This document shows positions 1-64,000 of a DNA stretch of 64,000 nucleotides, piece by piece. Both the position numbers and the translations under genes were made by a program. The notes beneath the pieces were generated by a model. That model was not told where the DNA came from. It made no database searches and saw only the letters and a list, made by a program, of their open reading frames with translations. Position 1 is the first letter of the stretch; the number at the start of each line of letters is the position of its first letter. The DNA is from Bacilli bacterium (GTDB lineage Bacteria > Bacillota_I > Bacilli_A > ML615J-28 > CAG-313): contig JAFQPO010000014.1 in the NCBI GenBank assembly GCA_017411715.1, forward strand, positions 6,161 through 70,160. The letters run 5' to 3'.

Positions 1-5
1 CTAAA

Positions 6-419
6 TTGTTTTTTATTCCAGGCGGACTTGATGCGCTTCAAAAAGGAGGAAGAATTGATAGTAGTGAGATTAATTTAAATCAAAATTTAAATATCTTACC
101 AGTTATTAATTTAGAAGATGGTGGGCTTGTTAGATCAGGAATTACTAGAACTCCTCTAAATACATATAAAACAATTATTAATAAATATTTAGATTTGTAT
201 CCAATTAGTGAATATGATTATAGTGTAATATCATTTGTTGATAAGAAAGATTTATTAAACAATATAGTTAATCATATGAATGATAAAATAGGGATTAATA
301 ATTATATACAAGGAATAATGTCAATTAATCTATCTGTTCATTGTGGATTAGGTACAATTGGTGTTATGGTTACACCAAAATTAAAAGATTTTTCACTAAT
401 AAATTTATATCGAAAATAA
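6..419 (+). CDS. DegV-family protein, C-terminal fragment (5' end outside window)
   Basis: GGLDALQKGGRI motif resembling the DegV C-terminal region; the ORF runs off the window start. Confidence 0.45.
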   Translation: MFFIPGGLDALQKGGRIDSSEINLNQNLNILPVINLEDGGLVRSGITRTPLNTYKTIINKYLDLYPISEYDYSVISFVDKKDLLNNIVNHMNDKIGINNYIQGIMSINLSVHCGLGTIGVMVTPKLKDFSLINLYRK

Positions 420-456
420 ATAATAGAACCTGTTAAAACAGGTTCTATTTTATTTT

Positions 457-708
457 TTATAGGGTTGCTTGATTAAACTTTTGTTCTACTTTCGCAATTT
501 TTTGTTGTTCAACAGGGCACATTTGATACCATCCTGCTGCTTCCATTGTTTTGTAGACATCATTTTGTAATGTTAGCGTTGTATTTAATGCATCTTGAAA
601 TGCACAATGTACATCATTTGAAGATGATTCGACAGTTGCATGTGAATATAGATCAACTGTTCCTTTCGCTAGTTGTAATAAATCTTCCATTAATGCTTTA
701 TCGTTCAT
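457..708 (-). CDS. spore coat protein F-like (Coat_F family) small protein
   Basis: 83 aa; the pattern LAKGTVDLYSHATVESSS...AGWY is typical of CotF/YraD-like proteins; AGGAGG RBS upstream on the minus strand. Confidence 0.5.
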   Translation of the reverse strand: MNDKALMEDLLQLAKGTVDLYSHATVESSSNDVHCAFQDALNTTLTLQNDVYKTMEAAGWYQMCPVEQQKIAKVEQKFNQATL

Positions 709-717
709 GATTTCCTC

Positions 718-894
718 CTAATTAACTAATCGGTAAAGACTATCAAAGATAGTTTGGTGTTTTTGTTCCCATGCTTTAGCAAGCGAAGCAAATTCGGGAT
801 TTTTAAATGCTTTGGCGTACTCTCTACACTTCTTAATAAGAAATTGTTCATGTGCAAGAGCATCTTCTAAATAAAGTAATTCTTTTTCAGACAT
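718..894 (-). CDS. small Coat_F-like partner protein (58 aa), first gene of a two-gene operon
   Basis: Not in the ORF track (<60 aa). Reads MSEKELLYLEDALAHEQFLIKKC...; AGGAG RBS; stop lies 10 nt before the next start. Confidence 0.4.
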   Translation of the reverse strand: MSEKELLYLEDALAHEQFLIKKCREYAKAFKNPEFASLAKAWEQKHQTIFDSLYRLVN

Positions 895-1034
895 TTCATT
901 TCTCCTTTTTTTATTTGTAATAATATTATTGACATCTTAGGAAATATTATGTATTTTTAGATAAACTTTTATAATTTAAAATATTGCAAAAAATGGTATA
1001 TTATGTTATACTAATATAGAAAGAAGGGACCAAA

Positions 1035-2699
1035 ATGAAATTTAAAAAGAAGTGGTATCATTATATAATGGATTTTTTATCGCTTGCTGTCATTGGTGTG
1101 ATGTTTGTATATTTGGCAGTCGAATTTAAGGAATTACCAAATAATATTCCAATGAAGTTTGATAAAGATGGTATTATTACAGCCCTAGGACCAAAACAAA
1201 CATTATGGATTATTCCATCAATAATGTTAGCTGTGTTTGTTGCGGTATCATTACTGACTAGTACTCCTGGAAGTTTTAAATTTCCAGTTAAGCTAAATAA
1301 ATATAATTATTTAACAATGTATTCTTTGTTTAGCTTAATGTTTGAAACAATTGAATTAATATGCATGATAGTTGTTTGCTTTGTATTACATTTTTCAATT
1401 GTTTGTGTTCCGATTCCTAATGAATTAATGTTAATTTTAGTAGGATTAGTAATTATTACAGCTGTTTTATTTATTATATTAATAAAAGTATGTAATAAAA
1501 AGATTAATAAAAAATATCAAATTATAAATGAAAAGAAAGAGGTAAGAAAAATGCGTGGATTAAAGAATGTTAAAGTTTATGTAGAAGGTCAAGGAGTAAT
1601 TGAAACTTCAATCGGATTTGAAAATGGTCGTATTGCTGCGATTGGTAGTGATTTAGAAGTAGAAGAATTAGTAAAATTACCTGCTGATGCAGTAGTAGTT
1701 CCTGGTTTTATTGATCAACATATTCATGGTGCTGCTAAGTCAGATGCAATGGATGGTAGTGTAGAAGATATCGCAAATATTGCTAATGCTATTGCTAAAG
1801 AAGGAACAACTGCTTTCTTAGCAACAACTATGACTCAAAGTCCAGAAAATATCTGCAAAGCTTTAAACAGTGTTAAAGAATATATGGATACAAAATCAGA
1901 AACAGGTGCACAAGTTTTAGGTGTACATTTAGAAGGACCGTATATTTCTAAAGACTTTATCGGTGCTCAACCATTAGAATATGTTGCTGTACCATCTGTT
2001 GAATCATTCAAACAATACCAAGAAGCAAGCGGCGATACTATTAAGATTGTTAGTTTAGCTCCAGAAGTAGAAGGATCAATGGAATTAATTGACTACTTAG
2101 TTGCTAATAATATTGTTGCTTCATGTGGTCATACAAGTGCAAAATATGATGATATAGAAAAAGCTGTTGCTCATGGCGCATCAAATGTTACTCATACATA
2201 TAATGCACAACGTCCAATTCATCACCGTGAAATTGGAACAGTTGGTAGTGCTTTAATGTTTGATGAATTACATTGTGAATTAATTTGTGATACAATTCAC
2301 GTTAGCGTACCTGCTATTAAATTAGTATTAAAAAATAAACCACTTGATAAAGTTACATTAATTACTGACTCAATGCGTGCTAAACATGTATCTGATGGTA
2401 ATTATGATTTAGGTGGTCAATTAGTTATCGTTAAAAATGGTGAAGCGCGTTTAGAAAATGGTACTTTAGCAGGTAGTGTTTTAAAAATGTGCGATGCTGT
2501 TAAGAACGTTGTAACAAAAGTAGGTGTTCCATTTACACAAGCAATCGATATGGCTACAATTAATCCTGCTCGTCACTTAGGTGTTGCGGAAGAAATGGGT
2601 AGTATTGCTCTTGGTAAAAAAGCCAATGTTACAGTTCTTGATAATGAATATAATGTATTATTAACAGTTAGAGAAGGTAAAGTTATTTATCAAAAATAA
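1035..2699 (+). CDS. nagA: DUF1648-like membrane domain (aa 1-172) fused in frame to N-acetylglucosamine-6-phosphate deacetylase; NagA core is 1551..2699
   Basis: N-terminus has about 4 TM helices with an IPMKFDKDG motif; the NagA part contains FIDQHIHGA and a metal-binding amidohydrolase fold; internal RBS AAGAAAGAGG plus ATG at 1551. Confidence 0.8.
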   Translation: MKFKKKWYHYIMDFLSLAVIGVMFVYLAVEFKELPNNIPMKFDKDGIITALGPKQTLWIIPSIMLAVFVAVSLLTSTPGSFKFPVKLNKYNYLTMYSLFSLMFETIELICMIVVCFVLHFSIVCVPIPNELMLILVGLVIITAVLFIILIKVCNKKINKKYQIINEKKEVRKMRGLKNVKVYVEGQGVIETSIGFENGRIAAIGSDLEVEELVKLPADAVVVPGFIDQHIHGAAKSDAMDGSVEDIANIANAIAKEGTTAFLATTMTQSPENICKALNSVKEYMDTKSETGAQVLGVHLEGPYISKDFIGAQPLEYVAVPSVESFKQYQEASGDTIKIVSLAPEVEGSMELIDYLVANNIVASCGHTSAKYDDIEKAVAHGASNVTHTYNAQRPIHHREIGTVGSALMFDELHCELICDTIHVSVPAIKLVLKNKPLDKVTLITDSMRAKHVSDGNYDLGGQLVIVKNGEARLENGTLAGSVLKMCDAVKNVVTKVGVPFTQAIDMATINPARHLGVAEEMGSIALGKKANVTVLDNEYNVLLTVREGKVIYQK

Positions 2700-2710
2700 G
2701 GAGTGATGAT

Positions 2711-3427
2711 ATGCTTTCAATTAAAAATTTTACCAAAACTTATCCGGGAGGTAAAGTTGCTGTAAAAGATTTATCATTGGACGTAAACAAAGGGGATTTA
2801 GTAGCTTTTATTGGCCATAATGGTGCTGGTAAAACAACAACTATCAAAGCAATTGTTGGCATTATGCCAATTGAAGAAGGAGATATTTTAATAGATGGTT
2901 TATCTGTTAAATCTAATTCTCTTGAATGTAAAAGAATGATTGCATATGTTCCTGACAATCCTGATTTATACGAATCTTTAACTGGATTACAATATTTAAA
3001 TTTAATTTGTGACATTTATAAAATAAGTAAAGAAAAAAGAGAAGAAAAAATTGTTACATTATCTACTCAATTTGGCATCTATGATGATTTAAATAATTTT
3101 ATTTCTGCATATTCCCACGGTATGAAACAAAAAATTGCCCTTATTGCGGCTTTAGCCCATGATCCAAAATTATTAATTCTAGATGAACCATTTGTTGGCC
3201 TAGATCCTCTTGCAGCATACACTGTTAAAAATATTATGCGAGATTTTTGTGATAATGGTGGAGCAATCTTTTTCTCTACTCATATTTTAGAAGTAGCAGA
3301 AAAACTTTGTAATAAGATTGCAATTATAAAAGAAGGTAAACTAGTTATTAGTGGAAAAATAGAAGAAGTAATTAAAAATGAATCATTAGAAGATGTTTTC
3401 TTGGAGTTAACTGAAAATGCGAAATAG
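2711..3427 (+). CDS. ABC transporter ATP-binding protein
   Basis: Walker A GHNGAGKTT, signature and Walker B LLILDEP. Confidence 0.85.
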   Translation: MLSIKNFTKTYPGGKVAVKDLSLDVNKGDLVAFIGHNGAGKTTTIKAIVGIMPIEEGDILIDGLSVKSNSLECKRMIAYVPDNPDLYESLTGLQYLNLICDIYKISKEKREEKIVTLSTQFGIYDDLNNFISAYSHGMKQKIALIAALAHDPKLLILDEPFVGLDPLAAYTVKNIMRDFCDNGGAIFFSTHILEVAEKLCNKIAIIKEGKLVISGKIEEVIKNESLEDVFLELTENAK

Positions 3428-5030
3428 TTTTTTACTTATTAAAAACTATGTGATGTGCTTTTTAGGATCGTTGATTAAGAATAAGAAGAATCCTAAATAT
3501 ATCACTGCCGCAATTATTTTTATGTCATTTTCTGCTATTATTGTAGGTGCTTTCACAATGACTGCTGTTACTAGCACGACAATGTTTGTCCAAATAGCTG
3601 CAAACAATCCTGGAGCAGAAAGACTTGCGATGTATGGTAACTGTTCAACAGCTTTAATGATAATGTTATTACTTACTATAATGAGAAGCGCTTATACTAG
3701 TAAAAATACTGATGTGGTATTTTTATTATCAATGCCTTTTAAGAAAAGTGAAATTGTTTTTTCGAAGTTATTTTATAATTACATATTTGATTTATTGACA
3801 GTAATAGGGGTTTTATTACCTTCTTATATTGTTTATATTACTTTAGTGCCTAATTTAACATCTGCCATGCAAGCCCAAATCTTGTTGCGTGGTGTCTTAT
3901 TAGTGCTTTTATTACCTTTATTAACTAATGCTTTAGCAATTTTAATCTCATATATTATTGAAAAAATAGCGTCTTTGTTTAGAAATAAATCATTAATCAG
4001 AACACTATTTATTGTTGTTGTTTGCATTGCTTATATTATTTGTTATTTTTATTTACAAATGCTTATAACAGGTGCTTCAGAAGGAAGTAATGTGGATGAT
4101 ATTACTAATATGTTTAATGCATTATGGCCAATGAAGATATTAGCCTTATTTAGTTTAGATGGTGATCTTCCTTCCTTATTATATATAGTTCTTTTAACAA
4201 TTGTTCCATTTACTGGTGCTGCATGGTTAAAGACTAAACTTTTATTCGTTGATTCAAATAATGTACAAGTTAAGTCAAAGAAATTAAAATTTAAACAACA
4301 TTCTGCAACCTATACCTTATTTGTTAAAGAATTAAAATACTATTTTTCAATGCCAATTTATGTTTTAAATACAATTTTGGGCGCTGTAATGTATGTAGCT
4401 TTAGTTGTTGCATTATTGGTTTTAGATGTCGATGGAATTATAGGCTATTTTAGAACAATACCTAGTTTGCCAAGCATTATTATGGATGAACCAATTTTTA
4501 CAATTGTTGTACTACTTTCAATGTGTATTACATTATGTGTTACAACTAATACTTCAATATCATTAGAAGGTAAAAATTTTTGGATTTTAAAAGTCAATCC
4601 AATTAGTCATCGTACTGTTTTTACCGCGAAAGTATTATTAAATCTTGCTCTTACAGTTATTCCTGTAGTTTTAGGTGGCTTTGTTTTATCATTTAAGTTT
4701 GGTTTTATAAATCTTTGGGTGTTGATTTTAATACCACTGGCGTCAACAATCTTAAGTGCTATCGCAGGTATCTATATTAATTTATTATATCCTAAATTTG
4801 ATTGGGAATCAGAAGACGCTGTTATTAAACGTTCAATGTCAAGTTTTTTAGGATTATTCGCGGGAACTGTTATTATAATTATTCCAGTATTAATGTACTG
4901 GAGCACATGGTATAAACTAATTGATGTTTATTCAATGTCTGCTTTATTTATAGGATATTTATTTATTGTAATATCTTTATTACTTGTATTACTTGATACA
5001 AGAGGCAAAAAGATGTTTGAGAAATTGTAA
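3417..5030 (+). CDS. ABC-2-type large permease, putative exporter
   Basis: 537 aa, 10 or more hydrophobic segments; start overlaps the upstream ATPase gene. Confidence 0.6.
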   Translation: MRNSFLLIKNYVMCFLGSLIKNKKNPKYITAAIIFMSFSAIIVGAFTMTAVTSTTMFVQIAANNPGAERLAMYGNCSTALMIMLLLTIMRSAYTSKNTDVVFLLSMPFKKSEIVFSKLFYNYIFDLLTVIGVLLPSYIVYITLVPNLTSAMQAQILLRGVLLVLLLPLLTNALAILISYIIEKIASLFRNKSLIRTLFIVVVCIAYIICYFYLQMLITGASEGSNVDDITNMFNALWPMKILALFSLDGDLPSLLYIVLLTIVPFTGAAWLKTKLLFVDSNNVQVKSKKLKFKQHSATYTLFVKELKYYFSMPIYVLNTILGAVMYVALVVALLVLDVDGIIGYFRTIPSLPSIIMDEPIFTIVVLLSMCITLCVTTNTSISLEGKNFWILKVNPISHRTVFTAKVLLNLALTVIPVVLGGFVLSFKFGFINLWVLILIPLASTILSAIAGIYINLLYPKFDWESEDAVIKRSMSSFLGLFAGTVIIIIPVLMYWSTWYKLIDVYSMSALFIGYLFIVISLLLVLLDTRGKKMFEKL

Positions 5031-5059
5031 TTAAAAAGGGCCTTTTAAGACCCTTTTTC
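5031..5059 (+). terminator. rho-independent terminator
   Basis: AAAAAGGGCCTTTTAAGACCCTTTTT hairpin followed by a T-run. Confidence 0.7.
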
Positions 5060-5173
5060 AATTATATATTACTCATTTAGCGAAATATTACTAAAATGGT
5101 GAAATAAGATTAATTTAAGGCATAAAGTTGTTAAATGTGGTAAAATATAGTATCTTAATAAAAAGGTGATATT

Positions 5174-7324
5174 ATGAAAACAATTGTACTTGCGGAAAAA
5201 CCATCTGTTGGTAAAGAAATAGCTAGAGTACTTGGATGTACTCAAAAAGGTGAGGGCTATATCCAAAATAATAATTATATTGTAACTTGGGCATTAGGTC
5301 ATTTAGTTACATTAGCAGTTCCTGAAGTATATGATGATAAATGGGCTAAATGGGATTTAGAAACTCTACCTATGATACCAGATAAATTCAAAACTTCTGT
5401 AATTCCGGAGGTTGCTAAACAATACAAGATTGTTAAGACACTACTTCAAAAAAATGATGTAGGTAAACTTGTCATAGCAACAGATGCGGGACGCGAAGGA
5501 GAACTAGTTGCGAGATGGATAATTGAAAAAGCACGTTTTACAAAACCAATCTTTAGATTGTGGATTTCTTCTTTAACTGATGCATCAATTAAAAAAGGTT
5601 TTTCTAATCTATTACCAGCTAGTCATTATGATAATTTATATTATAGTGCTGAATCTAGAGCGATTGCTGATTGGTTAATTGGGATAAATGTAACTAGAGC
5701 ATTAACAACAAAATATAATGCATAATTATCAGCTGGACGCGTTCAAACTCCTACACTAGCTATGATTGTTAATAGAGAAGAAGAAATTAAAAAATTTGTT
5801 CCTGTTCCATTTGAAAAAATCCTGTTAGATTATAAAAACACAGAGTTTACATTAAACTATACTCAAAGTGAATCTAGAATTTTTGAACACCAAACTGTTG
5901 AAAAATTAATAACTGATTTAAAGGGAAATAAAGGAAAAATCACCAAAGTCACCAGAGAGAATAAGAAAGAACTTCAGCCATTACTTTACGATTTAACTGA
6001 ATTACAAAGAGATGCTAATCGTTATTATGGCTTTTCTGCTAAACAAACACTTGATATTATTCAAAGATTATATGAACATCACAAATATCTAACATACCCT
6101 AGAACTGATTCTAGATATTTAACAAAAGATATGTTTGAGATGAGTAAGCAAATAATAAAAAATTTTACAACTGGTGAATATAGTAAGTTTGCGGCTAAAA
6201 TATTATCTACACCCATAACTTTATCTAAAAGAATTTTTGATGATGCGAAGGTTACTGATCATCATGGGATAATACCGACTGAAATTAAACCAAATCTTAA
6301 TATACTATCAGATAATGAATTAAAAATTATGGAATTAGTTATTAAAAGATTCTTATCTGTTTTTATGAAAGAAGAAACTTTTGAGAAAATTAAAGTTGAA
6401 TTAAAGATTAAAAATTATACATTTACTACAAGTGGTAAAAGAATAATAGATGTTGGATGGAAGGCAGTTTATCAAAATTTAAAAATTGAATCAGATGAAG
6501 AAAATGCTATTTTACCAGATTTTAAAGAAAATGAAAATGTTGATAATTACCAACTAAGAGTTAAAAAAGGAATGACTGAACCTCCACAAAGATATACTGA
6601 AGCAACACTTCTAACTGCTATGGAGCATCCTGGAAAATTTATTGATGATAAAGAAATGAAAGCAATTATCGAAGAAAATAGTGGTATTGGAACTCCGGCG
6701 ACAAGAGCTGATATTATTGAAAAATTATTTAATGTTAATTATATGGAATTAAAAGGTAAATCAATTTATCCAACATCTAAAGGTATTCAACTTGTCAAGC
6801 TTGTACCAGAGGATTTAAAGTCTCCACTATTAACCGCAAAATGGGAAAAGAGATTAAATTTAATTAAAGAAGGAAAAGAGAAAAAAGAAGTATTTATTAG
6901 GGATATTGAAAAATCGGCGCTTGATTTAATTAATAATGTTAAAATAGCTGAATCAAAGTTTAAACATGATAATATGGTTTCTAAAAAGTGTCCTCTTTGT
7001 AATGCTAATTTACTAGATGTTGCGGATAAAATAGGACGAGTTTATAAATGTAGTAGTCCAGGATGTAAGTATCGTGAAAGAATATCTAGTAATACACAAA
7101 CAAGATGTCCTAATTGTCACAAGAAATTAACAATTGTAGGAAGTAATGAAAAAAGATTATTTGTTTGTACTTGTGGATATCGTGAAAAGGTTGAAAATTT
7201 TTATCAAAAACATGCAAATAAAGATAATGTTAATAAAAAAGAAGTTTATAACTATCTTAAAAATCAAGAAAAAGATATACCTAAAAACAATCCATTCTTA
7301 GATGCATTTAATTCAAAAAAATAA
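5174..7324 (+). pseudogene. topB: DNA topoisomerase III interrupted by an in-frame TAA at 5723-5725
   Basis: ORFs 5174..5725 and 5762..7324 are in the same frame. TOPRIM domain is in the first ORF; the motif reads KYNA*LSAGRVQTPTLA where Gln (CAA) is expected; C-terminal Zn-ribbon repeats (CPLC..CKY, CPNC..CTC) are in the second ORF. Confidence 0.7.
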
Positions 7325-7460
7325 GTATTTTTACAACGAAAATTTTAATTAAGTGATATAATGTAAATGATATTTTTTAAGCACTTAATTTCCGTAATTT
7401 ATTTAAATAAACGAAGGAAGCGTAAAGAACATCAAATTTAATAAATTATGGAGGAAAAAT

Positions 7461-7634
7461 ATGGATAAAACTATCGTTTGCAAAGATTGTGGTGCTGAAT
7501 TTGTTTTTACAGAACGTGAACAAGCTTTTTATGAATCTAAACAATTCTCTGATCCTGTAAGATGTAAAGCTTGCCGTGATGCTCGTAAAGCTGAAAAAGC
7601 CGCAAAAGAAGCTGCACAACAACCTGCTGAATAA
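7461..7634 (+). CDS. small zinc-ribbon protein (two CxxC pairs), 57 aa
   Basis: MDKTIVCKDCGAEF...RCKACRDARKAEKAAKEAA; GGAGG RBS 8 nt upstream; terminator immediately downstream. Confidence 0.5.
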   Translation: MDKTIVCKDCGAEFVFTEREQAFYESKQFSDPVRCKACRDARKAEKAAKEAAQQPAE

Positions 7635-7635
7635 A

Positions 7636-7662
7636 ATGCCTAAATAGGCATTTTTTCTTTTG
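7636..7662 (+). terminator. rho-independent terminator
   Basis: AATGCCTAAATAGGCATT followed by TTTTTCTTTT. Confidence 0.75.
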
Positions 7663-7732
7663 TCATTTTTTGGAAAGTATAATAAAACAATTTTAACTAA
7701 TAATATTTTTGAACACGAAATGAGGTGAAAGC

Positions 7733-8515
7733 GTGAGTTTGTTAAAGACGATAGCACAAGTCGTGTTCATTGCCTCGTTTTTAATCTCTCCTACATATAA
7801 AGTAGAAGTAAATATTGAGAGTGATTCCTCCCTGCCAACATTAGGATGGGGATTTAAAAAGAATCAAAATCATCAAGTGCCTGATATTGGTAGTTATGAA
7901 AGCGAAATATCTGATACAAATGCATTTTATTATGATTCAAAAAATCCCCATAAAATCTATTTAACGTTTGATGCGGGATATGATAATGGGAATCTACCGA
8001 AGATTTTGGATACGTTAAAAGCGAAAGGCGTTAAAGCAACAATTTTTGTGACCGGAGATTTTGTAAAAAGGTTTCCTGATTTGTTAAGAAGAATAGTAAA
8101 TGAAGGACATATAGTTGGTAATCATAGCTTTGCGCATAAGAACATAGCGAAAATAAGTGAAGAAGTGATGTTTGAAGACATCGAAAGATTAGAAAATGCA
8201 TACTATGAAACAACAGGTGAGAAAATGGCTAAAATATTTAGACCTCCTGAAGGATCATTTACTAAAGAAAAGCTAAGACTATTATCAGATAGAGGTTATA
8301 GAACCTATTTTTGGTCATTAGCGTATTGTGATTGGGATGTTAATAAACAATATCCAGTTAATAAGACAATTGAAGTTGTTTTACAAAACATTCATCCAGG
8401 TGCGATTATATTAATGCACAGTGTATCAAGTAGTAATCAAGAAGCTTTACCGGTAATTATTGATAAATTATTAGATATGAATTATCAATTTGGAACATTA
8501 AATGAAGTTGCTTAG
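7733..8515 (+). CDS. pdaA: polysaccharide deacetylase family protein, PdaA-like sporulation de-N-acetylase
   Basis: NodB-domain motifs TFDAGYDNG and HSFAHKN; GTG start with GAGGTGA RBS. Confidence 0.65.
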   Translation: MSLLKTIAQVVFIASFLISPTYKVEVNIESDSSLPTLGWGFKKNQNHQVPDIGSYESEISDTNAFYYDSKNPHKIYLTFDAGYDNGNLPKILDTLKAKGVKATIFVTGDFVKRFPDLLRRIVNEGHIVGNHSFAHKNIAKISEEVMFEDIERLENAYYETTGEKMAKIFRPPEGSFTKEKLRLLSDRGYRTYFWSLAYCDWDVNKQYPVNKTIEVVLQNIHPGAIILMHSVSSSNQEALPVIIDKLLDMNYQFGTLNEVA

Positions 8516-8587
8516 AAAAGATATCTTTTCGATATCTTTTTTTTATGATTTGTGGTATAATATATTAAACAAAAAGAGGAAATAATT

Positions 8588-9955
8588 ATGGCAAATACTT
8601 TAACATTAAATCAGGAATTATTAATTAATATCAAAAGAATTGGTATTAATGGAGAAGGAATTGGATATTATAAAAGATTAGCTGTTTTTGTAGATGGTGT
8701 ATTACCTGGCGAAAACGTAGTAGTTCGAATTAGTGAATTATATGATACTTATGCTAAAGCAGTTTTTGTAAGATTCAAAAATGAATCATCTCCAGATCGT
8801 GTTCGCCCAATTTGCCCAAATTATACAAAATGTGGTGGATGTCAATTAATGCATATGAATTATGAAGCACAACTAGCAACTAAGAAAAACTTAGTAGTTG
8901 AAGCTTTCAATCGTTATTTTAATGGAACTTTAAATGAAAAAGTTTTTAAAGATACTATTGGTGCTGATGATCCATGGTGCTATCGTAATAAAGTAAAACG
9001 TCCAGTTCGTTATGATGGTGAAAAACTTGTAACTGGTTTATATGAGGCGGGTTCTAATCGTTTAATTTATATTGATAAATGTCATGTTGAGGATAAGTAT
9101 ATCACAAATGCGATGAAGGAAATATGTGAATATTTATCAAAATATCAAGTAATTGCATATAATCCTCGTTTAAGAGAAGGAATCTTAAGAGATATTGTTA
9201 TCCGCATATCTGAAAAAACTAAAGATATGCAAGTTACATTAATTTTATATAAGAAAGATGAACGTACTTTAAAAATAGCTAAAGGATTATTAACAATTAA
9301 TAAAGTTGTTAGTGTTTATTATAGTGTTAATAGCGATTTAGAAGGTATTGAGAATTTTGGTGAAAAAACTACTTATTTAATTGGTGAAGAAACTATTTTT
9401 GATGATTTAGATGGTTTAAGATTCGAAATCTTACCTAATGCTTTCTTCCAATTGAATCATGCCCAAACTGAAAAACTATATAAAGAAGCTATTCGTTTAG
9501 GACATTTTAAAGGATATGAAAATGTTATCGATGCATATTGTGGAGTTGGTACAATAGGTTTATATGCATCTAAATATGTGACAGAAGTACGTGGCATAGA
9601 TATTAATAAAGAAGGCATTATCAATGCGAAGAAGAATGCTGAGATTAATAATATTAAAAATGCTAAATTTTACTCAGGAAATATTTTGCCTCATTTACAT
9701 GACTTTGAGAAAAAAGGATTTGTACCGGATGTTTTAATCGTTGACCCACCAAGAACAGGGCTTGATATTAATTTTATTCGTTATTTACAACAACATCCTG
9801 TTAAGAAAATTATTTACATTTCATGTAATCCATCTACACTTGCGAAAAACTGCAATCATTTAAATAATAAATATCATATCCTAGTTGTACAACCTCTTGA
9901 TATGTTCCCACAAACATCTGCAGTAGAAACAATTTGTATTTTAGAACGTCGTTAA
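8588..9955 (+). CDS. rlmD: 23S rRNA (uracil-5)-methyltransferase RlmD/RumA
   Basis: TRAM domain, CGGCQLMH Fe-S cysteines, SAM motif DAYCGVGTIGL. Confidence 0.85.
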   Translation: MANTLTLNQELLINIKRIGINGEGIGYYKRLAVFVDGVLPGENVVVRISELYDTYAKAVFVRFKNESSPDRVRPICPNYTKCGGCQLMHMNYEAQLATKKNLVVEAFNRYFNGTLNEKVFKDTIGADDPWCYRNKVKRPVRYDGEKLVTGLYEAGSNRLIYIDKCHVEDKYITNAMKEICEYLSKYQVIAYNPRLREGILRDIVIRISEKTKDMQVTLILYKKDERTLKIAKGLLTINKVVSVYYSVNSDLEGIENFGEKTTYLIGEETIFDDLDGLRFEILPNAFFQLNHAQTEKLYKEAIRLGHFKGYENVIDAYCGVGTIGLYASKYVTEVRGIDINKEGIINAKKNAEINNIKNAKFYSGNILPHLHDFEKKGFVPDVLIVDPPRTGLDINFIRYLQQHPVKKIIYISCNPSTLAKNCNHLNNKYHILVVQPLDMFPQTSAVETICILERR

Positions 9956-10057
9956 ATGCGGATATAAATAAAAAAATTACATATTGCTTGTATTATTTAT
10001 GATTTTATGATATAATATGTACGTTAATTTAGGTATCAATTTTTTGGAGGTACAATT

Positions 10058-10297
10058 ATGTATTGGTTAGATTATATTTTATTAGTAGTTTCTGTTCTAT
10101 TAATTGTAATTATCGTATTACAAAGTTCTAAAGATGACGGAAGCTCTGCATTCACAGGTGAAAAATCTGAATTATTTGCTAATAAAAAACAAAGAGGTCT
10201 TGAAAAGAGAATTAATCAAGCAACTGCTGTTTTATCAATCGCATTCTTTGTTATGGCATTCTTACTTTATATGATGCCAAGATATTGGTTTTTCTAA
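10058..10297 (+). CDS. secG: preprotein translocase subunit SecG
   Basis: 79 aa, two TM helices, LQSSKDDGSSAF motif; lies upstream of rnr-smpB as in many Firmicutes; terminator AAAGGCTTAACAGCCTTTTTTTT follows. Confidence 0.6.
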   Translation: MYWLDYILLVVSVLLIVIIVLQSSKDDGSSAFTGEKSELFANKKQRGLEKRINQATAVLSIAFFVMAFLLYMMPRYWFF

Positions 10298-10337
10298 TTA
10301 AAGGCTTAACAGCCTTTTTTTTGTAATAGGAGGGCAT

Positions 10338-12437
10338 ATGGAAAAAAGAATAATTGAATATTTAACAAAATCTGATCTCATTAAACATGATGCTCGTGAT
10401 ATTGCAGAAGGAATCCAAGCAACAACTAGTAGTGAATTTACGGAATTTTCTAAATGTTTGAATAAATTAGAAAATAGACGAATTTTGATTCGTGATAAAA
10501 ATAATCAATTTTCTTTGTTTGATAGGGTTAATTTTACTGAAGGTAAAATTGTTATTAAAGATAAAGGTTTTGGATTTGTTACGAGTTCATTATATGATGA
10601 AGATATTTTTATACCTAAAGGGTATACTTTAACTGCTGTCAGTGGAGATATTGTATTAATAGAAGTAGAAAAATCTCATAAAGGTTTTGAAGGAATTGTT
10701 CAAAAAATAATTAAAAGAGCATATCAATATATTTATGGTACAATTAAAAAAGAAAAAAACTACTTATTTGTATCATGCGATGATTCAAAAATTAATGTTA
10801 TTGTCAAACTAAGTGAAAAAGAATCAAAAAAATATAAAATAGGTGATAAAGTTAAAGCTAAAATTACTAGATACGATTCTAGTGGCTATTGTCATGGGGA
10901 AGTAGTCGAACTAATTGGTAAAAAAGATGATCCGTTTATGGATATTACTATGCTAGTGAATCAATCTGGATTACGTCAAGATTTTTTAGATGAAACCATT
11001 AGATGTGCTAATTCTTTACCAACCGAAGTAGAATTAGAAGAAGTCAAAACTAGAAAAGATATAAGAGATAAATTAATTGTTACTATTGATGGTGCTGATG
11101 CGAAAGACTTTGATGACGCAATAAACGTGGAAAAACTTAATAATGGTAATTATTTATTAGGTGTTTATATCGCAGATGTTAGTCATTATGTAACTCCAAG
11201 TTCACCACTTGATAGTGAAGCATATGATAGATCATTTAGTATATATTTACCTGATCGCGTTATTCCAATGTTGCCTGAAAAATTATCTAATGGACTTTGT
11301 TCATTAAGACCTAATGAAGATCGTTTGGTATTAGCATGTGAAATGGAAATTAATCAAAAAGGCGAGGTAGTGGCCCATGATATTTTTGAAGCGACAATCA
11401 AAAGTAAGGCTCGTTTGATATATCATGAAGTTAACGAATTTTTAGAAGGTAAAAAAACATATAATAAAGATATCGAAGATATGTTAATAAAAGCTAATGA
11501 ATTAGCTAAAATTTTAAATGATAATCGTAAAAATAGAGGATCGCTTGATTTTGAAGTTAAAGAATCAAAAATCACTTTAGATGATAGAGGTAGAACAATA
11601 GATGTCTCTTACTTTGAACGTGGTGAAAGTGAACAAATGATTGAAGAATTTATGTTAAAAGCGAATGAAACAGTAGCTGAAGTTATGAGCTATTTGGAAG
11701 TGCCTTTTATTTACCGCGTTCATGACGAACCAAAAAGCGATAGATTACACATCTTTACAAATATTGCGAGATTATTAGGTTACAAAATTCCTAGAAAGGG
11801 AGTTAATATACATCCTAAGCAATTACAAACATTGTTAATAGATTCTAAAAATAACTCGTATGGCACAATTATTCATAATTTATTGTTAAGATGTCAAGCA
11901 AAGGCTAGATATAGTGATACAAATATTGGTCATTATGGTCTTGCGAGTACTTGTTATACTCATTTTACATCACCAATTAGAAGATATTCTGATTTAATTG
12001 TTCATAGATTAGTCAAAGAATATTATTTACAAAAGGATGCAAATGATATAAATAATGAAGAAGTAGTAGCCTACGTTTCAGAAAAAACTACAGAAACTGA
12101 AAGAGCTATTAAAGAATTAGAAAGAAATGTTGAAGATATGAAAAAGGCAGAATTTATGATGCATCATATAGGAGAAACATTTCAAGGTGTAATTACATCG
12201 GTTGTGAAATGGGGATTTTATGTTCAACTATCTAATACTGTTGAGGGGTTAGTTCACCATTCTACGTTTAATTTTAATGATTACGAATTTGATGAAGATG
12301 CTTTAATGTGGTATTCTCACAAAAAAAATAAACTATACCGCATCGGCGATATAGTTGAGGTTACTGTTGTTAGAGCTAGTAAGTTTTTAAGGGAAATTGA
12401 TTTTATTATAAAGGAAAAAGATAATGAAAAAAAATAA
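10338..12437 (+). CDS. rnr: ribonuclease R
   Basis: RNB-domain motifs (DFDDAI, HYGLAS..YTHFTSPIRRYSDL) and a C-terminal S1 domain. Confidence 0.9.
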   Translation: MEKRIIEYLTKSDLIKHDARDIAEGIQATTSSEFTEFSKCLNKLENRRILIRDKNNQFSLFDRVNFTEGKIVIKDKGFGFVTSSLYDEDIFIPKGYTLTAVSGDIVLIEVEKSHKGFEGIVQKIIKRAYQYIYGTIKKEKNYLFVSCDDSKINVIVKLSEKESKKYKIGDKVKAKITRYDSSGYCHGEVVELIGKKDDPFMDITMLVNQSGLRQDFLDETIRCANSLPTEVELEEVKTRKDIRDKLIVTIDGADAKDFDDAINVEKLNNGNYLLGVYIADVSHYVTPSSPLDSEAYDRSFSIYLPDRVIPMLPEKLSNGLCSLRPNEDRLVLACEMEINQKGEVVAHDIFEATIKSKARLIYHEVNEFLEGKKTYNKDIEDMLIKANELAKILNDNRKNRGSLDFEVKESKITLDDRGRTIDVSYFERGESEQMIEEFMLKANETVAEVMSYLEVPFIYRVHDEPKSDRLHIFTNIARLLGYKIPRKGVNIHPKQLQTLLIDSKNNSYGTIIHNLLLRCQAKARYSDTNIGHYGLASTCYTHFTSPIRRYSDLIVHRLVKEYYLQKDANDINNEEVVAYVSEKTTETERAIKELERNVEDMKKAEFMMHHIGETFQGVITSVVKWGFYVQLSNTVEGLVHHSTFNFNDYEFDEDALMWYSHKKNKLYRIGDIVEVTVVRASKFLREIDFIIKEKDNEKK

Positions 12438-12879
12438 TGAGAGAATAGTATGTCAAAACAAAAGAGCATATCATGATTACTATGTGGAAGATATTTATGA
12501 ATGTGGAATTGCTTTAACAGGAACAGAAATTAAATCTGTTAGACTAGGCAAAGTGAGTTTACAAGAAGCCTATTGTCAAGTTAAAAATAATGAAATGTTA
12601 ATTTATGGTATGCATATTGCAAAATACGAACAAGGTAATATTTTTAATCATGATCCTTTAAGAACTAGAGTGTTATTACTACACAAACGAGAAATTATTA
12701 AGTTGAGTAATTTTGTAGCAAGAGATGGTTATACTTTAATACCATTGAATGTTCATTTTGATAAAAATAGGGCTAAAGTTGATCTAGGGCTCTGTCGAGG
12801 TAAAAAACTATACGATAAGAAAGAAGTACTAAAAGAAAAAGATATCAAACGTAGTATGGAAAAAGATGTTAATTATTAA
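12424..12879 (+). CDS. smpB: SsrA-binding protein SmpB
   Basis: NKRAYHDY...GIALTGTEIKS signature. Confidence 0.9.
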   Translation: MKKNNERIVCQNKRAYHDYYVEDIYECGIALTGTEIKSVRLGKVSLQEAYCQVKNNEMLIYGMHIAKYEQGNIFNHDPLRTRVLLLHKREIIKLSNFVARDGYTLIPLNVHFDKNRAKVDLGLCRGKKLYDKKEVLKEKDIKRSMEKDVNY

Positions 12880-13174
12880 TTTTCTTTTCTAAAATGCGAA
12901 TCTTTTCTTCAAGTTCTTGTATTTTACATAAAAGCGTAGTGTTGTCACTTGTATCATTGTTAGATGATATAGTTTCTTCTTGTGCGTTAAAAGTCAAAAG
13001 GATTTGACCGACTAATTCAAGCCAATTTCCTAATGAGTTTTGTTCGTTAATATTTAAACCAAGTGATAAAATGTAACCAACTAGAGTTCCAACTGTCACA
13101 AATTGAAATGAGGATAAACTATTAATTAGACAAGCAAAATTTTTGAAATATGCTGTAGAATCTTGTTCGTTCAA
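12869..13174 (-). CDS. hypothetical small protein with coiled-coil C-terminus
   Basis: ORF only; convergent with smpB, 3' ends overlap by 11 nt. Confidence 0.3.
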   Translation of the reverse strand: MNEQDSTAYFKNFACLINSLSSFQFVTVGTLVGYILSLGLNINEQNSLGNWLELVGQILLTFNAQEETISSNNDTSDNTTLLCKIQELEEKIRILEKKINN

Positions 13175-13220
13175 ATTACCACCTCATTTAAATTATATTT
13201 AATTATAGGGAGAATATGTA

Positions 13221-13730
13221 ATGAAAGTTTTAAAAAAACAAACTAATTCATCTGATTGTATTGTATGTGGTATGAATAATGAATTAGGTTTAAAAGTACA
13301 ATTTTATGAGATGGAAAATGGATATTTAGTGGGTTGTTTTAAAGGCATTAATGAACATCAAAGCTTTCCAGGTCGAATGCATGGTGGTGTAATATCAGCT
13401 ATTTTGGATGAGGGAATTGGCCGAGCTATTTGGTCTTTTGAACCTAACACATGGGGAGTTACTACGCATTTAAATGTAAAATACCGAAAACCTGTCCCTT
13501 TAAATGAAGAATTAATGTTAATTTCTAAAATAAATGAAAACAAAAAACGATTATTTGAAGGTAGTGGCATTATAGTAAATAAAGAACATCAAATATTAGC
13601 AGAAGCAACAGCAATATTTTTTAAAATGCCACTTGATAAAATTGCTACTGAGAATATCGAACATGATAAAATTGACAAATTATATCCCGATAATGTTAAT
13701 GAAATCGACATAGATGATATAATATTGTAG
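13221..13730 (+). CDS. hotdog-fold acyl-CoA thioesterase (PaaI/YbgC-like)
   Basis: MHGGVISAILDEGIGRA motif. Confidence 0.65.
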   Translation: MKVLKKQTNSSDCIVCGMNNELGLKVQFYEMENGYLVGCFKGINEHQSFPGRMHGGVISAILDEGIGRAIWSFEPNTWGVTTHLNVKYRKPVPLNEELMLISKINENKKRLFEGSGIIVNKEHQILAEATAIFFKMPLDKIATENIEHDKIDKLYPDNVNEIDIDDIIL

Positions 13731-13785
13731 ATAAAAACGGAAAAATTTGATATAATAAATTGTATTTCAATTTACTATATCACAT

Positions 13786-13872
13786 GCGGTTGTGGCGAAA
13801 CTGGTAGACGCGCTACTTTGAGGGGGTAGTGTCTGCAAAGACATGTCGGTTCGAGTCCGATCAACCGCACCA
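13786..13872 (+). tRNA. tRNA-Leu (anticodon GAG), class II with long variable arm, CCA encoded
   Basis: Cloverleaf read manually: acceptor GCGGTTG/CAACCGC, anticodon loop TTGAGGG, T-loop GGTTCGAGTCC. Confidence 0.85.
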
Positions 13873-13994
13873 TTAGATTTGGTCAATAAGTCTTTTTTAA
13901 ATATAATTAAATAAGAGATTTATTGTGTAAATATAGTCCGAAAGGGCTATTTTTTTTATTTTCAGAGCAAAAATATCCTGAAAGATGGTAGGAG

Positions 13995-14090
13995 CTAGTG
14001 GGGATTCGAATAGGGGAGTTGTTCGGACTCGAACTAATTAAAGTATTTTGCATTAGTGGGGACTCGAACCTATAAGAGATAATGGTGGAA
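13995..14090. repeat. family-1 module, partial copy A: degenerate array of tRNA-3'-like units followed by TATAAGAGATAATGGTGG
   Basis: GGGGATTCGAAT / GGACTCGAAC / GGGGACTCGAACC, then the conserved ATAAGAGATAATGGTGGAAAT tail. Confidence 0.6.
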
Positions 14091-14230
14091 ATAAAATTAG
14101 TTTTAGTATATAATATAATTAACTCAACGCTCCGTTGATACGAGGTGTCTTTTTAGTCGCTTCACTTCTATATATTTACTTGATATAATGTTTGTGTAAG
14201 CTTACTAAAAATATATAAGGAGGAATTAAA

Positions 14231-15361
14231 ATGTTAAGAACAGTAGGTTCAACAATTAGAGAGTTAAGAAAGAATAAGAATTTAACTCAAGAAGAATTAG
14301 CAGAAGCTATTAATGTTACACCACAAGCAATTTCAAAGTGGGAGAATAATATTGGTTTGCCAGATATTTCGCAAATAATACCATTAGCAACATTCTTTGG
14401 AGTAAGTACAGATATTATATTAGGAATTGCAGAAAATAATAGAAATGAAGAGATTAAAGAAATTCTAAATGCATGTAATGAAAGAAAACTTAAAAAGGAT
14501 GATATTAATAGCTGGTTGTTAATTCAAGAAACTATAAAGAAATATCCATCTAATTTGGATTTATTGCAAGAAAGTATAGAATATGGGATAGCACTTTCTT
14601 ATAAAGGAAATTATTGTTATAATGAAGAATATGCTGAAAGAATATATAAAGAAACAACTAGACAAGCAGAATTAATTATTAAATATTCAAGTAATGCTAC
14701 TAATATCTTACGTGCTCATATGATTATGGTAATGTTACATTCCTCATTTGGTGATGCAGAAAGTGCAGTAAAACACGCTAATGAATTTCCATGGCGTGCA
14801 GATATGACAGTTCATGCGATGTGTGCATGGATAAATAAAGCTTTTAATGAATTTGAAATAGAAAAAATTAATCTACAAAGGGATTTAGAACAGCATATGC
14901 ATTCATCAATTAATACTTTAGGACTACTAGGTATATCATATGAAAATACTAAAAATTATGATGAAGCATTAAAAATGTATTTTACAATATTGAATATAAT
15001 TAACGAAGTATTTAAAGAAGATGATTATGTACCGGCTTTATATAGATTAGAAATGGGTAACCTTTATGCCATGATTGCTAGAACGTATTTAGAAATGGAA
15101 AATATTGATGAATGTTTGAATTATTTAGAACAAATGGTTGATGTAGAAATTTATCATAATAAGGTAAAAGTAAAAGAATTTAAAATTAAAAATAAATATT
15201 TAGACAAATCAGGCACATATAATTATGCTTATGCTGATTATCGTGCTTTTGATAAAGATAGTGATGTTTTATGTTCACTTGATCTAGAATGTTTCCATTC
15301 TATTAAGGATAATGAAAAATATAAAGAAATAGTAGATAAAGCAAAAAACCATCTTAAATAA
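14231..15361 (+). CDS. HTH-XRE transcriptional regulator with C-terminal TPR-like domain (RNPP/Rgg-like architecture)
   Basis: N-terminus LTQEELAEAINVTPQAISKWEN; about 300-aa helical C-terminus. Confidence 0.6.
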   Translation: MLRTVGSTIRELRKNKNLTQEELAEAINVTPQAISKWENNIGLPDISQIIPLATFFGVSTDIILGIAENNRNEEIKEILNACNERKLKKDDINSWLLIQETIKKYPSNLDLLQESIEYGIALSYKGNYCYNEEYAERIYKETTRQAELIIKYSSNATNILRAHMIMVMLHSSFGDAESAVKHANEFPWRADMTVHAMCAWINKAFNEFEIEKINLQRDLEQHMHSSINTLGLLGISYENTKNYDEALKMYFTILNIINEVFKEDDYVPALYRLEMGNLYAMIARTYLEMENIDECLNYLEQMVDVEIYHNKVKVKEFKIKNKYLDKSGTYNYAYADYRAFDKDSDVLCSLDLECFHSIKDNEKYKEIVDKAKNHLK

Positions 15362-15435
15362 ATAATAAAATAATTTAGAAAAACACTTCACTTTTTTAAA
15401 GTTTTGTTACTATATTAATGAAAGGAGATATCATT

Positions 15436-16992
15436 ATGCAAAATAAAGAACAATTAAAAGAATTAATAGCTAATGAATATTTAAATAGATTCTTAACATT
15501 TTACATAAGTAGAACATCATCAATACAAGATGCTGAAGACTTATCACAAAAGGCTGCCTGTGAATGTTTAGATGCACTTAACCGTGTTGATGAAATAAAA
15601 AATGTTAATGCTTATTTTTGGAGTGTTGCTCATAATGTATATAAGAATTATTTAAATAGAAGAGATAATTATATTCTAGATGATGATTATTGTAAAATGC
15701 AAATTGCAGATATTAGTTCTAAAGAAGAAAGTGAAAAACAAGAATTACATAATGATATTAGAAAATCACTAAGTATCCTTTCAGGTTTATATCGTAAGAT
15801 AATAGTAATGTATTATTATCATGAATTAAAAATTAAAGATATTTCAGAACAACTTACTATTAGCCAAGATATGGTTAAGTATTATTTGTCTAATGGTAAG
15901 AAAAAATTAAAGGAGATTTATAATATGAATAAAGAAATCGGTGAAGTAAGTTTTAATCCTAAAGATTTTTCAATTTATTATTCAGGAATTGACTTTGCTA
16001 GTGTTAATGTATGGGAGTTATTTAAAAGAAAGTTGCCTTGTCAAATTGCATTAATATGTTATGCAAAACCTAAAACAGTTAGTGAAATTGCAAGTGTTGT
16101 TGGATGCAGTAGTTGTTTTATAGAAGATGAACTTTCAATTTTATTAAATGCTGGAGTAATTGTTGAAATAGTAAAAGATAAATATCAAACTAATTTTTAC
16201 ATTATTAGCAAAGTTGAACTTGATGTTGTTGATGAGTTATATAAAAAAATGTATGATGAACATACAAAAGAAGTAATTAAAGTTTTTGATGAACATTTTG
16301 AACAAATAAAACAAACAGGAATTTATAACTATAGTGCAACAGTAGATCAATATAAATGGATATTTGCTGATAGAGTAGCAGATATGGATAGAAGAAATAT
16401 GTTTACTAAAGATTCAGATTATCCTAGAATTTTATCGTGTGGTGCAAGAGGACTAGTGTTTGGACTTGAAGCTCCTACTCCAAAAGGAACTTGCGGACAA
16501 ACACCAACATATTTAAACAATCATACATTATGGGCAAGAGATTTATGGATGATAAAAGGTTATAGTTCAAATCAACCTACTTTAAGAGATAAAAGAACAG
16601 CTCAAACAGTTATTGATGTTTATAATGGCATTATTGATGATAACAAAGAAGAGTTATATGCTTATTTAATTAAGAACAATATTTTAGTAAAAGATAGTGG
16701 CATCTTAAAAACAAATATTGCATATTTAAATAAGGAATTTTTAGAATTAATGAAAACTATTAATAAAGAATTATATATTAAATTAGAGAAAAATACTAAT
16801 GAAATTAAAGAGTATATTACTAAAATAGTTAGCAAATCAATACCTAGTAATTTAAAAGACTATATTAATGGATATGTTATTACACTTATGCAGTTCTTTG
16901 CTGGTAATAAGATTATAGAAGCACTTATTGAAAATGGCTTCTTAAATGATAAAATGAAGAATATACAAATAAGCTATTTTATTGATAAGTAA
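15436..16992 (+). CDS. sigma-70-family (ECF-like) protein with about 340-aa C-terminal extension
   Basis: Region 2 (DAEDLSQKAACE) and region 4 HTH (KDISEQLTISQDMVKYYLSNGKKKLKE); ATG with AAAGGAG RBS; paralog of 25133..26770. Confidence 0.6.
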   Translation: MQNKEQLKELIANEYLNRFLTFYISRTSSIQDAEDLSQKAACECLDALNRVDEIKNVNAYFWSVAHNVYKNYLNRRDNYILDDDYCKMQIADISSKEESEKQELHNDIRKSLSILSGLYRKIIVMYYYHELKIKDISEQLTISQDMVKYYLSNGKKKLKEIYNMNKEIGEVSFNPKDFSIYYSGIDFASVNVWELFKRKLPCQIALICYAKPKTVSEIASVVGCSSCFIEDELSILLNAGVIVEIVKDKYQTNFYIISKVELDVVDELYKKMYDEHTKEVIKVFDEHFEQIKQTGIYNYSATVDQYKWIFADRVADMDRRNMFTKDSDYPRILSCGARGLVFGLEAPTPKGTCGQTPTYLNNHTLWARDLWMIKGYSSNQPTLRDKRTAQTVIDVYNGIIDDNKEELYAYLIKNNILVKDSGILKTNIAYLNKEFLELMKTINKELYIKLEKNTNEIKEYITKIVSKSIPSNLKDYINGYVITLMQFFAGNKIIEALIENGFLNDKMKNIQISYFIDK

Positions 16993-17074
16993 AAAAATGC
17001 AACAGCTATATAACCATACTGCAAGATTAGTAGACTAGCAATGTGGCATAAAGCTGTTTTTATTTTATGGATAT

Positions 17075-17124
17075 TGGTGACTGACCACGGACTCGAACCA
17101 ATAAGAGATAATGGTGGAAATATA
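17075..17124. repeat. family-1 module, partial copy B: single tRNA-3'-like unit (TGGTGACTGACCACGGACTCGAACC) plus AATAAGAGATAATGGTGGAAATAT
   Basis: The unit reverse-complement reads GGTTCGAGTCC-GTGGTCAGTC-ACCA, i.e. T-loop plus acceptor plus ACCA; followed by the -10 TGTGGTATAAT at 17134-17144. Confidence 0.6.
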
Positions 17125-17263
17125 GATAAGATTGTGGTATAATGGGATTAATTCTCAAAAAGTGAGAACACATATCCCTTTCTGTGGGGTGGATTTAAAC
17201 ATTATTTAGTATTATAATATTAGTGTAATTGGCCATTACGATACATTAATAAAGGAGAAAATT

Positions 17264-18346
17264 ATGGATTTAGGAAACAATATTAAATTTTATAGAACAC
17301 AAAAAAAGATGACTCAAGAAGAGTTAGCAGAATTACTTGGGACAACATCTAAATCTATTTCAAGATGGGAGCAAAGTTTAACATATCCTGATATTTCATT
17401 ATTGCCTTTTATTGCAAATATTTTTGAAATAACTGTTGATGAACTATTAGGTGTAGAAAAAATTAAACAAGATGAATATGTTAAAGATTTAAAAAACAAG
17501 GCAAATGAGTATCAAAAAAATAACGATTACGATAATGAGTTAATCTTATGGCAAGAGGCATATAAAAAATTGCCTAACAATGAAGAAATCAAAATTTGTT
17601 TAATTTCAATAATGAATACAATTAATATAGTTACAAATAAGGTTAAGTATTCTAGTGAAATAATTAAATTTGCAGAAAGCATTTTAGAAAAATCAACTAA
17701 TAATGTGAACAGAATTTATGCAACACAATGTCTTTTTGATTTGTTCATTCAAATGAATAATTTTGAAATGGCAGAATATTATTTAAAGCAGTTGCCAAGA
17801 AATCTTTCTTTTACATATGACGTAGCAAAAATTAGATATTTAAAAAATGAAGAATTACTTTATGCTATTCAGAAAAACATCGGTGAATTTATAGATGAAA
17901 TTATTAGAGAATCAGAAAAGATAATCAGAAATAATAACACCAATTTAACGGATGAATATAAAAAAGAATATCTTGAAAGATTAATTAAAATTGAAGAGTT
18001 AGTTTTTGTTAAAGATAATGATTATGGTTATAATGCAATATCAATTATTTTTGACTATATTGAATTGACAAAATTAGAGATTAGAACTACAAATAATAAA
18101 AATAAGGTACTATCATATTTTAAAGAAATGATCTATCCTTTAGAATATATTATTAATTTTAAACCACATAATATATTATCGCCTTTTATGAATAAAGTTC
18201 GATGCGAATTTATTGGAGGCTATAGTAATGCATCTATAGATTTAAAGAAACGCATAATTAAAGAACTTGATAATAATGTATTTGAAAAATATCGTTTTAC
18301 TGATGAATATAAAGAATTAATTTATCAAGTAAATGAATTAAAATAA
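17264..18346 (+). CDS. HTH-XRE transcriptional regulator with TPR-like C-terminal domain
   Basis: MTQEELAELLGTTSKSISRWEQ plus a helical repeat C-terminus. Confidence 0.6.
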   Translation: MDLGNNIKFYRTQKKMTQEELAELLGTTSKSISRWEQSLTYPDISLLPFIANIFEITVDELLGVEKIKQDEYVKDLKNKANEYQKNNDYDNELILWQEAYKKLPNNEEIKICLISIMNTINIVTNKVKYSSEIIKFAESILEKSTNNVNRIYATQCLFDLFIQMNNFEMAEYYLKQLPRNLSFTYDVAKIRYLKNEELLYAIQKNIGEFIDEIIRESEKIIRNNNTNLTDEYKKEYLERLIKIEELVFVKDNDYGYNAISIIFDYIELTKLEIRTTNNKNKVLSYFKEMIYPLEYIINFKPHNILSPFMNKVRCEFIGGYSNASIDLKKRIIKELDNNVFEKYRFTDEYKELIYQVNELK

Positions 18347-18356
18347 AAGGATAAGG

Positions 18357-19163
18357 GTGAAATATATGAAAAAGTATTTTAGTGAAAAATTAAGAATTAA
18401 TCCTATAGAAATAAAAGATAAAGTATATTATTATGGTTCAGAGGATGAGGGAGATCAATTTGGTAAAGAACAATTACAAGAATGGATTAATTCAGGGTGG
18501 TTGTTAAGTAATTGGAATCTAAAAATTAATAAAGGAGAAAGTGACGCATTTACAACTCTTGCGAAAAAAGTAGTAGAAATTAATTTACCATATGTCGAAA
18601 TTGCTTGTGGACCAGGATTAGGACTAACCCCATGTATAAAAAAACAAAATCCATCTTTAGAAGCGTTGATATCAGATGCATGCCCATATGTTGTTGAAGG
18701 GTGGAAAGAAGTAATTAGAAAAAATAATCTTACTTCAAATATAAGTTATGCTTCATTCAGCAATACTAATATGCCTTTTAAAGATAATTCCATTGAAGTT
18801 ATAACATCGTATGTTGGAATTGGATCAACAAGATTCAATGGTGAAAATGGCATGAGTGCGATAAACGAAATTTATCGAGTTTTAAATAAAGGTGGATATT
18901 TAATCACTATTGAAAATGAAATAAGTGATTACAAAATAGTAGATGACATATTTAGTGAGGCCAATAGATTTAATTATTATAAACAATTCGAAAATTATGA
19001 AAGTATAGTTGACCGATTAACTAGAGCAGGTTTTACAATAAGTGAGTTAACATTTCTCGGTAAGAAAAAAGTAACTGAAGATGATAATGAGTTAGGAGAA
19101 CTTTCGAAAGAACAAAAGAAAGATGTTTATTGGAACGTATATGCCATTATTGCGAAAAAATAG
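18357..19163 (+). CDS. class I SAM-dependent methyltransferase
   Basis: Motif I VEIACGPGLG; Rossmann-like pattern. Confidence 0.55.
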   Translation: MKYMKKYFSEKLRINPIEIKDKVYYYGSEDEGDQFGKEQLQEWINSGWLLSNWNLKINKGESDAFTTLAKKVVEINLPYVEIACGPGLGLTPCIKKQNPSLEALISDACPYVVEGWKEVIRKNNLTSNISYASFSNTNMPFKDNSIEVITSYVGIGSTRFNGENGMSAINEIYRVLNKGGYLITIENEISDYKIVDDIFSEANRFNYYKQFENYESIVDRLTRAGFTISELTFLGKKKVTEDDNELGELSKEQKKDVYWNVYAIIAKK

Positions 19164-19175
19164 GAGAAATAGATT

Positions 19176-20897
19176 ATGAAAAAGTATTTATTTGTATTTT
19201 TAATTTTGTTGTTATTAACTGGTTGTAATGTTCAAAATAGTCATTCTCATAATCAATGTCCAGAATGTAGCAAATGTATATCTGAAGATTGTAATGGTAC
19301 TGAAAATGAAAAATGTCAAGGACACCAACTAGTACATACACATACTGAATGTCAAGAATGTGGCAAATGTATTGCAGAAGATTGTGATGGAGCAGAAGAA
19401 CTAAAGTGTAGTGGTCACGAACATCATATATATAAATTAACAATAATTGATGAAGATAATTTAATTTATGATAAGCCTACTGAAACAAGTTGTGAATCAG
19501 ATACTAAAATTGTGATGCACTCTCACCCAATAATAGATGCTGATTTAGCAATGTATATAAATGGTGAGTTTCATTCTATTCAAAATACAATAATGGTAAA
19601 CGATGAAACTGTTTGGGAATATTCATTTATAATGCCAGAAAGAGATACTACTATTGAATTTAAGACTCAAACATTAGAATATTTTGATGTAAAAACTGTT
19701 CTTGGTATTCCCTCATTAACAAGAGAAGATATTTTAAGAATAATTTATCATACTATTAATTTAAGTAGCGAACCCATACCGGGTAGTTTAAGAATAGTAA
19801 TTAGTACTACAGATTATGAAGATATTACTTATATGTTATGTTTTTTAGATGCAAATGTGGTTGAAGATAGAAGTAATAATTGGCAAGAGGATGCTGGTAG
19901 TTGTGAGAAGTATTCAATTTGTACAATTGATAAAAAATACGATTTTGAAATAATTAATGGATATATATCAGTTAATAATAAACACTATAAACTTCTAGGG
20001 TATGGACCTGGCATGAGTTATGGAATTATTACTTCTGCTTTTAATACTAATTTAGATTCATATGAGGCATATACATTAGATGGCACAAAAATTGGTGATT
20101 TTAATGGTTTATCTGAATTTGAGTTTTATGAAATTAAGGCTCCTTTAACAGGTGTAGATGATTATGGATATTTAGAAACTGAGTTTGGAAGAATTTATAT
20201 TCACGATTCAAAGACATTTTACATCAAAGATGGCGAAAACTATACTTACTATAAATTAATTTGGGAATGGGAAAAAGACTTTAGCGATATATTTAACAAA
20301 CACACACATACCGAATGTGAAGAATGTGGAAAATGTATAGCAGAAGATTGTAATGGAACTGAAAATGAAAAATGTCAAGGCCATCTTATTATTACTGATG
20401 CAATACCAGTACCTATTACAAGTATTACTTTCAATAATGGAAATGAATTAGAAGAATTTATAAAAAATCATGAAAACTTTAATAAATGGGTCTACATGAA
20501 TGAAATTATTAAAAATAATGAAACTATAAATGTTTATAATAAAAGCTATAGTTTTAATTATGATGAAGAAAAAGATGGCAAATATATTAATCCATATCTT
20601 ACAATAAGTTTCGCATTATATAGTGAAGTATTAGGAACAGATACTGGAGATGACGATGTTTTATATCATTCTATTTCATTTTTAATTAATATTAGACCTA
20701 ATGATTTAAAAGATAACATTAGTTATAAATTTTGCAAATATAGTAATAATAAAAATATGTACAATAACGTAGTGCTTATTTACAGTGGAGATAATGTTAT
20801 TGGAGAGGCATATTATTACACAAAGCTAGATGTTACTAAAAACTGGATAATTGAATTTTTAAATGAAAACTTATTAATGCCAATTAAAATAAAATAA
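19176..20897 (+). CDS. lipoprotein with three Cys-rich repeats (CxxCxKCIxEDCxGxExxKCxGH)
   Basis: Lipobox LLLTGC. Repeats at aa 28-52, 59-82 and 383-406 are near-identical at the DNA level; no recognised domain. Confidence 0.6.
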   Translation: MKKYLFVFLILLLLTGCNVQNSHSHNQCPECSKCISEDCNGTENEKCQGHQLVHTHTECQECGKCIAEDCDGAEELKCSGHEHHIYKLTIIDEDNLIYDKPTETSCESDTKIVMHSHPIIDADLAMYINGEFHSIQNTIMVNDETVWEYSFIMPERDTTIEFKTQTLEYFDVKTVLGIPSLTREDILRIIYHTINLSSEPIPGSLRIVISTTDYEDITYMLCFLDANVVEDRSNNWQEDAGSCEKYSICTIDKKYDFEIINGYISVNNKHYKLLGYGPGMSYGIITSAFNTNLDSYEAYTLDGTKIGDFNGLSEFEFYEIKAPLTGVDDYGYLETEFGRIYIHDSKTFYIKDGENYTYYKLIWEWEKDFSDIFNKHTHTECEECGKCIAEDCNGTENEKCQGHLIITDAIPVPITSITFNNGNELEEFIKNHENFNKWVYMNEIIKNNETINVYNKSYSFNYDEEKDGKYINPYLTISFALYSEVLGTDTGDDDVLYHSISFLINIRPNDLKDNISYKFCKYSNNKNMYNNVVLIYSGDNVIGEAYYYTKLDVTKNWIIEFLNENLLMPIKIK

Positions 20898-20899
20898 AT

Positions 20900-20973
20900 C
20901 AATCAAGCCAGTTAACAACAAAAACGTTAGCTGGCTTTTTAAATAGTAGAAATAAGTGAGGAAATGTGGTATA
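20900..20973 (+). repeat. family-2 terminator/promoter cassette, copy 1
   Basis: GCCAGTTAAC..GTTAGCTGGC hairpin plus TTTTTAAATAGTAGAAATAAGTGAGGAAATGTGGTATAAT. Confidence 0.75.
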
Positions 20974-21055
20974 ATTGATAATATTAAGGGATGAAACCAA
21001 TTGTTGCATTGACTAACTAATACTTAGTGAGTATAATGGTGGTAGAGGTGATAAA

Positions 21056-21577
21056 ATGAATAATAGAATAAAACAATTTAGATTAAAGAATAAACTTACT
21101 CAACAACAGTTGGCAGATTTAATGGATGTTACTCGCCAAGCTGTTACAAGATGGGAAAGTGGTACAGTTGAACCATCAACTGAAAACTTAATTTCACTTG
21201 CACAAATATTTGACTGTAGTGTAGATGAATTAATATGCAATGATTTAATAACTCCAAAAGAGAAAATGGTCATTAAAGAGGTATTAGTTAAAGAAGAAAA
21301 GAAACCATCTTTTTGGAGTATAAATAAAGCAAACATATTTTTATACATTATTAGTGCTATTGCATTTATAACATACTTAGTATTAAGATTTACTACAAAT
21401 TATTCAATAACTGTAGTTGCAGTTGTACTATTTCCAATAATCATTATTTCGACTATAATAAGTTTAATATGTAATATTGATGAAATAAAAGATAAAGTAA
21501 ATTTTAAAAAGTTTATACTACCGCCAATATTAATTATAGTTGGCTTTATATTTTTGGGTATTTTATTGGAGTTTTAA
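21056..21577 (+). CDS. membrane-anchored HTH-XRE regulator
   Basis: N-terminal HTH (LTQQQLADLMDVTRQAVTRWE) plus three C-terminal TM helices. Confidence 0.6.
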   Translation: MNNRIKQFRLKNKLTQQQLADLMDVTRQAVTRWESGTVEPSTENLISLAQIFDCSVDELICNDLITPKEKMVIKEVLVKEEKKPSFWSINKANIFLYIISAIAFITYLVLRFTTNYSITVVAVVLFPIIIISTIISLICNIDEIKDKVNFKKFILPPILIIVGFIFLGILLEF

Positions 21578-21591
21578 AGGGAAGACAGTAT

Positions 21592-22269
21592 ATGAAGAAA
21601 TTTATAATAGTCATAGTATGTTTGATTTTGATGTTGCTCACAGGTTGTGTTCAAGATTCAAAAAATTCACATAATAGTTGTTTAGAATGTGGAAAATGTA
21701 TAGCTGAAGATTGTAATGGATTAGAAGAGGAAAAATGTCAAGGACATCAAGTAATTCATCAACATATTGAATGCAAAGTGTGTGGTAAGTGTGTAGATGT
21801 GAAATGCGATGGCAAAGAAGATGAAAGATGTAACAAAACTTATCAGGTAACGTTAGAATCGCATCAATATATATCATTTACTGATTCGTTAGAAGATCTA
21901 CAATTTTACATTATTCAAGACTACAGCCAATATATTGAATTCATTGAAAAAAATGAAATTAAGGAAATATATTATGATGAAGAGAATAATATCCATTATA
22001 ATGAAGAAATAGCAAATCAATTTACTGAAGAATTTTTTATTGATAGTGCACTTGTCTTAATATCATATTTTACAGCAACTTCATTAGATGATTTAACTGT
22101 TATAAAAAGTTATGAATTAGAAAATGGTATTTTAAATATAAAATTTGGTGTCCCTAAAACAGATTTAATTCCAAAGAATAATTGTTATTTGGTATATATG
22201 TTTAAATGTGACAAACATATATTAGATGATTTTGTAACAGTAGAATATAAGTTTGGAGTAAAAAACTGA
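21592..22269 (+). CDS. lipoprotein with two Cys-rich repeats (same motif as 19176..20897)
   Basis: Lipobox LLTGC; CLECGKCIAEDCNGLEEEKCQGH and CKVCGKCVDVKCDGKEDERC. Confidence 0.55.
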   Translation: MKKFIIVIVCLILMLLTGCVQDSKNSHNSCLECGKCIAEDCNGLEEEKCQGHQVIHQHIECKVCGKCVDVKCDGKEDERCNKTYQVTLESHQYISFTDSLEDLQFYIIQDYSQYIEFIEKNEIKEIYYDEENNIHYNEEIANQFTEEFFIDSALVLISYFTATSLDDLTVIKSYELENGILNIKFGVPKTDLIPKNNCYLVYMFKCDKHILDDFVTVEYKFGVKN

Positions 22270-22324
22270 CATTGTTAAAAATATTAAATATGTCGGTTTA
22301 TGATGCTCACAAATAAAATAACCA

Positions 22325-22398
22325 ATTCAAGCTAGTTAATCAAAAAACGTTAGCTGGCTTTTTAAATAGTAGAAATAAATGAGGAAATGTGGTATAAT
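22325..22398 (+). repeat. family-2 terminator/promoter cassette, copy 2
   Basis: Near-identical to copy 1. Confidence 0.75.
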
Positions 22399-22422
22399 AT
22401 TTACAAGAAGAGGTTTAATTAA

Positions 22423-23781
22423 ATGAAAAATATTACTGATGAACAAAAAATATATGAACTATCATTAATATGGAAAGAAGCTGAGTATAATTTTGCTTTT
22501 TGGCATAAATTTGACAAATCTTTTAATTGGGATGAAGAATATAAAAAAGCATTGGAAAGAGTATTAAAAACTAAAAATATATATGAATATTATAAAGAAC
22601 TAATGAGATTTGTTGCATTATTGAAAGATGGACACACCGGTGTGTGGTTGCCTAAAGAAGTGATTAATTCAGATGAGTATTTTTCTACAATACCGCTTTT
22701 GGTTCAGTTTATTGATAATGAATATGTGATTACGAATGTAGATGTTTCAATTAAAGATATTGTTAAAAGATATAGTATTATTAGAATGATTGATGGAATT
22801 CCAACTAAGAAGTATATTAAAGAAAATATCTATCCATATATTTGGCATGAAAAAGAAGATAGTTGTGCATACCAAACAATTGCTTATTTATTTAGAGGTC
22901 CATTAAATAGTAATGTAGAATTACTACTTGAAGATAATGGTGTTGAATATAATGTTATACTAACTAGAACAAATAAGAAAATACAATATTACTATCCCCA
23001 AGTAAAATTTAGTTCAGAACCCCTAACAACAATTTATGATTCTAAATCACATATGATTCAAATGACAAATGATGGAATTACCATTATTACAATTCCTTCA
23101 ATGATGAATGATGAGTTAGGTGAAGAAATATTTAAGAATTATGAATTATTAAAAAATGCTAAAGGATATATAATTGATATTAGAAATAATGGTGGAGGTA
23201 ACAGTAATAATGCTGACCATGTTGCATCACTATTTATAGGTAATTCCTTTAGAACTGATAATGCATATCATCCAATCCATATTGGAGCTTATAAAGCATG
23301 GGGAAAATATAATAAAGTTAATGAAATGACTGAGGAAGAGTTTAAACAGCAATATGGTGATAATCCTTTCTATGAAAAAATATATAAAATTTGTAATCAC
23401 GTATACTATGAACATAATGATTCAGATACTGAAATTCAAGATGTACCAGGTAAATTAGATGGTCCAATTGTTATTTTAAGTTCAGCATATACTGCATCAG
23501 CGGCAGAAAACTTTATAAATGTCATGAAATATAACACTAATGCAATTATAATCGGAAGTGCTAGTTTTGGATCAACAGGACAACCACTTATGTATGAATT
23601 AGAAAGTGGTGGCGGGTTTAGAATTTGTACTAGAAGAAGTTTAGCATTAGATGGTTCTGAATTTATTAATTATGGATTTAAACCAGATATTGAATGTTGT
23701 TTAAGTATTGATGATTTAAAAACAAATGCAGATTCAGTAATGAAAAAAGCTTTAGAAACTATAAGAGAGAAAATTCATTAA
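22423..23781 (+). CDS. S41-family peptidase (C-terminal processing/tail-specific protease-like)
   Basis: N-terminus LSLIWKEAEYNFAFW; catalytic-Ser region SAYTASAAENF. Confidence 0.55.
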   Translation: MKNITDEQKIYELSLIWKEAEYNFAFWHKFDKSFNWDEEYKKALERVLKTKNIYEYYKELMRFVALLKDGHTGVWLPKEVINSDEYFSTIPLLVQFIDNEYVITNVDVSIKDIVKRYSIIRMIDGIPTKKYIKENIYPYIWHEKEDSCAYQTIAYLFRGPLNSNVELLLEDNGVEYNVILTRTNKKIQYYYPQVKFSSEPLTTIYDSKSHMIQMTNDGITIITIPSMMNDELGEEIFKNYELLKNAKGYIIDIRNNGGGNSNNADHVASLFIGNSFRTDNAYHPIHIGAYKAWGKYNKVNEMTEEEFKQQYGDNPFYEKIYKICNHVYYEHNDSDTEIQDVPGKLDGPIVILSSAYTASAAENFINVMKYNTNAIIIGSASFGSTGQPLMYELESGGGFRICTRRSLALDGSEFINYGFKPDIECCLSIDDLKTNADSVMKKALETIREKIH

Positions 23782-23820
23782 AATGAGTAAATCTTTTATA
23801 ACCATAAGTATTTAAAAAGG

Positions 23821-24591
23821 ATGGATAGTATGAGTAATAAATCAAAAGAAAGAGCGTTTGAAATTATAAAATATTATGTTGACCAAATAAGTAAATTACC
23901 TTTTATAAAATCAATAATATTAGATGGAAGTTTATCAGATGATACATATACGGGTAATAAAGGCAGTGATATTGATATTGTAAATGTTATAGAGTCTAAT
24001 AATTATTATGAAGATAAACTATATTTGTTAAAGTTAATAGAAGACATTGAAAATTTTACTAACAAAGATATTCCTATTTCAAAAGTGGTTTATAACTATA
24101 GTCAATTATTCCATCCTTATGATTATAATTTTGATGTGAATAAAACCAATAAAGATTTAATTGAACTTCCAATTGAAGTATTAAGGATAAAATATTCTGG
24201 CAAAACTCTATATGGTGAAGATATAATTAGTGTTATAGATCAACCAACAAAAGAAGATGTTTTATATTGCAAAGAACTTAATCAACAATTACTTATGAAA
24301 CAAGCTAGTGAGAATCCCAAAGGGTATTCTTCATATTTGGAAACAATTAAGAATCCACCTATGAGTATATTGTGCCAAATTGTAATAACTACAGCAATGG
24401 AAGATTATTTTTTGGTTTTGGGTAAAAATTGTTCTAGTAAACGTAAGATATTAGAATGTATCGAAAAGGATTGGCCTCAATACGAAAAAATCGAATTATT
24501 AAGAATATGTCATAAGTATCGTGTTAATAATAGTTTGTCTAAAGAAGAAGAGATATTAGCGGGCAAATTATATAAAGAATTTTTTGTATAA
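23821..24591 (+). CDS. nucleotidyltransferase-domain protein (Pol-beta superfamily; possibly ANT-like)
   Basis: LDGSLSDDTYTGNKGSDIDIV motif of the GS...D.D type. Confidence 0.45.
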   Translation: MDSMSNKSKERAFEIIKYYVDQISKLPFIKSIILDGSLSDDTYTGNKGSDIDIVNVIESNNYYEDKLYLLKLIEDIENFTNKDIPISKVVYNYSQLFHPYDYNFDVNKTNKDLIELPIEVLRIKYSGKTLYGEDIISVIDQPTKEDVLYCKELNQQLLMKQASENPKGYSSYLETIKNPPMSILCQIVITTAMEDYFLVLGKNCSSKRKILECIEKDWPQYEKIELLRICHKYRVNNSLSKEEEILAGKLYKEFFV

Positions 24592-24820
24592 CTATTGTTG
24601 ATTAAATCATTATATCTCAACATCCTAACCCCATTTTAACACCTGTAGCAGACTTTCAAAAAGCTATTACAAACAAACCAAGGTAAGAAATCAAATGAGG
24701 ATGTGGACCAAATTTGAGACAATTAGACTGTGAGGTAATACTTGCAGTCTTTTCTATTTCTTAAAAAAAAGACTTATAGTCCCATACACCATATAAAAAG
24801 ATAGATATCGTAGCAATTAG

Positions 24821-25048
24821 ACATTTTCTGAAATCTATAAGTCTTCTAGTAAGGCTTATTTTTTTTGCATTTTATATGGTATTTTAGCTAGTTTTAGTTA
24901 GAATACCTTATTTTTTTATACATTTATGAAACATTTAGATTTAAAGACAAGGTGAGACTGACCATGGACTCGAACCATTGACTTACGGGTGTCGAACCTT
25001 TAGTTCTAACGGGATTCGAACCAATAAGAGATAATGGTGGAAATATAT
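24821..25048. repeat. family-1 module, full copy C
   Basis: ACATTTTCTGAAATCTATAAGTCTTC...; terminator hairpin GGTATTTTAGCTA/TAGTTAGAATACC plus T-run; TTTATGAAACATTTAGATTTAAAGACAAGGTGAGACTGACC; three units ending GGACTCGAACC / GTGTCGAACC / GGATTCGAACC; then AATAAGAGATAATGGTGGAAATAT. Confidence 0.7.
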
Positions 25049-25132
25049 TTTAAAAAATAGTATAATTTATTTAAGAAATATGCGAACCATTTTTAAAATT
25101 TATACACTATATAGGTGTAAGAGGTAAATGCT

Positions 25133-26770
25133 ATGAATGAGAAAGAACAATTAATTGAACAACTGGTGGCACAAAAGGATAAAGTATTCTTTTATTGTGT
25201 GAAACGTTGTAATAGTATAATAGATGCTGAAGATTTATCACAAGATATACTGCTTGATATTATGGTTAATATTAACAAAGGTATTAAGATAGAAAACTTT
25301 GATTATTATATTTGGCAAATATGTAAAAACCATTATAGTAAGTATGTAGCTAGAATTGTTAAAGATAGAGATAATATAATGTTTGTTGAAGAAATAGATG
25401 AACCCGGGAATGAACTTTCTTCATTAGACAAACTAATTAATTCTGAAAAACTCGCAATGATTAATGCTGCAATAAAATTATTATCAAGTGATTATTCAGA
25501 AATACTTTATTCATATTATATTGAAGATAGATCGTTATCATTTATAGCAGAAAAATTGAATCTACCTCTTGGAACTGTCAAAAGAAGATTATTTGACATA
25601 AGGAATAAACTTAAGGAGTATTTAAAAATGGAAAGATTAAATGGAAGAAAAGCATTTGTACCTAAAGAATATGAAACACATAGAAGTGGTGGAGCAAGTT
25701 TAAATCCTGAAGAATACACATATGGATTGATCCAACAAAACTTATTAATGCATTCGTATGGTAATCCATGTAGTTTAGAAGATTATTCGTTGGAAATGGG
25801 AATAAGCTTACCATACATTGAAAATATAGTTGATAGTTTAGAGCATGCAACATTATTAATAAAAGATGAAAATGGAAAATATTTAACTAATTTCATAATG
25901 GTAGATAAAAATATAGATCAAAAGGTATTAAAATTAGTTAGACAAAGGGCAAAGGAATATACGAAGTTAATAGTTGAATATTGTAAAAAACATTTTAATG
26001 ATTGGAAAGTTTTAGTCAATAATCCTTTACTTGATGATAATAAATTAATGTGGTCGTATATGTTTAATACTAATAGAAAAGTTGAGTATTTAGATTGCAC
26101 TAAAGAAGAAACCAAAAAAACAATGAGACATCACAGTCATATTGTTGAAGGTGGTAGTTGGGATTTTTGTATGTCAGAAGCTTATGATTCAGAAATAAAA
26201 AATTTCCAAATTAATGAATGTATAGATGGAAATGGTGTGATAGGATTACAAGGATTATTATATCCAGGGCAAAGGAAAATTGATGGTATTAATTCAGAAG
26301 CATTAAAATGTATAAGATGGGATAATAGTGCGAATTGGGATGCTGATTTTGAATTATTTGGATATTTGCTAAAAAATAAAAATATCAAATATTCAGATTG
26401 TGTATATACTCTTAAATCTGCTGTTGATAATATGGTTAAAGAAAACTACTTGCGAATTGAAGATGATACTATAAAATTCAATTTTGTATTATTAGATTTT
26501 GAAAAAGCAACAATTAATAAAGATGATGAATATAGTACTGAATTAATTCCAGCTAAACAAAAAAGAAAAGAAATCACTAATGAAATTATAGATATATTTA
26601 AAGATGTTATTCCTGAATATTTATACAAAGACTTAGATTACATTGCTAATTCATACTTTGTAGCAAATATGAGACAATATGTAGTAATGGCTTTTGAAGA
26701 AGAAGGTTTGATTAAACCAGTTAATGAAAATAGATTTGTATATAATATGTTTTGTTGGGAAAGAAAATAA
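25133..26770 (+). CDS. sigma-70-family (ECF-like) protein with about 370-aa C-terminal extension
   Basis: Region 2 DAEDLSQDILLDI; region 4 SLSFIAEKLNLPLGTVKRRLFDIRNKL; same architecture as 15436..16992. Confidence 0.6.
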   Translation: MNEKEQLIEQLVAQKDKVFFYCVKRCNSIIDAEDLSQDILLDIMVNINKGIKIENFDYYIWQICKNHYSKYVARIVKDRDNIMFVEEIDEPGNELSSLDKLINSEKLAMINAAIKLLSSDYSEILYSYYIEDRSLSFIAEKLNLPLGTVKRRLFDIRNKLKEYLKMERLNGRKAFVPKEYETHRSGGASLNPEEYTYGLIQQNLLMHSYGNPCSLEDYSLEMGISLPYIENIVDSLEHATLLIKDENGKYLTNFIMVDKNIDQKVLKLVRQRAKEYTKLIVEYCKKHFNDWKVLVNNPLLDDNKLMWSYMFNTNRKVEYLDCTKEETKKTMRHHSHIVEGGSWDFCMSEAYDSEIKNFQINECIDGNGVIGLQGLLYPGQRKIDGINSEALKCIRWDNSANWDADFELFGYLLKNKNIKYSDCVYTLKSAVDNMVKENYLRIEDDTIKFNFVLLDFEKATINKDDEYSTELIPAKQKRKEITNEIIDIFKDVIPEYLYKDLDYIANSYFVANMRQYVVMAFEEEGLIKPVNENRFVYNMFCWERK

Positions 26771-26850
26771 AAATGAAGAATATTGTCAGTTAGCTTAGAT
26801 GGTTAACTGACTTTTTTCTTATAAAAGACGTATCATTTATGATGTAATGA

Positions 26851-27077
26851 AACATTTTTTGAAATCTGTAGGTCTTCTAAAAAGAGGATCTATTTATTAT
26901 TTTTATAGACTATATTGCTTGAAATATAGTGAAATAGTCTCTTTTTTTATACATTTATGAAACATTTAGATTTAAATACCTAAGGAGAGCGACCACGGGA
27001 TCGAACCATTGTCTTACGGTTGTTGAACCTTTAATTCTAAGGGGACTAGAACCTATAAGAGACTTAAAATTTGACAC
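26851..27077. repeat. family-1 module, full copy D
   Basis: Same architecture as copy C; units GAGCGACCACGGGATCGAACC / ATTGTCTTACGGTTGTTGAACC / TTTAATTCTAAGGGGACTAGAACC; then CTATAAGAGA and promoter TTGACA..17 bp..TGATATAAT. Confidence 0.7.
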
Positions 27078-27241
27078 TGTATATTTATAAATGATATAAT
27101 ACATTTATAAATATAAAAATGTTGAATATATGTAAGTTTTAAATTTAATTTAACATGTTGTTATTATCATAAAAAGTTGTTTATTAATATTAGACAATTG
27201 TGTTTATTAAGATTTTTTAAGAATTTTTTGAGGAGTAAAAT

Positions 27242-28129
27242 ATGGCAAGTAATAATGAAAAAGGAAAAAAATATGAGGGATTCTCTAAAGAGATATTATT
27301 GTTACAAAATTTAACATGGGATTACGATTCACAAAATAAGAATATTAAGTTTGATAAAGATGTAGAAGATCATAAGATTGAAGGTATTTCTGGTCAAAAA
27401 CATCAAATAGATATACATCTTATTTCAAGTAAAAATCCAGAGTTTCATTTGCTATGTGAATGTAAAGCACATAATCCGGCAGTTGAAAAAACACATGCTT
27501 GCTCATTTGTTACCGTAATTACTGATATTAGAGATAAACATAAAGATTGGAAAATTATTCCTGTTTTTACAGCTGAAGATGGATATCAAAGTGGTGCAAA
27601 AAAAATTTTGCATTATTATAAAATTATTTATTTTGAAATGAAAGACTATAGAAATGTACAAAGAACTTTTAATACTAACATTACCTCAAAAATGCCAAAA
27701 TTTGAAGAACTTAATGGTATATTAGAAGATGGAACTATTGTTGATAGGGATGTTTGCTTAATAAATTATTCAAGAGGTGATAGTTATGGGATAACTAATG
27801 CTATTAAAAGTTTTGAACTTTTTGATAGCAATAATAAGAAAATTGAAAATCTTATAGACTTCACTGGTGAATTTCATACGGGAGATAGATGTATAATGAT
27901 AGATGATTCTGATGAGTTTTATGAAGTGCGTACTAATAAAAAACTTGTTGCGATAAATGGCACTGTAGTTGGGAATACAACATGTAATTTAGGTTCGAGT
28001 CAAACTGTTATCAAATCTAAAGCAGTTACTAATATAATTCTTGATGATGGAAATATATATCGAATTAATAAAGATGGTACATGTGAAAAATATTATGATC
28101 AGGATGAATCAAAAAAGATATTTGAATAG
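27242..28129 (+). CDS. restriction-endonuclease-like (PD-(D/E)xK, Mrr-cat type) N-terminal domain protein
   Basis: GISGQKHQIDIHL...EFHLLCECKAH fits a D..(D/E)xK nuclease core; C-terminal half unassigned. Confidence 0.4.
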   Translation: MASNNEKGKKYEGFSKEILLLQNLTWDYDSQNKNIKFDKDVEDHKIEGISGQKHQIDIHLISSKNPEFHLLCECKAHNPAVEKTHACSFVTVITDIRDKHKDWKIIPVFTAEDGYQSGAKKILHYYKIIYFEMKDYRNVQRTFNTNITSKMPKFEELNGILEDGTIVDRDVCLINYSRGDSYGITNAIKSFELFDSNNKKIENLIDFTGEFHTGDRCIMIDDSDEFYEVRTNKKLVAINGTVVGNTTCNLGSSQTVIKSKAVTNIILDDGNIYRINKDGTCEKYYDQDESKKIFE

Positions 28130-28470
28130 TTTTTTAAAAAAATAATGTTTTTGTAAAAAGAATTTTAAGAAACTTGTAAAATTATGAAACTATATATCGA
28201 ATATAAACTATGATAGCTTTATTAGACTGTATAAAAGTAGTAAATAAGAGCACAATAGAATTCCAATTTAAATTTGATATAATAATTCAAGAATATTTAT
28301 AAAATGCCAGATAGACTATTCTAAATGGCTTTCTTTTACATTAAAATATGAATCAAATGATTTACAAAAATAAATTTATGTGATATAATATATTTGTCAA
28401 TTGGAGAGACACTCATTACTAAAAATGTTATTGACTACATTGTTTATCATAATAAAGGAGGAGACACTCA

Positions 28471-29016
28471 TTGGAAAAAACAGAAGGTAAAAAAACCGTT
28501 ATTGTCATTGATGAGCAAGGTAATAAATTAGAATCTACGTACCCTAAAAGGGCAAAGGGTCTTATTAAGAATGGTAGGGCACGAGTTGTAGATGAAAATA
28601 CTATATGCCTTGTGGACCTACCAAAACATATAATTTTGGAGGAAAATAAAATGAATAATAACAATATAAATTTAGAAGAAAACAAAGAAGTAAAAATTGA
28701 TTTAGCTTACATCATGAATAAGATTGATGAAATTACTAAAATTAATTTGGAATTAGTTAGCAATAAAGATTTAGCTGATATGTCAGTTGTTCTAGGTGCA
28801 AAAAATCCTGTTCAATGCATTTGTGAAACTAATAATAAGATGATTGATTTCTTACAAGATATTTACAAATCACTTCAACCAAAACAAGAATCAGAATTGA
28901 ATACACAAATTATAAATGGTTTAACTAATGCTTTGATGAATGCAATTGAAGAAGAAGCTGACCAATCAGTAATCGCACATATTACTGACACTCTTGCTAA
29001 GTATATTGAAAAGTAA
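28471..29016 (+). CDS. hypothetical protein (TTG start)
   Basis: AAAGGAGGAG RBS; terminator AAGGATTTAGCCGATATGGTTAGATCCTTTT downstream. Confidence 0.4.
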   Translation: MEKTEGKKTVIVIDEQGNKLESTYPKRAKGLIKNGRARVVDENTICLVDLPKHIILEENKMNNNNINLEENKEVKIDLAYIMNKIDEITKINLELVSNKDLADMSVVLGAKNPVQCICETNNKMIDFLQDIYKSLQPKQESELNTQIINGLTNALMNAIEEEADQSVIAHITDTLAKYIEK

Positions 29017-29205
29017 TTAAAAAAATAAAGGATTTAGCCGATATGGTTAGATCCTTTTGTTATTAAGTAAAGCACTTTTTGTTCAGTTGCTAAAATAAGG
29101 TTATTACGACAAAAAGAAACATTTAACACTTTTTATTTTGTAAATTAAGAAAAAAGCACTTTCTGATTTGTAAAACGTTAAAAAAACACTTTTTGTCGTA
29201 ATGAC

Positions 29206-29432
29206 ACATTTTTTGAAATCTATAGGTCTTCTGAAAAGAGGATCTATTTTTTATTTTTAAGGACTATTTTACTTAAAATATAGTGAAATAGTCTCTTTTT
29301 TTACCTGTTTATGAAACATTTAGATTTAAACAATAGGTGAGACTAACCACGGACTCGAACCATTAACTTACGGGATTCGAATGTTAGGTTCTGATGGGAC
29401 TCGAACCTATAAGAGATTGATGATTTGACATG
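29206..29432. repeat. family-1 module, full copy E
   Basis: ACATTTTTTGAAATCTATAGGTCTTC...; hairpin GGACTATTT..AAATAGTCTC plus T-run; units GACTAACCACGGACTCGAACC / ATTAACTTACGGGATTCGAATG / TTAGGTTCTGATGGGACTCGAACC; then CTATAAGAGA and TTGACA..TGGTATAAT. Confidence 0.7.
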
Positions 29433-29646
29433 ATATATTTACTAATGGTATAATATATATAAAGAAATAAAACTTTTTGTCACCTTTTGCTATGTTAAAT
29501 TGTTTTATATATGAAAGGATAAAAGTTCTCTTAATTAGAGATGATATTCTAGTGCATAAATATAAAATATGTATAATCATATAAATAAGTAAAATATTTC
29601 CAACAAAATGGACTTTTATTTGTTATATTAAAAGGAGGTTTATTTA

Positions 29647-30726
29647 ATGAAGAAAATATTAGTTAGTATGTTTTTATTAGTATTTGGATTATGTTTAGTT
29701 GGGTGTGAAAATATTGGTAATAGTAAAACTTATGAATTAACAATTCAAAATCAAACCGAATATGAATTAATAGGAATAAAGAATGAATATAAAGGAGATG
29801 AAGAAGTAGAAATCAAAATGATATATGAAGATGATGTATGTACTTTTGCATTTTTAGATGGTGAATTATTGGGTGAACTAACTGGAATTGATTCAATAAA
29901 ATTTAATATGCCTGCAAAAGATTCAGTATTGACAATCAGTTATTCGGAAGAAATATATAAAGTAAATGTTATTGATAATTTTGACTTAATAGAAGAAGTG
30001 CTTAATGATTATTACGCACCTGAAGAAACAATAATCTTTCATGTATCACATGAACTATATGATAATATTACAGTAATTATTAATGGGAAAGTAGAAGAAG
30101 GAATTGATCCGTTAATTGGAACTAATAACTTCAAAACATATTTAGTTAGAATGTCCGAAGGAGAATGTGAAATAAAAGTAACTGTTAATGGACTAAGTGA
30201 TTACTCATGTAATGATAATTTACATCATTATGAAGAAGAAATAAAAAAAGTTGATAACTCGTATATTAAAGAATCTACGTGTAAATTATGTGGTGAAATA
30301 GTTCAAGAAGAAATAACTAAAATTAAATTAGATACTATAATTTTATATTTTGGTAGTTATTCAGATGATAATTCATTTGTATTATTTGTAAAGGAATATA
30401 ATTTATCAAATAGAAAATATCTAATTATAGATAATGTTGAAGCATATTATGAGATATATCCTAATATTCCACGTATGAATAAAGAATTATTGAGTGATGA
30501 AGAAGCAGATGAATTCTTTAAAAATAATATAATGGTATTACATATAAGATATATTAGTGGTACTTTAGATTTTGTCCCTGTTAATTATTATTATAACACA
30601 ATACTTAATAATATAATTATGGAATATACAAATGATGTTTCTGGTGACTATATAACACAATTTTTAGGTAATACCCTTGATATAATTACAATTCCTAAAA
30701 AGTACTATAATAAAATTAATAAATAA
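29647..30726 (+). CDS. lipoprotein, function unknown
   Basis: Signal plus lipobox LCLVGC. Confidence 0.5.
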   Translation: MKKILVSMFLLVFGLCLVGCENIGNSKTYELTIQNQTEYELIGIKNEYKGDEEVEIKMIYEDDVCTFAFLDGELLGELTGIDSIKFNMPAKDSVLTISYSEEIYKVNVIDNFDLIEEVLNDYYAPEETIIFHVSHELYDNITVIINGKVEEGIDPLIGTNNFKTYLVRMSEGECEIKVTVNGLSDYSCNDNLHHYEEEIKKVDNSYIKESTCKLCGEIVQEEITKIKLDTIILYFGSYSDDNSFVLFVKEYNLSNRKYLIIDNVEAYYEIYPNIPRMNKELLSDEEADEFFKNNIMVLHIRYISGTLDFVPVNYYYNTILNNIIMEYTNDVSGDYITQFLGNTLDIITIPKKYYNKINK

Positions 30727-30729
30727 CCA

Positions 30730-30801
30730 ATCAAAGCTAGTTAACCAAAAAGTTAGCTGGCTTTTTAAATAGTAGAAATAAATGAGAAAATGTGGTATAA
30801 T
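30730..30801 (+). repeat. family-2 terminator/promoter cassette, copy 3
   Basis: AAGCTAGTTAACC..GTTAGCTGGCTTTTTAAATAGTAGAAATAAATGAGAAAATGTGGTATAAT. Confidence 0.75.
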
Positions 30802-30824
30802 ACTTTCATAAGAGGTGCATTAAT

Positions 30825-31157
30825 ATGAAAGAACTAACAACAAAAGAACAATATGAATATTTTGAAGAAACATTTAATAAATTTAATACTACTCTTTTAA
30901 ACCAAAGTGATGATGATATTGAATATATAATTTTTGAAGATATTATAGATAATGTTGTTTCATTTTTGCATTCAATAGTGATAGATAAATTATTAGAAGA
31001 AAAATATATTAATAGTGAAGTATATGATTTATGTTGTGATTTTAGAAAACAATTTCTAGTGTTAGAAGAAAAATCATTAAGAAGTGCAACTGAAATTAGA
31101 AAAAGTAAAGAATGGCTAGACTTAATAAAATTAGCTGATGAGATTAAGAATAAATAA
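30825..31157 (+). CDS. hypothetical small soluble protein
   Basis: ORF directly downstream of a family-2 cassette. Confidence 0.4.
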   Translation: MKELTTKEQYEYFEETFNKFNTTLLNQSDDDIEYIIFEDIIDNVVSFLHSIVIDKLLEEKYINSEVYDLCCDFRKQFLVLEEKSLRSATEIRKSKEWLDLIKLADEIKNK

Positions 31158-31168
31158 TAGGAGAGCTT

Positions 31169-31348
31169 ATGATAAAAAGTATTTTGAAAATTATATTATG
31201 TTGCATAATAGCATATCCTATTTGCTATTTACTAACACAATTAGAAGGACTTAAAACTAATTATAATTGGGCTGTTATTTTAGTGATTGATTTAATAGTG
31301 TGTATTGGCTTAATTCTATATACAATATTGAATAAAAAGAATAAATAA
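31169..31348 (+). CDS. small membrane protein (59 aa, two TM helices)
   Basis: Not in the ORF track. MIKSILKIILCCIIAYPICYLL...; RBS AGGAGAG. Confidence 0.4.
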   Translation: MIKSILKIILCCIIAYPICYLLTQLEGLKTNYNWAVILVIDLIVCIGLILYTILNKKNK

Positions 31349-31425
31349 CTAATTAAGTCGGTTAGCCAACTTTGGGTTAGTTGGCTTTATAAATAGTAGA
31401 AATAAATGAGTAAATGTGGTATAAT
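31340..31425 (+). repeat. family-2 terminator/promoter cassette, copy 4 (variant hairpin)
   Basis: AGCCAACTTTGGGTTAGTTGGCT plus TTTATAAATAGTAGAAATAAATGAGTAAATGTGGTATAAT. Confidence 0.7.
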
Positions 31426-31466
31426 AGTTATGCATAAATGATTGTATAAGAAAGGATATTGATTAT

Positions 31467-32018
31467 ATGATAATAGAGAATAAAATTGATAAAATAAAAC
31501 TTCAAGATAGTATGAAACTATTTATTAAGTATGCCATGCTAGATCAGACAAAGAAAGTAAAAAAATTGATAATTATAAGCTTAATAGCTTGTGTAGTTGT
31601 AATTTTAGGTAATATTGTTTTACAAAAGTTATATATTTTAATATTTGGTATATTTGGAATTTTATTTAATATTTTCTTAATATTTAGATATAGAAATACT
31701 CAAAGAAAACAATATGAGAAAGTACTTAAAGAGCAATTAAATAAATATGGTGAAATAGATATCATAACTAGAAAACATGTTTTTGATAGCCGTAAAATGT
31801 TACTTGAAATTAAAAACGGTGAAAATATAGATACATTAAATTTTAATTTTGATAATTATTATAAGTTATGGATTGAAGAAGATAATAAAGTTGTTGTTAT
31901 ACAATTTGGTGAAAAACCAAATGGTAAATTAGTAGTAATTTATTGTGATGATGTAAATGGATTTAAACAATATTGTGTTATTAATAATATTAATTTTGAA
32001 ATAGTAAAGACTAAATAA
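31467..32018 (+). CDS. hypothetical membrane protein
   Basis: Two TM helices after residue 30. Confidence 0.4.
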   Translation: MIIENKIDKIKLQDSMKLFIKYAMLDQTKKVKKLIIISLIACVVVILGNIVLQKLYILIFGIFGILFNIFLIFRYRNTQRKQYEKVLKEQLNKYGEIDIITRKHVFDSRKMLLEIKNGENIDTLNFNFDNYYKLWIEEDNKVVVIQFGEKPNGKLVVIYCDDVNGFKQYCVINNINFEIVKTK

Positions 32019-32021
32019 CTA

Positions 32022-32093
32022 AACAAAGTCAGTTAACCAACGTAAAGGTTAGCTGGCTTTTTAAATAGTAGAAATAAATTAGGAAATGTGGTA
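32022..32093 (+). repeat. family-2 terminator/promoter cassette, copy 5
   Basis: GTCAGTTAACC..GGTTAGCTGGCTTTTTAAATAGTAGAAATAAATTAGGAAATGTGGTATAAT. Confidence 0.75.
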
Positions 32094-32193
32094 TAATCAT
32101 AGCATGCAACAAATTAGATACATAATGTAAATACTTGTTGCTGTAATATATAAATGATATATTATATACTAAAATCGAAAGGAGGATATTATT

Positions 32194-32610
32194 ATGACAA
32201 TAGCAGAAAAGATAAAACAATTGAGAAAAGATAATAGCATGACTCAAGAAGATTTAGCAGAAAAGTTAAATGTATCTCGTCAAACCATTTCTAAATGGGA
32301 AACAAGTGTTACAATACCAGATGCGGATAATATAGTAGCAATTTCTAAATTGTTTAACATCACAACTGACGAATTATTAGATTATAGGGTAGAAACTGTT
32401 CAAAAGAAAAAACAATTTATAATGGATATGGCAGTATTGCTATTTGGAATTATTGGATTTATCGTATTTGCAATTTTGCTTATGACTAATCAAATAGACG
32501 AAACATCATCAGTAATTACAATTAATGGTTATGGAATTGCAGCAATTCTTTTCTTAATACTAATTATTGCTTTTATCATAGTAATGATTAAACGAAATGC
32601 AAAAAAATAA
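32194..32610 (+). CDS. membrane-anchored HTH-XRE regulator
   Basis: MTQEDLAEKLNVSRQTISKWE plus two TM helices. Confidence 0.6.
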   Translation: MTIAEKIKQLRKDNSMTQEDLAEKLNVSRQTISKWETSVTIPDADNIVAISKLFNITTDELLDYRVETVQKKKQFIMDMAVLLFGIIGFIVFAILLMTNQIDETSSVITINGYGIAAILFLILIIAFIIVMIKRNAKK

Positions 32611-32839
32611 ATTAAAGATTTTAGTAATAGTATTGTTTTTTGTGCTTATAACAACTTTTGGAATTTATCTAGTTAAAACGATTATTGAGTGTATCAATAC
32701 TTATAACGATATTACGACATCATTTCCATGGTATACTCCTATATTAATTAATAGTTTAATATTTGTTATTCCGCTAATAATTGAGATACTTGTTCTAGGA
32801 TATTTTTATATACGATTAAAACAAAAAAATAATAAATAG
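32597..32839 (+). CDS. small membrane protein
   Basis: Overlaps the upstream stop; two TM helices. Confidence 0.4.
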   Translation: MQKNKLKILVIVLFFVLITTFGIYLVKTIIECINTYNDITTSFPWYTPILINSLIFVIPLIIEILVLGYFYIRLKQKNNK

Positions 32840-32845
32840 ACATAG

Positions 32846-32917
32846 AGGTCAGTTAACCAATAAAAAAGTTAGCTGTCTTTTTAAATAGTAGAAATAAATG
32901 AGGAAATGTGGTATAAT
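32846..32917 (+). repeat. family-2 terminator/promoter cassette, copy 6
   Basis: GGTCAGTTAACC..GTTAGCTGTCTTTTTAAATAGTAGAAATAAATGAGGAAATGTGGTATAAT. Confidence 0.75.
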
Positions 32918-32939
32918 TTATAATGTGAGGTATTGATGT

Positions 32940-33464
32940 ATGAATGATTATATAAATTTATGCGATGTCGATATAAGAAAGCAAACTAAGACTTTTAAAT
33001 TAGTGTTTATTATACTATCTATTATAGTAGTTATATTATTAATAGTCGGTATTTTTAATAAGTATGTTTTTGGAATTGGGTTGGCTTTCGTAATTACTCC
33101 TATTGCTGCTTTTGGTTCTTATTTTTGGTGCTTACAAAAATATGAAAAATTAGCGAAAATTGAAAATGATGAGTTATGTATCTATAAATACAATAAGAAA
33201 TTAAAATTTAAATTAGACCTCAAAAACATTAAGTTTTCAAATTACATTGTTCGTTTGAGTGGGTTTGGTGCATACGACACTGTTGTTGAAAGAGAATGTT
33301 TAGTGCTTCATTTCAATGAATTAGAAAAATGGCGTTTTTATAAAGAAAATGTAATTGATTATAGATGTTGTAATAAAGATAATTCAGTAGTTGTGATACA
33401 TAATAAAGTATTGACTGAATTCATTATGAAGAACTATGTATTTATAAATCATAAAAGCGTATGA
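32940..33464 (+). CDS. hypothetical membrane protein
   Basis: Two TM helices near the N-terminus. Confidence 0.4.
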   Translation: MNDYINLCDVDIRKQTKTFKLVFIILSIIVVILLIVGIFNKYVFGIGLAFVITPIAAFGSYFWCLQKYEKLAKIENDELCIYKYNKKLKFKLDLKNIKFSNYIVRLSGFGAYDTVVERECLVLHFNELEKWRFYKENVIDYRCCNKDNSVVVIHNKVLTEFIMKNYVFINHKSV

Positions 33465-33616
33465 CATTATCATAAAATAAACACACAGAATTTTTTAAAT
33501 GTTTTTTAATCAGTAGAAAATTAAGGAAAATATGATATAATAATATACGATAATTTGAAAAAGTACTTAATTATAAAATTATATTATTGAGAGTGCACTA
33601 ATTATAGGAGGATTAG

Positions 33617-34342
33617 ATGTTTGAATTAAATCATTTGTTATGGTTATTAATTTCAACTTTTGTTATTACTTTCCATATATTAATAAATATTAAATATAAA
33701 CCATCTTTTAAAGCTAATTTAACTGCTTTATTTATTGTTGCGGTAATATCTGAAATTACTAAAATATTAATAAATATGGAATCACTTGTAGGAGATACAT
33801 TTGATACATCAGGGACATATTTAAATTATGAATCTTTACCATTTCATTTATGTGCAATGCAAATATTTTTTATTACCGCATTAATGTTTTTTGTCAAAAA
33901 TGAAAGTACAAAATCAAAAATTCTTGGTTTTATGGTGCCAACTATGTTAATGGGTGCTGCGCTTGCATTGTTTATCCCTACTAATGGTACTGATTTTACA
34001 GATGCACAAGTTTATCAATATTTCATATTCCATTCTTATTTAATAGCATTTGCGGTATACTTATTATATAGTAAAAATGTAGTTATTACATTTAAAGTTA
34101 TGTTTAGAAATATAGCGTATTTATTAGGACTAGGCGTAATATGCATTTATATTAATGGAATGTTTAGTTTTGCGGCTACTAATTTTATGTTTATATCTAG
34201 ACCACCGATGGAAAATTTACCTTTTCTGAATTTAAATCAAGGCTGGCATATGTATTTTGCGAAACTACTAATTATTTTAATGGTTCTTATGGTTTCGTTT
34301 CATTTGCCTTTTGCATTGTACTATCGTAGAAATCAAAAATAA
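33617..34342 (+). CDS. polytopic integral membrane protein (6-7 TM helices)
   Basis: Hydrophobicity pattern; preceded by a degenerate family-2-like promoter at 33491-33541. Confidence 0.45.
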   Translation: MFELNHLLWLLISTFVITFHILINIKYKPSFKANLTALFIVAVISEITKILINMESLVGDTFDTSGTYLNYESLPFHLCAMQIFFITALMFFVKNESTKSKILGFMVPTMLMGAALALFIPTNGTDFTDAQVYQYFIFHSYLIAFAVYLLYSKNVVITFKVMFRNIAYLLGLGVICIYINGMFSFAATNFMFISRPPMENLPFLNLNQGWHMYFAKLLIILMVLMVSFHLPFALYYRRNQK

Positions 34343-34355
34343 AGGAATTTATAAA

Positions 34356-35299
34356 ATGAAAAAATTATTTGCTTTTGTTATTTTGTAAATTACACTAATA
34401 TAATTATCAAGTTGTTTCAATGATACTATAAAAACTTGACCTACAGAAGAAGTAAATGAATTTGTTTTGTTTGATTTTCCATCTTACGAAGGGAAAGCAA
34501 GATTTGAACTACGACTTGATCCGTTTGTTTTATTAGAGAAGAAATTACAATGTTGATTTCTAAAACAAATAAAAGTCAATATGATGCTTATATAAATAAG
34601 CTATTATCCTTAGGATATGTTGAAAAAGAAGATGTATATGAATCTGATTATGAGTTTGATTATATTTCTCTTAAAGATGTATATGAAAAGACTTTAGAAG
34701 ATGGTAGCTTTGTTTCTATTAATGTTCATTATAGTGATTATGGAAACAATGATATTCATTGCTACATCTATGTTGAATATGAACCTGCTACTGGACCATA
34801 TGAAAATTGGCCAGTATTTGATATGTCAATGTTTGCGGATAGTGAAAAACTTATCTACAACGGAGGAACAACATATGATTATCATAATCAAACTGAAGAA
34901 ACACGTAAAAGTATCAAGCAATTATTAAATTATTCTTATGTGGCAAACATTTTTATGGGGCATAACTTAACTGAAGAAGAAAGAGAAGCTCTTTCAAAAA
35001 TGCAAGGGACAAGAAAATTAGTTGATTCAGTCTATGATATGTATATAGCGGTATTTAATACGAATCAAGAAGAACTGTTAGAATATACATCGAAGTTTGA
35101 TGATTGGGAAGTTGTTGTTGAAAATGATTGTTATGCTAAAACGGTTGGCGATATGACTACAATTGTTAGTTTATGTATCCATATCCTGATAATCCTAAAA
35201 ACATTCAAATTTATATTGAAAAATATCCAAATGAATATTATGAATATTTTTATAAGGAATAAAAAAAACTGCTCTTTCGAGCAGTTTTTCATTTTATAA
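34356..35299 (+). pseudogene. probably frameshifted lipoprotein gene (intact-looking segment 34550..35250)
   Basis: MKKLFAFVIL* signal-peptide stub at 34356; protein-like text continues in a shifted frame (DFPSYEGKARFELRLDPFVLL); the 3' end of the ORF reads through into the terminator, while an alternative frame gives a natural-looking YPDNPKNIQIYIEKYPNEYYEYFYKE*. Confidence 0.35.
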
Positions 35300-36712
35300 T
35301 TATTCAGCTAAGTTTAAATCTTCTTCCTTAGTATCTTTTTCTTTTAAGATTGTATTTAAGATAATACCTAAGAACATTGCAACAGCAGTAGAAGTGATTG
35401 TGATGCCACCTTTACCAAAAGTTAATGATAAAGTTAATCCACCAATACCAGCAACTAAGATTACAGCTGCAACAAAGATATTTTTAGTACTATTGAAGTT
35501 AACTTTTTCAGCGATTAACATTTTTAATCCACTTGAAGCGATGAAACCGTAAAGGATTAGAGAAACGCCACCTGTAACACATGCAGGAATTGTTTCAACT
35601 ACACACATAACTGGTCTAAAGAAACCAAGAAGAATTGTCATAACAGCGGCTAAGATAATAACGCTAACTGATGCAATTTTACTTACACCAATAACAGCAA
35701 CATTTTCACCATAAGTTGTATTAGCAGCACCACAGATTGAACCAGAGATTGCAGTAGCAACACCGTCACCGATTAATGTTCTAGTTAAACCAGGTTCTTC
35801 TAATAAGTCACGACCGATAATGTTAGATAAGTTTTTGTGGTCTCCAATATGTTCACATACTGTAACTAGTGAAACAGGAGCGAATAATAAGATGATTTCT
35901 GGCAATTGAGAAATATCGAATGCGCTGAAATCTTGTGCAAACATAAAGTCAGGCATTTTTAAGAATGAATCAAATGTAACAGCACTGAAGTTATCAATAA
36001 TAGGTTGGAAATTGATTACTTGCATAGCTTCGTAATCAAATGCATGACCAAATGCTGTAAAGATTGCTGCCATTGCATAACCAGAAAGCATACCAATTAC
36101 GAATGGGATAAGTTTAATCATTTTTTTACCATAAACTGCAGAGATTGCAGTAGCGAAAGTTGCAACTAAACCAGAGATTATAAAATAAATATTATAATTG
36201 TCAGCAGATACAGCAGTATTTTGTAAATTGTTAACTGCACTAACTGCTAAACTTAAACCGATTACCATAATAACAGGTCCAATAACAATTGGAGGTAATA
36301 ATTTATTAAGCCATTTAGTACCGAATTTTGCAATTATTAATGCAACAATAACATATACTAAACCTACGATAGCCATACCGATAATAACAGCAAGGAAGTT
36401 CTTTTGAACCTGATCACCTAGTGCTAATGCTGAAACCATAGGTGCGATATAAGCAAATGAACTACTTAAAAAAACAGGTGATTTTTTCTTAGTTGTAATA
36501 ATATAGAATAAAGTACCGATACCAGCAGCTACGATAGTCGCATCAATTGGTAAACCAGTAAGCATTGGTACAGTAATACACGCTACGAACATCGCAAGAA
36601 TGTGTTGTACCGCAAATAATAATTGATGGGTTAATTTTTTAGGGGTTTGTTCTACATCTAAAATTAAATCTTTTTTCATTTTTTTCTCCTCCAATTTTTT
36701 AATTTTTTCCAA
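35300..36712 (-). CDS. NCS2-family nucleobase permease (uracil/xanthine permease, PyrP-like)
   Basis: 12-13 TM helices; QHILAMFVACITVP...GIGTLFY signature; bidirectional terminator AAAAAAACTGCTCTTTCGAGCAGTTTTTC at 35262-35290. Confidence 0.8.
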   Translation of the reverse strand: MEKIKKLEEKKMKKDLILDVEQTPKKLTHQLLFAVQHILAMFVACITVPMLTGLPIDATIVAAGIGTLFYIITTKKKSPVFLSSSFAYIAPMVSALALGDQVQKNFLAVIIGMAIVGLVYVIVALIIAKFGTKWLNKLLPPIVIGPVIMVIGLSLAVSAVNNLQNTAVSADNYNIYFIISGLVATFATAISAVYGKKMIKLIPFVIGMLSGYAMAAIFTAFGHAFDYEAMQVINFQPIIDNFSAVTFDSFLKMPDFMFAQDFSAFDISQLPEIILLFAPVSLVTVCEHIGDHKNLSNIIGRDLLEEPGLTRTLIGDGVATAISGSICGAANTTYGENVAVIGVSKIASVSVIILAAVMTILLGFFRPVMCVVETIPACVTGGVSLILYGFIASSGLKMLIAEKVNFNSTKNIFVAAVILVAGIGGLTLSLTFGKGGITITSTAVAMFLGIILNTILKEKDTKEEDLNLAE

Positions 36713-36930
36713 AAAAATAAGACTAGAAAATGCACCTTAGAGGGAATACTAGTCTTTAGTTTTTGATGATGATAAAATGAGAACATGAAAAGAAAGCTAT
36801 CTTTGCGAAAGCTTTATTTGAAATATGACATATCATAATTGCATTTTTAGTCATGTCCACACCTCATTCTCGAACATTATATCAAAAATGACTTGTTTTG
36901 TCAAAAAAAATGAACTATTTTAAATGCTTG
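36713..36930 (-). promoter_or_regulatory. long 5' leader with an intrinsic terminator just before the RBS (candidate attenuator/riboswitch) and TTGACA..TATAAT promoter
   Basis: On the minus strand: TTGACAAAACAAGTCATTTTTGATATAAT, then about 200 nt of leader, then AAAGACUAGUAUUCCCUCUAAGGUGCAUUUUCUAGUCUU plus a U-run, 20 nt before GGAGGAG and the ATG. Confidence 0.4.
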
Positions 36931-36985
36931 ATTTTATTAATGAAATATTATAAAATATTAATACGAAAGAAGGTGGGGAGGTAGT

Positions 36986-37483
36986 ATGATTAGATTAACT
37001 GAACATATAAATAGATATACTATGATTCAACTACAAGATGTATTGAAACTTCATTTGCAAGGTATATTAGGCCCTAATCATTTAGAACTTGATGAAGAAA
37101 AGTTGAGAAATAACTTGAATATTGAATATAAAGAATCTTTGAAAAATGATTTTTGTTATGAAATGATAGAAGAAATTAGTGATAACTATGTTAGAGTTTA
37201 TATTAGACCTTATTTTAGGAAAATGAATACTTTTGATTATCTTATCAAAGCTTTTTTTCAAACTATTAAGCTTAATGCTAGTTTTGATCAAAATAAATTA
37301 AAAATATTATTTGAAGAAGAAGTTAGAAAATTAATTAATGAAAATAATAAAGAGGTAATTACTAAGTATTTAGAAAGCAAAAAGTGGAATATTAGTCACT
37401 CAGATATTTATAAGAAAAACTATTATCCTCATTATTTAGTTATTAATAAAATTTATTTGGAGGTAGCATTAAATGAAAAGTAA
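36986..37483 (+). CDS. hypothetical protein
   Basis: ORF with GGTGGGGAGG RBS. Confidence 0.4.
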   Translation: MIRLTEHINRYTMIQLQDVLKLHLQGILGPNHLELDEEKLRNNLNIEYKESLKNDFCYEMIEEISDNYVRVYIRPYFRKMNTFDYLIKAFFQTIKLNASFDQNKLKILFEEEVRKLINENNKEVITKYLESKKWNISHSDIYKKNYYPHYLVINKIYLEVALNEK

Positions 37484-38339
37484 AGTGTATTTAATTAAAG
37501 ATTTTAGTGAAAATTCATTATTGAAATTATATAATTTATATGAAGACTACTTAAAAGGTAATGTTGCTATTAAAGTTCATTCTGGTGAACCTGGCAACCA
37601 AAATTTTTTAAGACCACAATTTTGGAAAAAAATAATAGAAAAAGTTAACGGCACAATAGTTGAATGCAATACTGCATATGCAGGTGCAAGATTAAAAAGT
37701 GAAGACCATTTAGAAACTTTAAAAAAACATGGTTGGTGCGAGTATAAAGTTGATCTATTAGATGAAAAAGGACCAGATATGATTTTGGATATTCCTAATG
37801 GGAATATTATTAATAAGAATTATGTTGGTAAAAATCTTGCCAAATATGATTCAATGCTTGTCTTGTCACATTTTAAAGGTCATCCAATGGGCGGATATGG
37901 AGGAGCGTTAAAACAACTTTCTATTGGCGTTGCTTCATCATATGGTAAAGCTTACATTCATGGGGCTGGTGATCCTAGAAAAATTTGGACTGCCGATCAT
38001 AATTCATTTTTAGAGTCCATGGCAGAGGCCGCAAAATCAGTGATTGATTATTTTAATGGCAATATTTTATATATTAATGTAATGAAAAATATGTCAGTTG
38101 ACTGTGATTGTTGTAGTATTGCAGAAGACCCTTGTATGAATGATGTAGGAATATTAATTTCCTTAGATCCAGTTGCTATTGACCAAGCTTGTATTGATTT
38201 AGTATATAATTCAGAAGATTCTGGTAAGAATCATTTAATTGAAAGAATTGAGTCTCGCAATGGAATTTATACAATTGAAAAAGCTGCCAAATTTGGCTGC
38301 GGAAGTAGAAATTACGAATTAATCGAACTCGAAAAATAG
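37473..38339 (+). CDS. DUF362-like Cys-rich (putative Fe-S) protein
   Basis: CDCCSIAEDPC cluster; overlaps the upstream stop. Confidence 0.4.
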   Translation: MKSKVYLIKDFSENSLLKLYNLYEDYLKGNVAIKVHSGEPGNQNFLRPQFWKKIIEKVNGTIVECNTAYAGARLKSEDHLETLKKHGWCEYKVDLLDEKGPDMILDIPNGNIINKNYVGKNLAKYDSMLVLSHFKGHPMGGYGGALKQLSIGVASSYGKAYIHGAGDPRKIWTADHNSFLESMAEAAKSVIDYFNGNILYINVMKNMSVDCDCCSIAEDPCMNDVGILISLDPVAIDQACIDLVYNSEDSGKNHLIERIESRNGIYTIEKAAKFGCGSRNYELIELEK

Positions 38340-38423
38340 TTTAAAAAGTCGATATTTTAATCAACAATTTCTCCCCACTATGGTTATTTTTATGCTAAAA
38401 TAATCTTGTGAAAAAAAGGGGGG

Positions 38424-38735
38424 ATGTATGTGGTTGTTGGACCTACAATTAGTGAAATTAAGCAATTAATTGGTAGTTACCGCTGTAATCAATTATTAAA
38501 AGTAATAGGTTTTGTTATGGGAGAAAAAGATGTTTACTGTAGAGTCTGTGAACATCTTCCTAATGGATACTTATTTACATTTAAATATAAAAATACTAGG
38601 TTTCTAGATTTATTTATTTCGATTGATAAGATGACATATAGCTTACATAATAAATCCACAATATGTGATAAATATAATGATTTTAATTATGCATATGAAG
38701 TTATTGATCAAATTAATAAATTTAAAATTAAATGA
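38424..38735 (+). CDS. hypothetical protein
   Basis: ORF only. Confidence 0.3.
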   Translation: MYVVVGPTISEIKQLIGSYRCNQLLKVIGFVMGEKDVYCRVCEHLPNGYLFTFKYKNTRFLDLFISIDKMTYSLHNKSTICDKYNDFNYAYEVIDQINKFKIK

Positions 38736-39406
38736 CAGAGAGAATTATGGAAAAAAATAATATAATAAATGAAGAGATAGAAATAAAATTTGAAAATTTT
38801 GTTTTGGAAAATTTAGCTTTTGATAATACAGGGCATGACTTATCACATGCTAAAAGAGTGGTTAATAATGCGAAGGCTATTATGAAGAAAGAAAAAAATT
38901 ATGATTATGATTTAATAATTGCTTCATGCTATGTGCATGATGTAGCTGATCATAAGCTATTTGTCGATTTAGTTGCACAATATGAAAAAATATCTTCCTT
39001 TCTAATTGAAGTAGGTTTTTCTCAACAATATATTACTAAAGTTATAGATATTATTGAACATATTTCATATTATAACGGAAAATATCATGAATTAACTGAC
39101 ATTAATTCTATGATAGTAAGAGATGCGGACCGATTAGATGCTATAGGTGCGATGGGTATAATAAGAACAATTACATATGGTGCATCTAAGACTAGACCTT
39201 TTTATGAAGAAGAAAATTTCAAATATCATGAAAAAGGGATTGAATTTATTAAATCAACCGAAACTACGATAAGTCATTTCTATGATAAACTATTGAAATT
39301 GCCTGGTTTAATGCATACAAAAGTTGCAAAAACGTTGGCTAAAAAAAGAATTAAAATAATTAAAGTGTTTTTAAAACAATTTTATAGAGAACTTTCTAAA
39401 AATTAA
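38732..39406 (+). CDS. HD-domain phosphohydrolase
   Basis: H..HD motif (YVHDVADHK) and RDADRLDAIGA. Confidence 0.65.
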   Translation: MTERIMEKNNIINEEIEIKFENFVLENLAFDNTGHDLSHAKRVVNNAKAIMKKEKNYDYDLIIASCYVHDVADHKLFVDLVAQYEKISSFLIEVGFSQQYITKVIDIIEHISYYNGKYHELTDINSMIVRDADRLDAIGAMGIIRTITYGASKTRPFYEEENFKYHEKGIEFIKSTETTISHFYDKLLKLPGLMHTKVAKTLAKKRIKIIKVFLKQFYRELSKN

Positions 39407-39684
39407 TATCAATAAATTGCATTTTTCGACAAAATATGATATAATGTCAACAATGATGATATTAATTAATATAAATTTAAATCAAGAATTTTTGGAAAAT
39501 GGTTTTTACTATTTTCCATATTACTATTTATAACAATAAATAATTATTAGACAAAAACGTCTTAAAATTGACTAATTTGTCTGATAAATTTAAAATAAAT
39601 GCTTTTTTTACGATATTATTATGAATATTATCGGTAAATATTGTAATAAATTCTTATATTTAAATTTTATAGTGTGGAGTAATT

Positions 39685-40284
39685 ATGAAATTTAATTTGC
39701 ATTTAGATAGTTCCGATGTCAAGTATTCTAGTGAACTTTTGGTAGAATTATTACAAGATAGAAATGAAGATGCTTTTGATTATTTTACAGAATATTACTT
39801 TAATAGAATATATAAATACATTAGAAAAAGAGTAAACTCTGATGAACTAGCAGTTGATATGACATTTGATACGTGTAGAAGAATTTTTATTAAAATTGAT
39901 AATTTTCAATATCGAAGTGATGAGGCTTTTGAATCTTGGATATATAAAAATGCACAATCAGTAATATATTTATATTATCGTCATTTAGAAACTGAAAAAA
40001 AATATAACAAATATATAGTTTTAGATAATGAATACGTTGAAACATTTGTTGATCCATCTTCTAATGAAAGTATATCAGATGAAATTCTTGAAATTGTCTA
40101 CTTATGTCTTAACTCGAGAGAATTATATATTGTTATTCAGCACATATACGAAAAAGCAAGTTTTAAAGACATTGCTAAAGAACTAGGATGTACTACTTCA
40201 GCGGTTTCAAATACTTTTTATCGCTCAATTAAAAAATGTAGAAAATATTTGGAAAACTATAGTGCTTCTATTTATAACACTTAA
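39685..40284 (+). CDS. ECF-type RNA polymerase sigma factor
   Basis: 199 aa; region 2 and region 4 (FKDIAKELGCTTSAVSNTFYRSIKKCRKYLE). Confidence 0.6.
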   Translation: MKFNLHLDSSDVKYSSELLVELLQDRNEDAFDYFTEYYFNRIYKYIRKRVNSDELAVDMTFDTCRRIFIKIDNFQYRSDEAFESWIYKNAQSVIYLYYRHLETEKKYNKYIVLDNEYVETFVDPSSNESISDEILEIVYLCLNSRELYIVIQHIYEKASFKDIAKELGCTTSAVSNTFYRSIKKCRKYLENYSASIYNT

Positions 40285-40289
40285 CCTAT

Positions 40290-40536
40290 TAGTAAAACTA
40301 TTAAGTTTTTAAAAATATTAGATAAATTTTATAATACATCAATTGCTGTTTGCAGCGTGAGGTAAGTTGGTGTAGCCTTACAACGGATTTATTTATTCCA
40401 AAACAAAGTGTAAATTCGAAACCCTTTTGATTGCACGGGGATGCATGCGTTTTGGTAACTTATGAGTTTTACTGATAGGTCTTTTATTTTGCAAAAATCT
40501 CCTTATTTTTGTATAATAAATATAGAAAAGAGGGAT
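40290..40536 (+). promoter_or_regulatory. structured-looking leader upstream of pncA-pncB (candidate cis-regulatory RNA)
   Basis: GC-rich islands in an AT-rich context (GCAGCGTGAGGTAAGTTGGTGTAGCCTTACAACGG; GCACGGGGATGCATGCG); long-range complement CCAAAAC/GTTTTGG; TTTTGTATAAT promoter at 40508-40518. Confidence 0.3.
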
Positions 40537-40539
40537 ATT

Positions 40540-41049
40540 ATGAAATTATTAATTGTGGTAGACTATCAAAATGATTTCGTGAACGGAAGCTTAGGCTTTG
40601 CCGGAGCTGAAAAATTAGAAAAGGGTATTATTGAAAAAATAGAAGAATATGATAGAGTAATTTATACATTAGATACACATAAGAGTGACTATTTGGAAAC
40701 ATTAGAAGGTACAAAACTTCCTGTTAAACACTGCATTAAGGGAACAAATGGCCATATGTTATACGGAAAAGTAGCTAACCATCTATCAAAAGCAGAAGCC
40801 ATTTTTGAAAAAGATACTTTTCCATCATTAGAGCTTGCTAACTATTTAAAAAATCACCCGGCTGATATAGTAGAAGTGTGTGGTTTAGTATCAAATATTT
40901 GTGTGTTATCAAATGTCGTAATGATTAAAGCCGCATTACCTAATGCGAAAATAATTGTAAATAAAAATTTGACTGATAGTTTTGACAAAAAATTAAATGC
41001 TGAAACTTTTGATATATTAGAAGGTTTACACATTGAAGTTATGGAGTAG
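40540..41049 (+). CDS. pncA: nicotinamidase / isochorismatase-family hydrolase
   Basis: MKLLIVVDYQNDF...; catalytic Cys context VCGLVSNICV; adjacent to pncB. Confidence 0.7.
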   Translation: MKLLIVVDYQNDFVNGSLGFAGAEKLEKGIIEKIEEYDRVIYTLDTHKSDYLETLEGTKLPVKHCIKGTNGHMLYGKVANHLSKAEAIFEKDTFPSLELANYLKNHPADIVEVCGLVSNICVLSNVVMIKAALPNAKIIVNKNLTDSFDKKLNAETFDILEGLHIEVME

Positions 41050-41052
41050 ATT

Positions 41053-42489
41053 ATGATTAAAGATAAGAATAATTATACATTGTTAACTGACTTCTACGAA
41101 TTAACAATGGCTAATGGATATTATGAACTTGGTAAAAAAGATGAAATTGTATATTTTGATATGTTTTATCGTAAAAATCCTAATAATGCGGGGTTTTCAA
41201 TCTTCTGTGGATTAGAACAATTAATTGAATATATTAAGACTTTACATTTTTCAACTGAAGATATTGAATATTTAAGAAGCTTAAATACTTTTAGCGATGG
41301 ATTTTTAGAATATCTTAAAACATTTAAGTTTAGTGGTGATATTTATTCAGTAGAAGAAGGGAACTTTGTGTTTCCTAATGAACCATTAGTTGTTGTTCGT
41401 GCCAATATAATTGAAGCACAAATTATTGAAACTTTTTTATTGCAAACTATTAATCATCAATCTTTAATAGCTACTAAAACGGAACGTATTGTTAGATCGG
41501 CTAAAGGACGTCCAGTTATGGAATTTGGGGCACGTCGTGCTCAAGGTGCAACAGCTTCAATTTTAGGTCCTCGTGCTGCTTACATTGCTGGAGCGGCAGG
41601 TACTTCATGTGTATTATCGGATCAATTATATAATGTTAAAGCTCTTGGAACAATGGCTCATTCATGGATTCAAGCATTCCCAACTGAATATGAAGCATTC
41701 CAATCTTATGTTCGATTATATCCGGATAATGTTGTTTTACTTGTTGATACATATAATGTATTAAATAGTGGTGTTCCTAATGCGATAAAAGTTATTAAAG
41801 AAGAACTGTTGCCTAGAGGAATTAGAAAAGCAGGCATTAGAATTGATTCTGGTGATATTGCTTATCTTTCAAAAAAAGCTAGAAAAATGCTTGATGCAGC
41901 CGGATTAGATTTTGTGACTATTTGTGCATCTAATAGTTTAGATGAATATTTAATTGCTGATTTAATTAGACAAAATGCTAATGTTGATTCATTTGGGGTT
42001 GGTGAGAGATTAATCACTTCTAAAGATCATCCAGTATTTGGTGGCGTATATAAACTTGCGGGGATTGAAAAAGATGGTCAAATCATTCCAAAGATGAAGA
42101 TTAGTGAAAATGAAGGTAAAATTACTAATCCTTCATTTAAAAAAGTTTATCGTATTTTTTCTAAGGAAAATGATATGGCACTTGCGGATGTATTGACGTT
42201 GCATGATGAAGTGATTCCAGAAAATGAATATGAAATCTTTGATCCTCGTGATACTTGGAAACGCAAAACTCTTACTGATTACTATGTTGAAGAATTATTG
42301 GTACCTATTTTTAAAAATGGTGAACTAGTATATAATGTTCCTTCAATTGAAGAAGTACGAAAAAGATGTCAATTTGAAATGACAAGACTTTGGGAAGAGG
42401 TTAAGAGATTTGATAATCCTCATGGGTACTATGTTGATTTATCTCAAAAATTGTGGGATTTAAAACATCAAATTTTAACTAAAAAGTAA
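41053..42489 (+). CDS. pncB: nicotinate phosphoribosyltransferase
   Basis: 478 aa; family-conserved YELTMANGYY and GTMAHSWIQAF motifs. Confidence 0.85.
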   Translation: MIKDKNNYTLLTDFYELTMANGYYELGKKDEIVYFDMFYRKNPNNAGFSIFCGLEQLIEYIKTLHFSTEDIEYLRSLNTFSDGFLEYLKTFKFSGDIYSVEEGNFVFPNEPLVVVRANIIEAQIIETFLLQTINHQSLIATKTERIVRSAKGRPVMEFGARRAQGATASILGPRAAYIAGAAGTSCVLSDQLYNVKALGTMAHSWIQAFPTEYEAFQSYVRLYPDNVVLLVDTYNVLNSGVPNAIKVIKEELLPRGIRKAGIRIDSGDIAYLSKKARKMLDAAGLDFVTICASNSLDEYLIADLIRQNANVDSFGVGERLITSKDHPVFGGVYKLAGIEKDGQIIPKMKISENEGKITNPSFKKVYRIFSKENDMALADVLTLHDEVIPENEYEIFDPRDTWKRKTLTDYYVEELLVPIFKNGELVYNVPSIEEVRKRCQFEMTRLWEEVKRFDNPHGYYVDLSQKLWDLKHQILTKK

Positions 42490-42512
42490 AAAAGGCTCTA
42501 ATTAGAGCCTTT

Positions 42513-43499
42513 TTATAATATATTTAGATTTTCTTTTTCGAAAAGTTTGTGTGCTTCATCATCCCAATATGAAGCTTGTACTTCTCCAATATGCTTTTTC
42601 TCTAATAAAAACATGCAAAGACGAGATTGTCCAATGCCTCCGCCGATGCTAAGTGGTAAAGTATTGTCAACAATATTTTGTGAATATTGATATTTTAATT
42701 TAAAATTCTCATTTTTATGTTTTAATTGTTTTAAAAGAGAATCTTTGTTTACTCTAATCCCCATAGAAGAAAGTTCGAGTGCTTTTTGTAAAGGTTCATG
42801 CCAAACAAGGACATCACCATTTAAGTGCCAATCATCATAGTCTGCTGCTCTAGATCCATGAGGTAATCCATTAGAAAGAGGCCATCCAATTTGATAAACG
42901 AAGACAGCTTTATGAAGTTTTGTTATTTCATTTTCTCTTTCAACAGGTGGTAAATTAGGATAAAGTTTTAATAATTCTTCACTTGATATTAGGAAAATTT
43001 TACTTGGTAAATATGCATTACAAATTGGATATTTTTCTTTTAAAATAGTGTTTGTTTCTTTTAAAACTTCATAGATTTTATTAACTTCAGCAAACAGATA
43101 TTTTAAAGTTCTTTCATCTTCTGAAATATGCTTTTCCCAGTCCCACTGGTCAACATATAACGAATGCGTATAGTCTAAATCTTCATCACATCGTATTGCG
43201 TTCATATCAGTATAAATTCCACTATCATACAAAATATCATATCTTTTTAAAGCTACTCTTTTCCACTTTGCTAGAGACTGAACTATTTCAAGTTTTTCAT
43301 CACTGTTTTTAGATGTGAAAGTTACTATTCTTTCAACCCCTGAAAGATGATCGTTTAGCCCAGATGTTTCTGATACAATTAATGGTGCAGATACTCTTAA
43401 TAAGTTTAGTTTTTTGTATAGTTTAGTTTCAAAAGTATCTTTTATTAGTTTTATTGCGATCTCTGTATCAATAAGATTTAACTTTGATTGATAATGCAT
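42513..43499 (-). CDS. asnA: aspartate--ammonia ligase (asparagine synthetase A)
   Basis: Colinear similarity to AsnA (SLAKWKR, VDQWDWE, GGGIGQSRL). Confidence 0.9.
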   Translation of the reverse strand: MHYQSKLNLIDTEIAIKLIKDTFETKLYKKLNLLRVSAPLIVSETSGLNDHLSGVERIVTFTSKNSDEKLEIVQSLAKWKRVALKRYDILYDSGIYTDMNAIRCDEDLDYTHSLYVDQWDWEKHISEDERTLKYLFAEVNKIYEVLKETNTILKEKYPICNAYLPSKIFLISSEELLKLYPNLPPVERENEITKLHKAVFVYQIGWPLSNGLPHGSRAADYDDWHLNGDVLVWHEPLQKALELSSMGIRVNKDSLLKQLKHKNENFKLKYQYSQNIVDNTLPLSIGGGIGQSRLCMFLLEKKHIGEVQASYWDDEAHKLFEKENLNIL

Positions 43500-43602
43500 A
43501 ATATCACCTCGTTTAAATATTATAACATATTCTAATAATTTTTGTTAATAAAAGAGTATAAATCTATCATTAAATTTAATTTTTGTGGTATAATTACTAA
43601 AA

Positions 43603-44127
43603 ATGGAGGAAACTATGGATAAAATTTGTATTATATTAAAAGATGGACGTAAAATTAATTTAGAATTATATCACGATGTAGCGCCTAAAACAGTTGAAAA
43701 CTTTTTAAAACTTGTAGATGCTAATTTTTTTGAAGGAACTTGTTTTCACCGTGTTATTAAGGATTTCATGATTCAAACAGGTGGTTACTTTATTAAAGAT
43801 GGTATGCTTTCAGAAAAAGAAGATGTTCAACCAATTGTAGGTGAATTTACTGAAAATGGATTTGAAAATAATCTTTCTCACCAATTCGGTGTTATTTCAA
43901 TGGCAAGAACTAATGATCCAAATAGCGCATCAAGTCAATTTTTCATTTGTTCTGCAGACGCATCTTTCTTAGATGGCAAATATGCGGCTTTTGGTAAAAC
44001 AATCGATGAAGAAAGTAATAAAGTTGTACTAGATATCAGTTGTGTTCAAACAGGAGCATTAAACTACATGTTTAGAGATTTTCCTTATGAGCCAATTGAA
44101 ATAGAGAAAATTATTCGTATAAAATAA
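43603..44127 (+). CDS. ppiB: peptidyl-prolyl cis-trans isomerase, cyclophilin type
   Basis: FHRVIKDFMIQTGG and ISMARTNDPNSASSQFFIC motifs. Confidence 0.85.
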   Translation: MEETMDKICIILKDGRKINLELYHDVAPKTVENFLKLVDANFFEGTCFHRVIKDFMIQTGGYFIKDGMLSEKEDVQPIVGEFTENGFENNLSHQFGVISMARTNDPNSASSQFFICSADASFLDGKYAAFGKTIDEESNKVVLDISCVQTGALNYMFRDFPYEPIEIEKIIRIK

Positions 44128-44130
44128 AAA

Positions 44131-44205
44131 TGGTATGCACGGAGAGAATCGAACTCCCATCAACAGGATCGGAACCTGTTGCCTTATCCATTAGGCCACG
44201 TGCAC
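44131..44205 (-). tRNA. tRNA-Arg (anticodon CCG)
   Basis: Reverse complement GTGCACGTGGCCTAATGGATAAGGCAACAGGTTCCGATCCTGTTGATGGGAGTTCGATTCTCTCCGTGCATACCA folds as a cloverleaf. Confidence 0.8.
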
Positions 44206-44396
44206 GTTTAAAAAATTATAACATAAGAATTATCATTTTTCAAATAATAAGTTATTTTGTAGAGCCTTTTTAGAACCTTTCTGTTGAAAAAACAGTAGGT
44301 TTCGAAAGGCTCTTTTTAACTTTATACAACTTATCTCATTATTGTTGCAAAAAAATGTTTGTTATGGTATAATAAGTAATAATTGAGGTTATAATT

Positions 44397-45044
44397 ATGA
44401 GTATAAAAGAGCAAATTCAAAAAATTAAAAATGATTTATCTAATTATCCTAATGTTAATGTTGTAGCTGCAACAAAGTATGTTGGGATAGATAAAACACA
44501 AGAAATTATCAATGAAGGTATTTTTCATATTGGTGAAAATAGAGTAGATACTTTCTTGGAAAAATATGAAGCTATTACTGATGAGAGAGTTGTATGGCAT
44601 TTTCTTGGTGTATTACAAACAAGAAAAGTTCGCTCTATAATTGATAAAATTGATTATTTACATTCTCTTGATAGTATTTCTTTAGCTACTGAAATAAATA
44701 AAAGACGTAAGACTCCACTAAAGTGTTTTGTGCAAGTTAATATATCATCTGAAACTAATAAATCTGGGCTTGACGAAACAAAAGTAATCCCATTTGTTAA
44801 AAGTTTAGCTAAATATGAAAACATTGAAGTAGTTGGATTAATGTGCATTGCTAAATTAACTTTTGATGATGATTTATTAAATAGTTATTTTGAAAGAATG
44901 AAATACTTACAAGAAGAAGTTAAAAGTTTAAAACTTCCAAATGCCCCATGTAATGATTTATCAATGGGGATGAGTAATGATTATAAGATTGCTCTTCAAA
45001 ATGGTGCTACTTTTATACGATTAGGTAGAATATTATTAAAATAG
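44397..45044 (+). CDS. yggS: YggS/YlmE-family PLP-binding protein
   Basis: VVAATKY...GENRVD and the family pattern. Confidence 0.85.
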   Translation: MSIKEQIQKIKNDLSNYPNVNVVAATKYVGIDKTQEIINEGIFHIGENRVDTFLEKYEAITDERVVWHFLGVLQTRKVRSIIDKIDYLHSLDSISLATEINKRRKTPLKCFVQVNISSETNKSGLDETKVIPFVKSLAKYENIEVVGLMCIAKLTFDDDLLNSYFERMKYLQEEVKSLKLPNAPCNDLSMGMSNDYKIALQNGATFIRLGRILLK

Positions 45045-45053
45045 GAGTATAAT

Positions 45054-45383
45054 ATGTTTTTTGGAAAAAATAATAAAAAGAAAAATCCTGAATACTTATT
45101 AACTGCTTTTGAAAGATTACACAATGTAATTATTAATAGTAAAGATGAAATGTTGAATCTTGCTGATATAATTATGGATAATAGAGCAATTCTTGCTAAT
45201 TTTGAAAAACTTAGTATTGAAGATGCTAATTATATGTTAACTTTCTTATCAGGTGTTGTGTATGCACTTGAAGGTGAAGTTCATAAAACTGGTACTAAGA
45301 CTTTCTTATTCGGCAGCAAAGTAGCATATGAAGATGGTACTCTTGGCCAATTTATAATAGAGCGTCATGCAACAAACGAATAA
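45054..45383 (+). CDS. sepF: cell-division protein SepF-like
   Basis: FLSGVVYALEGEVHKTGTKTFLF resembles the SepF C-terminal core; synteny ylmE-sepF-ylmH-ileS. Confidence 0.55.
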   Translation: MFFGKNNKKKNPEYLLTAFERLHNVIINSKDEMLNLADIIMDNRAILANFEKLSIEDANYMLTFLSGVVYALEGEVHKTGTKTFLFGSKVAYEDGTLGQFIIERHATNE

Positions 45384-46107
45384 GAAAATAGAATATCTTG
45401 AAAAAGCCCTTCTAGAACTAGATGACTATATTTTGACACTGTTTTTAGATGAATCAGAAATAGGTATTGTTTCAAAAATGGTTAAAAAGCCTTTTTATGT
45501 CAAGTTTGATGGTGGCTTTGATAATTATGAACGCGCAAGAGCTTTAATAAGTTATGATGATGATTATGATATAGATATGGATGTTGTGATTTGTGAAATA
45601 GAATATGACAAAAGATATCTAAATATTAATCATCGCAATATTTTAGGAACTATAATGTCTCTAGGAATTAAAAGAGAAATGCTTGGAGATATTTTTGTTG
45701 ATAATAATAGTAAACGTGCATTTTTTGTGACAACTTTAAAAATGGCTGAATATTTAAAACAATCTTTATGTGAAATTAATCACCAAAAAGTTGAAGTATC
45801 TATTGTCAACAAAGATGATATTAGTGATTGTATTTCTCAAGATGGTGAATTAGACAAGATAATTGTTAGTAGCCGTAGATTAGATAATGTCATAGCTAGT
45901 TGTTTGAAAATATCAAGAAACGATGCATGTGATAAAATTAAAGGCCAATTAATTATGATTAATCATGTGATATGCGAAAGTGTACACTATCAATGTAAAG
46001 ATAATGATTTAATTAGCATTCGTAAATATGGTCGAATTAAAATTATCGAATGCTTACACGAAACTAAAAAAGATCGCCTCGTTTTACAAATTAAACGTTG
46101 GCATTAG
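45367..46107 (+). CDS. YlmH-like S4-domain RNA-binding protein
   Basis: C-terminal S4 motif ([25 protein letters not shown]). Confidence 0.65.
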
Positions 46108-46120
46108 GAAGGAAATATTT

Positions 46121-48853
46121 ATGAAAGATTATAAAGACACACTTTTGATGATGAAAACAGATTTCCCAATGCGTGGTAATTTAGGAGTTAATGAACTAAA
46201 TATTCAAAAATTGTGGGAAGATGAATCTATATATGAAGCAGTATTAGAAAAAAATAAAGATAAACAAGTATTTTTCTTACATGATGGACCTCCATATGCT
46301 AACGGTAGTATTCATGTAGGACATGCTCTTAATAAAATTTTAAAAGATTTCTTAATTCGCTATAAATCAATGAATGGTTTTTATGCTCCATATCAACCAG
46401 GATGGGATACACACGGATTACCAATTGAAAATGCTTTAACTAAAAATAAAAAAGTTAATCGTAAGGAAATGAGTGTTGCGGATTTCCGTCGCTTGTGTGA
46501 AAAGTACGCTCTTGAACAAGTAGAAATTCAAAAGAAAGGTTTTCGTCGCCTTGGTGTTTTAGGTGATTGGGATCATCCTTATATTACTTTAAATAAAGAA
46601 TATGAAGCTATTCAAATTAGATCATTTAATGAAATGGTTAAAAAAGGACTAATCTTCAAAGGATTAAAACCTGTTTATTGGTCTCCATCTTCTGAAACTG
46701 CATTGGCTGAGGCAGAAGTTGAATATCATGATGTAAAAAGTCATGCTATCTTTGTTGCTTTCAAAGTAGTTGATGGTAAAAACATTCTTTCAAATGATTG
46801 TGAACTAGTAATTTGGACTACTACTCCATGGACAATTCCTGCTAACCTTGCAATTTGTGCAGGTCCTAAACTAGTTTATGTAGTTGCGGAAGCGAATGGT
46901 AGATATTTTGTAGTTGCAAAAGAATTATTAGAATCATTTGTTAAATCTGTAGGTTTAGAAAATGTAACAGTGTTAAAAGAAGTAATGGGTGATGAATTAG
47001 AAGGTATTACTTATAAACATCCATTATATGAACGTATTTCGCCAGTTATTTTAGGCGATCACGTTACTTTAGATGCTGGTACAGGTTTAGTTCATACTGC
47101 TCCTGGTCATGGTGAAGATGACTTTGTGGTAGGTAAAAAATATGGTTTAGATGTATTATGCCCTGTTGATAGCAAGGGTTATATGACTAAAGAAGCTGGC
47201 GAATTTGAAGGATTATTCTATGAAGCATGTAATGATCAAGTTATCGCAAGATTAACTGAATTAAATTCTTTATTACGCGATGATCCAATTGTTCATAGCT
47301 ATCCTCATGACTGGCGTACTAAAAAACCAATTATCTTTAGAGCTACACCTCAATGGTTTGCTTCTATTGAAGGATTCAAAGAAGATATTTTAAAAGCTAT
47401 TAAAACAGTAAATTGGGTTCCTGCATGGGGAGAAGTACGTATTTCAAACATGATTAAAGATCGTCAAGATTGGTGTATTTCTCGTCAAAGAGTATGGGGT
47501 GTTCCAATTCCAGTATTCTATGCGGAAGATGAAACTCCAATTTTAGATTATGATGTAATCAATCATGTTGCTGATTTATTCGAAAAACATGGCTCTACTA
47601 TTTGGTATGAATGGGATGCATTAGACTTATTACCAGAAGGATATACATCTGTTCATAGTCCAAATGGCAAATTTACTAAAGAAACTGATATTATGGACGT
47701 TTGGTTTGATTCTGGAACAAGTCACCATGCTGCAATGAAAGCAACATATGGATTCTATCCTGCTGATGTATATTTAGAAGGTGCTGACCAATATCGTGGA
47801 TGGTTTAACTCTAGTATTTCAACAGGGGTTGCAATTACAGGCGAATCTCCATATAAAACTGTAATTACTCATGGATTTACACTTGATGGTGAAGGTCGCA
47901 AAATGAGTAAATCTTTAGGAAATGTTATTGACCCACTTAATATTTGTAAAGAATCTGGTGCTGATATCTTAAGACTTTGGGCTTCAAGTATTGCATATCA
48001 ATCAGATATCCGTATTTCAAAAGAAATTCTAACTCAAATTAGTGAATCATATCGTAAAATTCGTAATACTTTCAGATTTATGTTAGGTAATTTATTTGAT
48101 TATAATAATGAAACTAATCGTATTAACTATCAAGATCTAAGTGAAGTAGATCAATATATGATGTGCAGACTAAATCAAATTATCGAAAAAGTTCATAATG
48201 CTTATTCTAATTATCAATTTGATGAAGTATATCGTACAATTCTAACATTTATGACAAATGATTTATCTTCATTCTATTTAGATTTCACTAAAGATATTTT
48301 ATATATCGCAAAAGCAAATGATGTAAGTCGTCGTTCTATTCAAACTGTTATCTATGACGTATTAATGGCTCTTGTAACGATGATTACACCAATTATTCCT
48401 CATACTGCAGAAGAAGTATATCAACATTTACCACATCATTTAGAAAAATCAGTATACTTATGTGATATGCCACAAGCAACTATTTATCCAAATGCGGCTG
48501 CTTTACTTGAAAAATATGTTGGATTCATGAGCTTAAGAGATGATGTATTAAAAGCATTAGAAACTGCTCGTAATGAAAAAGTTATTGGTAAGAGTATGGT
48601 AGCAAATGTTGAAATGGTTCCAACTGATGCAGTTAAGAAATTAATGGGAACATTAAATGTTAATTTTGCACAAGTATTTATTGTTTCTAACTTCAAAGTT
48701 GTTGATGCTTTAGAAGATGGACAAGAATATCAATCTGGTAAAATTAAAGTAAGTTTAGCTACAGGTGTTACATGTAGTAGATGTTGGCAAGTTGTTGATC
48801 ATATTGATGAAGATGAATTATGTGATCGTTGCCACAAAATTGTTAAAGAATAA
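46121..48853 (+). CDS. ileS: isoleucine--tRNA ligase
   Basis: HIGH ([12 protein letters not shown]) and KMSKS motifs; C-terminal Zn finger CSRCWQ..CDRCHK; start chosen at the ATG with GGAAGGA RBS rather than the upstream in-frame ORF start. Confidence 0.9.
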
Positions 48854-48879
48854 TAAAAATATTTAAAAAGGAGAAAAAT

Positions 48880-49752
48880 ATGGCTAGTATCATTCACTTT
48901 TTTCGCAATCGTAGCCTTGATCGATTTGATTATGAACAATTAATTAACCATTTTACAGAATTAGAAAATTGTGAAATTAGATTTGATGATGAAGTCTATG
49001 AAATGGAATGTATTGATCCGAACTTTGATTTTCATTATCGATTTATGATTACGAAGCGTTCTCGTGTAAATAGTATTTATAATTTAAATCCTAACTATTA
49101 TAATATTAAATTATTAGTTGAAATACCTACCTTACTTCCGGAAGTTGTTTCACGCGGTATTTTAATTAAAGTTATGGAATTATGCCAAATGTTTGAACTA
49201 GAAGTATATTATAATAATAAAGGTAATGGTGTTAAAGATATTAGCCCATTTAATATGGCTAGTTTAATGATGTTCTTAGCTAAAGAACGTGAATTATATT
49301 TAGAAGCACATCCTGAGGAAAAAGTATATTATTATAATCGTAATAAGCTTGTTGAAATGTGTAATTATCAACAAATGATTCCTTTACTTGTTTCTAAAAT
49401 TAATGCTGAAACTTTAGCCAATCCATATATTATTATGATTGATAATGAAACTAATGAAGTAAAAACTAGTGTATTATGGGAATGTGGAACACCAATGTTC
49501 TTTCCACCTCATTTAGATTATGTACATGTTCAAGAAGAAGATTTCATGACAATTGCGCCTGCTAGTTTGTTTATGAAATATAATGAACGTCACATGTATG
49601 AACCTAGAAACTTTATTGATAATGTTAGAGTATTGCTTTTAGCACAACGTGGAGCTAAGAAAGTTAAGAAAAATATGCGTAAATTACGTAAGGAAAATGT
49701 TCCTGGTTGTAGATTTACTGAAATAAGAATAATTGATTTAATCGAAAAATAG
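48880..49752 (+). CDS. hypothetical protein
   Basis: ORF with GGAGAAAA RBS. Confidence 0.4.
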
Positions 49753-49760
49753 GAGATCTC

Positions 49761-50426
49761 ATGGAAAACTTAAATAAATATATTGATCATACTGCTTTAA
49801 AAGCAACTACAACAGAAGAAGAAATTAAGAAATTATGTTCAGAAGCAAAAGAATATAACTTTAAAAGTGTATGTGTAAATCCTGCTTATGTTGCACTTGC
49901 ATCTAGTGAATTATCTGGTAGCGATGTATTAGTTTGTACTGTTATTGGGTTTCCTCTAGGGGCTAATACTTTAGAAATTAAAACTTTAGAAACATTAGAT
50001 GCTGTTAAAAATGGTGCTGATGAAATTGATATGGTTATCAATGTAGGAAAAGCAAAAGAACATAATTATAAATATATCGAAGAAGAAATTAAAGCTGTAG
50101 TTGGTGCTGCAGGTGGTAGATGCGTTAAAGTAATTTTAGAAACTTGCTATTTATCTGAAGATGAAAAAGTGGCATGCTGCATGGCTAGTAAAAATGCTGG
50201 CGCAACATTTGTTAAAACTTCAACAGGATTTGGTTCAGGTGGTGCATTAGTAAGTGATATTATTACAATGCGTAATACTGTTGGACCTGTTATGGGTGTT
50301 AAAGCAAGTGGTGGTATTAGAACTCTTGCTGACGCTGAAGCTATGGTTAAAGCTGGTGCTACTCGTATTGGTGCTAGTGCTGGATGCGCTATTATGAAAG
50401 AATGGGAGGAAAAATATAATGCTTAA
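49761..50426 (+). CDS. deoC: deoxyribose-phosphate aldolase
   Basis: Colinear with DeoC/Dra ([33 protein letters not shown]). Confidence 0.9.
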
Positions 50427-51147
50427 TCCTACTCCACATATTGAAGTTAAAGAAGAAGGTTTAATCGCAAAAACGGTTTTAATGCCTGGTGATCCTCTAC
50501 GTGCTAAATACATTGCGGAAACTTTTTTAGAAAATCCTGTTCAATTCAACGGTGTTCGCGGGATGTTAGGTTATACAGGAACTTATAAAGGAGAAAAAGT
50601 TTCTGTTATGGGTAGTGGTATGGGTATGCCTAGTATTGGAATTTACTCATATGAATTATTCTCTAACTATGGTGTTGAAAATATAATTCGTATTGGTTCA
50701 TGTGGTGCTTATACTGATCAATTAAATTTATATGATGTAATTTTAGTTGAACATGCATATAGTGAATCTAGTTTTGCACTTGCTCAAAGTGGCGAATTAA
50801 ATGATATTTTACCTGCTTCAACATACATTAATGATGTTGTAAAAGAAGTTGCTGGTGAATTAAATATTCCTTTAAATATTGGTACAATCCATTCATCAGA
50901 TGTATTCTATCGTCAACATGGTTCTGTTCATGAATACTTATTTGAAGAAAAAGGATGTATCGCTGTAGAAATGGAATCATTTGCTTTGTTCCATAATGCT
51001 AGAGTTTTAGGTAAAAATGCTGGATGTATTTTAACTGTTTCTGACTCATTGGTTACTCATGAAGCAACAACATCTCATGAAAGACAAGTTGCTTTTGAAC
51101 AAATGATGCGTATTGCATTAGAAACTGCTCTAAAACTTAACAAGTAA
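50419..51147 (+). CDS. deoD: purine nucleoside phosphorylase, DeoD type
   Basis: [18 protein letters not shown] and [11 protein letters not shown] signatures. Confidence 0.9.
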
Positions 51148-51195
51148 ATAGATTAGGTTTGAAACAACAAATTTTGTTTTCAAACCTTTTTAAAT
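51148..51195 (+). terminator. rho-independent terminator
   Basis: GGTTTGAAAACAAAATTTGTTTTCAAACC plus a T-run. Confidence 0.6.
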
Positions 51196-51241
51196 AATGT
51201 ATTAAGAATTTTTATTAGTAAATAATAATAGGGGTGATAAA

Positions 51242-52552
51242 ATGGAATATACTTTAGCTAATTCACATCAAACCTTAATATATCAATTCAATACTTCACA
51301 ATTTAAAACTTCAACTATATGTTTAGTTATGAATCTTCCTCTTAACGAAGATGATTATTTACATGGACTAATTTTGAAACGCCTTTTATTAAAGAAAACT
51401 GCCAAGTTTAATACGCCTTTAAAGTTAGCTAGTCGATTAAGAGATTTATATGATATGAGAGTAGATATCGATAATTTAAGTAGTGGAGATTTACACACAC
51501 TTTTATTAAGAGTTTCTTTCATTGATTCATATTATGTAGAGGAAGATACCAACTTAGAAAATGAAGCTGTTGATGTAATTGAAGAAATATTATTTAATCC
51601 GGCTTTAAAAGCAAACGGTCAATTTAATGAAGAAGATGTAGAAGTTGAAAAAAGAGCTATCATTGATGAAATAAGCAGTGTTTATAATCGTAAGATGGCT
51701 TATGCTTTTAGAAAATTGATTCATATTATGTATAAAGATACAAACATAGAAGTGTTATTGGGTGATAAAATTGAAAGAATTAATACGATTACTTCTGAAT
51801 CATTAATTGATTTTTATCAAAAATTAATTTCTAAATCAAGTATCTATTTTGTTACCATGGGTAAGTTAAATAATCAATTAGTATGTGAAAAGGTTTCAAA
51901 TTTAATTGAAAATCATTTTAATAAAAATTATATCAATAATTATGATAATATATCGGTTTTAGCAACTGATGATCCAACTTGTACAACTGACTTTACAAAA
52001 GATACTGTCAAAACAAATCAGTCAGTTCTAGCAATGGGCTTTACAACTGATATTAGAACTTATGATGAAGATTATCCGGCAATGATTATTGCAAATGGAA
52101 TGTTTGGTGGTTATTTCCATTCTGAATTATTTCAAATTATTCGCGAAAAGTACAATTTTGCTTATGCGATAAGTAGTTCTTATAATTCTATTAATGGTAG
52201 CATAATTGTAATTGCAGGGGTCGATAATAAAAATATGGTTAAAGCAAAAGAACTAACTCTTGATATTTTAAATCAATTTAAAGAGGGAGCATTATTTGAA
52301 CAAAATTTTGAATTAACCAAAACTTCTATTATTAGTGAGTTACTCCAAAGTGAAGATTCAAGATACACACAATTATTACTTTTAAAAAGTAATATTGATT
52401 TTAAGGATCGATTTTTGACTAACACAGAATTGATTGAAAAAATAAAAGCTACTACATACAATGATGTAATTAATGTGTTTAAAAAAATCAATCTTTGCCA
52501 TACCTATTTTTTAGAAGGTAATAGTGAAATGGATGGTGAAACTGATGCTTAA
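51242..52552 (+). CDS. M16-family peptidase-like protein lacking the HxxEH motif (inactive partner, YmfF-like)
   Basis: Size and pairing with the downstream M16 gene; no HxxEH motif. Confidence 0.5.
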   Translation: MEYTLANSHQTLIYQFNTSQFKTSTICLVMNLPLNEDDYLHGLILKRLLLKKTAKFNTPLKLASRLRDLYDMRVDIDNLSSGDLHTLLLRVSFIDSYYVEEDTNLENEAVDVIEEILFNPALKANGQFNEEDVEVEKRAIIDEISSVYNRKMAYAFRKLIHIMYKDTNIEVLLGDKIERINTITSESLIDFYQKLISKSSIYFVTMGKLNNQLVCEKVSNLIENHFNKNYINNYDNISVLATDDPTCTTDFTKDTVKTNQSVLAMGFTTDIRTYDEDYPAMIIANGMFGGYFHSELFQIIREKYNFAYAISSSYNSINGSIIVIAGVDNKNMVKAKELTLDILNQFKEGALFEQNFELTKTSIISELLQSEDSRYTQLLLLKSNIDFKDRFLTNTELIEKIKATTYNDVINVFKKINLCHTYFLEGNSEMDGETDA

Positions 52553-53834
52553 AACATTTACAAGTAATAGATTTCAAGAATCATATCACTATTTAGTTTT
52601 GGCAAATGGCTTAAAAGTTGTTTTATATCCAAAAGAAGGATACAATTCTACTTATGTAATTTATAGTACTAATTTTGGTTCTGATGATATTGAATTTAAA
52701 GCAATAGGAAAAGATGGATTTTGTAGAATGCCGGCTGGTGTTGCTCATTTTTTAGAACATAAGATGTTTGAAACATCAGATGGAACTGATGCGACGGAAA
52801 AGTTAGCTGCTTTAGGAGCTGATACTAATGCTTTTACATCTAACACTGAAACAGCTTATTTATTCTCCACTACAGGAAATGTCATTGAATCCCTTAAAAT
52901 ACTTTTAGATTTTGTTGGTGAATGTAGTTATACTGAGGAATCAATTGAGCGGGAAAAGGATATTATTGAACAAGAACGTTCAATGTATGCGGATATACCT
53001 AATAATGTTGCTAAATATAATGCATTAAAACTAATGTATCAAGAAAATAGTGTTAGACATGATATTGCAGGGACTAAAAAATCAATTAAGCAGATTACTA
53101 AATATGATTTAGATACATGTTATGCAACATTCTATCATCCATCTAATATGAAACTTGTAATAGTTGGCAAATTTGATTATCAAGAAGTTGCAAAAATGAT
53201 CGAAGATTATTTCAAAGATGATGAACGTATTCCTTATATTATAGAAAGAAAAAATCCAATTGAAATTTTACCAATTAAAGAACATGTTAAAACTGTTGAA
53301 ATGGATGTTAATATTCCAATAATCTCGATAGGAATAAGAATTAATTCTAGTGAGATACCTTATGTAGAGAAAGAATTAAAATCGACTTATATAACATATT
53401 GGTTGAAAGAATCATTAAATATCAATAGTGATTTTTATCAAAATGTTAATAATAGTGGATTGATAACTGGTCCATTTACATATTTTGTTACTTTTAGTGA
53501 TTCATATGAGTATATTATGATCACAGCTAGTTCTAAATATCCAAATCAACTTTGTGAATTGATAAAAAAGGAGATTTTGTCAATTAAAGATAAACCATTA
53601 GATTTTGAAAGCATAAAACGCTATGAAAAATCATGTGTAGCCTCAGTTATTAGAAGTTTTAACTCTATTGAAGCTATTAGCGATTTAGTAAACGAAGCTC
53701 TTGATGCTAATATGCCAGTATACGACTATTTAGAAAGAGTATTAAAGTTTGATTATAATGACCTTTCAGATGTTAGAAGCGTTTTCGATGAAAGAAATTT
53801 AGTAGTGTCAAAAGTAGTAAACATAGAAAAATAA
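52545..53834 (+). CDS. M16-family zinc peptidase (HxxEH)
   Basis: HFLEHKMFE inverted zinc-binding motif; start overlaps the upstream stop (ATGCTTAA). Confidence 0.65.
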   Translation: MLKTFTSNRFQESYHYLVLANGLKVVLYPKEGYNSTYVIYSTNFGSDDIEFKAIGKDGFCRMPAGVAHFLEHKMFETSDGTDATEKLAALGADTNAFTSNTETAYLFSTTGNVIESLKILLDFVGECSYTEESIEREKDIIEQERSMYADIPNNVAKYNALKLMYQENSVRHDIAGTKKSIKQITKYDLDTCYATFYHPSNMKLVIVGKFDYQEVAKMIEDYFKDDERIPYIIERKNPIEILPIKEHVKTVEMDVNIPIISIGIRINSSEIPYVEKELKSTYITYWLKESLNINSDFYQNVNNSGLITGPFTYFVTFSDSYEYIMITASSKYPNQLCELIKKEILSIKDKPLDFESIKRYEKSCVASVIRSFNSIEAISDLVNEALDANMPVYDYLERVLKFDYNDLSDVRSVFDERNLVVSKVVNIEK

Positions 53835-53861
53835 AACTTGAATTTTTAAATTCAAGTTTTT

Positions 53862-54971
53862 TTAATGAGCATTAATATTAAATTTTAGTTTTAATGGGAT
53901 AGTTTTATAATAATCACTATCTGAATGGCCACTCTTAAGATATTTCAAATAATTAATATTAAAAAAATCAATATTATCATTGTCCATTAAAATTTTTAAT
54001 TCAAGTAAATTATTGGTAAAATATTCTTGAATTTTTGAGTTTAAGGCTTCTTCATATTCAACATTAGCTAATATTTTTATTTCGCAGTGTAGTTTTATTA
54101 ATAAATAATCAGATTTAAGTTTGTATTTTATTCTAAAATGATTAATTGAAATGACCGTATCTTCAATTTTAAAAGTATAATCTTTGAAAGGAAATACAAA
54201 ATTAAAAATTTCTAGTTGAGATATTTTATAAACGTTAAGAGTATCATTATTTTTTAATATACCATATCCTGTATGTTCAATTGTCGAATAGTTTTCATCA
54301 TGCTTACCGAAAATTTCTTTGTTAACACTAATAACCGGATAAATCACGTTTAATTCAGTAATTAAAATGTCATTGCATAAGTCTAGAAAGGTTGTTGGAT
54401 TGAATTGTGATCCTTCTTTAACTCCTGTTAGTATTGTGTAAAAAGAAGTAGTTTCTGACATATTTTGGATAGTATAAATGTCTTTAATTTCAGAATCTGT
54501 AATATAGATTTCAAAACTTGGATCAAATTTACTTGAATATTTTAAAATGTTGTAAATCTTTAGAATATTTTGGTTAGTAAAAAATCTTTCATGTAAAATC
54601 ATTGTCTGAAGATGATGCATATCAATAACTAAATCACAATTCTTTTTAATTAATTCATATGCTTCATTTAAGGTTTTACCGCTGCCTTTCGCAGTAAAAC
54701 CTAATACATCAGGATCAAGCGACTGATTTTGAGAATTAGAAACGTTTAAGTCATTAAGAAAGTATAAGTACATGTCATATTCTTTATTGTCAACATTATA
54801 ATCAAAAGCAATACTACTCGCAAAGATAATTTCATGAATTTGTAGGTAATCTTTGCAACCTGAAATTAAAAAACTCACTAAAAAAGTAGTAATTATAAAC
54901 AAAATTTTTTTACTCATTTTTCTTTCCTTTACTTTTAGGTAAAATAAAATTTTTAAATTGTTTGAAATCAA
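53862..54971 (-). CDS. spore germination protein, GerAC/GerKC family lipoprotein
   Basis: Lipobox FLISGC; about 370-aa Ger-C architecture; last gene of the gerB-gerA-gerC operon. Confidence 0.7.
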   Translation of the reverse strand: MISNNLKILFYLKVKERKMSKKILFIITTFLVSFLISGCKDYLQIHEIIFASSIAFDYNVDNKEYDMYLYFLNDLNVSNSQNQSLDPDVLGFTAKGSGKTLNEAYELIKKNCDLVIDMHHLQTMILHERFFTNQNILKIYNILKYSSKFDPSFEIYITDSEIKDIYTIQNMSETTSFYTILTGVKEGSQFNPTTFLDLCNDILITELNVIYPVISVNKEIFGKHDENYSTIEHTGYGILKNNDTLNVYKISQLEIFNFVFPFKDYTFKIEDTVISINHFRIKYKLKSDYLLIKLHCEIKILANVEYEEALNSKIQEYFTNNLLELKILMDNDNIDFFNINYLKYLKSGHSDSDYYKTIPLKLKFNINAH

Positions 54972-56259
54972 ATGGGAAAAGAGGGTATAGATATGGTAAA
55001 TCTAGTGAATTTAAACTTATCAAATATATTAGTATGATAAATGAAGAGGCGAAAAAGCCATATAATCCAAAAAGATATGAAGCAATTACGATAATTATTC
55101 TTGAAGTCGAAATCGCAGAGATTAAATATAAGTTGTTTGTATAGGCGTATGTTGCAAGATAAGATAATGCGGTAATAAATAATACCATTGTGCCGATTAA
55201 ACCACTAAAAACTAAGTTTTGACCTATCAATAAACCTCCGACTATAATAATTATATTCTGAACATATCCAGGAGAAGATCTGCTAGTTGTAAAACGATAA
55301 AACTCAAAAATAATTAAAACTAATAAAACCTCTAAAAACATTGGTAAAGTTGTTCCACGTTCAGATACTTTAATACTTGATAAGACGTTTAGCGTAAAAC
55401 TATTTAAATTATAATTAATCATTGCTGTAAAAAAACCTAATAGAAAGATAGAAGTAAGTAGAAAAAAGATAATTAACCCTTTAACACCTAATAAAAAATA
55501 GTTTGGCGCGTCTGTTTCATTTTTGATCGTGCTGAAAAAAGTTAAATTAGCAGGTACAATCATTTGCGTAGGAGAATTAGATAACATTATTCCGATCCGA
55601 TCGTTTAAAAGTGCATTACAGAAATTATCAACTGATGAAGTAAAAGAAGTTATAGGATAGAGATGATTCTTTTGGATAGGTTTAGCGATACTATTGATAG
55701 TAGTAGCAATTTCATTTTTATTATTTTCATAAAGTTTGGCAATACTTAATACTTCAGTTTCTTTATTAATACCTAAAATGTAAATGCTATTTTCGTTATT
55801 TTGACCGATCTTAATTTCTTTAAATAAAAGATTAGGATCCTTAATTGTTTTTCTCACTAACGCAATATTGACTTTTAGATCTTCAATAAAGCTTTCTTGA
55901 GAGGCAAAAAGATTAGTTGGATCTAAATTACTAGTCGAAATCCCTCTTTTTGGTTTATCTTCTAGTGGTACACAATAACTTTTATTATCGCTAACTATTA
56001 TAATGTTGCCATCAAAAACTTTATTTAAGATATTTTGACTATTAACATCTTCAAATGGTAGAAAAAGTCCGGGATATTCAGTTGATAAAATATCATAGGG
56101 AGTATCTTTGATTTTTTTAAAGTGAAAACTATAAAATGTTCCAAGGTTAGCTAGTTTTTCAACATAAATTATTAATATCTGAGTATTATTAATTTGAATT
56201 TCATTAGTTATAACCTCTGAATATTTCTTTAAAGATGATTTAATAATGTTAGTTGTCAT
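54910..56259 (-). CDS. spore germination protein, GerAA/GerKA family
   Basis: Soluble N-terminal domain plus a C-terminal 5-TM region. Confidence 0.7.
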   Translation of the reverse strand: MTTNIIKSSLKKYSEVITNEIQINNTQILIIYVEKLANLGTFYSFHFKKIKDTPYDILSTEYPGLFLPFEDVNSQNILNKVFDGNIIIVSDNKSYCVPLEDKPKRGISTSNLDPTNLFASQESFIEDLKVNIALVRKTIKDPNLLFKEIKIGQNNENSIYILGINKETEVLSIAKLYENNKNEIATTINSIAKPIQKNHLYPITSFTSSVDNFCNALLNDRIGIMLSNSPTQMIVPANLTFFSTIKNETDAPNYFLLGVKGLIIFFLLTSIFLLGFFTAMINYNLNSFTLNVLSSIKVSERGTTLPMFLEVLLVLIIFEFYRFTTSRSSPGYVQNIIIIVGGLLIGQNLVFSGLIGTMVLFITALSYLATYAYTNNLYLISAISTSRIIIVIASYLFGLYGFFASSFIILIYLISLNSLDLPYLYPLFPFDFKQFKNFILPKSKGKKNE

Positions 56260-57304
56260 ATTTTTTTTCCTTTTTGAATAAAATGATGATTGCTAGGTAT
56301 AAAATTAATAAACTAGTTATGATTAAAAGCGGTTTGGTCAATGATGATGTAAAAATAATTAATATCGATACTGAAACAGATAATATGGAAATTATTAAAA
56401 TTAAAATGCTTTTTTTGATTTTGTTATTTAAAAGATAAGTAATTTTAAAGTAGAAGGTTCCTTTGTAGGTGGTTAAGATAAAGGCATAGTAAAATAAAAT
56501 GATGTCTAAGTGTTGAAATATTTTATCTCCATTAGATAAGAAATATCTATTAATATTAGGTAGTGGCAAATCCATATAAAATTTATATGTTACAATAGTA
56601 TAACTATCAATAATTGAAATTGCAGAAAAAAATAATGTTAAACAAGTAGAAATAACTATCATTTTTTTTGATATTGGTTTACTATATTTATCATTAAAAA
56701 AGATATACAATAAATTTTCTAGTGGAAATGTGATTACGTAAAACATCTTAAAAATGTTTGTGGGTTTAGTGAGTGGAAGTAATAGTTTTAGATTATGCGG
56801 ACTGTTTATCGAAAAGTTAATAATAGAAAAAATAAAGGAGATTAGAACAAAGGCAAATCCAACGCTAAATAAAACATAATCTTTTTTTAAAGATAAGTAT
56901 ATAATTAGTAATAAAGAAGCAAATATAAAAAAGTATTGTTCTGTTTGGGGATAAAACCATACCGTAAATATTAAACTACTATAATAAAAAAGCAAACCTA
57001 ATTGAATTGTTGTATAAAGTACTAGAATAATTTTATTGAGAATATTGAAATTTGGCTTTGAGCTTTTAAACTTTCCAAATAAAAATAAAATGATAATAGG
57101 TAGCGAATAAATTAAATATATTAACCATGCATATATTTCACCATCTTTCATTACAAAAGAGGTTGTGCATAAGTCTATTGAAATATAGCCATACACAATT
57201 ATATTTAAAAAAAGCATAATTGGAGTAATTTTTTGATATTTTTGCATAGATTCTCCCTTAAATTGTTTCAATATATTTTTACCATTTATACTAAAAAAAT
57301 ACAC
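56249..57304 (-). CDS. spore germination protein, GerAB/GerKB family (APC-like permease)
   Basis: About 10 TM helices, 351 aa. Confidence 0.65.
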   Translation of the reverse strand: MYFFSINGKNILKQFKGESMQKYQKITPIMLFLNIIVYGYISIDLCTTSFVMKDGEIYAWLIYLIYSLPIIILFLFGKFKSSKPNFNILNKIILVLYTTIQLGLLFYYSSLIFTVWFYPQTEQYFFIFASLLLIIYLSLKKDYVLFSVGFAFVLISFIFSIINFSINSPHNLKLLLPLTKPTNIFKMFYVITFPLENLLYIFFNDKYSKPISKKMIVISTCLTLFFSAISIIDSYTIVTYKFYMDLPLPNINRYFLSNGDKIFQHLDIILFYYAFILTTYKGTFYFKITYLLNNKIKKSILILIISILSVSVSILIIFTSSLTKPLLIITSLLILYLAIIILFKKEKKYDN

Positions 57305-57473
57305 TTTATCAAAATTATTATTAACAAATAGTTATTTTAAAAATAAAAAGTTAATATGTTGATTATTTCCCAAATATGCTATTATCCACATCAAAAAAAT
57401 TAGATAGTCAATTTGAAAATATTTTTATCCTTCGATATAATAACAGTACAATTCATCAAATAGGAGGTTAAAA

Positions 57474-57800
57474 ATGTTAAATAGTGTTGTTTTAGTAGGT
57501 AGGTTAGCAGAAGATCCAAGCTACAATGAGTCAGAAAATGGAACTAAATATTTAAGGTTTAGTTTAGCTGTGAACAAACCATTTCCTAATAAGGATGGTG
57601 AATACGAAGTTGATTTTGTAAAATGTGTAACTTTTGACGCTTTGGCTCAAAGTACATCAGAGATTTGTAAGAAAGGCTCAATAATTGGAATTCGTGGTCG
57701 AATCTCAACGAGTGTTTCTATATTAACTGTGGGAAATGAAAGTAAAAAGATCGAAAATATGGACGTAATCGCAGAAAGGATATCTTTCATAAAAATCTGA
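57474..57800 (+). CDS. ssb: single-stranded DNA-binding protein, short OB-fold only (SsbB-like)
   Basis: [11 protein letters not shown]...RFSLAVN OB-fold signature; no acidic C-terminal tail. Confidence 0.65.
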
Positions 57801-57867
57801 TTTTAAAGTTTTAAAATTTACAAAAGTTTCGTTATATGATATAATAGTTAGCACTGGAGGTAATGAT

Positions 57868-58749
57868 ATGAAGCAATATTTAGACTTATGCCGCTTAGTC
57901 CTTGAAAAAGGAAAACTTAAAACTGATCGTACAAATACAGGTACTTTATCTTATTTTGGTCATCAAATGCGATATGATTTAAGTGAAGGCTTTCCGCTAT
58001 TAACAACTAAAAAAGTATACTTACCAGCTATTATTCATGAGTTATTATGGTTTATTAAAGGTGATACTAATATTCAATATCTTACCAAAAATAATGTGAA
58101 AATTTGGAATGAATGGCCTTATGAAGCTTTTAAAAAGTCATCCGATTATCAAGGCGAAACATTAGAAGAATATGTTGAAAAAGTTAACAATGATAATGAA
58201 TTTGCATTAAAACATGGTAATTTAGGCCCTGTGTATGGACATCAATGGCGCGCTTTTGATGGACCTAATGGAATTCATGTTGACCAATTACAAAATGTAA
58301 TTGATCAAATTAAGAATAATCCTTCATCAAGACGGCTTATTGTTAATGCTTGGAATCCGGCAGTAATTGATCAAATGGCTTTGCCACCTTGTCATATGAT
58401 GTTTCAGTTTTACGTAAATGATGGTAAATTATCTTGTATGCTATATCAACGTTCCGCGGATATTTTCCTAGGTGTACCATTTAATATTGCGTCATATGCT
58501 TTATTGACTATGATGATTGCTAAAATAACTAATCTTGAATTAGGAGAATTTGTACATACAGTCGGCGATGCACATATTTATTCTAATCATTTTGAGCAAA
58601 TTAATAAACAATTATCAAGGGAACCCCGTGAATTGCCACAAATGATTATTCATGGTAATCAAAAAAATATAGAGGATTTCAAGTTTGAAGACTTTGAACT
58701 TGTGAATTATAACCCTCATAAAGGTATTAAAGGTAAGGTGGCTGTATAA
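57868..58749 (+). CDS. thyA: thymidylate synthase
   Basis: Colinear with ThyA (DRTGTGT, catalytic PPCH). Confidence 0.9.
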
Positions 58750-59216
58750 TGTTATCTTTGATAGTCGCAATTGGCGTTAATGGGTTAATCGGCAAAAATA
58801 ATGATTTACCTTGGCATTATCCTGAGGATTTAAAATATTTTAAACGTGTTACTTTAAATCATAACGTATTTATGGGGTATAATACTTATCTATCAATATA
58901 TAATCGACTAGGTAAAGCCTTGCCAAATCGTAATAACTATGTGTTAACTTATGAATCAAGCTTGCCTGGTGGAGGAATAGTGGTAAAAGATATTAACCAA
59001 ATATTAGAATTATCCAAATCAGAAGATGTTTTTGTGATTGGTGGTATGATGGTTTATAATATGATGTTACCGTATGTAGATAGTTTATACATCACAAGAA
59101 TAAAAAAAGAGTATGAAGGAAACGTATTTTTTCCTAAATACGATGAATCTATGTTTGAACTTGTTTCGGCTGATGATCATGGCGAAATTTGTTTTGAAGT
59201 GTATAAGAGAAAATAA
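58749..59216 (+). CDS. folA: dihydrofolate reductase
   Basis: MLSLIVA..GKNNDLPW N-terminal signature; start overlaps the thyA stop. Confidence 0.85.
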   Translation: MLSLIVAIGVNGLIGKNNDLPWHYPEDLKYFKRVTLNHNVFMGYNTYLSIYNRLGKALPNRNNYVLTYESSLPGGGIVVKDINQILELSKSEDVFVIGGMMVYNMMLPYVDSLYITRIKKEYEGNVFFPKYDESMFELVSADDHGEICFEVYKRK

Positions 59217-59257
59217 AAAGTCTATATGAGCATATAGCTCGTATAGACTCTTTTTTA
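59217..59257. terminator. bidirectional rho-independent terminator
   Basis: AAAAGTCTATATGAGCATATAGCTCGTATAGACTCTTTTTT. Confidence 0.7.
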
Positions 59258-59857
59258 TATGTAAAAATCGCTTGGTAATTCTTTAGATTCTTTAATGTTT
59301 AAAATGGTTTGATAGTCATTTTCATCTTTAAAAATAAGGAAATTTAAAGAAGTATTTCTAATGGAATCTTGAAATGTCAAAGAGGGGATAAAGTTTTTCA
59401 AGATGCCTTTTATCATATGAGAATGACTTACAACAATAATGTTTTTGTTATTATATTTAAAAAGAAGATCATTAAATAATTTTTCACCTCTTTTTGTTAC
59501 ATCATTTTCAGACTCTTGGTGTGAAAATTCGTTGTTCATAAATTTAGTATAGTTTTCATCGGTTATATCAACACCTTCGCCTTCACCAAATGATCTTTCA
59601 ATAGCCAAATCATTAATCACAATCTTAAAATTCAAATTTAATTCATTAGAAATTATAGAAGCAGTGGTAAAAGCGCGATCAAGTGGACTTGAAATAATGG
59701 CATCCCATTTAATATCTAATTCTTTTAACAAGTTACTTGTTTCATAAGCTTGGTTAATACCTGTTTCGTTTAGTGGCAGGTTAGTTCGACCTTGAAAAAT
59801 GCGCATTTTATTGGCATTTGTCTGACCATGACGGATAAAACAAATATTAATTGGCAT
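59255..59857 (-). CDS. histidine phosphatase family protein (phosphoglycerate-mutase-like)
   Basis: RHGQT catalytic motif. Confidence 0.7.
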   Translation of the reverse strand: MPINICFIRHGQTNANKMRIFQGRTNLPLNETGINQAYETSNLLKELDIKWDAIISSPLDRAFTTASIISNELNLNFKIVINDLAIERSFGEGEGVDITDENYTKFMNNEFSHQESENDVTKRGEKLFNDLLFKYNNKNIIVVSHSHMIKGILKNFIPSLTFQDSIRNTSLNFLIFKDENDYQTILNIKESKELPSDFYI

Positions 59858-59943
59858 AATATACCTCCGTATTGTGTGTTATGAGTTAATTATACCACTT
59901 TTTTAATAAAATATGGTATAATATACAATAAGGAGAGATAAAA

Positions 59944-61251
59944 ATGAGAGTTGTAGATTTAATTATTAAAAAACGAAACGGTTTTGCCTTAACAAAAGAA
60001 GAAATTGATTTTATCATTTCTGGCTATGTTGATGGTAGTATTCCTGATTATCAAATATCTGCACTAATGATGGCTATTTATTTTAATCCATTAAATGATG
60101 AAGAAAAATCTATTTTGACTACAGCGATGTTAAAAAGTGGAGAAGAAATTGATTTATCTTTAATTGATGGAGTAAAAGTTGATAAACATTCGACAGGTGG
60201 TGTTGGTGATAAAACAAGTTTAGTTGTTGGCCCAATAGCTAGTGCTGCAGGAATAAAGATTGCCAAAATGAGTGGTCGTGGACTCGGTCATACTGGGGGA
60301 ACACTTGATAAATTAGAATCAATCCCTGGTTTTAAAATTGAAGTTGATAAAAAAGACTTTTTAAGACAAGTAAATAATATTGGTTTAGCTATTATTGGCC
60401 AAACTGCTAATATAACACCAGCAGATAAAAAACTTTACGCTTTAAGAGATGTTACTGGTACAATTGAATCACGAGGATTAATTGCTGCGTCAATTATGTC
60501 TAAGAAATTAGCTAGTGGCGCTGATAATATTGTTTTAGATGTTAAAGTTGGTAGTGGCGCATTTATGAAAAATTTCGAAGATGCTAAATTACTAGCGATT
60601 GATATGGTTAAAATAGGCTCAAGTGCTAATCGTAAAACTGTTGCGGTATTAACAAATATGGAACAACCCTTAGGTAATGCGATAGGCAATCGTTTAGAAG
60701 TTATTGAAGCAATTGAAACATTAAAAGGTAATGGTCCAAAAGATTTTACTGAACTATGTATTAAATTAGCAAGTGAGATATTGCTTGTTAGTGGCTTATA
60801 TAAGACTGAAGAAGAGTCTCATAATAAAGTAATTGAAGTAATTAATAATGGTTCAGCTCTTAATAAGCTAAAAGATATGATAAAATGGCAACATGGTGAT
60901 GCTAGTGTTGTTGATGACTACAGCTTAATGAACGAAGCAGAAGAGCAAATTGAACTTAAATATCAAGAAAATGAAACTTGCTATGTTGAACAATTAGATG
61001 CTTTAAAAGTTGGTGAAGCTGTGATGATTTTAGGTGCTGGACGTGCAACTAAAGAAGATGTCATTGACTATTCGGTTGGTATTGTTTTGAATAAAAAAGT
61101 TGGTGATTGCTTAAAAAATGGTGATGTAATTGCGATACTTCATACAAATGGAAAAAATACTGAGAAAGCAATTGAATTATTACTAGAAGCATATACACTA
61201 TCATCAAGTCAACCGGAAATTAAAAATATCATATTGGATATTGTTAGATAG
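59944..61251 (+). CDS. pdp: pyrimidine-nucleoside phosphorylase
   Basis: Colinear with Pdp/DeoA (DKHSTGGVGD, SGRGLGHTGGT). Confidence 0.9.
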   Translation: MRVVDLIIKKRNGFALTKEEIDFIISGYVDGSIPDYQISALMMAIYFNPLNDEEKSILTTAMLKSGEEIDLSLIDGVKVDKHSTGGVGDKTSLVVGPIASAAGIKIAKMSGRGLGHTGGTLDKLESIPGFKIEVDKKDFLRQVNNIGLAIIGQTANITPADKKLYALRDVTGTIESRGLIAASIMSKKLASGADNIVLDVKVGSGAFMKNFEDAKLLAIDMVKIGSSANRKTVAVLTNMEQPLGNAIGNRLEVIEAIETLKGNGPKDFTELCIKLASEILLVSGLYKTEEESHNKVIEVINNGSALNKLKDMIKWQHGDASVVDDYSLMNEAEEQIELKYQENETCYVEQLDALKVGEAVMILGAGRATKEDVIDYSVGIVLNKKVGDCLKNGDVIAILHTNGKNTEKAIELLLEAYTLSSSQPEIKNIILDIVR

Positions 61252-61260
61252 GAGTACAAT

Positions 61261-62016
61261 ATGGGATTTGTGAATTATATTGGATTAGGTGCACAACATT
61301 TTTTTGATGTTCCTGTGTGGGAACAGTTACTTAGACTATTAGGTGCAATGTTAATAGGTGGTATTTTTGGTTTTGAACGTGAAATGAAAAGTAAACCTGC
61401 TGGCTTTATTACTTTTATGATTGTATCAATGGGAGGATGTTTGTTCTCACTATTGCAACTTAATATTATGAATATGGTCAATGACGCGATTCTTTCACAA
61501 CCTGATGAAATTGGTATAACATTAACTTTCGATTCTACTCGTTTAATTGCGCAAGTAATTAGTGGAGTTGGTTTTTTAGGGGCTGGAACTATTATTTTTA
61601 ATAAAGGATCAATTAAAGGAATTACAACAGCTGCGATGATTTGGGTAGCAGCAGGCATTGGTCTATTAATTGGTATGGGAGGAATGTCTAATTATATAAT
61701 AGCTGCTTCAACTGCTATTATTTATATTCCAATTTCAATGTTTATGCGTCACTATGGGCGAATTATTGCAGATAAATACAAAGTTCATCGTTTATTTATC
61801 AGTTATGAAGAAGTCCATGAAGCTGATTTATATGATATTTTAAATCAAAGTGGTGCTACAATTAAGAAAACTTTTTTCCATAATAAAAGTATTGTTAAAG
61901 GTGTTAGTGTAAAAGAAGTTTATATTTATTTTAAAATTAGACGTGGATATACTTTTGATGGTGTTTTGAATTCATTATCTAATAATGAATGGGTAAACGA
62001 AGTAGAAGACTTATAA
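61261..62016 (+). CDS. mgtC: MgtC/SapB-family membrane protein
   Basis: GGIFGFEREMKSKPAGF motif; 4-5 TM helices. Confidence 0.7.
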   Translation: MGFVNYIGLGAQHFFDVPVWEQLLRLLGAMLIGGIFGFEREMKSKPAGFITFMIVSMGGCLFSLLQLNIMNMVNDAILSQPDEIGITLTFDSTRLIAQVISGVGFLGAGTIIFNKGSIKGITTAAMIWVAAGIGLLIGMGGMSNYIIAASTAIIYIPISMFMRHYGRIIADKYKVHRLFISYEEVHEADLYDILNQSGATIKKTFFHNKSIVKGVSVKEVYIYFKIRRGYTFDGVLNSLSNNEWVNEVEDL

Positions 62017-62151
62017 AAGGCCAACATAATATGAAAAGGAACTTATTCAATCTATTTTGAACAAGTTCCTTTTGCCATTTTAATATAAAAAACATCGTTG
62101 TTTGAAATCTTTTATTTGTTTAAAACAACGATATATGGTATAATATCTATA

Positions 62152-62238
62152 TGGTGCCAGTGGTCGGACTCGAACCGACACGCCCTCATCAGGCAATGGA
62201 TTTTGAGTCCATCGCGTCTACCATTTCACCACACTGGC
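62152..62238 (-). tRNA. tRNA-Leu (anticodon CAA), class II
   Basis: Reverse complement GCCAGTGTGGTGAAATGGTAGAC...CTCAAAA...GGTTCGAGTCCGACCACTGGCACCA. Confidence 0.85.
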
Positions 62239-62331
62239 ATATATTCGTATATTATTATAATAAAAATTCAAGAAAAAATCAAGGTAATTACATTGACAAG
62301 TTTATAATGTAATTAACTAAAAGGGGGATAT

Positions 62332-63975
62332 ATGAAGAAAATATTTAATAGTTTATTTATAGTTATAATCCTTTTATTTGTTGTTGGATGTGGTAGTACT
62401 CCGACTGATGATAAAGAGTACGTGACAATTACTTTTGAAACTGGTGGAGGAACTGAAATTTCTTCACTTAAAATAGAAAAAGGAACTATTCCAGGTGAGC
62501 CTGCCGAACCAAAAAGAAATGGTTATGAATTTGATGGATGGCTATTATTTGGGCAACCTTACTCATTTTCATCACCTGTAGCATCCGACTTAGTTTTAAC
62601 TGCTAAGTGGAATGATCTTAGTGATATTTTAAATTCTGAATATCGCGATATAGTTATTTATTCATTAAATGATTTCCATGGTGCCTTAAATCAAGATGAA
62701 GGTGAATTTGGTATGTCTAGAATTGCGGCATTCTTGAAGAAAGAACAGGCGAAAGAATATCAAACAACAATTATCCTTTCTGCTGGTGATATGTTTCAAG
62801 GTTCTGCTCTATCAAACTATAAATATGGTTTAGATGTAATAAACATTATGAATTATATTAACTTTGATGCTATGACGCTTGGTAATCATGAATTTGATTG
62901 GGGACTTGATAAAATGGGTCTTTACAAAGATGATGATAAAACAAATGGAGAAGCTGATTTTCCATTTTTAGGATGTAATATTTTTGAAAAAGAAACAAAT
63001 GAATTGGTTGATTTTGTTGATCCATATGTAATTTTTGAAAGAGATGATTATAAATTTGCAGTTGTTGGATATATGGGATATGGTTTAGAGGATTCTATCG
63101 CAACAAGTATGATTAAAGATTATTACTTTGATGATCCAGTTAAATGTGTATCTGATGCGGTATATGAAATTAGAAGTAATGATTTAGCAGATTTCGTAAT
63201 TGCTGTTGGGCATGATGGGTCCGATTCGGTTAATCAACAATTGGCTAATTTAACTGGTGATTATCAAGTGGATGCTATTTTCAATGGGCATACCCATAAT
63301 TCATACACTAAAGTATTAACATCAATTGATGCTAGACAAATCCCTGTTGTACAAGCAGGTACAGCTGGTGAATTATTAGGTAAGATTGTTTTAAGTGTTC
63401 ATAAAGAAAATCAATCAATTGATAGTGTATTATCTGAAAATGTCTCAATGGCAACTGGTAAATTAGATCCATTTGTTGAAGAATACTTAGCACAAGCTAA
63501 TGAAGAAGTTGCGCCATTTTTTAAACGAGTAATAGGCCAAGCTGGTCGTGATTTAAATAGTAAATATACTATTACAGATTGGGCAGTAGAAACAATTAAA
63601 AATAGTACTGGTGCAGATATCGCATTTACAAATTTAGGAGGTCTTCGCGCAAGTGCTTTCCCTATTAAAGAAGGTGCTGATATTACAGTAGAAAAGTTAT
63701 ATGAGATCATGCCTTTTGATAATGCTATTAAATTAGTAACTATGAAAGGTTATGATATTCAATTAATGTTTAATGTTGGTGATTTTATTCATACGGATTT
63801 AGAAATTGATCCTGATAAAGAATATCGTGTTGCTGCAATTGATTATATTTTTGATAATGATTCATATTTATTTAATAAAGGTACTGATATTGAAGTTACT
63901 GGATTATTATTTAGAGATGTGATGATTGAAGCTATTGAAAATAATACTGAGAAAGGTTTAAAATGGATGGAATAA
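62332..63975 (+). CDS. lipoprotein: bifunctional 5'-nucleotidase / 2',3'-cyclic-nucleotide phosphodiesterase with N-terminal Flg_new repeat
   Basis: Lipobox VVGCGS; metallophosphatase motifs (GDMFQG, GNHEFD, GHTHN); 5'-nucleotidase C-terminal domain. Confidence 0.8.
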   Translation: MKKIFNSLFIVIILLFVVGCGSTPTDDKEYVTITFETGGGTEISSLKIEKGTIPGEPAEPKRNGYEFDGWLLFGQPYSFSSPVASDLVLTAKWNDLSDILNSEYRDIVIYSLNDFHGALNQDEGEFGMSRIAAFLKKEQAKEYQTTIILSAGDMFQGSALSNYKYGLDVINIMNYINFDAMTLGNHEFDWGLDKMGLYKDDDKTNGEADFPFLGCNIFEKETNELVDFVDPYVIFERDDYKFAVVGYMGYGLEDSIATSMIKDYYFDDPVKCVSDAVYEIRSNDLADFVIAVGHDGSDSVNQQLANLTGDYQVDAIFNGHTHNSYTKVLTSIDARQIPVVQAGTAGELLGKIVLSVHKENQSIDSVLSENVSMATGKLDPFVEEYLAQANEEVAPFFKRVIGQAGRDLNSKYTITDWAVETIKNSTGADIAFTNLGGLRASAFPIKEGADITVEKLYEIMPFDNAIKLVTMKGYDIQLMFNVGDFIHTDLEIDPDKEYRVAAIDYIFDNDSYLFNKGTDIEVTGLLFRDVMIEAIENNTEKGLKWME

Positions 63976-64000
63976 TGAGTAATAAAGTTATTATTGTTAC

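Follow-up and report, generated by a model that had tools for sequence, protein, structure and literature searches.

A predicted terminator-promoter unit repeated between unrelated accessory genes in chromosomal islands of uncultured low-GC gut Bacilli

The island and its repeated intergenic unit

The window, by which we mean the whole 64-kb stretch of DNA that was analyzed, contains a 21-kb accessory island (14231..35299, plus strand) that extends from just past a tRNA-Leu(GAG) gene (13786-13872) to a uracil/xanthine permease gene. The GC content of the island is 22-27%, compared with 28-33% in the flanking housekeeping DNA, and all of its genes lie on the plus strand. No recombinase or integrase Pfam match was found in 21 island ORFs, PADLOC returned no match for 10 island proteins, and the C-terminal domain of the ECF sigma protein has no relative of solved structure by sequence. 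Rfam 15 gave no match at E <= 1 in 20800-33700 and, at gathering score, three tRNAs only in the whole window.

All of the repeat units described here lie within this island. A 40-base block occurs six times with 0-2 mismatches, always on the plus strand (starts at 20936, 22359, 30762, 31386, 32058 and 32878; span 20936-32917), against a chance expectation of none (0 matches in 100 shuffles), and has no further match in the 64 kb, hence none in the 51 kb outside the island. The 30-mer GTTAGCTGGCTTTTTAAATAGTAGAAATAA, which covers the 3' hairpin arm, the T-run and the -35 region, matches only at the same six sites; a separate repeat search recovers the same family at 84 nt, and the six copies score E values of 1e-16 to 1e-21 with a profile HMM built on the unit. 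The terminator-promoter repeat reported in an earlier note is therefore real, with small boundary changes for copies 1, 4 and 5. From 5' to 3', the unit begins with an A/T stretch that is rich in stop codons; a 10-pair RNA hairpin and its T-run come next, and a sigma-A-type promoter closes it. Similarity between the window copies breaks off directly past TATAAT.

Copy 1 (20900..20975, extending to 20975 rather than 20973) follows a 573-aa lipoprotein gene with its stop codon at 20895-20897. Its hairpin arms lie at 20907-20916 and 20926-20935, its T-run at 20936-20940 and its -35 element, TAGAAA, at 20947-20952, and its terminal TGTGGTATAAT ends at 20975; the membrane XRE gene downstream (21056-21577) has an additional TTGACT-17-TATAAT of its own at 21009-21037. 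Copy 2 (22325..22398) likewise carries hairpin, T-run and promoter, and an S41 peptidase gene (22423-23781) starts 24 bases on. Copy 3 (30730..30801) overlaps the stop codon of a lipoprotein gene (29647-30726) and precedes genes for 110-aa and 59-aa proteins (30825-31348). Copy 4 (31350..31425, its start now placed near 31350) is the most diverged in the window, with 2 mismatches in the 40-mer and the arm variant GGTTAGCC/GGTTAGTTGG, and stands before a 183-aa membrane protein gene (31467-32018). Copy 5, whose range is 32024..32097 rather than 32022-32093, has the rare spacer variant ATTAGG; a 96-base leader separates it from a membrane XRE gene (32194-32610) and an 80-aa gene (32597-32839), which together form the XRE138 cassette (32098..32843). 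Copy 6 (32844..32917) follows this cassette and precedes a 174-aa membrane protein gene (32940-33464).

A seventh, degenerate copy had been proposed at 33491-33541. This region is the top sub-threshold match of a promoter-only HMM, but at E = 1.4 and with no hairpin it is not significant on its own, and the TAGAAA-16-TATAAT at 33501..33541, before a TMEM164-family gene (33617-34342), is a statistically unsupported candidate for a decayed promoter-only relative. A hairpin-only relative at 26785..26811 (GTCAGTTAGC..GGTTAACTGAC plus T6) is followed by a long repeat, D1, where the 40-base promoter would otherwise stand, which demonstrates that the two halves, terminator and promoter, can be separated as modules. 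The tRNA-like motifs of D1 are just 12-16-base T-arm matches, and we rejected them as tRNA genes or halves.

The downstream genes had been described as not being paralogs, which holds for most of them, their proteins having no detectable similarity, but not for the two membrane XRE regulators downstream of copies 1 and 5, which are distant paralogues (35% identical). Some neighboring genes, encoding Cys-rich lipoproteins and the XRE proteins, are paralogous. Such paralogy, together with direct repeats in a single orientation, is what one would look for if one ancestral gene and its promoter had been duplicated in tandem and the coding parts had then diverged. Against this, the downstream proteins have unrelated folds and belong to unrelated Pfam families (S41, GNAT, NUDIX, PNP_UDP, LRR, Imm26 and HTH), and the 72 unit copies in the DNA that we fetched precede 39 unrelated protein families. 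Tandem duplication is refuted for the array as a whole, and we accord it next to no probability.

Predicted terminator and promoter halves

The left half of the unit has the features of an intrinsic (Rho-independent) terminator, namely a stable sense-strand stem-loop and a U-run at the 3' end of a gene. The plus-strand RNA hairpins of the six window copies fold at -11.3 to -19.0 kcal/mol and are followed by T5, with z-scores of -3.5 to -6.6 in five of the six and a weaker value in copy 4 (z = -2.0). Plus-strand RNA folds better than minus-strand RNA in five of the six copies (mean -14.5 versus -10.3 kcal/mol). The hairpin starts 5-20 bases past the upstream stop codon, again in five of six, and this stop is usually supplied or overlapped by the A/T stretch of the unit. 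Across the stem alignment, 97.5% of cells pair and most variation consists of C or U opposite G in the 5' arm; fully compensated arm variants are found at two loci (L047 and L051), and at least 9 of the 10 stem pairs are kept in 64 of 67 units despite loops that range from 4 to 21 bases. This pattern of variation argues that the hairpin is selected as plus-strand RNA, and we infer from sequence that the unit has terminator activity. At one stem position a T-G wobble persists in 29 of 36 copies, for no evident reason.

Two other readings of the hairpin were rejected. The arm CCAGTTAAC resembles what we take to be a VirR/AgrA half-site, but the two arms have inverted orientation and lie anywhere from 4 to 21 bases apart, which does not fit LytTR/VirR-type boxes; an ECF-sigma promoter within the hairpin (AAC..CGT) would have a spacing of 7-9 bases, far too short.

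In the right half, all six copies have the same promoter geometry, TAGAAA, 17 bases and TATAAT with TG (TGTGGTATAAT), matching the hexamers at 10 of 12 positions plus the TG, as in a sigma-A promoter with a -16 TRTG/extended -10 element; since a promoter scan overall showed no excess of promoter-like sites over shuffles, the motif alone is weak evidence. The predicted promoter lies 17-34 bases from the start codon, or 60-104 bases in the case of XRE genes, and it is probably active. A small ORF starting from an ATGAGG inside the block was rejected, its ATG being GTG or ATT in other copies.

Extended -10 elements of the TGTGGTATAAT type also precede topA, a tRNA methyltransferase gene and other housekeeping genes. 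The generic part of the block is confined to this end, however, and the remainder is restricted to the island, so the block is not merely a generic AT-rich promoter. Conservation well past the -35 and -10 hexamers, as the earlier note had it, is confirmed for all 40 bases, with a median of 1 mismatch in 50 across 30 units that came from a look-up of the XRE138 protein and are thus independent of the DNA search pattern. Because this exceeds what a sigma-A promoter needs, either a bound factor or frequent homogenization must be added.

A bound factor would mean that the block is kept by the binding site of one regulator, such as a membrane XRE protein or a protein that partners the ECF sigma factors of the island, with the cassettes as a co-regulated regulon and recombination as a side effect. 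The spacer and the region upstream of -35 are indeed conserved, and two GAAAT repeats lie 12 bases apart in the block. The block also stays conserved where about 30 other bases separate it from the hairpin (L001, L003, L017 and L029) and where it is fused to D1 (L032); furthermore, XRE regulators are the commonest family in the arrays (17 loci) and ECF sigma genes recur. Neither family is universal, though, and none of the regulators accompanies every array. Apart from TTTAAA, the block lacks dyad symmetry, the hairpin arm spacing of 4 to 21 bases is unlike a fixed two-half-site operator, the -16/-10 element is of the generic housekeeping type, and gene conversion, for which there is direct evidence here, predicts the same conservation. 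The shared operator put forward earlier thus receives no direct support, and we consider it rather unlikely to be the explanation of the repeat, although a regulon can be compatible with the linker function that we propose below.

Spread of the unit and exchange of cassettes between strains

About nine MAG species, all of them uncultured low-GC Bacilli of animal guts, carry the unit, as do many metagenome contigs (14 genome and 23 metagenome loci). Recent duplication, as suggested earlier, is the wrong picture, since several species share the unit and the genes that it precedes are unrelated. The families found after units include XRE, GNAT, NUDIX, Imm26, LRR, S41, S66 and PNP_UDP; GNAT, NUDIX, methyltransferase and HTH are the commonest cassette families, and most cassettes belong to no family. 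Immunity-type matches amount to one Imm26 and one LRR among 20 scanned downstream proteins, two LRR_8 matches among 112 neighboring ORFs and one faint LRR match in L047. D1 and the unit also occur together on a contig, probably mis-binned, of a Methanobrevibacter MAG (L004, 26% GC). Two matches with neither hairpin nor flanks, one in a Ruminococcus MAG (L007, 43% GC, before a 435-aa gene) and one at L025, were set aside as ordinary promoters matching by convergence. IMG/VR held no exact-pattern match, and a phage or plasmid origin was rejected on the ground that a BLASTN query with 30700-33550 found matches in phage and plasmid collections to the HTH-coding part of the XRE gene alone.

Short multicopy hairpin elements with promoter or terminator potential are known among Correia and other MITEs (PMC10969869), and the unit could in principle be a miniature transposable element with an outward promoter and a terminator that hopped into intergenic sites. 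However, it lacks terminal inverted repeats (best end-to-end match 11/25), no target duplication is visible, and strain differences involve whole cassettes, with no presence or absence of the unit alone. Each MAG has just 2-6 exact copies, all in these islands and always oriented with the genes, and the exact core pattern is found just 2-4 times per MAG, on 2-3 contigs. Such mobility is largely refuted, and we judge it very improbable. REP/BIME, Correia and other small repeats are palindromic, lie at gene 3' ends, can serve as terminators or mRNA stabilizers and sometimes give rise to promoters (PMC3184786, PMC10969869). They number tens to hundreds of copies genome-wide and have a RAYT partner, or terminal inverted repeats and target duplications, whereas the unit is confined to one island type, is gene-oriented and varies only with whole genes; no copies occur in the 51 kb that the window contains beyond the island, and no Y1 (RAYT) transposase is among the recurrent families of the neighboring DNA.

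Evidence of exchange comes from the XRE138 cassette. The XRE138 protein is found, with identical sequence, in at least 10 different neighborhoods in public assemblies, with a unit on each side. In these contexts, homology to the window begins within the upstream unit and ends, in six of nine, at the TATAAT of the downstream unit (32917-32920); in the other three it runs 25-35 bases longer or is stopped by the contig end. Strain L048 matches the window at 98-99% identity in the flanks, yet it is missing 30802..32097 (1,296 bases), a segment that in the window comprises a 110-aa + 59-aa cassette, a 183-aa cassette and one unit, and it has 2.2 kb of other cassettes at copy 6. Its junction unit is an exact hybrid, with the flank and hairpin of copy 3 and the rare ATTAGG spacer of copy 5, which places the crossover within a shared 33-base stretch. 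Other junctions are scattered, lying at the stop codon, in the loop or past the spacer. In L045, two units have the private variant GAAGAGATG in common, as would be expected from gene conversion within the array. The cassette-wise shuffling envisaged in the earlier note is thus strongly supported, and cassette number and order do vary between strains, presence/absence and reordering both being seen in the comparison. The left part of the island (copies 1 and 2) shows no context variation in five places, and a look-up of the S41 peptidase returned the window's own arrangement only, with no second example of variability.

Sharp boundaries of this kind, with homology ending at TATAAT in most XRE138 contexts, might suggest that the unit or its hairpin is the site of a dedicated, unrecognized site-specific or hairpin-targeting recombinase, which would make the array a functional integron analogue and the promoter a passenger. 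At least six unrelated ORFs are joined at the start codon to a 27-base leader (ATTTACAAAGGATGGATTGATAGT up to ATG), so that ORFs meet constant leaders exactly at ATG, and many upstream ORFs end inside the left end of the unit. Moreover, the arms of the hairpin bear a loose resemblance to integron core sites (AGTTAAC versus RYYYAAC and GTTAGCT versus GTTRRRY, 6/7 each), and the conserved T-G stem mismatch recalls the structural marks of attC. As for enzymes, clustering of 239 ORFs by BLAST yielded IS110 transposases as the only recurrent recombinase-like family, at three loci, with one such gene inserted 18 bases past a unit. No tyrosine or serine recombinase occurs in the island or among recurrent neighboring families, however, and none of any type appears among the 25 commonest Pfam families of 112 neighboring ORFs or among the precomputed Pfam matches of ten XRE138 contexts. 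The crossover of L048 falls in mid-unit and the remaining junctions are not at a fixed position, the stem variation fits plus-strand RNA pairing, and a hairpin of about 25-40 bases is shorter than attC (57-141). A dedicated recombinase therefore seems to us quite unlikely.

A proposed linker function and its relation to known systems

We favor, with moderate confidence, the explanation that the repeat is a standard linker, which ends one cassette, promotes the next and serves as homology for exchange. The linkers would be the standard intergenic parts of a hypervariable accessory-gene array that an uncultured low-GC species of gut Bacilli carries on its chromosome. The 10-pair hairpin and U-run would terminate the mRNA of the upstream cassette, and that of the next would start from the 40-base housekeeping-sigma promoter, with its T/A-rich upstream part, TAGAAA, 17-base spacer, -16 TRTG and extended -10, such that each cassette would be separately transcribed and insulated. 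Because the linkers are near-identical direct repeats (46-49 of 50 matches over the 3' 50 bases), they would act as portable homology, and unequal crossing-over between them, together with replacement by DNA from related strains, may lead to the deletion, insertion and reordering of cassettes. General homologous recombination presumably suffices for these events, rather than a dedicated enzyme. Exact identity between window units comes in stretches of 16-41 bases only. Such lengths are near the lower limit for RecA-type recombination, and recombination events should therefore be rare.

Crossovers between units already in place cannot account for the initial attachment of new ORFs to the constant leader and stop parts, and this step could point to an additional mechanism. 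In its strongest form, which we regard as a long shot, the array would be an unrecognized platform by which low-GC Gram-positive gut bacteria capture and express genes, and in which a dedicated mechanism recognizing the hairpin or unit joins ORFs precisely, from stop to start codon, to a terminator-promoter-leader scaffold and homologous recombination only reshuffles them afterwards.

No earlier description came up in literature searches, whether for the sequence or for the concept. Integrons are a bacterial means of stockpiling and shuffling single-gene cassettes, and CALINs are integrase-less clusters of attC sites. The array resembles integrons, sedentary chromosomal integrons and CALINs in being a one-directional series of compact, mostly single-ORF, unrelated accessory cassettes around a structured repeat, in the differences in cassette number and order between close strains, and in a cassette pool rich in acetyltransferases and small proteins. 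It differs in having no IntI integrase and no attI/Pc, in a repeat made of a 25-40-base terminator hairpin plus a promoter rather than an attC of 57-141 bases, in crossovers scattered over the unit, and in a predicted promoter for each cassette, whereas integron cassettes are mostly promoterless and depend on a common Pc. We rejected the unit as an attC site, the 10-pair hairpin being too short and the arms matching the RYYYAAC/GTTRRRY cores at 6/7 only; the earlier description of an integron-like organization without attC is accurate, with one unit per cassette and no integrase. The host differs too: this array belongs to a Bacilli lineage, and no complete integrons were found in either Firmicutes or Tenericutes (PMC4889954).

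Two other systems offer parallels. The rAID-1 clusters of Bacteroidales are chromosomal arrays of gut bacteria with skewed GC and repetitive "integron-like" intergenic sequences (bioRxiv 10.1101/471110). They share with our array the grouping of small accessory genes in gut-bacterial chromosomes, but are defined by a XerD-family recombinase and immunity genes, whereas we found no recombinase and few cassettes that match immunity families (one Imm26 and a few LRR), in another phylum and with an unrelated repeat. In Borrelia, the cp32 upstream homology box/Erp promoter-operator is a conserved promoter-bearing 5' region before unrelated coding parts that is thought to have been spread by recombination; it lies on multiple prophage plasmids, is bound by the operator proteins BpaB, BpuR and EbfC, serves lipoprotein genes only and has no terminator half. 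The likeness is in the conserved promoter region common to genes with unrelated coding parts, and the difference is that the units described here form one tandem array and include a terminator half.

The array yields an outcome comparable to that of integrons by simpler means, namely a single chromosomal site at which each strain has its own set of unrelated accessory genes. Any cassette that comes to lie between two linkers would be insulated and expressed at once, with the linkers providing the homology on which exchange relies. Should the predicted promoter and terminator activities hold, the array would be a natural instance of standard parts, and the compact 75-base part would be potentially useful for the genetics of low-GC Firmicutes. 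Such islands are probably under-represented in MAGs, owing to the effect of a multicopy junction repeat on short-read assembly. The assembly collection has 152 blocks with the XRE138 cassette, and the longest contig that carries it is shorter than 2 kb in 91 of these, as results when a repeat of this kind breaks the assemblies.

Structure and distribution of the unit

The best-supported reading of the roughly 75-base unit is that of a standard transcription linker doubling as recombination homology, of which the structure, the distribution and the differences between strains were observed directly, and promoter activity, terminator activity and the part played by general recombination are inferred. 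The linker would end the transcription of one cassette and start that of the next, while its near-identical repetition would supply homology for the loss, gain and exchange of cassettes within and between strains.

The 40-base block TTTTTAAATAGTAGAAATAAATGAGGAAATGTGGTATAAT matches the + strand of the 64-kb window with 0-2 mismatches at six starts, 20936, 22359, 30762, 31386, 32058 and 32878 (copies c1 to c6), and nowhere else in the window, the chance expectation also being none. A 30-base stretch running from the 3' hairpin arm through the T-run into the -35 region matches the same six places only, a repeat finder recovered an 84-base repeat family in the window, and with a profile HMM of the unit the six copies reach E = 1e-16 to 1e-21. 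The earlier note had located these copies correctly to within a few bases; the seventh that it proposed, at 33491-33541, is the best sub-threshold HMM match (E ~1.4-2) and has no hairpin. Read from 5' to 3', the aligned copies first have an A/T stretch rich in stop codons (consensus AATAAATAACCAATCAAAG); in five of the six, this stretch and the stop codon of the preceding ORF overlap. Next come a hairpin, whose arms are GCCAGTTAAC and GTTAGCTGGC, a T5 run and the block AAATAGTAGAAATAAATGAGGAAATGTGGTATAAT, with TATAAT as a sharp 3' limit of similarity. No Rfam family was found in the unit region, even at E <= 1.

The hairpins of the six copies fold at -11.3 to -19.0 kcal/mol as + strand RNA and at -6.2 to -14.4 kcal/mol as - strand RNA, the latter being weaker in five of the six. 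Pairing holds in 97.5% of the stem cells of 36 copies drawn from many sources, and variation is mostly C/U opposite G on the 5' arm, so that the RNA pair is kept on the + strand only. Compensatory changes on both arms restore pairing in some copies, such as those of loci L047 and L051 from other assemblies, and at least nine of the ten stem pairs are present in 64 of 67 distinct units despite loops of 4-21 bases. Together, these features are the signature of a putative intrinsic terminator serving the gene upstream, rather than of a protein operator with two half-sites.

In a consensus promoter scan, all copies read TAGAAA-17-TATAAT with TG before TATAAT, a motif that by itself is weak evidence, given that promoter-like sites were overall no more frequent than in shuffled sequence. 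With 2 mismatches, the end of the block, TGTGGTATAAT, also stands upstream of housekeeping genes of the window, among them topA and a tRNA methyltransferase gene, and this part is thus the organism's usual -16/-10 element; the rest of the 40 bases is island-specific. TATAAT lies 17-34 bases from the start codon, or 60-104 bases for XRE regulator genes, and the leader of at least the XRE gene after c1 contains a second promoter-like site.

Scanning one genome per prokaryotic species with the pattern GTAGAAATAA-N6-AAATGTGGTATAAT returned 14 loci, 13 of them at 25-29% GC. Twelve come from seven MAGs of ruminant, chicken and human gut origin, whose labels are Bacilli, Mollicutes or Staphylococcaceae. 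One more is a contig (26% GC) binned into a Methanobrevibacter MAG; this contig also carries D1, the second island repeat, and is therefore probably mis-binned. The remaining one, a Ruminococcus locus (43% GC), lacks the hairpin and was taken to be an ordinary promoter that matches by convergence. Another 23 loci came from scanning metagenomes, mostly on contigs shorter than 3 kb; viral contigs gave no pattern match, and in phage and plasmid collections the XRE coding region alone was matched. Since the pattern fixes 24 bases, their conservation among scan matches is partly circular. Unbiased by the pattern are the 20 bases 5' of it, which are 90-100% conserved, and 30 units reached through an unrelated protein look-up, which differ from a 50-base consensus at a median of one position and vary most in mid-spacer. 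Exact copies number just 2-4 per MAG, on 2-3 contigs, so the block is not the generic genome-wide promoter that the earlier note had set against its own proposal.

Array genes and cassette exchange between strains

Counting every unit of the fetched DNA that has a called ORF downstream, 72 units lie before genes of 39 protein families, and the 239 ORFs of these loci form 143 families, 100 of them singletons. Identified families include XRE regulators (17 loci), GNAT acetyltransferases, NUDIX, methyltransferases, MerR, LRR, Imm26, DUF4288, DUF5984, DUF5104, PNP_UDP phosphorylase, and S66 and S41 peptidases. Array gene content is thus a mixed accessory pool, not a set of paralogues, and appears not to consist chiefly of immunity genes. 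An origin by duplication and divergence was rejected because the downstream protein families are unrelated. In one fetched array (L046, 7476-9965), a complete DpnII restriction-modification system with two methyltransferases and an endonuclease lies downstream of the XRE138 cassette, indicating that arrays can hold multi-gene defence modules too.

The XRE138 cassette (32098-32843) comprises the gene for the 138-aa membrane XRE protein after c5 and an 80-aa gene. An exact-sequence look-up of this protein in an assembly collection found it in 152 blocks, in 91 of which the longest carrying contig is under 2 kb; assemblies of this organism also often break at or just before the island (contig ends of L039 and L040). 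Both observations are consistent with the units acting as assembly-breaking repeats, together with strain mixtures. XRE138 occurs in at least ten different neighbourhoods, each with one unit 5' of the gene and another after the 80-aa gene. Within the cassette, nucleotide identity to the window is 94-98%; homology sets in within the upstream unit, and in six of nine contexts it stops at the TATAAT of the downstream unit (32917-32920). Conserved in all contexts, the 96-base leader of the XRE138 gene (32098-32193) carries the palindrome GCAACAA..(22 bases)..TTGTTGC, which might serve as an autoregulatory operator or form an RNA hairpin.

The clearest rearrangement is found on L048, a 229-kb JGI metagenome contig from a close relative. 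Here, window 29247-30801 (99.2% identity) directly adjoins 32012-32917 (97.9%), followed by 2.2 kb with three other cassettes, after which the window resumes at 32833-36330 (98.0%). The junction unit combines the flank, hairpin and loop of c3 with the rare ATTAGG spacer and XRE leader of c5, placing the crossover within 33 bases common to both copies, an outcome that unequal homologous recombination between two units would predict. Whether a loss or a gain, the event involves 1,296 bases (30802-32097), which hold two cassettes and one unit. Crossover points are scattered, since the remaining junctions lie variously at the stop codon, within the loop or past the spacer. Two units of locus L045 have the private variant GAAGAGATG in common, as expected from gene conversion within one array. 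The cassette-wise shuffling suggested by the earlier note is strongly supported, both by the many neighbourhoods of XRE138 and by the whole-cassette differences of L048 with their hybrid junction unit. The documented variability concerns the right-hand part of the island; for the S41 cassette after c2, the look-up found the window's own arrangement as the sole one. A MITE origin was rejected, as there are no terminal inverted repeats and strain differences are whole cassettes.

Three arrays contain IS110-family transposase genes (DEDD_Tnp_IS110 and Transposase_20), at L005 700-2500, L015 3389-4920 and L043 9009-10256, whose proteins are just 24-25% identical to one another in the comparisons made. 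The L005 gene (947-2185, - strand) lies ~220 bases downstream of a unit's TATAAT, directly 3' of which is an 18-base tandem duplication, AAACATAAATAATCAAGT.

Junctions and relation to known systems

The hairpin and promoter halves are also found apart. The hairpin is followed instead by the ~290-base D1 in L004, L026 and at window 26785; the promoter lies ~30 other bases away from the hairpin in L001, L003, L017 and L029; and its 3' part is fused to D1 in L032. Among 65 distinct junctions, 46 diverge immediately after TATAAT, and 9 or 10 have in common the 27-base leader ATTTACAAAGGATGGATTGATAGT, with a ribosome-binding site, followed by ATG (L010, L013, L014, L019, L020, L004, L032, L043 and L051). 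At least six unrelated ORFs follow this leader, fused to it at their start codons, and the leader classes TRGAGTAGnnAAAGGAG and TTAnAnGTGAGG likewise recur before different genes.

Such ORF-precise joining to a constant stop region and constant leaders is the chief misfit of the linker model, since recombination between existing units cannot create these joins. Also awkward are the shortness of identical runs (16-41 bases), conservation across all 40 promoter bases, beyond what a sigma-A promoter needs, and a T-G wobble retained at one stem position. These four features leave room for a regulator bound to the 40-base block, which would be compatible with the linker model and which we consider unlikely but not negligible. 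They also leave room for a dedicated mechanism of cassette capture, which appears more doubtful still; no recombinase was found in the island.

A conceptual parallel to the unit is the upstream homology box of Borrelia, a promoter region common to unrelated genes. Unlike REP/BIME and Correia-type repeats, the unit is kept to one kind of island and varies between strains only along with genes. No prior description of it was found in the literature searched. In effect, the array is comparable to an integron cassette array, as the earlier description of it as integron-like but without attC implied, and to the rAID-1 clusters of Bacteroidales, which combine repetitive intergenic sequences with a XerD recombinase (bioRxiv 10.1101/471110). 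However, the array has no XerD, and it appears to differ from an integron in having no integrase, no attC-sized site and a predicted promoter for each cassette. Complete integrons have not been found in Firmicutes or Tenericutes (PMC4889954).

The island and its second repeat

The window is chromosomal DNA of ~28% GC, in which the island (14.2-35.3 kb) stands at 22-27% GC with one gene direction, between RNase R, SmpB, a thioesterase gene and tRNA-Leu(GAG) on the left and a permease gene, NAD salvage genes, asnA and ileS on the right. It encodes two XRE-TPR regulators, two ECF-type sigma factors with ~360-residue C-terminal extensions, Cys-rich lipoproteins, a methyltransferase, an S41 peptidase, membrane-anchored XRE regulators and many family-less small proteins.

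D1 is intergenic at 24805-25092, 26836-27123 and 29190-29477 (63-80% identity between copies), preceding an ECF sigma gene, a 295-aa gene and a lipoprotein gene, and occurs in many related loci (L002, L004, L009, L017, L026, L032, L043 and others). Its features are two hairpins resembling terminators, a conserved stretch (ATTTATGAAACATTTAGATTTAAA) and three GGACTCGAACC-like motifs, spaced apart, that look like tRNA T-arms on the - strand; two copies also have a perfect TTGACA-18-TGnTATAAT promoter motif. D1 has no Rfam match and is not a tRNA, having T-arm-like motifs only. Its repeated GAACC motifs might be a putative target of the ECF-type sigma factors. These paralogues (15418-16992 and 25133-26770; TIGR02937 E = 1e-21 and 1e-18) are 28% identical across their first 300 residues, and one is preceded by D1. 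ORF clustering found similar 524-547-aa proteins in four related loci, besides which L045 encodes a 542-aa Sigma70_r4 protein.

The HTH (XRE) regulator with TPR hits at the head of the island (14231-15361) has an RNPP-like architecture, suggestive of peptide quorum sensing, and its gene is 93.6% identical in DNA to L009, where it lies in another neighbourhood. A second HTH (XRE) regulator (17264-18346), likewise near the island's head, has a ~300-residue C-terminal part without a Pfam match. Two lipoproteins (19176-20897 and 21592-22269), which match no Pfam family, contain the ~30-residue Cys/His-rich repeat H-x-H-x-EC-x-ECGKCIAEDCNG-x-E-x-EKCQGH, possibly a metal-binding module, encoded at 19239-19419, 20298-20385 and 21661-21841; the lipoprotein encoded at 29647-30726 resembles them in its signal peptide but lacks the repeat. 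The first 40-70 residues of a 181-aa protein (28471-29016) weakly resemble the IscB N-terminus/RRXRR family (Pfam E = 8e-5, NCBIfam E = 4.5e-4, both under curated cut-offs), and no nuclease domains were found in it. Outside the island, topoisomerase I is split into two ORFs 36 bases apart, 5174-5725 (Toprim, 183 aa) and 5762-7324 (Topoisom_bac, 520 aa), a split also called in three other assemblies of this organism (L038-L040) and thus not a one-sample assembly error.

Follow-up and report, generated by a model that had tools for sequence, protein, structure and literature searches.

A module conserved at tRNA 3' ends and reiterated among accessory genes probably marks sites of foreign gene addition in uncultured gut Bacilli

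In this report, we describe a non-coding block of ~210 bp that recurs in a 64-kb stretch of DNA (the whole stretch analysed, hereafter the window) and in related genomes. In order, it comprises a pair of intrinsic terminators (S1), the nearly invariant 23-mer J2, between one and four inverted units resembling tRNA 3' ends, ATAAGAGA, and an outward-facing sigma-A promoter. Because this module begins right after tRNA genes and recurs among unrelated accessory genes, it probably marks sites of foreign gene addition. We put the probability at roughly 0.55 that it is a conserved tRNA/tmRNA 3' flank in a clade of uncultured low-GC gut Bacilli, reiterated in tRNA-seeded accessory islands, where it marks the boundaries of successive acquisitions.

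The initial annotation of the window had proposed a repeated composite module in three full and two partial copies. All five lie where it placed them, and GGANTCGAACC occurs eight times against 0.02 expected (six matches within modules, two within true tRNAs); the module is thus real, and was understated. The starts needed correction: the true start is CA|TTTT, 1-3 nt inside the one quoted, and the first full copy actually begins ACATTTTCTGAAATCTATAAGTC, with two mismatches to the quoted string. The copy near 13.9 kb is present, but its start is the base immediately 3' of the tRNA-Leu(gag) CCA. Measured from the CA dinucleotide preceding S1 to the end of ATAAGAGA, the full copies span 24822-25031, 26853-27062 and 29207-29416, with pairwise identities of 63-80% across 288 nt. 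In each, two terminator-like hairpins and an invariant TTTATGAAACATTTAGATTTAAA precede a run of three abutting units (25, 22 and 24 nt long); ATAAGAGA follows, and after it a match to a sigma-70-type promoter with a score of 10-12/12. The partial copy at 13986-14092 contains three tRNA-like units unlike those of the full copies. The other, at 17075-17121, has one, whose reverse complement reads GGTTCGAGTCC-GTG-GTCAGTC-A-CCA, in exact tRNA register (T-stem 5 nt, acceptor 7 nt, discriminator, CCA). The order of genes and modules in the window is also found in independent assemblies.

Table 1. Coordinates of the module copies and adjoining features in the window.
Feature	Position	Strand	Basis or remarks
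tRNA-Leu(gag), island seed	13786..13872	+	ARAGORN, Rfam, sequence; first module begins at base following CCA
M1-type module	13873..14092	+	
M1-type, post-CCA flank TTAGATTTGG...	from 13873	+	
M1-type, upstream ATAAGAGAT	13912-13920	+	
M1-type, terminator	13933-13957	+	
M1-type, inverted unit U1	13986-14010		begins TGG; tmRNA-like by eye
M1-type, inverted units U2, U3	14011-14034, 14049-14070		
M1-type, right edge TATAAGAGATAATGGTGGAAAT	14071-14092	+	
Promoter-like site TGGAAA, 17-nt spacer, TATAAT	14086..14114	+	direct sequence reading; upstream of XRE/TPR gene
XRE/TPR gene	14231-15361		Pfam domains
Single-unit copy, without S1 or J2	17075..17143	+	
Single-unit copy, unit TGGTGACTGACCACGGACTCGAACC	17075-17099	+	
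Single-unit copy, AATAAGAGATAATGGTGGAAAT	17100-17121	+	
Single-unit copy, extended -10 TGTGGTATAAT	17133-17143	+	
X-b segment ending ...GCAATTAGACA	24768..24823	+	immediately 5' of full module 3
Full module 3	24824..25044	+	S1 hairpins 24837-24859, 24878-24907; J2 24923-24945
Full module 3, units A, B, C	24952-24976, 24977-24998, 24999-25022	+	right edge 25023-25044
Promoter-like site TGGAAA, 17-nt spacer, TATAAT	25038..25066	+	for sigma-like gene
Sigma-like gene	25133-26770		Pfam Sigma70_r4
Short X-a segment ending ...GATGTAATGAAACA	26827..26854	+	
Full module 4	26855..27062	+	S1; J2 26954-26976
Full module 4, units A, B, C	26983-27007, 27008-27029, 27030-27053	+	TATAAGAGA 27054-27062
Consensus promoter TTGACA, 18-nt spacer, TATAAT, TG in front	27071..27100	+	for gene 27242-28129
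Long X-a segment, ~110 nt	29099..29208	+	stem GGTTATTACGACAAAAAG / CTTTTTGTCGTAATGAC, ACA at end
Full module 5	29209..29416	+	S1; J2 29308-29330
Full module 5, units A, B, C	29337-29361, 29362-29383, 29384-29407	+	TATAAGAGA 29408-29416
Consensus promoter	29425..29454	+	for lipoprotein gene 29647-30726

The module is present in ~70 contigs from MAGs of uncultured gut Bacilli, often several times per genome. It occupies 73 genome loci, nearly all in MAGs labelled gut Bacilli/Mollicutes; it was not found in phage or plasmid collections and has no Rfam match at E<=10. Distinct full copies (n = 45) have a mean identity of 82% and a length of 208±2 nt. Pairing in the terminator hairpins is maintained through compensatory changes (8 pairs), and the 5' arm of hairpin 1 is conserved in sequence. 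This arm bears TCTATARGTCT, a motif that each of the three flank types has 11-21 nt to the right of the junction. Such strong conservation could come from recent spread instead of function.

Two features of the left edge are new here: its position at CCA ends and the segments that precede internal copies. In 19 of the 73 cases S1 adjoins a real tRNA or tmRNA gene, and the module begins exactly at the CCA of genes for tRNA-Gly, His, Leu, Glu, Lys, Thr and Arg and for tmRNA. Between CCA and the last unit core there is a constant interval of 186-188 nt in three-unit modules and of 140-142 nt in one-unit modules. The M1-type module seen behind tRNA-Leu(gag) in the window also stands behind tRNA-Gly genes elsewhere (ccc in L001, tcc in L057). 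Internal copies have as 5' neighbour one of a few conserved "X" segments with (A/C)CA|TTTT at the end. Members of the X-b family sit behind different genes, relatives of the long X-a segment have a compensatory ATTACTAC/GTAGTAAT stem, and the X-e family is a degenerate tRNA-Gly 3' end. In the case of X-d, the segment is the terminus of a conjugative element that encodes a large serine recombinase.

That element carries a T4SS pilin, a VirB4/TraG-like protein and TnpV, and at its end lies the recombinase gene (600 aa; Resolvase, Recombinase and Zn_ribbon domains in Pfam). Its terminus, ...ACACA|TT, adjoins S1 in four loci (L020, L023, L032 and L080). In L029, the same end adjoins a flank that elsewhere follows the CCA of tmRNA (L003) or tRNA-Glu (L002), and in L074 and L064 large serine recombinases also lie just 5' of a module. 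The recombinase ORF crosses the junction, so the lengths of its homologues vary, from 504 to 967 aa. The element is known here by its module-abutting end, its left end and attP not having been recovered. By ORF reading and motif scans, the island in the window encodes no recombinase.

Right of the modules, the genes are mutually unrelated (XRE, sigma-like, GNAT, hydrolases, lipoproteins), with XRE and sigma-like genes common among them. The first gene at one and the same tRNA locus differs among species. At tRNA-His, L034 has one more gene-plus-module unit than L066; the gene GNAT144 comes first after tRNA-Leu in L021 and L024, but after tRNA-His in L066. Homology blocks common to different genomes stop at unit cores. 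The L038 orthologue of the single-unit junction in the window retains units A and B, but what lies to their right differs and lacks the ATAAGAGA-promoter part. Arrays hold three units in 51 cases, one in 39, two in six and four in two; every change in number is in register at the cores, and one-unit copies always retain the promoter-proximal core. These cassette-like swaps of context come from MAG contigs, where repeats of ~210 bp could give chimeric joins.

We propose that tRNA 3' ends in these genomes serve as seeds of additive genomic islands. Mobile DNA would enter at CCA|TT, the left edge of the module, where the serine-recombinase conjugative element is seen. Every insertion would displace the older flank inward while a new flank copy stays beside the tRNA, and module copies would therefore come to lie among successive blocks of accessory genes; we infer such accretion as the origin of the internal copies. 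An internal module would terminate the block on its left and drive the block on its right. Later recombination within modules, at the 11-bp T-loop-like cores, which may be the crossover points, or in the conserved ATAAGAGA-promoter stretch, would swap the genes behind them and alter unit number. Several observations count against this reading: the window island encodes no recombinase, units A and B resemble the sampled tRNAs significantly only at the T-loop, and the cassette-like swaps could include chimeric joins.

The inverted units correspond to tRNA positions 52-73(76), and their likeness is to more than one tRNA: 11 of 13 positions of unit C agree with the tRNA-Asp/Glu tail, and M1 U3 agrees with that of tmRNA at 10 of 13. 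Different units have only an 11-bp core in common; for units A and B, nothing beyond the T-loop matches the sampled tRNAs significantly, and no real tRNA carrying the tail of unit A was found in JGI metagenomes. Their likeness to tRNA 3' ends, as first described, is borne out, and they are not tRNA genes; ARAGORN and Rfam call none in them. The initial annotation had also offered, as one possible reading, scars of serial island integration at a tRNA. The broad link holds, since module copies bound variable gene blocks beside a tRNA, but the units are not direct-repeat att scars of the adjoining one: they are opposite to it in orientation, look like other tRNAs or tmRNA, do not vary with the tRNA in front of them, and lie 140-190 bp from the insertion junction, CCA|TT. 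A structured non-coding RNA, proposed as well, is not borne out in the unit region, which yields no consensus structure, conserved fold or Rfam match.

Our leading guess is that the units are protein-binding or recombination half-sites. In its specific form, which we hold only tentatively, recombinases recognizing tRNA 3'-end DNA would use them as pseudo-attB half-sites, which offer the real tRNA end a symmetric partner. Their distance from the junction counts against this explanation, as it lies outside the range of a 40-50-bp serine-recombinase att site. Iteron-like binding sites, another early suggestion, are a possible reading.

Alternatively, the cores could be direct-repeat sites for a transcription factor that co-regulates accessory genes, their tRNA likeness being mere ancestry; we regard this as rather unlikely. 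One of the recurrent XRE/TPR or sigma-like proteins could be the factor, and XRE and sigma-like genes are often downstream. The three cores are set at intervals of 22 and 24 bp, two helical turns, with the last ~15 bp before the -35 and in a register to the -35/-10 that is constant in both promoter types. Conservation is 85-99% over whole units, against variation in the promoter spacer and hairpin loops, and retention of the promoter-proximal core fits as well. However, the parts of units outside the shared core are equally conserved, the M1 and M0 modules have different units with irregular spacing, the L038 units occur without their promoter, and promoters of the D3 family in the window share the -35/-10 region but are free of units. 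Nor are the exact tRNA register and TGG (CCA) ends explained.

It is likewise doubtful that the units are non-functional relics, whether decayed 3' ends of tRNA genes that once converged from the minus strand or debris of old att sites, hitch-hiking in a flank kept for its terminators, J2 and promoter and recently spread by gene conversion or horizontal transfer. The resemblance of unit C and M1 U3 to extant tails would follow, as would the units' facing the tRNA across the terminator region like convergent genes, their free variation in number, and their want of predicted structure or known family. Yet across species-level genomes the units are conserved like promoter hexamers, whereas nearby unconstrained positions have diverged, and uniform truncation at tRNA position 52 with head-to-tail packing is unlike random decay. 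A role in RNA, with plus-strand transcripts antisense to tRNA 3' ends acting as primer-binding site, tRNA sponge or RNase-cleavage guide, or a minus-strand small RNA with tRNA 3' fragments, is very improbable. In its favour, the single-unit plus strand complements a tRNA 3' end exactly, CCA included, and allowing G-U pairs would let unit C pair with tRNA-Asp positions 52-72. However, little transcription is expected between two or three terminators and a promoter, fold, Rfam match and extant tRNAs for units A and B are wanting as noted above, and the window ORFs include no apparent reverse transcriptase.

The module recalls several known systems. As in LTR retroelement primer-binding sites, an exact tRNA 3'-end complement, TGG first, lies on the plus strand upstream of genes; here, however, the site is upstream of the promoter, with no reverse transcriptase or LTRs, and a search of JGI metagenomes turned up no cognate tRNA. 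Like pneumococcal BOX (boxA-boxB(n)-boxC) and Neisseria Correia elements, it is built of sub-modules and occurs in multiple dispersed intergenic copies, with a varying number of internal units (1 to 4 here) and with terminator and promoter signals. It has no sequence relation to them, is anchored at tRNA 3' ends that its units mimic, and shows no evident transposase or target-site duplication. Integron cassette arrays share the co-oriented, unrelated accessory genes, the recurring non-coding separator and the occurrence of one gene in differing array contexts. Unlike their promoterless cassettes, the separator here (~210-330 bp) has its own terminators and promoter, and neither an IntI-type integrase nor an attC-type R''-L''/L'-R' hairpin was found here; to our knowledge, integrons are essentially unreported in this Gram-positive host lineage. 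The large-serine-recombinase ICEs of Firmicutes (Tn5397/TndX-like), none of which lies within the window, also carry a conjugation module and a recombinase gene at the element end, abutting the att junction, with its ORF across that junction. They account for the left edge only; the module is host flank, not ICE. The closing comparison is with tycheposons, the model of tRNA-seeded additive genomic islands (Hackl et al., bioRxiv 10.1101/2020.12.28.424599), together with tRNA integration sublocations (Williams 2002, as cited by Hackl et al.). Whereas there a tyrosine integrase acts within the tRNA, here a large serine recombinase is found at CCA|TT, and the tRNA-like pieces lie inverted in head-to-tail order, with likeness to several different tRNAs. 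In both, unrelated accessory genes accumulate beside tRNA/tmRNA genes, tRNA-like fragments are dispersed through the island, and transient elements would enter at the tRNA end and displace older material inward.

The module, a non-coding block of about 210 bp, is best explained as the standard 3' flank of this clade's tRNA genes, reiterated inside tRNA-seeded additive islands; no other reading is as well supported. All five copies that the initial annotation had placed in the window are confirmed from the sequence. The full copies share 63-80% identity over ~290 nt. Their left edge, CA followed by TTTT(T/C)TGAAATCT..., opens a segment (S1) of two hairpins, each with a T-run behind it. Between these and the inverted tRNA-3'-end-like units lies J2, a 23-mer that is invariant in the full copies (TTTATGAAACATTTAGATTTAAA). 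The units are contiguous and measure 25 nt (A), 22 nt (B) and 24 nt (C). Behind unit C come (T/A)ATAAGAGA and a sigma-70-type promoter match (10-12 out of 12). Each block has its own promoter and terminators, the hairpins with T-runs being predicted terminators, and no convincing or consensus structure is predicted for the unit region on either strand.

Coordinates of modules, linkers and associated features
Feature	Locus	Coordinates	Remarks
Full modules	window	24822-25031, 26853-27062, 29207-29416	three copies
ATAAGAGAT(N)TGTG/TGGTG	window	13909-13927, 14071-14092	flanks the terminator and units of the M1 module
Second linker family	window	20887-20982, 22311-22405, 30721-30808, 31371-31432	terminator AAGCYAGTTAAC...GTTAGCTGGCTT, then AAATAGTAGAAATAAATGAGGAAATGTGGTATAAT
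X-a segment	window	29099-29208	one to four 30-nt repeats (ATGAAACATTTNGTAGYGTAAA...) in a long hairpin; also in L016, L019, L037, L049, L065
Sigma-like first genes behind modules	window	15418-16992, 25133-26770	also in L038, L055, L067, L073, L074
Cys-rich ~31-aa repeat H..C.ECGKCIAEDCNGTENEKCQGH	window	19239-19419, 20298-20385, 21661-21841	two island lipoproteins (573 aa, 225 aa)
Large serine recombinase ORF	L020	5811-7610	
ICE surface protein	L020	741-4250	1169 aa, many C..C repeats
Small serine recombinase	L028	4179-4880	~200 aa, resolvase/invertase type
Small serine recombinase	L071	3044-3688	~200 aa, resolvase/invertase type

Several smaller features accompany this plan. S1 and J2 hold an inverted repeat (AAATCTA/TAGATTT), and a MITE reading of it, for which we found neither a target-site duplication nor a transposase, remains a lead only. 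The same holds for two resemblances spotted by eye, without statistical support: GAAACATT, common to J2, the X-a segment and the arm of a conjugative element, and an att-like CCACCA abutting TTATCTCTTATAGG on the minus strand of the right edge. In M1, the module type at 13873 with units U1-U3, the repeat listed in the table is matched in a related locus, L056, by ATAAGAGATAAT ahead of an X-b segment as well; these are hints that the M1 segment between both ATAAGAGAT copies may have been inserted at a ATAAGAGA site. The second linker family lacks S1, J2 and units, and its promoter part is homologous to the right edge of the module; its terminator is also found ahead of X-e segments in L041 and L053.

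On the minus strand, a unit consists of GG-TTCGANT-CC, three T-stem bases, seven acceptor bases and a discriminator. It spans tRNA positions 52-73, or 52-73(76) with CCA, and the 5' strand of the T-stem is missing. The single-unit copy at 17075 does carry CCA in exact tRNA register, as first described. ARAGORN detects only three true tRNAs in the window, none of them in units, and no Rfam 15 covariance model matches the modules at the gathering score or even at E<=10. These results rule out full tRNA genes on the minus strand and uphold the original description of the units as tRNA-3'-end-like. GGANTCGAACC occurs eight times in the window (six times inside modules, twice inside genuine tRNAs) against 0.02 expected from shuffles. 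The 13 nt beyond the T-loop were compared with 55 real tRNA tails of the same clade, using 2000 shuffles. Unit C agrees with the tRNA-Asp/Glu tail at 11/13 positions (equalled by 1/2000 shuffles) and M1 U3 with the tmRNA tail at 10/13 (28/2000), and units A and B have no significant match among the 55. An exact search of JGI metagenomes for a real tRNA with the unit A tail and a matching T-stem returned none, and unit B was absent from the viral contigs searched. Four features carry the tRNA likeness: the T-loop core of 11 nt, a register that is exact, the ends reading TGG (CCA) in unit A and M1 U1, and unit C itself. The likeness is well beyond chance, though uneven among units.

The cores are spaced 22 and 24 bp apart, as direct repeats in helical phase, three in a full module. 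All 98 unit arrays in the fetched DNA are in register; 51 hold three units, 39 one, six two and two four. In one-unit copies the left part of A runs directly into the last core; those with four units are exact duplications. Apart from two additional bases, the first M1 unit (13986-14010) looks like the 3' end of a tmRNA in inverted orientation; smpB is present within 12424-13872, yet no tmRNA gene was detected in the window.

The module is widespread. An exact scan for GGAYTCGAACCWATAAGAGA in one genome per species gave 73 loci, of which about four are chance matches, so the copies recur in related genomes, as the initial annotation had anticipated. The remaining loci lie in MAGs labelled Bacilli, Mollicutes, Erysipelotrichaceae, Coprobacillus or "Staphylococcus sp. 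CAG:324", several of which hold more than one locus (seven or eight at most). We reject a phage or plasmid origin, given that BLAST found no module in phage or plasmid collections and that IMG/VR has it only in L074 (IMGVR_UViG_3300023371_002116), a contig classed as viral in which a prophage end is joined to host flank. The prophage end carries holin-like genes, and the host flank holds a module plus a sigma-like gene, 91% identical to window 24817-25570. Across 45 distinct full modules, mean identity is 82% and the distance from CA to ATAAGAGA is 208±2 nt. Conservation is 85-100% in J2, at the start of S1, across the units and from ATAAGAGA to -35, whereas hairpin loops and promoter spacer reach only 40-70%; pairing in the second hairpin is kept by compensatory changes at 8 pairs. 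No described equivalent was found in Rfam or the literature searched.

Modules can begin directly at the CCA of tRNA genes. In the window, the first one opens at position 13873, immediately behind the CCA of tRNA-Leu(gag); two further tRNAs there are without one. Elsewhere, modules follow the CCA of tRNA-Gly(tcc/ccc), His, Leu(gag), Glu(ttc/ctc), Lys, Thr, Arg(cct) and a tmRNA, and nearly every terminal tRNA in the fetched loci bears a module-type flank. The last core lies 186-188 nt from CCA in three-unit copies and 140-142 nt in one-unit copies. Three flank types exist: S1-J2, M1 (as at 13873) and M0 (behind the tmRNA of L003). All three close with inverted tRNA-like units, ATAAGAGA and a promoter, and by our own reading all have TCTATARGTCT at +11 to +21. 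That motif forms the 5' arm of hairpin 1, conserved in sequence opposite a variable 3' arm. Because tRNA and module are always on the same strand, the units always face the tRNA.

Att scars, too, lie at tRNA or tmRNA 3' ends, the position seen at 13873 and for 19 of the 73 S1 starts. We nonetheless reject attL/attR scars of the adjacent tRNA, as the units run opposite to tRNA-Leu(gag) and match its tail at 9/13 positions at best; on the plus strand, GGTTCGA occurs only at 13848 (the tRNA itself) and 27992. The initial annotation's proposal of serial integration survives for the modules and fails for the units, which are inverted, identical whatever the tRNA, and 140-190 bp from the insertion junction. 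ORF reading and motif scans found no integrase or recombinase among the window ORFs, and a regular-expression search for the tyrosine-recombinase motif, a weak test, gave no credible match in the window or ~0.5 Mb of loci.

Recombinases do appear at the module edge in relatives. Ahead of an internal copy stands first the terminator of the upstream gene itself, then a conserved X segment of 45-110 nt; these segments fall into few families, every one ending in (A/C)CA directly before TTTT. X-e is a degenerate tRNA-Gly 3' end. X-a has 30-nt tandem repeats (ATGAAACATTTNGTAG...) within a stem whose closing part covaries (ATTACTAC/GTAGTAAT vs ATTACGAC/GTCGTAAT); its ATGAAACATTT motif also makes up J2, with the similar GAAACATT in the right arm of the conjugative element (ICE). 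X-d is the 3' end of a gene for a 600-aa large serine recombinase (Pfam) belonging to this ICE, which also encodes a T4SS pilin, a VirB4/TraG-like ATPase and TnpV. The ICE right end, ...GCACTGACACA followed at the junction by TT, adjoins S1 in L020, L023, L032 and L080 and the M0 flank in L029; M0 stands directly behind CCA in L003 and L002. Since ICE and recombinase end at the S1 or M0 edge, the left edge of the module is a real insertion point. Insertion of an element at a flank that is intact elsewhere, as expected of an attB, is seen in related loci, though not in the window itself. In a more distant genome, a 75%-identical recombinase adjoins a flank that contains a single inverted tRNA-like unit along with TAAATAAGAATAAT and a promoter. 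L074 has two large serine recombinases in tandem 140 nt upstream of its module, and L064 has one ~450 nt upstream; a recombinase gene lies beside the putative att site in L020, L023, L029, L032, L064, L074, L080 and L082. A large-serine-recombinase attB is expected to span about 40-50 bp with imperfect dyad symmetry around a central dinucleotide; of this, only two motifs were seen, TCTATARGTCT (+11 to +21), common to the putative right half-sites, and CTAT..C within the arm of the ICE. Neither the ICE left end with attL nor attP was recovered within the 10-kb flanks. The recombinase ORF of L020 reads into the flank with no stop before the junction, and its homologues (P0001-P0120) accordingly range from 504 to 967 aa; some gain foreign Pfam domains C-terminally. 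The small serine recombinases of L028 and L071 are near-identical; each is encoded on the strand opposite to a module, at a distance of a few kb.

The genes behind modules are unrelated to each other (XRE/TPR, sigma-like, GNAT, hydrolases, lipoproteins, MerR, ArsR and others). The same tRNA loci carry different genes across relatives, in agreement with modules bounding variable gene blocks, a check that the initial annotation had proposed. At tRNA-Leu(gag), with the same smpB-thioesterase left flank, the first gene differs among the window, L021/L024 and L035. At tRNA-His, L034 has tRNA-module-GNAT180-module-GNAT144 and L066 has tRNA-module-GNAT144; in L021 and L024, GNAT144 is the first gene after tRNA-Leu(gag). 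The window's XRE gene, behind M1, lies behind a three-unit module in L037, with homology from the last core on. In L038, the counterpart of the window's sigma-like gene at 15418 comes with a module of its own, and homology stops at the unit A core. These comparisons use MAG contigs, in which repeats can produce mis-joins; an independent scaffold of 423 kb, as well as short contigs assembled from other samples, shows the window order again. An exact-protein look-up of one window cassette for insertion polymorphism returned only the same strain. The sigma-like proteins (515-545 aa) carry sigma-70 regions 2 and 4 at the N-terminus, and their long C-terminal part is uncharacterised. A common leader, TAGATAAATTAGAATTT, with a ribosome-binding site follows module promoters in L005, L034, L040, L042, L056 and others, and also stands straight after stop codons of upstream ORFs; the window is without it. 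A short inter-ORF linker (..ATCGAACAGTTAGGAAAATAAGAATTTGA) recurs too, and it looks as if individual ORFs are exchanged while the leaders ahead of them stay identical.

What, then, are the units? We favour putative DNA-level protein-binding sites, since whole units are conserved, their spacing is two helical turns, and an inverted, TGG-first tRNA end is the symmetric partner that a dimeric recombinase reading the tRNA 3' end would need. A promoter-upstream activator array is a serious rival: it would account for phased repeats just ahead of a promoter, and it leaves the tRNA likeness aside. Equally serious is a hitch-hiking relic, which sits less easily with the conservation of the units. Action at the RNA level is unlikely, given the lack of a consensus fold, and a known RNA family is rejected for want of an Rfam match. 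The single-unit copy has the format of a retroelement primer-binding site (TGG, discriminator, acceptor, T-arm); the unit A tail occurs in 0/55 sampled tails and no reverse transcriptase is apparent among the annotated island genes.

Putative protein-binding units could belong to a larger scheme, to which we give roughly one chance in five: a tRNA-anchored gene-capture platform, integron-like but without the integron integrase, in which linkers flank exchangeable single-gene cassettes. The linkers would provide terminators, pseudo-tRNA 3'-end half-sites and a promoter and, in some genomes, the common leader and ribosome-binding site as well. The inverted units would be recognition half-sites for recombinases that read tRNA 3'-end DNA, supplying the symmetric partner of the real tRNA end and serving as crossover points. 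That this would amount to a cassette platform of a new type has a minority chance.

If this reading is true, it offers a sequence-level handle on the gain and shuffling of accessory genes (acetyltransferases, hydrolases, regulators, surface proteins) in a large uncultured gut lineage, and one conserved module would locate islands, their internal boundaries and promoters in any MAG. Further, the exact CCA end of many tRNA genes would be an unusual target for conjugative elements with large serine recombinases, and a flank mimicking reversed tRNA ends could reveal how a recombinase reads tRNA-gene DNA. Large serine recombinases are sought as genome-engineering tools. Were the units mere relics, the module would still be a useful island marker in the clade.

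The module can be set against several known systems. Integrons have an IntI tyrosine integrase and attI beside the array, whereas no such integrase was found in the window or the ~0.5 Mb of loci (by the weak motif search); integron cassettes are promoterless, each with an attC hairpin (R''-L''...L'-R'), whereas module blocks carry promoters and terminators. Helically phased direct repeats, such as the unit cores, are typical of iterons and transcription-factor arrays. As a dispersed, multi-copy element of variable unit number (1-4 units, several copies per genome), the module resembles a BOX-like modular intergenic repeat. On the best-supported reading, its reiteration is the process modelled for tycheposons, which are tRNA-seeded additive islands (bioRxiv 10.1101/2020.12.28.424599). 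Both tRNA-anchored islands and modular intergenic repeats are thus already known, and the module is a fresh version of both.
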